DNA of 24,000 bases from Vibrio sp. VB16 (GCF_015594925.2 NZ_CP087590.1:3132270-3156269), one strand, 5' to 3'; positions 1-24,000 are shown, counted from the first letter of the stretch. Program-made: numbers and translations. Notes: generated from the letters alone by a model not told the origin.

Positions 1-278
1 TGGTTAAACAACGTCGTGATTCTGTATCGCAATTTGAAGCAGCAGGTCGTCAAGACTTAGCTGATGCTGAGAAAGCAGAAATTATTGTACTTGGGGATTT
101 CATGCCTCAACCGTTGTCAGAAGAAGAAGTATCAGCACTTGTTGAAAGTGCTATTGCCGAATCTGGTGCTGCGGGCATGCAAGACATGGGTAAAGTAATG
201 GGTGTACTTAAGCCGCAAATTCAAGGCCGAGCAGACATGGGTAAAGTAAGCGGTTTAGTTCGTTCTAAATTGGCTTAA
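1..278 (+). CDS. GatB/YqeY-domain protein, C-terminal fragment (5' end lies outside the window)
   Basis: The frame starting at nt 3 is open to TAA at 276-278. It translates to VKQRRDSVSQFEAAGRQDLADAEKAEIIVLGDFMPQPLSEEEV...MGKVMGVLKPQIQGRADMGKVSGLVRSKLA, which is typical of YqeY/GatB_Yqey proteins. Its position just upstream of dnaG matches the rpsU-(yqeY)-dnaG-rpoD arrangement. Confidence 0.75.
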   Translation, partial: VKQRRDSVSQFEAAGRQDLADAEKAEIIVLGDFMPQPLSEEEVSALVESAIAESGAAGMQDMGKVMGVLKPQIQGRADMGKVSGLVRSKLA

Positions 279-293
279 ATCCCAAATCAATTT

Positions 294-336
294 AACAAGC
301 CGTGTTATTCTTTTAGAATGCACGGCTTGTTTGTAT
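294..336 (+). terminator. Rho-independent terminator/attenuator between the yqeY-like gene and dnaG
   Basis: A perfect 11-bp stem pairs aacaagccgtg (294-304) with cacggcttgtt (321-331). A T-rich tail (ttgtttgt) follows. This is analogous to the attenuating terminator upstream of dnaG in the E. coli operon. Confidence 0.6.
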
Positions 337-376
337 CTGCACGTCATTGTAATAAATTTATAAACAGTAAGGTTTT

Positions 377-2125
377 ATGGCAGGACATATCCCACGACAC
401 TTTATAGATGATCTACTTGCTAGAGTGGATATCGTTGATATTGTCGATTCCCGCGTAAAACTTAAGAAAAAAGGCAAAAACTACGGTGCTTGCTGCCCTT
501 TTCACAATGAAAAAACCCCCTCTTTCTCTGTAAGCCAAGAAAAACAGTTCTATCACTGCTTCGGTTGTGGTGTACATGGAAATTCCATCGACTTTGTCAT
601 GGAGTTTGACCGGTTAGACTTTGTTGAAGCAATAGATGAAATTGCCTCCGGCTTAGGCTTAGAAGTGCCAAGAGAACAGAGAAGTGGCGAACAATTTAGC
701 AATACTCCTCGTGCCAATTCGCAAGAAAAGCGTGACCTCTACGATTTAATGGGGAGCATTGCTCAGTTTTATCGCTCACAACTCAAGGTTTCGTCAAACA
801 AGCACGCTATCGATTACCTTAAAGACCGAGGTCTTTCTGGGGAAATCGTACAAAAATTCGGTATTGGTTTTGTAGCCGATGAGTGGGACGCTGTACGCAA
901 AAACTTTGGTCAGCAAAAGTTAACACAAGACATGCTAGTCACTGGTGGCATGCTTATCGAAAACGATAAAGGTAACCGTTATGATCGCTTTCGTGGCCGC
1001 GTTATGTTTCCTATCCACGATAGACGAGGACGCGTTATTGGCTTTGGTGGTCGAGTCATCGGCGACGGAACACCGAAATACCTAAACTCGCCTGAAACGC
1101 CTATTTTTCATAAAGGCAAAGAACTTTACGGCCTTTATGAAGTACTGCAAGCCTACAGAGAGCCAACACAAATTCTGGTTGTAGAAGGCTATATGGACGT
1201 TGTCGCGTTAGCACAATATGGTGTTGACTACTCGGTGGCATCACTGGGAACATCAACAACAGGCGATCATCTACAATTACTGTTCAGACAAACCAACACG
1301 GTCGTCTGCTGTTATGACGGAGACCGAGCAGGTAAAGAGGCCGCATGGCGCGCACTTGAAAATGCACTCGGATATCTAAAGAGTGGCAACATTCTTAAGT
1401 TCTTATTCTTGCCTGATGGGGATGACCCAGACAGCTTTATACGAACACATGGAAAAGAAGCATTCGAAGAAAAAGTGACGAATGCGACACCATTATCTGA
1501 ATATTTATTTAAAAATCTGACCGATCAAGTTCAGGTCGGTAGTGATGAAGGTAAAGCTGCACTTTCTGCGCTTGCGGTACCACTTATCGAAAAAATACCT
1601 GACGAACACCTACAAGCTCAACTATTAAAAATCCTAGGACAAAAGACTGGGATTTTCTTAGAGCACCAGTTCAACACAAAGAAAACTGTAAAAAATGAGA
1701 CAAAAGCACCACAAAAGATAGCAAAAACACCAATGCGCGTAGTTATTGCGCTCTTAGTTCAAAATCCAAGCTATATTGAATATGCGCCGGATTTAACAAG
1801 TGTTCGAGAAATAGCCGTTCCAGGATTAGGTTTATTAATAGAAGTGCTTGATAAATGCCGAACAAATCCCCATATAACCACTGGTCAGCTAATAGAGCAT
1901 TGGCGTAACCATAAAAATGAAATAATGTTATCACGTCTAGCCAGTTGGGATATCCCACTGGGAAAAGATGAAGATAATGAACATGATGTATTCATGGATT
2001 CACTGGATAAAATTTTAGTCCAGTGCATCGACAAACAGATCGAAGTTTTACAGGCTAGAGCAAGAAGTGTCGGCTTATCAGCCGAAGAAAAAAGGGAGCT
2101 TCAAGATTTGATCTTAGGAGCGTAA
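377..2125 (+). CDS. dnaG: DNA primase DnaG
   Basis: 582-aa ORF. The N-terminus MAGHIPRHFIDDLLARVDIVD and the zinc-ribbon CCPFHNEKTPSFSVSQEKQFYHCFGCGVHG are classic DnaG features. A TOPRIM region (VVEGYMDVVAL ... CYDGDRAGKEAA) is present. The gene sits immediately upstream of rpoD. Confidence 0.97.
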   Translation: MAGHIPRHFIDDLLARVDIVDIVDSRVKLKKKGKNYGACCPFHNEKTPSFSVSQEKQFYHCFGCGVHGNSIDFVMEFDRLDFVEAIDEIASGLGLEVPREQRSGEQFSNTPRANSQEKRDLYDLMGSIAQFYRSQLKVSSNKHAIDYLKDRGLSGEIVQKFGIGFVADEWDAVRKNFGQQKLTQDMLVTGGMLIENDKGNRYDRFRGRVMFPIHDRRGRVIGFGGRVIGDGTPKYLNSPETPIFHKGKELYGLYEVLQAYREPTQILVVEGYMDVVALAQYGVDYSVASLGTSTTGDHLQLLFRQTNTVVCCYDGDRAGKEAAWRALENALGYLKSGNILKFLFLPDGDDPDSFIRTHGKEAFEEKVTNATPLSEYLFKNLTDQVQVGSDEGKAALSALAVPLIEKIPDEHLQAQLLKILGQKTGIFLEHQFNTKKTVKNETKAPQKIAKTPMRVVIALLVQNPSYIEYAPDLTSVREIAVPGLGLLIEVLDKCRTNPHITTGQLIEHWRNHKNEIMLSRLASWDIPLGKDEDNEHDVFMDSLDKILVQCIDKQIEVLQARARSVGLSAEEKRELQDLILGA

Positions 2126-2132
2126 CCCAGAG

Positions 2133-2161
2133 TAGCCAGTAAAGATTATATTTGCTATAAT
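2133..2161 (+). promoter_or_regulatory. Candidate sigma-70 promoter for rpoD in the dnaG-rpoD spacer (extended -10)
   Basis: TAGCCA (2133-2138), a 17-nt spacer, then TGcTATAAT with TG at 2153-2154 and TATAAT at 2156-2161. It lies about 60 nt upstream of the rpoD ATG at 2221. This is a motif match only. Confidence 0.35.
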
Positions 2162-2220
2162 TGGCGGTTTGCATTTCGCATACTTTCACCATCACACAGA
2201 CCTCAAGTTGGATATCGTCT

Positions 2221-4074
2221 ATGGATCAAAATCCGCAGTCACAGCTAAAGTTACTTGTCATTAAGGGTAAGGAACAAGGCTATCTGACGTACGCCGAAGT
2301 AAATGATCACCTACCTGCCGAAATCGTAGATTCTGAACAGGTAGAAGATATCATTCAAATGATCAACGACATGGGTATTAAAGTCGTTGAAACTGCACCT
2401 GACGCAGATGAAATGTCCATCAATGAAGATAATAACGTCACTGATGAAGACGCTGCTGAAGCTGCCGCTGCTGCACTCTCGAGTGTAGAAAGCGAAATTG
2501 GCCGCACTACCGACCCAGTTCGTATGTACATGCGCGAAATGGGCACAGTAGAGCTGTTAACTCGTGAAGGCGAAATTGACATTGCTAAGCGTATTGAAGA
2601 TGGTATTAACCAAGTTCAATGCTCTGTAGCAGAGTTTCCAGGTACTATCTCTTATGTCCTTGAGCAATTTGATAAAGTTCAGGCTGAAGAGTTACGCCTA
2701 ACTGACATCATTTCTGGTTTTGTAGACCCGAATGATGATGGTTCTGCTGCTCCTACTGCGACTCACATCGGCTCTGAACTTACTGGATCTAACTTAGCAG
2801 ATTCAGACAAAGAAAAAGACGATAAAAGCGACGATGATGAGGACGAGGAAGAAGAAGACACGGGTATTGACCCTGAACTTGCTTTAGAAAAATTCACTGG
2901 TCTTCGAAATACTTATCAAGATATGCAACTCGCCATCAATGAGCATGGCCGCGATAGCAAAATAACAGCTAAAGCAAAAGAAGCGCTACTTGAAGTATTT
3001 AGAGAGTTCCGTCTGATCCCAAAACAGTTTGATTACCTAGTCAATGAGCTGCGTACTTCAATGGATCGTGTTCGTACACAAGAGCGTTTAATTATTCGCC
3101 AATGTGTTGAATACGGCAAAATGCCTAAGAAGACATTTGTTCAAGCATTTACGGGTAACGAGTCTTCTGACGCATGGCTAGATAAAGTACTTGCTTCAGA
3201 AAAACCTTATGCGGAAAAGATAAAGCGCAATGAAGAAGACATTCGTCGTAGCATTTATAAACTACGAATTATCGAAAAACAAACTTCACTGCCCGTTCAA
3301 GTTATAAAAGATATCAGCCGTCGTATGTCAATTGGTGAAGCGAAAGCACGCCGAGCGAAGAAAGAGATGGTTGAAGCGAACTTACGTTTGGTTATTTCTA
3401 TCGCGAAGAAATACACCAACCGTGGCCTACAATTCTTGGATCTAATCCAAGAAGGTAACATTGGCCTAATGAAAGCGGTAGATAAGTTCGAATATCGCCG
3501 TGGTTATAAGTTCTCTACTTACGCAACATGGTGGATTCGTCAGGCAATTACACGTTCTATTGCTGACCAAGCTCGTACCATCCGTATTCCGGTTCACATG
3601 ATCGAAACGATCAATAAACTGAATCGCATCTCTCGCCAAATGTTGCAAGAGATGGGCCGTGAGCCGCTTCCGGAAGAGCTAGCAGAACGCATGCAAATGC
3701 CAGAAGACAAGATCCGCAAAGTACTGAAAATCGCTAAAGAGCCAATCTCTATGGAGACACCAATCGGTGACGACGAAGATTCGCACTTAGGTGACTTTAT
3801 CGAGGATACCACATTAGAACTTCCGCTAGATTCTGCTACTTCTGGTAGCTTGAAGGTAGCAACGAAAGATGTTCTAGCTGGCCTAACGCCTCGTGAAGCA
3901 AAAGTACTACGTATGCGTTTTGGTATCGACATGAACACTGACCATACTCTAGAAGAGGTTGGAAAGCAGTTCGATGTTACGCGTGAGCGTATTCGTCAGA
4001 TCGAAGCGAAAGCGTTACGTAAACTTCGTCACCCTAGCCGATCAGAAACTCTGCGTAGTTTCTTAGACGAGTAA
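2221..4074 (+). CDS. rpoD: RNA polymerase primary sigma factor RpoD (sigma-70)
   Basis: From ATG 2221 the protein starts [13 protein letters not shown], against E. coli [13 protein letters not shown]. It has an acidic non-conserved region, region 2 ([48 protein letters not shown]) and region 4 ([30 protein letters not shown]). The ORF-track start at 2161 is a TTG-initiated upstream extension and is unlikely to be real. Confidence 0.97.
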
Positions 4075-4095
4075 AATGACAGAAACTGATGAAAA

Positions 4096-4119
4096 GGTGA
4101 GCAGTTGCTCATCTTTTTT
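4096..4119 (+). terminator. Rho-independent terminator after rpoD
   Basis: A short hairpin ggtgag-cagttg-ctcatc is followed by tttttt, about 20 nt after the rpoD stop codon. Confidence 0.5.
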
Positions 4120-4173
4120 ATCGATTTCGGTCTAAGTGGATAAAAACTAAGCGCAAATGCCCTATAAAGCATC

Positions 4174-4202
4174 TAGACAGCATTGGTTACATCCCCTATA
4201 AT
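4174..4202 (+). promoter_or_regulatory. Candidate sigma-70 promoter of the tRNA gene
   Basis: TAGACA (4174-4179), exactly 17 nt of spacer, then TATAAT (4197-4202). The -10 element ends 14 nt before the first tRNA base. Confidence 0.5.
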
Positions 4203-4216
4203 CGTCAACCTAATTC

Positions 4217-4292
4217 GGCCCCTTAGCTCAGTGGTTAGAGCGCTCGACTCATAATCGATCGGTCCGCAGTTCAAGTCTGCGAGGGGCCACCA
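4217..4292 (+). tRNA. ileX: tRNA with CAU anticodon, most likely tRNA-Ile2 (lysidine-modified, ileX-type) rather than elongator tRNA-Met
   Basis: The 76-nt cloverleaf has acceptor GGCCCCT/AGGGGCC, D-arm GCTC-AGTGGTTA-GAGC, anticodon loop CTCATAA, T-arm CGCAG-TTCAAGT-CTGCG and an encoded CCA. The acceptor stem, D-arm and anticodon loop are near-identical to E. coli ileX as I recall it. E. coli ileX also lies downstream of rpoD. Confidence 0.9.
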
Positions 4293-4299
4293 AATTTTG

Positions 4300-4336
4300 A
4301 AGGTTAGTAAGCATAGTGCTCACTAACCTTTTTTTA
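4300..4336 (+). terminator. Rho-independent terminator after the tRNA
   Basis: A long stem pairs aaggttagt (4300-4308) with actaacctt (4322-4330), with additional inner pairs. A run of seven T residues follows. Confidence 0.8.
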
Positions 4337-4720
4337 TGCCTGTAGCTTTTCAGTCAAGTAGTTACACCAATCCGGAAAATTAACTGTACAGGTCAATCCA
4401 ACTTCTAAAGTCCATTTTTTGTAACTTTCTTTGAGTTTTCTAAAAAACAATGCGACTTCACTTAGTAATTAAGGCACGACAGAATCGCTTGGTAATCACA
4501 CAGGCATAAGCTTCTGACTAGGAAATATATCGCTGTCCAGCGTGAAAAAGTTCAAGACATTAGTGCCTCACCAAACCCTTGTTACCCGCGAGTAATATAG
4601 TAAAATCATTTACGACTTTTACCTTTGAATACCCATAGAAATGATTAAATATTTTCAAACCTCCACAGGTAAAACATATTCGATATATCACCACAAACAA
4701 GAATGGTTATCTTTGTTCCC

Positions 4721-5632
4721 TTAACTCTCAATTGTTACTTTTATTCTTTCAACTAAGAAGTCTACTGCCGCCTTTACTTTGGGTACCAAATAACGCTGTT
4801 TTTGATACAACAGGTAAACAGCCATGTCAGAATTTTGATTGATAGCTAACTCATGTTCAAATTTAAGCTCTTGCAATTTACCCGATTTAAGATATGGAGC
4901 TAATGCCCATCGTGTAGACATTAAAATGCCCTCACCGTTACAAGCTTTTTTCGCCAACCACGGCCCGTTATTTGAAATTGCGACTGCCGGCCCCGAAACA
5001 TCATGCCATTGACCATTCATATTACATAGCCAAGGCGTTGGCCCTGATGGAGCTTTAAAGTAAAGGCCATTATGACCCTTTAATTCCATCGCATTATTAG
5101 GTACTCCATGCATCTCTAAATAACTTGGTGAAGCGACAGGAATAAAACCATTATCCATGAGCCTTATCGCTAACACTCGTTCATTTGGAGCGTAACCACC
5201 ACGAATAGCAATATCTACGTCGTCACGCCCAAGTATCGATAGTTCGTCACTTAAACTGACATCTAATACAATTTCAGGGTATAGCTCACCAAACTCATCT
5301 AACAAAGGAAGCAATATCTTGTCACCAAAGCCCACCATTGAACTGATACGTAAACGCCCCATCGGTGTTGTTTGATAACTACGAACCGTTTCATTACTTT
5401 GTTCTAGTTGATTTAATATTTGTTGGACATCGTTATAATATATTTGCCCTACCTCTGTCAGTTTCACGATTCGAGTAGAACGCTTTAACAGTGTCGCCCC
5501 CAGACTCTTTTCTAGATCAGCAACGCGTCTCGACAACGATGATGGTGGCACGTTGAAAACACTGGCAGCTTTAGTAAAACTCCCCGTTTCGACAACTTTG
5601 CTGAAATACCGTATTGCTCGTAGCTGATCCAA
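4721..5632 (-). CDS. LysR-family transcriptional regulator
   Basis: 303 aa. The N-terminal wHTH MDQLRAIRYFSKVVETGSFTKAASVFNVPPSSLSRRVADLEKSLGATLLKRSTR is a LysR signature, and the C-terminal substrate-binding domain has typical length. The start is TTG at 5632, preceded by GGAG. An in-frame TAA four codons upstream rules out a longer ORF. The gene is divergent from the GST gene. Confidence 0.9.
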   Translation of the reverse strand: MDQLRAIRYFSKVVETGSFTKAASVFNVPPSSLSRRVADLEKSLGATLLKRSTRIVKLTEVGQIYYNDVQQILNQLEQSNETVRSYQTTPMGRLRISSMVGFGDKILLPLLDEFGELYPEIVLDVSLSDELSILGRDDVDIAIRGGYAPNERVLAIRLMDNGFIPVASPSYLEMHGVPNNAMELKGHNGLYFKAPSGPTPWLCNMNGQWHDVSGPAVAISNNGPWLAKKACNGEGILMSTRWALAPYLKSGKLQELKFEHELAINQNSDMAVYLLYQKQRYLVPKVKAAVDFLVERIKVTIES

Positions 5633-5684
5633 CTGGCTTCTCCATTAAATGAATATCTGAGTATTTAAATATTACTGACCAATT

Positions 5685-5701
5685 ATTGTCTTTAAAGCAA
5701 T
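5685..5701. promoter_or_regulatory. Candidate LysR-type operator (dyad ATTG-N9-CAAT containing T-N11-A)
   Basis: The sequence attgtctttaaagcaat lies in the 232-bp divergent LysR/GST intergenic region. Its dyad arms are only 4 bp long, so chance occurrence in AT-rich DNA is plausible. Confidence 0.2.
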
Positions 5702-5864
5702 AGTGATTGGTATTTTTCCCCATATATAACCAAATTTAAACAAGTAATAATATATTAAACTGAAACATTGCAACCTTGAACTTGTTGCAACGTGTAAAGG
5801 CAAGGCGTTGATTAAGCTTTGTTGGCAAACAAGCCACCTTCACGTTTATGATGGAAACTGATTT

Positions 5865-6542
5865 ATGATGACTTTGCACGGTTTTGCCGCTAGCAACTAT
5901 TACAACCTAGTGAAACATGTACTCCTATACAAAGAACAGCCGTTTGAAGAAAACCTTATTTACGGTGGTAGTGATGAGTTACTGGCAATCAGCCCTGCTG
6001 GCAAAGTACCTGTGGTCACTACGTCAGAAGGCCTTCATATTTCAGAGTCCAGTGTGATTTGTGACTTCATTGAAGAGACGTACCCTATCACCCCGCTCTA
6101 CCCAGTAAATGCCACAGAACGTGCGGTTGTGCGTCAAATAATGAAAATAGCAGAGCTTTATTTTGAACTGCCAAGCAGACGACTAATACCTTATGCATTG
6201 TCAGGCACCGCAGCGCCTGACGCAGTTAAGGTTGAAGTTCGCCAAATATTAAACCGTGGAATTACGGCTTTAAATCGCTTGTGTCAGTTTTCACCTTGGA
6301 TAGCAGGTGAACAATTCACCATGGCTGACATCTACGTTTATTACGTAAATACAATAGTGAGCACCTTTGGCTCTAACCAACTTGATTGGGACATACTTGC
6401 TGAGGTTCCTGGAATGAAAGAGTGGAACGACTCAATGAGCCAGTCCACCATTGCCCAAAACGTAGAGGCAGATCGTCTAGCAAACATGTCCGAGTTTCTT
6501 CAAAAAGTAAAAGCTCAGTTTCAAGCAGCAAATACTGAATAA
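5865..6542 (+). CDS. Glutathione S-transferase family protein
   Basis: 225 aa. The N-terminal thioredoxin-like GST fold is readable (LHGFAASNYYNLVKHVLLYKEQPFEE ... SPAGKVPVV ... ISESSVICDFIEETYP), followed by a helical C-terminal domain. Tandem ATGs at 5865 and 5868 leave the start ambiguous by one codon. Confidence 0.8.
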   Translation: MMTLHGFAASNYYNLVKHVLLYKEQPFEENLIYGGSDELLAISPAGKVPVVTTSEGLHISESSVICDFIEETYPITPLYPVNATERAVVRQIMKIAELYFELPSRRLIPYALSGTAAPDAVKVEVRQILNRGITALNRLCQFSPWIAGEQFTMADIYVYYVNTIVSTFGSNQLDWDILAEVPGMKEWNDSMSQSTIAQNVEADRLANMSEFLQKVKAQFQAANTE

Positions 6543-6662
6543 CACTTAGCGATAAAAACAACCAATACTAAAACACTTACTTAGAGTCACTACAAACATA
6601 GCATGACCAATACAATAACGTTATAGGTTCAACTAATTAAGTTTTTGCAGGAGCAAAACAGC

Positions 6663-7790
6663 ATGAAAGATACTAACATTCAACTTATCTCTACAATCAC
6701 CGAAGACAATAAACTCACCATTGCGTTACAAAACATAGACATGCCACAACCTAGTGCCGATGAAGTTGTTATTCGTATTGAAGCGGCACCACTAAACCCG
6801 TCTGATTTAGGTGTTATGTTCACCGCTGCAGATATGACAACAGCAACTCAATCAGGCACCCAGAAAAACCCTATTATTACTGCAAATTTTCCAGCTCAGT
6901 TTATGTCATCGTTTAAATCTCGTGTGGGTAAAGCAACCCCTGTTGGCAATGAAGGTGCCGGAACCGTTGTAGCCGCGGGCTCATCATCTGCAGCACAAGC
7001 CCTAATGGGAAAAACCGTTGCAGTGATTGGTGGTGGTACATATCGTCAGTATATATGTGCCAATGTACAAAGCTGTTTAGAATTAAAAGAAGGTACTACA
7101 GCTAAAGAGGGCGCATCTTCTTTTGTTAACCCGCTGACAGCATTAGCGATGGTCGAAACCATGCGAGCTGAAGGTCATAAAGCCATCATTCATGCAGCGG
7201 CAGCGTCTAACCTTGGTCAAATGTTAAACCGCATCTGTATTGCCGATGGCATCGATTTAATTAACATTGTACGTAAAGCAGAACAAGAAACTCTGTTACG
7301 TGATGTAGGCGCAAAATATGTTGTTAACTCGAGTAGTGATACTTTCCTTGCAGATTTAACTGCAGCTATTATTGAAACGAGAGCAACGATTGCCTTTGAC
7401 CCAATTGGTGGTGGCCAATTAACAAGTGATATTCTTAACTGTATGGAAGTTGCTGCGGCTCGTGATATGAAGGAACACAGCATATATGGCTCTGACACAT
7501 TCAAACAAGTTTATATTTATGGCGCATTAGATCGCGGGCCTATTACACTAAATCGTAACTTCGGTTTTGCTTGGGGTGTAAACGGGTTCCTGTTATTCAA
7601 TGCACTAGGTAAACTAGGGACTAAAACGGTGATTGATATGCGTCAACGCGTTGCAGAAGAAATCAACACAACTTTTGCTAGCCACTACACTCATGAAGTT
7701 TCATTGGCAGAGGTCTTACAATTACCATCGATAGCCGCTTATTCTAAACAAGCTACAGGTGAGAAGTACTTAATTACACCTCAACAATAA
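6663..7790 (+). CDS. MDR-superfamily NAD(P)H-dependent oxidoreductase (quinone/enoyl reductase-like)
   Basis: Motifs ADEVVIRIEAAPLNPSDL, PVGNEGAGTVVAAGSS and the nucleotide-binding region HAAAASNLGQML are typical of zinc-independent MDR/QOR-like reductases. I prefer ATG 6663 because AGGAG at 6649-6653 sits 9 nt upstream. The ORF-track start at 6645 is a TTG with no RBS. Confidence 0.8.
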   Translation: MKDTNIQLISTITEDNKLTIALQNIDMPQPSADEVVIRIEAAPLNPSDLGVMFTAADMTTATQSGTQKNPIITANFPAQFMSSFKSRVGKATPVGNEGAGTVVAAGSSSAAQALMGKTVAVIGGGTYRQYICANVQSCLELKEGTTAKEGASSFVNPLTALAMVETMRAEGHKAIIHAAAASNLGQMLNRICIADGIDLINIVRKAEQETLLRDVGAKYVVNSSSDTFLADLTAAIIETRATIAFDPIGGGQLTSDILNCMEVAAARDMKEHSIYGSDTFKQVYIYGALDRGPITLNRNFGFAWGVNGFLLFNALGKLGTKTVIDMRQRVAEEINTTFASHYTHEVSLAEVLQLPSIAAYSKQATGEKYLITPQQ

Positions 7791-7821
7791 TGACGTATTA
7801 ACTGAGCGAATAAAAGTAGAG

Positions 7822-7858
7822 AACGATTATAGATCTCTACTTTTATTTGGTATACCAG
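7822..7858 (+). terminator. Rho-independent terminator after the MDR reductase gene
   Basis: A perfect 11-bp stem pairs aaaagtagaga (7822-7832) with tctctactttt (7844-7854). The T-run continues as ttttattt. Confidence 0.75.
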
Positions 7859-8147
7859 AGCGTTGGCTTTGAATTCAGGAGAATCGAGAATACTTTTCTT
7901 TATTGTTTGTCATGGTTTAACTCACTTAACGCAGTGTCCAAAACTACTGATTTAGACCAAAAAAGAAATAAGCCTATGATTAAAATCAATATTCCAATAC
8001 TTCCTTTTAAGTCTAAAAATTGAAACTCACGATAACTTTATTTAACGACATAAACATTGTGCGCGATCAAATTGCGCAAAACTCAAAATTGCTAAAATCA
8101 TGGTTTATATGACAAATATAACTAATTGTTTTTTAAGGAAATGAATA

Positions 8148-8717
8148 ATGAAATTGAGTCGACTTTTATCTACATTGGGCATTATTATCACAGCCAATGC
8201 AGTAGCAGACACGAAAGAGATAAACGGTGACACCTTCAGGTGTATTCAAGAGATGACGCCGGTGAAACATTTTTTTGTAGATAACCTTAATGGTCATATT
8301 GAAGCAACCAAACAAGTGGCGCTTTCAGATACCGGCGGTGTATACCCTGAAGGTTCAGTCGTTCAGTTGGTACCAACCGAGGTAATGATCAAAAGGGAAA
8401 AGGGCTATAGTCCGGCAACAAAAGACTGGGAGTTTATTGAGTTGGATGTATCAAAGCAAGGTTCGACAATCAGAGGAAGGGGATTTGTTGACGTAGTTAA
8501 TCGGTTTGGTGGTAACTGCTTTGCCTGCCACGTTAAGGCTAAACCTCAGTTTGATATGATATGTGAAAAAGATCACGGGTGTGATCCGATTCGTCTAACC
8601 GATACCATGATAACGGCCATTCAGAAGACCGATCCCCGTTGCACGCCAGTAACACTCTCTGAAGAGGAAAAACAGGCGTTAAAAGCGCTTCAGCAAGCAC
8701 TCGCTCCTGCTTCGTAG
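8148..8717 (+). CDS. Secreted mono-haem protein with a CXXCH motif, possibly cytochrome P460-like
   Basis: 189 aa with a Sec signal peptide (MKLSRLLSTLGIIITANAVA/DT) and a single CFACH haem-c motif at nt 8517-8531. The preceding segment YPEGSVVQLVP...KDWEFIELD...GGNCFACH resembles the cytochrome P460 family layout. The RBS AAGGAA sits 7 nt upstream. The family assignment is from memory, not a search. Confidence 0.55.
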   Translation: MKLSRLLSTLGIIITANAVADTKEINGDTFRCIQEMTPVKHFFVDNLNGHIEATKQVALSDTGGVYPEGSVVQLVPTEVMIKREKGYSPATKDWEFIELDVSKQGSTIRGRGFVDVVNRFGGNCFACHVKAKPQFDMICEKDHGCDPIRLTDTMITAIQKTDPRCTPVTLSEEEKQALKALQQALAPAS

Positions 8718-8875
8718 AGACCTTGTAAATGATTAAATTGTACGCATGACTATGATCTACTCTCTATGGCATTGAGCAATCCTAAAGAGATGCTCAGGCA
8801 ATGCAACCAATCCAGAACAGCTATTTGCCACAGGCGACATCGCAATAGACACGTTAACAAAAATAAGGGCAATTT

Positions 8876-9805
8876 ATGCGCGCAGTAAGAATTCACCAAT
8901 ATGGCGGCACTGATACATTAACGTTAGAGCAGGTCGATACACCAACGATAAATGCTGATGATATTCTCATTCAAATAAAGGCCGCCGCAATCAATCCCGT
9001 TGATTGGAAAATCCGTGAGGGCTATTTACAAGATTTCATTCCATACGCACTGCCTATTACACTTGGTTGGGATGTCGCAGGTATCGTTACCCAAGTGGGC
9101 AAAAATGTCAGTCAATTCTCAATAGGTAACGAGGTATTTAGCCGACCAGATATTGCGCGTGATGGCAGCTATGCTGATTTCATCGCCGTCAAAGCAGACG
9201 AAGCCGTGCTGAAATCAACCAAGCTCGACTTTGCACAAGCAGCGGCCCTACCACTTGCAGGCATTACTGCGTGGCAATGTCTTGTGGATGTTGCCAATAT
9301 TCAAACGGGTCAACGCGTACTTATCCATGCAGGTGCGGGTGGTGTAGGCCACCTAGCGATTCAAATAGCAAAAGCAAAAGGCGCGACGGTCATTGCAACC
9401 GCATCTTCAGCTAATTTGGAACTTCTGACTCAGTTTGGTGCTGATGAAGCGATTGATTACGCAAAAGCACCATTAGGTGAACAAATTGCACCAGTAGATG
9501 TAGTGCTTGATACCATGGGTGGAGACGTACAACAATCGTCCTGGTCTCTGCTTAAGCCAGAAGGCATGATGGTTTCAGTCGCCGAGCCACCAAGTGAAGA
9601 AACAGCAAAAGAGCACAACGTACAAGCTGCATTCGTCTTCATAGAGCCAAGTAGCCGTATACTGACTGAACTCAATACGCTCGTCGAGTCCGACCAACTT
9701 CGCCCATTGATTGAGCATCATTTCCCATTAGAAAAAATTGCTGAAGCACACCAACAAAGCCAATCAGGTCGTACTCGCGGTAAAATTGTAATCGACGTCA
9801 GCTAA
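8876..9805 (+). CDS. NADPH:quinone oxidoreductase-like MDR protein (Qor family)
   Basis: 309 aa. Readable segments are MRAVRIHQYGGTDTLTLEQVDTPTINADDILIQIKAAAINPVDWKIREG, the GAGGVGHLAIQIAKAKGA Rossmann motif and the C-terminal SGRTRGKIVI, all typical of the Qor/zeta-crystallin subgroup. Confidence 0.85.
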   Translation: MRAVRIHQYGGTDTLTLEQVDTPTINADDILIQIKAAAINPVDWKIREGYLQDFIPYALPITLGWDVAGIVTQVGKNVSQFSIGNEVFSRPDIARDGSYADFIAVKADEAVLKSTKLDFAQAAALPLAGITAWQCLVDVANIQTGQRVLIHAGAGGVGHLAIQIAKAKGATVIATASSANLELLTQFGADEAIDYAKAPLGEQIAPVDVVLDTMGGDVQQSSWSLLKPEGMMVSVAEPPSEETAKEHNVQAAFVFIEPSSRILTELNTLVESDQLRPLIEHHFPLEKIAEAHQQSQSGRTRGKIVIDVS

Positions 9806-9841
9806 AAAGATGTCGATAAGCTTCGTAAGGTTATGTTTTTT

Positions 9842-9876
9842 TACCCAAGTTGCTTATGTAACTTGGGTATTTTTAT
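9842..9876 (+). terminator. Rho-independent terminator after the qor-like gene
   Basis: A perfect 10-bp stem pairs tacccaagtt (9842-9851) with aacttgggta (9860-9869), followed by tttttat. Confidence 0.8.
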
Positions 9877-10068
9877 CTTCAAGCTTTATAGATTCAGATT
9901 CAGGATACGCAAATCGATTTCTGAAAACATATGTAATAGGGACATATACCCTAAAAAACCAAGTTAGCTATGCATTCCCACACTCGAGTGGAATGAGCAA
10001 TAAAACTCGAAAGGTAACTAATTAGCAATATGAATGCAGTGGAGCAGACATCTATGGGCAAGGATGTC

Positions 10069-10857
10069 TTAAGCGACACTTTCAATATCTTGATAGTATT
10101 TGATAGTTTTGAGCTTCAATTCTTGTTGTGCATATTGGTCGGCGACAATAATAGCGTGTCTGTGTAATTGAAGAGCGGTGACTGTCCATATATGAGTAAT
10201 GTTACCTTCTACGGCATGTTGGACAGCAAGCGCTTTGTTATGACCAGAAGCAAGAATCATCACTTCTTTTGCAGACAACAACGTAGCCACACCGATCGTT
10301 AATGCATAATCAGGGACGTTATTTACATCATTGTCAAAGAAACGTGAGTTCGCTTCTTTTGTAGAATGCGTCAGTTTCATCGATCGAGTAAGGGAAGACA
10401 ACGATGAGCCAGCCTCGTTGAAAGCAATATGACCATCAACGCCTACGCCGCCAAGGAAAAGGTCGATTCCGCCAAATGATTGAATTTTGTCTTCATACGC
10501 AGAGCATTCCGCTGCTAGATCAACCGCATTGCCGTTAAGAAGGTGAATGTTTTCTTCCTTGATATCAATGTTGTTAAACAAGTTATTGTACATAAATGAA
10601 TGATATGACTCAGGGTGTTCTTGTGGCAACCCAACATACTCATCCATGTTAAAGGTAACGACATTTTCAAAACTGATTTCACCCGCTTTAAATAAATCAA
10701 TTAGGCAACGATAGGTAGCTAAAGGTGTTCCTCCGGTTGGAAGCCCTAATACAAAGGGGCGTTCAGGGGTTGGGCCGAATTCATTGATTTTGTTAATAAT
10801 ATAAAGAGCGGACCATTGAGCAACCTGCTCACCGCTGTCTAAAGGAATAAATCTCAT
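10069..10857 (-). CDS. nagB: Glucosamine-6-phosphate deaminase (NagB type I), last gene of the php/yhf-like operon
   Basis: 262 aa, collinear with E. coli NagB. Shared segments include MRFIPL...[13 protein letters not shown]...[24 protein letters not shown]...[18 protein letters not shown]...[22 protein letters not shown]. The catalytic Asp (NMDEY) and His (GHIAFNE) are retained. Its start lies 2 nt after the upstream gene's stop codon. Confidence 0.93.
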
Positions 10858-10859
10858 TG

Positions 10860-12074
10860 TTACGCCTCAATTAAATTTGGTAGAAATGAAGAGCCATATT
10901 GTGGCGGTTGAGCATTAAAAAAATCACAGGCGGTTGCGCCAATATCCGCGAGTGTTGTTCGTTCGCCCAAGTTTCGGTGATGTAATCCTGATTTGTAAAC
11001 GAGCAGTGGCACATACTCACGAGTGTGTTTGGAGTGCCCTATGCATGGGTCATTCCCGTGATCAGCTGTGACGATCAACAGATCGTCGTCTGCCATGAGA
11101 TCGATGATTTTACTTAATCCCAAGTCTGCCCGTTCTAATGTATGCCAATATAAATCTGGATTTTGTTTGTGCCCAGAGAGATCAGTTTCCTGAACATTGA
11201 TACAAAAGAACCCCTGCGAATTGCTTTGTATTGCCTTGAGACTTGTCGAGAAAACATCGTCAGTATCAACGATCTTGTCATGGCTTATGCCATGCGGATT
11301 TTGTACGATATCGGCCACTTTTCCGACAAGCGTCGTTTTAATATTTTGTTGATGAAGCATCTCTGGTGCTTGGACCAGATGATCGACACCATAGCCAAGA
11401 TGAACGACCTGAAACCCATGGTCGTAAGCGCCAGATTTGGGTGCATTGATGCCGATGCATTGCCCTTTAACTTCGATAGCTTTAATTAAATTTTGGTTGG
11501 AATCTAAATAGCCACCAAATACCACATTTCTGGCAACATAGCTGTTATCTCTCACTACCTTGCCTAATACTTGCAGCGCTTCAAAGCTTATGTGATTGAA
11601 ATTAGCCGTCACATTATAGACCTGCCCTAACTCTGCTTCCAAGTTATCACCGACCGCAACGCAACCATCAACAAGCAGCAGTTCAGCACCCTGTCTAGCG
11701 ATTCGTTCAACGACGTATCCTTCGCAGACGAGTGCTTTTTCGACCTGGTCAATGGCATGGAAAAAGGGTTTTACCAATGGGGATTTCGGTTTCGTCCCCA
11801 TTAATTCCTGATGGCCAGCGAAGGTGTCACAACCTTCGTGTTTTAGTTGAATTTTCCCTGTATTGGCACCTTGTGAAAATGGAATAGAGGAACAACGACA
11901 TTGAACAATATTGTTGAGCCCTAGCTTACCTAATGTTGGCAAATTTTTTGTCGAAAAGGCAGACAACAGTTTATGCGCTGTATTCGCCCCAATATCTTGA
12001 GGTCTAGACGTTTTGACATCAGGCATCTCACCAATACCAAACCCGTCAAGCACCACCACAATAAACCTACGCAT
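10860..12074 (-). CDS. yhfW: Phosphopentomutase-like metalloenzyme (alkaline-phosphatase superfamily phosphomutase), YhfW homolog
   Basis: 404 aa, against about 408 aa for E. coli YhfW. It has metal/nucleophile motifs like those of DeoB: [34 protein letters not shown] and [13 protein letters not shown]. It overlaps the upstream yhfX-like gene by 8 nt (ATGCGTAG). Confidence 0.85.
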
Positions 12075-13206
12075 TAATGGGATCGCCTAAAGCCGTGTAG
12101 CGCCCAATAATTTTAGGTGAACCTGTTTGGATACCATCAACAAGAACCACATCCGATCGCGTAACAAAGATTTGAGTTCTGAATGCCATAATGACAGGTG
12201 AACCAATAGCGTGTTTTCCTGCTAACTTTAGGTGGTAGTCGATTGAGCTTGGTTCATCATTGGAGACCAACACCTTCTCACCATTTACAAGTGCTTTATT
12301 TAAGTGCCCACGGCGATAATACCCACCAGCAAAACAGTATGAATCGTCGACATAGTGATGTGAAACCTCCGACAAATACAACATCGCAATTTTTTCAGGT
12401 TGAGACCCGTCTGCATTAGCAGGAAACGTGCCTGTGAGTGCGTGTCCTGGTTCACCGTGAGTCCCGCCAAAGCCATGAATCATAGGAAGCGTTTCACAAC
12501 ACGTTGCCGATGGAATATTCATTTGATTCAATTGGATAGAGCTAGGCCAATTTTTCTTTACATTAAGTAATGTTTTCAAATTATTGGTCGGCTTAACACT
12601 TTTACCATCATGTAAAAAGCAAGGAAAATGAGTGATCCCCTCTATTATGAGGCCGTCCAATTTGCTTAATTTAGCAAGAACATCTGACATAGTTGACAAT
12701 GAGAAGCCAGATTCTTGGTTGATGTAGAGCAAGTCATCTTTGTCATAAAATTTGACGAGAATACGTTGCTTAACATTTAGCTCACTCGCAATTTTGGAGA
12801 TGGATTGCGCTTTTTCCAAGGAATATACGGTGATGACTTCGGGTTGTATATCACGAATAATTTCCCGCAACATACTCTCTGGTGGTTGGACAAGGTGACC
12901 AATATGGCTGATCTTGATTCCAGATTTATGAAGCACTCGTGCCTCTTTAAAATCAACGGCAACCACGCCTTCAAACCCCATATCCTCTAATAGCTTAGCC
13001 AAGTACGGGTTCCTGCCAAACTGTTTTGTCATGCTGTACAGTTTGATGTCCAACGCATCGGCTTTTTGTTTGATTTTTAAAGCATTATTTATAAATTGTT
13101 CTACATCAATGATGTATGAATCGGGCAATAATTCGCCGTTAGCATGCAAAGCAATAGCCGCATTAATTAACGAAGAATTTTGTTTTTCAAGGGCGTCTAA
13201 AAACAT
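12067..13206 (-). CDS. yhfX: Alanine-racemase-fold (fold-type III PLP) protein, YhfX homolog
   Basis: 379 aa. The N-terminus MFLDALEKQNSSLINAAIALHANGELLPDSYIIDVEQ... and the segment YSMTKQFGRNPYLAKLL (putative PLP lysine) match my recollection of E. coli YhfX. The gene sits in synteny with the yhfW-like gene. Confidence 0.8.
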   Translation of the reverse strand: MFLDALEKQNSSLINAAIALHANGELLPDSYIIDVEQFINNALKIKQKADALDIKLYSMTKQFGRNPYLAKLLEDMGFEGVVAVDFKEARVLHKSGIKISHIGHLVQPPESMLREIIRDIQPEVITVYSLEKAQSISKIASELNVKQRILVKFYDKDDLLYINQESGFSLSTMSDVLAKLSKLDGLIIEGITHFPCFLHDGKSVKPTNNLKTLLNVKKNWPSSIQLNQMNIPSATCCETLPMIHGFGGTHGEPGHALTGTFPANADGSQPEKIAMLYLSEVSHHYVDDSYCFAGGYYRRGHLNKALVNGEKVLVSNDEPSSIDYHLKLAGKHAIGSPVIMAFRTQIFVTRSDVVLVDGIQTGSPKIIGRYTALGDPINA

Positions 13207-13222
13207 CAGTCACTTACCATTA

Positions 13223-13250
13223 ATTCAATATCTTGAATATTTTGAATATT
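13223..13250. promoter_or_regulatory. Palindrome ATTCAA-tatc-TTGAAT overlapping a perfect tandem TTGAATATT x2, just upstream of the yhfX-like start
   Basis: ATTCAA at 13223-13228 and TTGAAT at 13233-13238 form the dyad. TTGAATATT is repeated head-to-tail at 13233-13241 and 13242-13250. The element lies 17-44 nt upstream of the start codon at 13206 on the minus strand. Its function is unknown; it may be an operator or an internal promoter element. Confidence 0.3.
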
Positions 13251-13325
13251 TACAATGTAAAAAATAGGCACTTAATTTAGTAAAATAGAATAGGGGTGGC
13301 TAAGTAAGAAGCTATTCTTAATGTT

Positions 13326-13354
13326 CATGGAACGATACTAGGTACCGTTCCATG
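13326..13354 (-). other. Intra-operon RNA hairpin directly after the yhfT-like stop codon
   Basis: A perfect 9-bp stem pairs catggaacg (13326-13334) with cgttccatg (13346-13354) around an 11-nt loop. No U-run follows on the minus strand, so it is more likely a partial terminator, a processing site or a stability element than a full terminator. Confidence 0.45.
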
Positions 13355-13367
13355 ACTTATTTACGTT

Positions 13368-14672
13368 TTATGCCGGAATATACAAACCCACGACAAACAA
13401 AATATTCAATAAAATACCAGTAAGAATCGCGGCTACCGCTGGTGACGCAATCTTTAACACTGGACGACCTAGAACTTCATTTAAGTAGTAAAGTATGGCG
13501 AATATAGTGAACCCAGTGGTTCCCCCCATTTTCATTACCGCCAAGACACCACCAATGAGTAAGGCAAATTCCATTAAGGTATTCATACTGTCACGAATAT
13601 TGTCCGAAGCATTACGGATAGAAGGGAAATGCTCTAGGTAACGACCTATGCTACGGAGTAACATAATCTCCAAACAAATAGTCACCGCACCCAATGCCGC
13701 AGCAATTGGAACGTTAGGGGCCAAGTAACCAACAACAAAAACAAAGGTAAACCCAACCACACCATAGACACCAGTAGCTAAAGCAGTGGTTGCAATGAGA
13801 GGAATAAACCCTAGTCCACGCATAAACTCGGACAAAGCAACTTGGTTTATTGCTTCTTTCTGAGCAACAACATCATCTAATTTATACGCATCCGCTAAAG
13901 AATAGATAGAGACTTCTGAACCCGCGAAAATACCAGAGGCTGCCGCTGCAGAGATCAATGCTCCCGTCACCGCCAAATAAGGCATGTTTTTGTAGATACG
14001 TTTACTGCGTTCTTCAAACAGGCCTCGTATACCACTCATATCTGGAGGCATAATGCCGTTAGCTTTGTCTTGCATATCTTTGCGAACAGCGATTCCAACA
14101 AGCAAAACCATACCCACGAAGATTTGAATGGACTCAGGATAGATCCCTGTATATTTTATGATCAATAGGCGAGAGACCAATATTACGAGGGCTGATATTG
14201 CACCTGCTTTCCATCCAAATTGATAAAAAATAGCAAGTAGTGGAAAGAGCGCAAATGCCGACATTACTGGTGTTCCAAGTTCACCTAAAGCCCCTAAAGC
14301 GTCAATAGGCAAACCAGTCAACACGGTATTTACCGCTGCAAGACTCGTTACCACTAAGACTCCCCAAACGGCACCACCAAGGGCGGCAATAATCCGGCTT
14401 CCAACCATCACACCGATAATGTCCGTAGGAAGAAAAAGTAACCAAGGGTTCAACAACCCGGTGGATAGTGTAAAAGATATACCTACTGAGGCCACAAAAC
14501 CGATAGATAAGCCAAAAGCAACAGAGCCTGCATCACGGCGGTTCATGTTTCCTTCAATTACTTGTGGCAAGATTGGGCGTATACCATCATGAAATACGGC
14601 CGCTGACATGTTCGCTAGTAAGGCTGTCATTGCACACAAAGATGCAATCAAAGCAACATTCATAATGTCCAT
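13368..14672 (-). CDS. yhfT: Polytopic inner-membrane protein (putative transporter), YhfT homolog
   Basis: 434 aa, the same length as E. coli YhfT. It is hydrophobic throughout with about 10-12 predicted helices. Its start is 1 nt after the yhfU-like stop codon. Confidence 0.8.
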   Translation of the reverse strand: MDIMNVALIASLCAMTALLANMSAAVFHDGIRPILPQVIEGNMNRRDAGSVAFGLSIGFVASVGISFTLSTGLLNPWLLFLPTDIIGVMVGSRIIAALGGAVWGVLVVTSLAAVNTVLTGLPIDALGALGELGTPVMSAFALFPLLAIFYQFGWKAGAISALVILVSRLLIIKYTGIYPESIQIFVGMVLLVGIAVRKDMQDKANGIMPPDMSGIRGLFEERSKRIYKNMPYLAVTGALISAAAASGIFAGSEVSIYSLADAYKLDDVVAQKEAINQVALSEFMRGLGFIPLIATTALATGVYGVVGFTFVFVVGYLAPNVPIAAALGAVTICLEIMLLRSIGRYLEHFPSIRNASDNIRDSMNTLMEFALLIGGVLAVMKMGGTTGFTIFAILYYLNEVLGRPVLKIASPAVAAILTGILLNILFVVGLYIPA

Positions 14673-14673
14673 T

Positions 14674-15036
14674 TTAAGCCTCTTTCGCTAACAGAGTAAC
14701 AAGCATAGGAATCGCATGTTCTACGTGTTCAATGGATACCCCAAATGCCTTTTTTCCTTCACTAAGGAACTGTATGATTTGGTCTTCTTTAGCTCTAAAT
14801 GCTGGCTTTGCTATTGTGCAGGACTCATTAAAACCAATGAGGGCAATAGCCATACTTAAAGCTGCACCAGCACCTGTATTGCAAGCACCGATGTAATAAT
14901 CCAACTCCCCAGATTTCACTTTCATAGCGGCGTCCATATCATTTAAAATATGACACTCAAATACACCAGGCACAGTTCGTTCAATTTGTTCTTTTATTTG
15001 TTCGCGCTGTAATCCAGCTATCGCAATTTTTTTCAT
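14674..15036 (-). CDS. yhfU: DUF2620-type small cytoplasmic protein, YhfU homolog
   Basis: 120 aa, against 117 aa for E. coli YhfU. It has an alternating beta/alpha pattern with a conserved-looking DYYIGACNTGAGAALS loop, and it sits between the php and yhfT homologs. Confidence 0.75.
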   Translation of the reverse strand: MKKIAIAGLQREQIKEQIERTVPGVFECHILNDMDAAMKVKSGELDYYIGACNTGAGAALSMAIALIGFNESCTIAKPAFRAKEDQIIQFLSEGKKAFGVSIEHVEHAIPMLVTLLAKEA

Positions 15037-15065
15037 AATAATTTCTCTATATTTTTGTCATTCAT

Positions 15066-15950
15066 TCATTTGATCTTAAAAAAACGAGCAGGATTATTTT
15101 TAAGCATCATCTCAATTTGAACTTCGCTAATCCCTTGGTCCAATAATTTCGGTACAAATGATTCGATCAGATAGGCAAAACCTAACCCGTCATTAGCTTT
15201 GAGATGTGAACGTCTAGTGATATCCATCGATAACATCAATTGCTTCACGTAACCTCGATTAATAAGCCCTACAATCACCTCTACTCGTTTGGAATCAGGG
15301 TAATAGGAATTTTTTCCTATCGTATCTATTTGCACATAACATCCTTGTTCAAGCAGCCATATCAGATCATCAAAATTGTCCCTTAGATCACAATGGCCAA
15401 TGGTTACATTACTTAAGTTCACCCCATTTTCTCGTAGTAAAGTCGCCTGTTGTCGACCCATGGTACTAAAGGAGGTATGAGTCGAAATTGGACATCCTGT
15501 TTGCAAATGAGCAATAGCAGCAGCCTTAAACACCTTTTGCTCTGTTTTGGTAAACACATCTTTACTGCTGCCTATTTCACCAATCAAAGAAGCTTTTAGA
15601 GACGAACCTTCAATGCCACTTTCAATTTCAGCTATCATGGTTTGAGCTATATCTTCGACTGACATCGAATCAAGATACTCTGGAAAAAAGCCTTCCATGT
15701 AATAGCCTGTTGACATCAAAATGTTCATACCAGTGTCTTTGATTAAACCTTCAATAAAATGAGGATTTCTTCCCATAAAAAAATTGGTTACTTCGATAAT
15801 GTTACAAACCCCAATTTTTTTAAGTTCTAATAATTCCTGTTTAATCGGTTCATATTGATCCAACTTACAATCGATATCTTGTTTTTGTACTGATAGGTCT
15901 ATATGCAAGTGCTCATGGCAGTATGTAAAACCATTACTATTATCCGGCAT
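15066..15950 (-). CDS. php: Phosphotriesterase homology protein (amidohydrolase superfamily, binuclear metal centre)
   Basis: 294 aa, collinear with E. coli Php (292 aa). Shared segments are YCHEHLHIDLS, NIIEVTN..MGRNP, GEIGSS, PISTHTSFSTMG, TIGHCDL, DTIGKNSYYPD and LSMDITRRSHLKAN. All metal-ligand positions (HxH, H, H, D) are present. Confidence 0.93.
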   Translation of the reverse strand: MPDNSNGFTYCHEHLHIDLSVQKQDIDCKLDQYEPIKQELLELKKIGVCNIIEVTNFFMGRNPHFIEGLIKDTGMNILMSTGYYMEGFFPEYLDSMSVEDIAQTMIAEIESGIEGSSLKASLIGEIGSSKDVFTKTEQKVFKAAAIAHLQTGCPISTHTSFSTMGRQQATLLRENGVNLSNVTIGHCDLRDNFDDLIWLLEQGCYVQIDTIGKNSYYPDSKRVEVIVGLINRGYVKQLMLSMDITRRSHLKANDGLGFAYLIESFVPKLLDQGISEVQIEMMLKNNPARFFKIK

Positions 15951-15952
15951 CG

Positions 15953-16321
15953 TTACACCTTATTTCGTCTATTTTCACAAAGTGACGCTAAATTAAAAAT
16001 GAAAAAACTATTTTCCTCGATTGGTGCATTTTCCAATTTCATGAGTGTACAGACTTTGTTATTCATATCGATAATCCCTGCGTAATTCTCACATGCCTTG
16101 ATTTCTACCATGAACTCTTCGTCTAAACCTTGTGCCACTGATTCATTTGACCTTATTCTGTCTGCCGCTCTTGCTAAGTGAGTCATCGCGATTTGATATT
16201 GGTCATCCTCTGGATTCAAGCCCCATTCTTTATTCAAATGTGCTACAACCGACTGCACCCCATCATATGCATCTTGCGAAATTACATTTGAATTTAGCAA
16301 GATTAGCATCCTTTCCTTCAT
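15953..16321 (-). CDS. yhfY: Stand-alone PRD (PTS regulation domain) protein, YhfY homolog
   Basis: 122 aa. The segment YQIAMTHLARAADRIRSNE resembles the conserved His-containing helix of PRD domains. Size and position (between the yhfZ-like gene and the enzymes) match E. coli YhfY at about 120 aa. Confidence 0.7.
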   Translation of the reverse strand: MKERMLILLNSNVISQDAYDGVQSVVAHLNKEWGLNPEDDQYQIAMTHLARAADRIRSNESVAQGLDEEFMVEIKACENYAGIIDMNNKVCTLMKLENAPIEENSFFIFNLASLCENRRNKV

Positions 16322-16330
16322 TGTATTCCC

Positions 16331-17236
16331 TCAATAAGTTGGCACTATTTTTCCTGATATCACTTGATTTTGGTGATCTAATATCTCAGGAATATTAATA
16401 ATATTGGTTAACATCGTTTTTAAATAACGTGAATTCTTTCGCACCATAAGCACCCCTATAGATGCTTTAGAAAAATCAGCTTCTTTATCTAAAGGTGCTT
16501 CACATAATCCGAGAGATTCTATTGAATCTTGTCTTGATGCGTACCAGATTGCTGCGTCTATTTCACCATCTGAAATCTTTTTAAGACATTCATTATACGG
16601 AGTCGAAATCACTTCTATATCATCGTTCTGATAGTACATTTCTGTTAACAGCTTCTGATCAGGAGATTCAGGGTCGACTCCAACACGTCTAATTGTACCT
16701 TTCTCTCCTAGTCGATATATCAATCGATGCTCAGGAACATAACTATGAATACCAAGTTCAATGGCGATATCCAACTCCCCTTCAGCTATATACTTTTCAG
16801 AAGCCAACTTAGACATAATTGCAATGTCATAAACACCATTTTTTAAACATTCCGCTCTAACACCCGCGCCTCTCATATGAGCAAAATAGAGTGGTACTGT
16901 CAGTATCTGTTGCTTTAGTCCCGACGCAAGGCCTTCATAATGTTTTGTATAAGGCAATGGCATCGCACAAACGATATTTCCAATATCTGAAAGCTCAACT
17001 AAACACTTATAATCTAGAGCAGAAATAATAGTACCATTACGTCCTTGTCTGCTTAGGTGTACGGCATTTTCATTCTCAATGTGCTTTATTGCTTTTGCTA
17101 CATAACCTACAGAACAACCAATTTCTTCAGATAGTTCATCGATAGTTTTTAATCTATCACTGACTTTTGTAGTGAGCAGGTAACGAGCAATTTGAATTAT
17201 CGCTGTCCCATTTTTTTTAATATAATTAGTTGTCAT
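16331..17236 (-). CDS. yhfZ: Transcriptional regulator with an N-terminal winged-HTH and a periplasmic-binding-protein-like (type 2) sensor domain, YhfZ homolog
   Basis: 301 aa, the same length as E. coli YhfZ. The HTH is LKTIDELSEEIGCSVGYVAKAIKHIENENAVHLSRQGRNGT. The C-terminal part has PBP2-like patterns (DIAIMSKL, RRVGVDPESPDQ, DGEIDAAIW). It is the first gene of the operon. Confidence 0.75.
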   Translation of the reverse strand: MTTNYIKKNGTAIIQIARYLLTTKVSDRLKTIDELSEEIGCSVGYVAKAIKHIENENAVHLSRQGRNGTIISALDYKCLVELSDIGNIVCAMPLPYTKHYEGLASGLKQQILTVPLYFAHMRGAGVRAECLKNGVYDIAIMSKLASEKYIAEGELDIAIELGIHSYVPEHRLIYRLGEKGTIRRVGVDPESPDQKLLTEMYYQNDDIEVISTPYNECLKKISDGEIDAAIWYASRQDSIESLGLCEAPLDKEADFSKASIGVLMVRKNSRYLKTMLTNIINIPEILDHQNQVISGKIVPTY

Positions 17237-17303
17237 TTTTAATATTCATTTTTTTGAGGATTTAATCCTAATTGAAAAGTTGAGTTAAAAAAGTATGGTT
17301 GAT

Positions 17304-17318
17304 CACATTTTCAAAATG
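17304..17318. promoter_or_regulatory. Perfect 15-bp palindrome ACATTTT-C-AAAATGT in the yhfZ-like promoter region (candidate operator)
   Basis: 7-bp arms with no mismatches, 68-82 nt upstream of the yhfZ-like start at 17236. A second dyad, AGGATT-T-AATCCT, lies at 17257-17269. AT-rich composition raises the chance expectation somewhat. Confidence 0.3.
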
Positions 17319-17485
17319 TATATTTAACGAACAACACATTCCAACCAGATAAGATTAAGGTTATTCATAGAAAGTGGATTGAATAATTCATGATAAATGC
17401 GCATAAACACGACTTATTTTTGTTGTTTATAGGGGCAACTATAAGTAGTGTGAATCCAATCCCCATAATTGATACAAGGAAGAGC

Positions 17486-17704
17486 ATGCGTAAGTCATTA
17501 AGAGATAAAGTCATAACTATATGCAACAAAAAGATCGAGCAAAAAGGGGATGTTGTGGGTGTTTCATTTTATGCCTTCTTTGCCAATAAAAATGATGACC
17601 CAGAGTTACTTATGGAAGCAGCTACATGGTGGATTAAAACCCATAAACTAAACCATTTCGAAAAAGCCAACAAAATCATTGCGATGGTTGAATCAGGTCA
17701 ATAA
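17486..17704 (+). CDS. Small hypothetical protein (72 aa from ATG 17486, or 104 aa if the ATG at 17390 is used)
   Basis: ATG 17486 has AGGAAG 5 nt upstream, whereas ATG 17390 has no clear RBS. I recognise no family. Coding status rests only on ORF length and the RBS. Confidence 0.4.
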   Translation: MRKSLRDKVITICNKKIEQKGDVVGVSFYAFFANKNDDPELLMEAATWWIKTHKLNHFEKANKIIAMVESGQ

Positions 17705-17783
17705 TGATTTTTAATTTTCAATGTATGCATAATTCAATACAATACGTTTGATATTATTAGAAAAGTTCAGAATCAGGAAGAAA

Positions 17784-18317
17784 ATGAAACACCACCAAGG
17801 TTTCACACTTATAGAGCTTGTCGTCGTTATTGTCATACTCGGTATTCTTGCCGTTGTCGCCGCACCAAGATTTTTAAACCTTCAAACTGAAGCACGAATA
17901 GCTAGCGTACAAGCGTTAACTGGTGCATTAAATTCAGGGGCCTCATTGGTTCATTCCAAAGCGGCAGTCGATGGTTTAAATACAGGCAATGCCGAGCTTG
18001 ATGTGAACGGTGACGGTACAGAAGATATTTCGTTGCGAGCAGGGTACCCACGAGTAAAATCAGATTGCGCGAATTTCATAGAGGACATGGGGTATTGGGT
18101 TTCTCTCGATTTTAGCCTTAGCTGTAATACCGACGACGATTCGGATTGGTATGGCTACGCGAGTCAGAATATATTCTATTTTCTACCGAGTGGGTTTTCT
18201 AGTATCGATGAACAGTGTTACGTGACGTATACAACCGCCTCTGAATATGACAGCACTTCTGGAACGTGGGTAGATACTAGTTCCGCCACTATTATATCCA
18301 CTACTGATGGTTGCTAG
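17784..18317 (+). CDS. Type IV pilin of the MSHA (MshA-like) family with a prepilin N-terminal cleavage/methylation motif
   Basis: From ATG 17784 (RBS AGGAAG) the protein reads MKHHQG/FTLIELVVVIVILGILAVVAAPRFLNLQTEAR. This is a short leader ending in Gly, then Phe+1 and Glu+5, nearly the same as the conserved MshA-family N-terminal helix. The C-terminal domain is variable with 4 Cys. The ORF-track start at 17748 is a TTG extension. Confidence 0.88.
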   Translation: MKHHQGFTLIELVVVIVILGILAVVAAPRFLNLQTEARIASVQALTGALNSGASLVHSKAAVDGLNTGNAELDVNGDGTEDISLRAGYPRVKSDCANFIEDMGYWVSLDFSLSCNTDDDSDWYGYASQNIFYFLPSGFSSIDEQCYVTYTTASEYDSTSGTWVDTSSATIISTTDGC

Positions 18318-18330
18318 GCATTAATACATA

Positions 18331-18362
18331 AAAAGCCAACAGACCGGAATCTATTGGCTTTT
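18331..18362. terminator. Bidirectional Rho-independent terminator between convergent genes
   Basis: aaaagccaa (18331-18339) pairs with ttggctttt (18354-18362). The A-run and T-run lie inside the arms, so a U-tail is available on both strands. It sits between the pilin stop (18317) and the minus-strand gene stop (18385). Confidence 0.75.
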
Positions 18363-18384
18363 CAACGTTTAAAACAATATGAGA

Positions 18385-18729
18385 TTAGTCGTTTCTGCCT
18401 TCGCGAGAATCAAAATGGTAATCAACATTCACGATAGCGCGATATGAGATTTCACCGCGAGCTTCAGAAAACTCTTCAATATTAACAACCGTGTCGTCAA
18501 TTTTAAGGTTAGTTATTTTGCTTTCTCCGATTGGTGCTAGTTTGAAATGCAATTCAGAATAAGATGCAGTGTCTAGTGCATCGACAGTATCAAAACCTGC
18601 TTCATACGCAGCCGCTTTAGACTCAAAACCCGCTGTTAATAGGTTTGTTTCGCTATAAACCGTTTGATTGCCGGCAAATGCTGATGCGCTCATTAATACA
18701 GTTGCTGCTAAAATAGTTAAATTTTTCAT
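18385..18729 (-). CDS. Small secreted protein of unknown function (114 aa)
   Basis: I prefer ATG 18729 because of the RBS GAGGG, giving MKNLTILAATVLMSASAFA/GNQ, a clean Sec signal peptide. The ORF-track start at 18795 adds 22 non-signal residues. The protein may belong to a Vibrio-type DUF family (DUF3316-like), but I cannot confirm that. Confidence 0.7.
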   Translation of the reverse strand: MKNLTILAATVLMSASAFAGNQTVYSETNLLTAGFESKAAAYEAGFDTVDALDTASYSELHFKLAPIGESKITNLKIDDTVVNIEEFSEARGEISYRAIVNVDYHFDSREGRND

Positions 18730-18820
18730 CTTATTTACCCTCAAAGTGTCTGTTAAAAATGAGTGACTGCTTGTTGGGGTGAAAGCCCCTCCCACTCGGT
18801 GAAGCTATTACACACTATTT

Positions 18821-18842
18821 TTATGTGATATTCATCACACAA
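18821..18842. promoter_or_regulatory. CRP (cAMP receptor protein) binding site with a perfect core TGTGA-N6-TCACA
   Basis: ttaTGTGAtattcaTCACAcaa, with the core at 18824-18839 matching both consensus half-sites exactly. It lies 95-110 nt upstream of the start codon at 18729 of the small secreted protein gene. No other gene is oriented to use it. Confidence 0.55.
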
Positions 18843-18993
18843 AAGCACCATTCATCATGGGTGATTTAGCATCAATAAAATGAAAGTTTTTCCGAATTCC
18901 GTATTTGGGCAATAGGATACGCCAAAAATGGGTGTAATGGAGTACCAAGCTTTCCCATCAATAACACTGACCTTGTCAGCATCTGGAGTCTCG

Positions 18994-20331
18994 CTATTTA
19001 GCCTCTGCACGCTCTAGAATACGCTGTAATCTCGGTCGACTAATCTTTAGTACCTCGCAGGCTTTGCCTTTATGACCATCGACGTCATCGAGTACTTTTT
19101 GTACATGGTCTAGTTCGATATCTTCCAAGCTTAACGACCTAGAAATTTGTGTGTCTCCTGTTACTCTCTCTACCTCAACAGTGCGAATATCCTCGAACAA
19201 TTCAACCGTTAAAATATCACCTGGGCACAGCGCCACGGCTTTAGTAAGCGTATTCTCAAGTTCTCTTACATTACCTGGCCAATCATACTGTCGCAGCATA
19301 TCCATTGCCTCAATGGCGACCTTAGACACCTTTGTTCCAAGCTCTTTGTTTGCCCTTGCAAGTAAGCTCGGAATCAAATCATCTAGGTCTTCTCTTCTTT
19401 CTCGTAATGATGGCAAATGCACTCGAACGACCTGCAATCGGTAAAAAAGATCTTCTCTGAACTGCTTTTGACTTATTTTGGTCTCGAAATCAATATTGGT
19501 CGCCGAGATAATTCTCGCACTGCTTTTAACGGACTGCTTGCTGCCTATTGGAACAAATTCTTTTTCTTGTAGCACTCTAAGCAGCTTAGCTTGGATTGTC
19601 GGTGATAGCTCCCCTACTTCATCAAGAAAAAGTGTCCCACCATTAGCCATTTCAAACTTACCAATTTGATCCGATATCGCACCAGTAAATGCGCCCTTTT
19701 TGTGTCCAAACATCTCCGATTCCAACAAGCTTTCGACTAAAGCAGCGCAATTAAGAGCAACAAATGGCGCATCTTTCACTGTACCTGCATTGTGCATCGC
19801 TCTGGCAACCATCTCTTTGCCTGTCCCTGATTCTCCGGTAATCATGACGGATGCATTGGTATGAGCAACTCTGCCAATGGTTTTATATATCTGTTTCATC
19901 GCATTAGATGAACCAACCATAGAATTTCCGTAGGTATCTGGTATCAGTACGGCGTTTTGATGGCTTGATGCTTGGTATTCAATCGCTACCGTTACCGCAC
20001 TGTCCAATTCATCTATATCTATTGGTTTATGGATATATTCATCCGCGCCTTGTTGCATCGCTTCAATGGTACTATCCATATCGTGAAAAGCAGTAATCAT
20101 TATCACTCTGGCGTTTTTGCAACATTGTTTAAATTCTGGTAACCCCTCGAGTCCAGATTTTCCCTCCATTCTTATATCAAGGATGATGACATCTGGTTGA
20201 AACCGTTTTGCCATTGCAACACCTACATCTACACAGTTTGCAACTTGGACATCAAACGATAAAGATTGGTAGTGGAGCTGAAGCGTACGGCTTATTCCAT
20301 TATCATCATCAACAATTAACATCTTATTCAT
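18994..20331 (-). CDS. Sigma-54-dependent response regulator (NtrC family bacterial enhancer-binding protein)
   Basis: 445 aa. It has a REC domain (MLIVDDD...VIILDIRMEG), an AAA+ sigma-54 interaction domain with Walker A GESGTGKE, the GAFTGA loop (KKGAFTGA) and Walker B LFLDEVGEL, and a C-terminal Fis-type HTH (KGKACEVLKISRPRLQRIL). Its ATG overlaps the kinase stop codon (ATGA). Confidence 0.93.
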   Translation of the reverse strand: MNKMLIVDDDNGISRTLQLHYQSLSFDVQVANCVDVGVAMAKRFQPDVIILDIRMEGKSGLEGLPEFKQCCKNARVIMITAFHDMDSTIEAMQQGADEYIHKPIDIDELDSAVTVAIEYQASSHQNAVLIPDTYGNSMVGSSNAMKQIYKTIGRVAHTNASVMITGESGTGKEMVARAMHNAGTVKDAPFVALNCAALVESLLESEMFGHKKGAFTGAISDQIGKFEMANGGTLFLDEVGELSPTIQAKLLRVLQEKEFVPIGSKQSVKSSARIISATNIDFETKISQKQFREDLFYRLQVVRVHLPSLRERREDLDDLIPSLLARANKELGTKVSKVAIEAMDMLRQYDWPGNVRELENTLTKAVALCPGDILTVELFEDIRTVEVERVTGDTQISRSLSLEDIELDHVQKVLDDVDGHKGKACEVLKISRPRLQRILERAEAK

Positions 20332-22820
20332 TGAATCGTATTTCCTTCGTTCGGCATCTGTTTTGGTGCCGTGGGTAACCGGATGCGGGTCATTGTTCCC
20401 ATTGGGATCATTGGCGAAATCTGAATCTGACCTTCATGGCTATCTATTATTCTTTTTACTATTGAAAGCCCCAATCCAGTTCCTTTTGCTTTCGTCGTAA
20501 AGAACGGTTCAAACACCTTATCAGACATACAAGGGTCGATCGGTTCTCCATTATTTTCAATACTAATGATCAACTCCGTGTTTGATTCTGTAATCAGGAT
20601 ATTAGACAGAACTTTGACTTTCCCCCCTTCAATACCCGTTGCGGCTTGGATAGAGTTTATCAATATATTTTGAATTGCTTGGCGCATTTTTATTGGATCG
20701 ATATAGGCCGTAGGTAAGTTCGGTAGCAATGCTACGTCAATTGAGACACAGGCCTCTTTTGCCAGTTTCTGTTGGCTCGCGACGGTCGTATCGATTATTT
20801 TATTTATATCTAACCACAGTGGTTGTATCTGATCTGGCCGAGAATAAGCGAGTAACTCTTCCAATATCGCTTCCATATACCTGACTTGTTCAAGAGATAT
20901 TTCAAACATCTCATTTTTATTCTTTCTTTCTTGTATCTGAAGTACCATTTTTATTGAGCTAAGTGGATTTCTCAGGTCATGCGCTATCATATTGACCACT
21001 TTGCCAATTTCCGCTAATTTCTCGTGTTGAATACGTTCATTCGTCTGCCTTTCAACCTCTTTAGCTAACCGCTTTTCTTCGGTGATATCTTGCTTAACAG
21101 CAACATAATAAAGTGTTCTATTTTCGATATCTTTTACCGGAGAGATGCGCGCACGTTCCCAAAACAGATCACCATTTTTTTTCCGATTGTGAAATTCACC
21201 CCGCCACTCTTTACCCGCTTTTAGTATTGACCATAGGTTATTGTACTCATCTGATTCCATTTCACCCGATTGAAGAAATTTGGGTGCTCTTCCCACCACT
21301 TCCTCTCTACTGTATCCAGAAAGCTCACAAAAAACTGGGTTTACGTAAACGATCTTACCTTCCAAATCCGTGATCATGACTGAGCTTTGACTACTTTCAA
21401 CGGCGTGACTAAGTTGTTGTAGCTGATCTTGCGCCATTTTCTGCTCAGTTACATCTTCACCTAGAAGCGTTAAGGTGACGGCTTTCTCTTTAGATTCCGT
21501 AAAGGTTGATGTCCAAGAGACCAGATGAACCTCACCAGATTTACTCAATACAACGCTTTCACTTTGAGGTTGATGCGTTTGCTGACGAATAGTTTCGTCC
21601 AATGCCTCTTGAGCTTGAGATTGTAATTCATCCGGGATAAACCGTTTTATCCATGAGTGTCCTATGACCTCGGTTCTTCGATAACCGACCAGAGATAAAA
21701 AATAATCATTACAAAAAGTAATGACTCCCGACCGATTGATGCTAACAGCTGCTAATTGAATGTTTTCTAAAGTATGTCGGAATTGCTGCTCATACTGCTG
21801 TTGATAGGTTAAATAGCGAGTCTGAACTCGATATCGACTAAAAATGAATGCCACAATACCCACGACCACAAAGAAAACTGCATAAATGAACGTATATTTT
21901 TCACCAAATGCCACCCTAGAGAGATTAAATCGACTCTCTGGAAACTCAGAAATAATCGTCCACTTACCATTATTCGGTGCCAATACTTGTGCAAAAGTAT
22001 AAAAGTTTTCGTGGTCTAATAATTGCCCTTTATCTAAAGTGCTTAGCTGATCAAGTACGCGAGATGGGATGTCATTTTTTGTATCGATGGCATAACTCAC
22101 ATCCCCACTGTCCGTTGGGTGAATAACAGCAACACCTTGTGGATTGAATAGATAAACGTGATTAATAAAACTCGGCGCAACGGTAAACAATTTGTTGATT
22201 AACTGTGTGCCTTTATAATTAAGAATAATCACCCCGATCCGACGACCTTTGGCTGTAAACACAGGTGTTCCAACTCGGATCGTAGGATTTAAGGGCTTTT
22301 GAATTACCCCGCCCTCTACGTTCAGATCCATAGGCGAGATATACACCTGCCCTTTCGCTAACTGATTAGAATATTGCCAGTAATATCGATGTGCTTTGTT
22401 TTGCAGCTCCTTGGAGCCAACAATGGAAATATCGCCATTGATATTATTTACTCGAAGACGCTCCCATCCGTCAATGTCCACATAGCGTATCTGGTCATAG
22501 TTTTGGTTGTTTGTGCTCATTTGAATAAAATATTGTTCTAGATCTTGCAGGGGCTCTGAGTGTCTAGAAACGATCTGACTAGACACATAAGAGAGATTTT
22601 TTGCATCCGCTGACATGCGTGTCAGCGTTTCACCTAACACCTCTTCTATTAAATCGACGATGACTCTTTCATTATGGAGCGCATACTGTTCATCATTATC
22701 GATACTAAGAATATAATGAGTACTCATCACGATTGCCAAAGCCAGATAAGCAGGCAATAACCACAACAGCAATTCCGTCGTAAAAACTCGTTTTCCTGGA
22801 AGAATGTTCTCGTTTTCCAT
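20328..22820 (-). CDS. Sensor histidine kinase: TM, periplasmic Cache/PDC-like domain, TM, two PAS domains, HisKA, HATPase
   Basis: 830 aa. There are two hydrophobic segments (about residues 16-38 and 310-330) flanking an approximately 270-aa extracytoplasmic domain (YDQIRYVDIDGWERLRV ... VYISPMDLNVEGGVIQKP). The PAS domains are readable (e.g. VMITDLEGKIVYVNPVFCELSGYSREEVVG ... VKQDITEEKR). The H-box is IAHDLRNPLSSI, the N-box NILINSIQA, and the G-boxes ENNGEPI and GTGLGLSIV. Confidence 0.92.
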   Translation of the reverse strand: MENENILPGKRVFTTELLLWLLPAYLALAIVMSTHYILSIDNDEQYALHNERVIVDLIEEVLGETLTRMSADAKNLSYVSSQIVSRHSEPLQDLEQYFIQMSTNNQNYDQIRYVDIDGWERLRVNNINGDISIVGSKELQNKAHRYYWQYSNQLAKGQVYISPMDLNVEGGVIQKPLNPTIRVGTPVFTAKGRRIGVIILNYKGTQLINKLFTVAPSFINHVYLFNPQGVAVIHPTDSGDVSYAIDTKNDIPSRVLDQLSTLDKGQLLDHENFYTFAQVLAPNNGKWTIISEFPESRFNLSRVAFGEKYTFIYAVFFVVVGIVAFIFSRYRVQTRYLTYQQQYEQQFRHTLENIQLAAVSINRSGVITFCNDYFLSLVGYRRTEVIGHSWIKRFIPDELQSQAQEALDETIRQQTHQPQSESVVLSKSGEVHLVSWTSTFTESKEKAVTLTLLGEDVTEQKMAQDQLQQLSHAVESSQSSVMITDLEGKIVYVNPVFCELSGYSREEVVGRAPKFLQSGEMESDEYNNLWSILKAGKEWRGEFHNRKKNGDLFWERARISPVKDIENRTLYYVAVKQDITEEKRLAKEVERQTNERIQHEKLAEIGKVVNMIAHDLRNPLSSIKMVLQIQERKNKNEMFEISLEQVRYMEAILEELLAYSRPDQIQPLWLDINKIIDTTVASQQKLAKEACVSIDVALLPNLPTAYIDPIKMRQAIQNILINSIQAATGIEGGKVKVLSNILITESNTELIISIENNGEPIDPCMSDKVFEPFFTTKAKGTGLGLSIVKRIIDSHEGQIQISPMIPMGTMTRIRLPTAPKQMPNEGNTIQ

Positions 22821-22933
22821 AAGAATCGCTAATTACTTTTTATTAACAAGAATAATAATATAAACCAAGTTACAACAAATCGTCTGTGCGTTTCATCGTA
22901 CAAAACAAAATGACACGTACAGACCCTAGTCAT

Positions 22934-24000
22934 TTACACCATCAGAGCACCCATAAGTTTAATGGCATTTGGTTGATGATGATCTCTGAGTGAGTGTAAC
23001 CGATTCGCTAGAATATCAATCGCTTCTGCATTACATTCCTCTTTTAACAATACAAATTCCGCCGCTTTAAGACACGCGTCATCATCTATAGCCACCTCTA
23101 TCAATCTGGTGAGCGAAATGTCTACTTTATTGCTATTGAGTGCGGCGAGTTTAAGGGCCTGCTTTTTCACCCCAGAAGAGGGGTCCACTAGGCATTTATT
23201 GATCAGGAATGAAACGGCATCTCTCTGATTTTGTTTCACCTTAGGCATATGAGCTTCCAAAGAGGTGAGGCTACAGAGTCGAACGTGTTCATTCTTGTCT
23301 GTCAAAGCGTAAAGCAGTAATGGAATCGCTTTGCTTGCAGGCATGTTTGCCAGCAAGCTAATGGCCGATTGCTTGGTTAAGTCGTCACCATGATAGACAC
23401 TGTTCCCTGCGGCTCCTAACCCATTGTTGACCTCTTTACTCTCTGGACGCGCCATTTTAATACGTTTAAGCGACTGAAATATTTCTCTTAACTCATTGGG
23501 CTGTGCACCAAGGACCGAGTCAACAAGCCATTGAGCGCTTTCTTCCGAATGTGATAACCCTAAAGATTTAAGTGCCAATATTTTATTTGATAACGAAGGT
23601 AACTTGGCTATTTTTCGACGATTCAGATCAAGCTTCTCTGCACTATCAAAGTTATCTTTGACCAACTGCGCATACTCTTCTAATTCAGAATCCAGCCCTT
23701 CAACCATTTCGACAATGCGTTGCTGCTGCTCTGGTTCATCTTTATCTGGGGTAAGTTCTGACTCTATATTGGCTTGCTGAATAGCCCCCAATGTAGAGTT
23801 TGGTGTGTTCACAACATTGAGTGGCGTATCAATTTTTGCTTCGTATTGACTCAGCAATAACCCCAACTCTACTTCAGATTGCGCTTCTTCCTTCACAGGA
23901 TTATCAGAAACACTTACCTCTTCGCTAACATCACGTTCATCGGACGATTCGACAACCTCAACGTCAATTGGATTCGCGTAAGCATCAACGCCAAATAGCG
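22934..24000 (-). CDS. Hypothetical protein with an acidic N-terminal half and C-terminal HEAT/PBS-lyase-like repeats (5' end outside the window)
   Basis: The frame stays open from the GTG at 23896 (the ORF-track start) to nt 24000, translating ...LFGVDAYANPIDVEVVESSDERDVSEEVSVSDNPV-KEEAQ... The gene therefore probably starts beyond the window. The C-terminal AIPLLLYALTDKNEHVRLCSLTSLEAH resembles the HEAT-repeat consensus. Confidence 0.6.
   Translation of the reverse strand, partial: LFGVDAYANPIDVEVVESSDERDVSEEVSVSDNPVKEEAQSEVELGLLLSQYEAKIDTPLNVVNTPNSTLGAIQQANIESELTPDKDEPEQQQRIVEMVEGLDSELEEYAQLVKDNFDSAEKLDLNRRKIAKLPSLSNKILALKSLGLSHSEESAQWLVDSVLGAQPNELREIFQSLKRIKMARPESKEVNNGLGAAGNSVYHGDDLTKQSAISLLANMPASKAIPLLLYALTDKNEHVRLCSLTSLEAHMPKVKQNQRDAVSFLINKCLVDPSSGVKKQALKLAALNSNKVDISLTRLIEVAIDDDACLKAAEFVLLKEECNAEAIDILANRLHSLRDHHQPNAIKLMGALMV

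Follow-up and report, generated by a model that had tools for sequence, protein, structure and literature searches.

What compound does the yhf/php gene cluster act on, and does a nagB gene found at its end belong to the pathway? These questions are raised by a locus of Vibrio sp. VB16, which we analyzed within a window of 24,000 nucleotides (the whole stretch of DNA under study). No functional assignment for the yhf/php cluster was found in the searchable literature, in agreement with the earlier note on this DNA, which held that no pathway had been assigned.

Gene content of the locus

ORF calling placed eight tightly packed minus-strand genes at 10069-17236, with successive spacings from yhfZ to nagB of 9, 2, 29, 1, 161, −8, and 2 nt, exactly as first described. 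Seven of the eight are full-length orthologues of Escherichia coli YhfZ, YhfY, Php, YhfU, YhfT, YhfX, and YhfW (30–72% identity), and the eighth is NagB. With all seven E. coli proteins matched and the active sites intact, the assignment to the yhf/php family holds. The features are as follows.

16331..17236, minus strand: yhfZ, GntR-type wHTH regulator with a periplasmic-binding-protein-like sensor domain (Pfam, NCBIfam)
15953..16321, minus strand: yhfY-like gene, small PRD-like protein of 122 aa (E. coli YhfY homology, family HMM)
15066..15950, minus strand: php, PTE/PTER-family binuclear-metal hydrolase (Pfam PTE, E 3.9e-95)
14674..15036, minus strand: yhfU (DUF2620), RpiB/LacAB-like Rossmann domain (Pfam DUF2620, E 1.4e-47; AF2 model)
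13368..14672, minus strand: yhfT, polytopic membrane protein, presumed permease (Pfam YhfT, E 1.7e-154)
13312..13354, minus strand: RNA hairpin with a 14-bp stem, directly 3′ of the yhfT stop, within the 161-nt gap
12067..13206, minus strand: yhfX, fold-type III (alanine-racemase-fold) PLP enzyme (Pfam Ala_racemase_N and YhfX-like_C)
10860..12074, minus strand: yhfW, phosphopentomutase-like phosphomutase of the alkaline-phosphatase superfamily (Pfam Metalloenzyme, PRK12383)
10069..10857, minus strand: nagB paralogue, glucosamine-6-phosphate deaminase family (TIGR00502)
9842..9869, no strand assigned: palindromic hairpin ~200 nt downstream of nagB

The hairpin behind yhfT appears in the MFE structure as well as in the centroid (gap z-score −2.8) and is kept in Vibrio sp. 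F74; it has no U-tract 3′ of the stem and was not called in the terminator scan. The hairpin downstream of nagB carries a T-run on the plus strand only. It reads as the terminator of the convergent plus-strand gene and is likely the 3′ limit of the yhf operon transcript.

The gene order had been regarded as a rearrangement relative to E. coli. Of 41 Vibrionaceae-type loci, 33 have Z-Y-php-U-T-X-W, the standard order. E. coli does have the arrangement Z-Y-X-W-php-U-T-S, but frl genes, said to lie next to it, did not adjoin the cluster in the strain examined. Similarly, yhfS is indeed missing from the window, but its absence is normal, the gene being confined to some Enterobacteriaceae and Firmicutes. 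In Yersinia clusters yhfW is missing, and both X and W are absent from a short Z-P-U-T form; the pathway is therefore modular.

The two presumed regulatory genes differ in how directly they can be classified. YhfZ matches Pfam HTH_41 (E 8e-16) and YhfZ_C (E 8.6e-72), scores 352 bits against NCBIfam YhfZ_full (NF041241; cut-off 260), and has 45% full-length identity to E. coli YhfZ, as expected of the wHTH/PBP-like regulator originally proposed. The YhfY-like protein retains the conserved motif MAMTHLARA and 30% identity to E. coli YhfY (E 1e-13). Its description as a stand-alone PRD protein is not supported by a significant direct Pfam match (E 0.028, 15 bits versus a cut-off of 23), but stands through homology: the YhfY family HMM picks up Firmicute YhfY proteins (E 3e-23 to 5e-8), and the PRD label follows because these proteins carry precomputed PRD hits.

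A separate NagB paralogue adjoining yhfW

The product of nagB, which starts 2 nt after yhfW, passes TIGR00502 (409 bits, cut-off 237), as do the linked NagBs of Bacillus and Clostridium ultunense; it falls under the strict NCBI equivalog NF001685 (407 versus a cut-off of 513). The catalytic and phosphate-binding residues D72, D141, H143, E148, R172, and K208 are intact, in agreement with the intact catalytic Asp and His of the earlier note, and the same holds for every linked NagB paralogue examined. The allosteric site is altered (K160 to M, T161 to K). Among four Vibrio paralogue lineages, Lys160 is replaced in three and Thr161 in all, which would fit a deaminase no longer responsive to GlcNAc-6-P. 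More broadly, the linked NagBs have altered residues around positions 149–161.

The window NagB has one 98% twin, and every other relative is at most 69% identical. It shares 66–68% identity with housekeeping Vibrio NagB, whereas the housekeeping proteins are 91–97% identical among themselves. A separate clade (bootstrap 93%) unites the five yhf-linked NagBs of Vibrio, with 68–78% identity among the Vibrio proteins and 36–48% among others. V. comitans has both forms, a housekeeping NagB of 266 aa (P0344) and a yhf-linked NagB of 263 aa (P0149).

The window, F74, and one metagenome lineage (L082) share the layout Z-Y-P-U-T-X-W-N (P, php; N, nagB). In V. aestuarianus (L085), T-U-P-Z and Y-X-W-N are divergent, and V. 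comitans (L086) has Z-P-[sulfatase, maturase]-Y-X-W-N-U-T. Throughout these three Vibrio-type layouts, yhfW and nagB are −4 to +4 nt apart. Beyond Vibrio, short-type NagBs that are 30–43% identical to the Vibrio linked proteins follow yhfW in Bacillus sp. 37MA (gap 47 nt), a gut-metagenome lineage (21 nt), L110 (15 nt), and C. ultunense, where nagB comes after HPr; an HPr gene is present twice among such loci. In L099, NagB stands at the head of the yhf cluster. A NagB paralogue is thus repeatedly recruited directly after yhfW, across phyla, and in a small Vibrio sub-lineage the cluster is extended by a non-housekeeping NagB that is translationally coupled to yhfW.

The link is a minority feature, present in one lineage among 80 species-representative genome-contig loci in an unbiased survey (one of ~60 gamma-proteobacterial lineages) and in 7/64 YhfW lineages when all sets are combined; therefore, most yhf clusters use the housekeeping NagB or need none. 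Its rarity in gamma-proteobacteria would suit an incidental adjacency, in which an ordinary GlcNAc-pathway deaminase, or a hitch-hiker, is next to the yhf genes by chance. So would the end of VB16/F74 synteny exactly at the nagB stop codon, beside a variable region, and the integrase and transposase genes that flank some linked clusters. However, the linked clade is distinct from housekeeping Vibrio NagB, V. comitans keeps both copies, and ordinary nagB adjoins nagA and nagC. Moreover, the tight coupling to yhfW survives three rearrangements, including one that places nagB between W and U-T, and Firmicutes and metagenome lineages show this arrangement too. We regard an incidental nagB as very improbable. 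Judged by sequence, nagB appears to be a dedicated operon member and not the housekeeping gene. The separate clade, the two copies in V. comitans, and the recurrence across phyla bear out the suggestion that the nagB linkage is a real clue to function.

Enzymes, permease, and phosphate source

Php shares 54% identity with its E. coli counterpart, matches PDB 1BF6/4LEF at E 1e-107, and retains all six metal ligands (H12, H14, E125, H158, H186, and D243), as had been claimed; its score lies under the NCBI equivalog cut-off (429 versus 486). PDB 9efa (PTER) also matches (E 3e-28), and characterized relatives nearer to Php include phospho-sugar (phospho-furanose) lactonases. The hydrolytic or deacylating role suggested for Php has a precedent in mammalian PTER, which hydrolyzes N-acetyltaurine as an amidohydrolase (PMC11374699).

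The yhfX and yhfW genes overlap by 8 nt. YhfX is 50% identical to its E. coli counterpart (PDB 4KBX, E 8e-120), and all 79 family members share its K61. YhfW scores 560 bits against PRK12383 (cut-off 254) and 150 against deoB TIGR01696 (cut-off 341). Aligned with Bacillus cereus PPM (3M8W), the core domain alone aligns, the cap region 101–246 remaining unaligned. The nucleophile T84 is Thr in 70 of 73 members and Ser in the other three, and the metal ligands D10, D298/H302, D338/H339, and H350 are all invariant, so that the description of a DeoB-like mutase with intact nucleophile and metal motifs is accurate. The genomic partner of YhfW is always YhfX, as an adjacent pair.

YhfT is 61% identical to E. 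coli YhfT. Its AF2 model is all-helical (pLDDT 84.7) and matched no PDB fold significantly, solved EIIC and transporter folds included (best E 0.08, TM ≤0.2). YhfU, which the earlier note had treated simply as an uptake component, gave a different picture. Its AF2 model (pLDDT 95.3, pTM 0.89) has an RpiB/LacAB-like fold: type-B ribose-5-P isomerases account for every one of the best 23 Foldseek matches in the PDB (E 1.7e-4 to 6e-3, TM 0.53–0.68). C52, G55, and G57 are invariant across 68 diverse sequences, in the motif C-N-T/S-G-x-G. The predicted RpiB-like fold of DUF2620 with its invariant Cys is new here.

YhfU could accordingly be a soluble RpiB-like aldose-ketose isomerase acting on a sugar-phosphate intermediate, rather than a partner of YhfT in transport or phosphate transfer; two isomerization steps (YhfU and NagB) and phosphate from a kinase encoded elsewhere would then be implied. 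The RpiB catalytic motif is CGTG, and in YhfU the invariant Cys52 with Thr/Ser54 forms a similar C-x-T/S-G at the end of β-strand 3; a weak HMM hit (E 0.4) goes with this comparison. The structural matches point the same way, and PTS IIB is absent from the top 50 fold matches. In contrast, YhfU is ~30 residues shorter than RpiB, and where RpiB has its Asp-His pair after strand 1, YhfU has Gly8, which is invariant, and Leu9, which is nearly so. The yhfU gene lies immediately upstream of yhfT in 82 of 82 sources tabulated, even where the pair sits apart from the enzymes, and a YhfT-YhfU fusion protein exists (P0120). HPr genes in relatives' clusters also speak against an isomerase, which we consider unlikely.

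Three observations accord with the PTS-like phosphate source proposed earlier. HPr genes lie inside two Firmicute yhf clusters, YhfY is PRD-like, and Lac/Cel-family IIB-IIC-IIA genes with DUF7916 adjoin 12–17 of ~45 Vibrionaceae and Fusobacteria loci; within the window, no PTS or HPr gene was found near the cluster.

A proposed pathway and its known counterparts

Building on the gene content, orthology, intact catalytic residues, and separate NagB paralogue, we infer a substrate class, enzyme roles, an order of steps, and PTS involvement in VB16. The operon is probably, with appreciable room for doubt, a PTS-linked catabolic operon for an amino-sugar derivative that ends in GlcN-6-P to Fru-6-P, the Vibrionaceae form of yhf/php with a dedicated NagB. 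YhfZ, through its ligand-binding domain, and the PRD-like YhfY, with PTS input, would set expression. A nitrogen-containing sugar derivative would enter via YhfT with its obligate partner YhfU and be phosphorylated at PTS expense. The PTER-like Php would then hydrolyze the phosphorylated compound, by N-deacylation or by lactone or ester opening, to give a free amine. Rearrangement at the amine-bearing carbon and a shift of the phosphate, carried out by YhfX and YhfW, would yield a 2-amino-2-deoxy-aldose 6-phosphate, most simply GlcN-6-P, which NagB would convert to fructose-6-P and ammonium. Several points count against this scheme: making GlcN-6-P from an N-acetyl-hexosamine phosphate does not obviously need either a PLP enzyme or a mutase, and the YhfU model resembles an isomerase (RpiB), unlike any known PTS IIB. 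The rarity of the NagB link, the modular make-up of the clusters, the lack of a PTS or HPr gene near the cluster in the window, and the failure of YhfT to match a solved transporter fold weigh on the same side.

The cluster might instead degrade a nitrogen-containing compound other than a glucosamine derivative, such as a phosphorylated amino-aldonate or lactone, a mannosamine-, galactosamine-, or allosamine-type hexosamine, or an amino-acid–sugar conjugate, the linked NagBs having shifted specificity or serving only a side branch. Fold-type III PLP enzymes include D-serine dehydratases and D-threonine aldolases, whose substrates are β-hydroxy amino acids, and the Cys/Met-family PLP enzyme (YhfS) and amidase-like protein added in fuller Firmicute clusters suggest a conjugate with an amino-acid part. 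The fast evolution of the linked NagBs, their changes around residues 149–161, the sub-cut-off NF001685 score, and the lactonases near Php are also consistent with another substrate. Nevertheless, the intact GlcN-6-P deaminase residues and the TIGR00502 matches argue for the canonical activity, which is also the simplest account of such divergent NagBs recurring after yhfW. We therefore rate a non-glucosamine substrate as rather unlikely. Because the nagB link recurs in distant bacteria, it provides a first concrete clue that the orphan yhf/php pathway breaks down an amino-sugar-like compound.

The closest known system, the E. coli cluster with its Php and YhfX structures, has the seven orthologues in the same Pfam/NCBIfam families and the same tight one-strand organization. 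The Vibrio operon differs in placing php-U-T ahead of X-W, in lacking yhfS, and in the NagB paralogue after yhfW. YhfW shares with the phosphopentomutase DeoB the catalytic core, Thr nucleophile, and Mn ligands, but falls far under the deoB equivalog cut-off, has a cap (substrate) domain that does not align, and is partnered with YhfX rather than deo genes.

In the ula system for L-ascorbate, a PTS permease is followed by a lactonase acting on the phosphorylated substrate and by sugar-phosphate rearrangements. The proposed yhf layout is analogous, with a membrane permease and small soluble partner, a metallohydrolase for a phosphorylated substrate, and entry into central metabolism through isomerase or mutase steps. 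The two systems are unrelated in sequence and fold: YhfT matched no solved transporter, and UlaG has a metallo-β-lactamase fold whereas Php is a TIM-barrel amidohydrolase. The nag regulon likewise ends in a NagB-family enzyme with identical catalytic residues, and the logic proposed here would also be to deacylate and then deaminate to Fru-6-P. Unlike it, the yhf operon lacks NagA, NagC, and NagE, uses a PTE/PTER-type hydrolase, has a NagB of a separate clade with a changed allosteric site, and adds a PLP enzyme and a phosphomutase that the nag pathway does not need.

Finally, Php shares its branch of the PTE family with mammalian PTER, which also acts on N-acetyl-β-alanine (PMC11374699, PMC13311154). 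In both, one of the metal ligands is a Glu (E169 in the PTER paper, E125 in the window). PTER is a eukaryotic enzyme with an additional helical insertion and lies outside any operon; it shows that the PTE branch to which Php belongs can hydrolyze N-acetyl amides of small anionic amines.

Gene content and order of the yhf/php cluster

ORF calling in the window gave exactly the eight co-directional minus-strand genes of the earlier note, with the same spacings of 9, 2, 29, 1, 161, −8 and 2 nt. The proposed orthology with E. coli yhf/php was borne out by BLASTP, which returned full-length matches at 30 to 72% identity against the annotated E. coli yhfZ-Y-X-W-php-U-T-S genes; the YhfZ, YhfY, YhfX, YhfW, Php, YhfU and YhfT orthologues are contiguous and run in one direction. 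The cluster lies downstream of dnaG-rpoD and a small variable region, and a sigma-54 two-component system adjoins it.

Genes of the cluster (10069-17236) and their family assignments
yhfZ, minus strand, Pfam HTH_41 and YhfZ_C
yhfY, minus strand, 122 aa, without a significant direct Pfam or NCBIfam match
php, minus strand, Pfam PTE
yhfU, minus strand, Pfam DUF2620
yhfT, minus strand, Pfam YhfT family
yhfX, minus strand, Pfam Ala_racemase_N and YhfX-like_C
yhfW, minus strand, Pfam Metalloenzyme and model PRK12383
nagB, minus strand, TIGR00502

The description of YhfY as a stand-alone PRD protein holds by homology and not by direct match. Window YhfY matches Pfam PRD weakly and below threshold (E = 0.028; 15.2 bits, cut-off 23; E. 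coli YhfY, E = 0.012), and Firmicute YhfY homologues with recorded PRD matches are tied to the window family by HMM (E = 1e-9 to 3e-23).

Gene order was surveyed in one genome per species by a YhfT-alignment search; the best 80 of 156 confirmed loci (numbered L) were taken, and their ORFs were labelled with the window and E. coli proteins. Below, single letters denote the yhf genes, P php and N nagB. The order Z-Y-php-U-T-X-W was found in 33 of 41 loci (L002-L042), which include Vibrio, Photobacterium, Thaumasiovibrio, one Aeromonas and a Fusobacteriaceae MAG. The Enterobacterales order is Z-Y-X-W-php-U-T, and among the best 80 of the 156 loci yhfS follows the cluster only in the group with Escherichia, Klebsiella, Citrobacter, Buttiauxella and Enterobacter. 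The difference from E. coli that had been claimed is therefore real, the window cluster having Z-Y-php-U-T-X-W and no yhfS in place of Z-Y-X-W-php-U-T-S. However, because the former order is common and yhfS is restricted, the rearrangement and the missing yhfS are clade-level norms; as a special trait of this locus the rearrangement is ruled out, being the standard Vibrionaceae order.

In the surveyed loci, yhfU directly precedes yhfT, and yhfX directly precedes yhfW in all loci that have both. Yersinia clusters mostly have no yhfW (Z-Y-X-php-U-T in L045, L047-L051, L068 and L072; Y. nurmii, L054, retains it), so that Yersinia would either do without the mutase step or rely on a mutase encoded elsewhere. 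In several Photobacterium genomes there is also a short second copy, yhfZ-php-yhfU-yhfT, without yhfY, yhfX and yhfW (L013/L032, L015/L034, L025/L033, L036); it lies some 12 kb away from the full cluster and is divergent from PTS/DUF7916 genes, which suggests that php-U-T is a self-sufficient module. Overall, the cluster ranges over Enterobacterales, Vibrionaceae, Firmicutes, Fusobacteria and Actinobacteria; the Firmicute and Actinobacterial layout, from contigs examined after a divergent DUF2620 query, is Z-Y-U-T-P-(S)-(amidase-like)-X-W.

A NagB paralogue next to yhfW

Among the best 80 of the 156 loci, the sole one with nagB after yhfW is that of Vibrio sp. F74, a strain very close to VB16. 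Taken alone, this would suggest chance, but a search from the NagB side altered the picture: three of the best matches, of 261 to 265 aa, turned out to be yhf-linked, and a 267-aa match of similar score belongs to an ordinary nagB-nagA-nagC locus.

Layouts of clusters with a linked NagB
metagenomic lineage, Z-Y-P-U-T-X-W-N
V. aestuarianus, T-U-P-Z divergent from Y-X-W-N
V. comitans, Z-P-[sulfatase, radical-SAM maturase, 229-aa protein]-Y-X-W-N-U-T

In every linked Vibrio-type case the nagB start lies −4 to +4 nt from the end of yhfW. Synteny between VB16 and F74 is lost precisely at the stop codon of nagB (window 4338-10067 against 14624-17811 of the F74 locus, L002), which places nagB within the conserved yhf block. 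Beyond the break, F74 has a gene for a 418-aa Cys/Met-metabolism PLP enzyme, co-directional with nagB, and in VB16 there are genes for a LysR regulator, a GST, two Zn-dehydrogenase-like genes and the following secreted protein.

8148-8717, plus strand, 189-aa protein with a signal-peptide-like N-terminus and a CFACH (CxxCH haem-binding-like) motif; no Pfam match

The window NagB passes the nagB equivalog TIGR00502 (408.8 bits, cut-off 236.9) and falls below the stricter NF001685 (406.9 against 513). Its closest relatives form a 98% twin cluster (VB16, F74 and DW001), with all other proteins in the NagB search at 69% identity or less. It shares 66 to 68% identity with the housekeeping clade of 266-aa Vibrio enzymes and lies outside that clade, whose members are mutually 91 to 97% identical, Halioticoli-clade relatives of VB16 included. 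In a neighbour-joining tree, five linked NagBs form one clade (93% bootstrap) outside the housekeeping Vibrio and Pasteurellaceae clades. V. comitans encodes both types; VB16 was not found among members of the housekeeping NagB clusters examined. The low identity, the separate clade and the two V. comitans copies rule out that the window gene is the housekeeping nagB. Together with the close yhfW spacing kept through rearrangements, the separate clade upholds the earlier claim that nagB is a genuine member of the cluster, and an incidental adjacency is now unlikely.

In the window NagB and three other linked Vibrio paralogues, the catalytic residues Asp72, Asp141, His143 and Glu148 and the phosphate-binding Arg172 and Lys208 (E. 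coli numbering) are kept. The GlcNAc-6-P allosteric site of E. coli NagB includes Arg158, Lys160 and Thr161; the window protein keeps R158 and has M for K160 and K for T161, so that the full E. coli-type set is absent. Two other linked Vibrio paralogues have V for K160; across the linked Vibrio NagBs, all four lineages have a substitution at Thr161 and three of them also at Lys160, and the C-termini are shorter. A rival explanation is that the cluster handles a different nitrogenous substrate and that NagB has shifted in specificity; the sequence divergence would be compatible with such a shift, and the retained catalytic and phosphate-binding residues speak for the canonical reaction.

Linkage also recurs in other phyla, with further cases coming from a metagenome scan with a YhfW alignment.

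Linked genes outside the Vibrio-type loci
Bacillus sp. 37MA, cluster followed by a 248-aa NagB (TIGR00502, 314 bits), then a HisJ-type phosphatase
Clostridium ultunense, cluster followed by HPr, a 257-aa NagB (273 bits) and a Cof-type HAD phosphatase
Alicyclobacillus-like contig, cluster followed by HPr
human-gut lineage (L102-L108, L114), NagB 21 nt after yhfW
L110, NagB after yhfW with a 15-nt gap
L099, NagB at the head of the cluster

The non-Vibrio linked NagBs are only 30 to 48% identical to one another and to the Vibrio linked NagBs, so the association is either very old or arose several times. The neighbourhood survey that had been called for thus gave recurrence across phyla at a low frequency: among loci with visible downstream sequence, NagB lies within 500 nt after yhfW in only 7 of 64 YhfW lineages (grouped at 85% identity), a sample biased because some loci were found via NagB or DUF2620. 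The nagB linkage is a recurrent minority variant.

The Y-X-W-N unit of V. aestuarianus and V. comitans stands apart from Z-P, which divides the cluster into two modules, (Z)-P-U-T and (Y)-X-W-(N). In the window, the 161-nt yhfT-yhfX gap is the only sizeable gap in the cluster.

Elements of the yhfT-yhfX gap
13312-13354, minus strand, strong hairpin with a 14-bp stem directly 3′ of the yhfT stop, without a U-tract; kept in Vibrio sp. F74
13223-13238, perfect palindrome ATTCAATATCTTGAAT, about 15 nt upstream of the yhfX start and overlapped by a degenerate repeat

The hairpin may serve RNA processing or stability, or may terminate transcription partially and so fix the relative output of the two modules. 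The palindrome was rejected as a shared operator, having no second copy upstream of yhfZ and no more matches in the window than expected by chance. Pattern scans for promoters and terminators returned no more sites than in shuffled sequence and did not define transcription units.

Predicted activities and PTS neighbours

The active-site residues listed in the earlier note for Php, YhfW and NagB were all confirmed. Php belongs to the TIM-barrel amidohydrolase family (Pfam PTE, E = 3.9e-95) with its binuclear-metal set present (H12, H14, the bridging E125, H158, H186 and D243), and scores below the NCBI Php equivalog cut-off (428.7 against 486). Among its relatives of known structure are E. coli Php and, in eukaryotes, PTER, for which N-acetyltaurine amidohydrolase activity was demonstrated in 2024 (PMC11374699); amide hydrolysis thus has a precedent in this branch. 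Taken with the present work, the PTER results suggest that bacterial Php may be an N-deacylase and not a phosphotriesterase or lactonase. In YhfX, Lys61 is invariant across the family alignment. YhfW fails the deoB equivalog TIGR01696 (149.9, cut-off 341.2) and NF003766 (180 against 256), and passes the YhfW-type model PRK12383 (560 against 254). Aligned to B. cereus phosphopentomutase (3M8W), it has the Thr nucleophile and the alkaline-phosphatase-core metal ligands; D10, T/S84, D298, H302, D338, H339 and H350 are kept throughout the 73 family members compared.

For YhfU, DUF2620 is the sole Pfam match, with no membership in LacAB_rpiB found, and a profile search against the PDB gave insignificant RpiB matches (E = 0.36 to 0.43) and a spurious designed-repeat match; the fold assignment therefore needed an AF2 model. 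In Foldseek, the top 23 PDB matches of this model (pLDDT 95.3, from a 68-sequence alignment) are all type-B ribose-5-phosphate isomerases (E = 1.7e-4 to 6e-3). An invariant Cys52, in the motif C-N-T/S-G-x-G, ends strand 3 (residues 47-52), at the place corresponding to the catalytic Cys of RpiB in its CGTG motif. By this model, DUF2620 is predicted to have an RpiB-like fold, newly assigned here. Fold and Cys would also suit a rival explanation in which YhfU is a soluble isomerase and not a transport partner; a natural fusion of YhfT and DUF2620 in a single polypeptide (P0120, metagenomic, 556 aa) favors a partnership. The AF2 model of YhfT itself (mea2fa1ab69ea, 13368-14672; all-helical, pLDDT 84.7) gave no significant Foldseek PDB match (best E = 0.08), and no similarity to solved EIIC structures was found; YhfT may have a permease fold without a solved representative.

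The window contains no EI, HPr, IIA, IIB or IIC component of a PTS. Elsewhere, HPr genes occur in two Firmicute yhf clusters, and a complete Lac/Cel-family PTS with a DUF7916 protein adjoins the cluster in 12 to 17 Vibrionaceae and Fusobacteria loci (among them L003, L004, L007, L013, L015, L026, L032-L036 and L042). In V. ezurae and V. halioticoli the PTS is co-directional with the cluster, with a porin gene between them. DUF7916 had no informative PDB sequence match. In Vibrionaceae and Fusobacteria loci this PTS and a chitin-binding-type secreted protein are the commonest neighbours; the latter, present in 14 loci, is encoded after yhfW in one Aeromonas and many Photobacterium clusters, and sequence searches of Pfam and the PDB gave no match for its conserved N-terminal domain of about 300 aa. 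The V. comitans insert hints at a sulfated substrate in that species. Cof-type HAD phosphatases often adjoin the Firmicute and Fusobacterial clusters.

Neighbouring and inserted genes in surveyed loci
L003 3127-6015, Lac/Cel-family PTS (IIB 107 aa, IIC 441 aa, IIA 112 aa) and DUF7916 protein (296 aa)
L007 13942-16125 and 13 other loci (e.g. L013, L029, L031, L038), secreted protein of about 731 aa with a C-terminal chitin-binding-type CBM5/12 module
L086/L087 (V. comitans) 3096-6804, sulfatase, radical-SAM/SPASM maturase and 229-aa protein between php and yhfY
L092 12824-13879, L094 12846-13889 and L079 11347-12378 (Firmicute/Fusobacterial), amidase-signature-like protein of about 345-350 aa between yhfS and yhfX
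L093 15341-16468, unannotated 375-aa protein of some Firmicute/Fusobacterial clusters

A proposed amino-sugar pathway

The evidence best supports reading the cluster as a catabolic operon, linked to the PTS, for an amino-sugar derivative. The compound would be taken up by YhfT with YhfU, phosphorylated via the PTS, hydrolyzed by Php (by deacylation, or by ring or ester opening) and rearranged by the invariant YhfX-YhfW pair; NagB would then deaminate the resulting 2-amino-aldose 6-phosphate to fructose-6-P. The hand-off from YhfW to NagB is the firmest inference, because the two genes stay tightly coupled in rearranged clusters and in different phyla; the model is at its weakest on which substrate is used and on what reaction YhfX carries out.

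We give a low probability to a more specific joint reading. Here a new PTS-dependent uptake route, with YhfT as a new permease fold and RpiB-fold YhfU as its Cys-phosphorylated IIB-like partner, would feed a new amino-sugar pathway in which the PTER-like hydrolase deacylates a phosphorylated N-acyl amino sugar, the fold-type III PLP enzyme epimerizes the amine-bearing carbon, and the DeoB-like mutase delivers GlcN-6-P to a dedicated, non-allosteric NagB. To our knowledge, such an epimerization by a PLP enzyme is a reaction type not known for amino sugars.

The yhf/php genes are among the larger gene blocks of E. coli without an assigned function, though crystal structures exist for two of their proteins. 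In keeping with the earlier note, the searchable literature, subscription-only papers aside, yielded no functional assignment for the cluster, and no mention of its link to NagB or HPr; in one paper the genes are simply listed. The repeated attachment of a dedicated GlcN-6-P deaminase to yhfW, with HPr alongside in some genomes, narrows the search to phosphorylated amino-sugar derivatives, and the nagB link names the likely end product, so that the pathway becomes directly testable. The finding is not spectacular in itself; its value is that it turns a long-standing "y-gene" block into a testable pathway. Set against known systems, YhfW has the same nucleophile and metal core as the phosphopentomutase DeoB but scores below the deoB models, and the locus as a whole is a member of the known orphan yhf/php family, in the Vibrionaceae gene order, which the added NagB paralogue makes a new variant.
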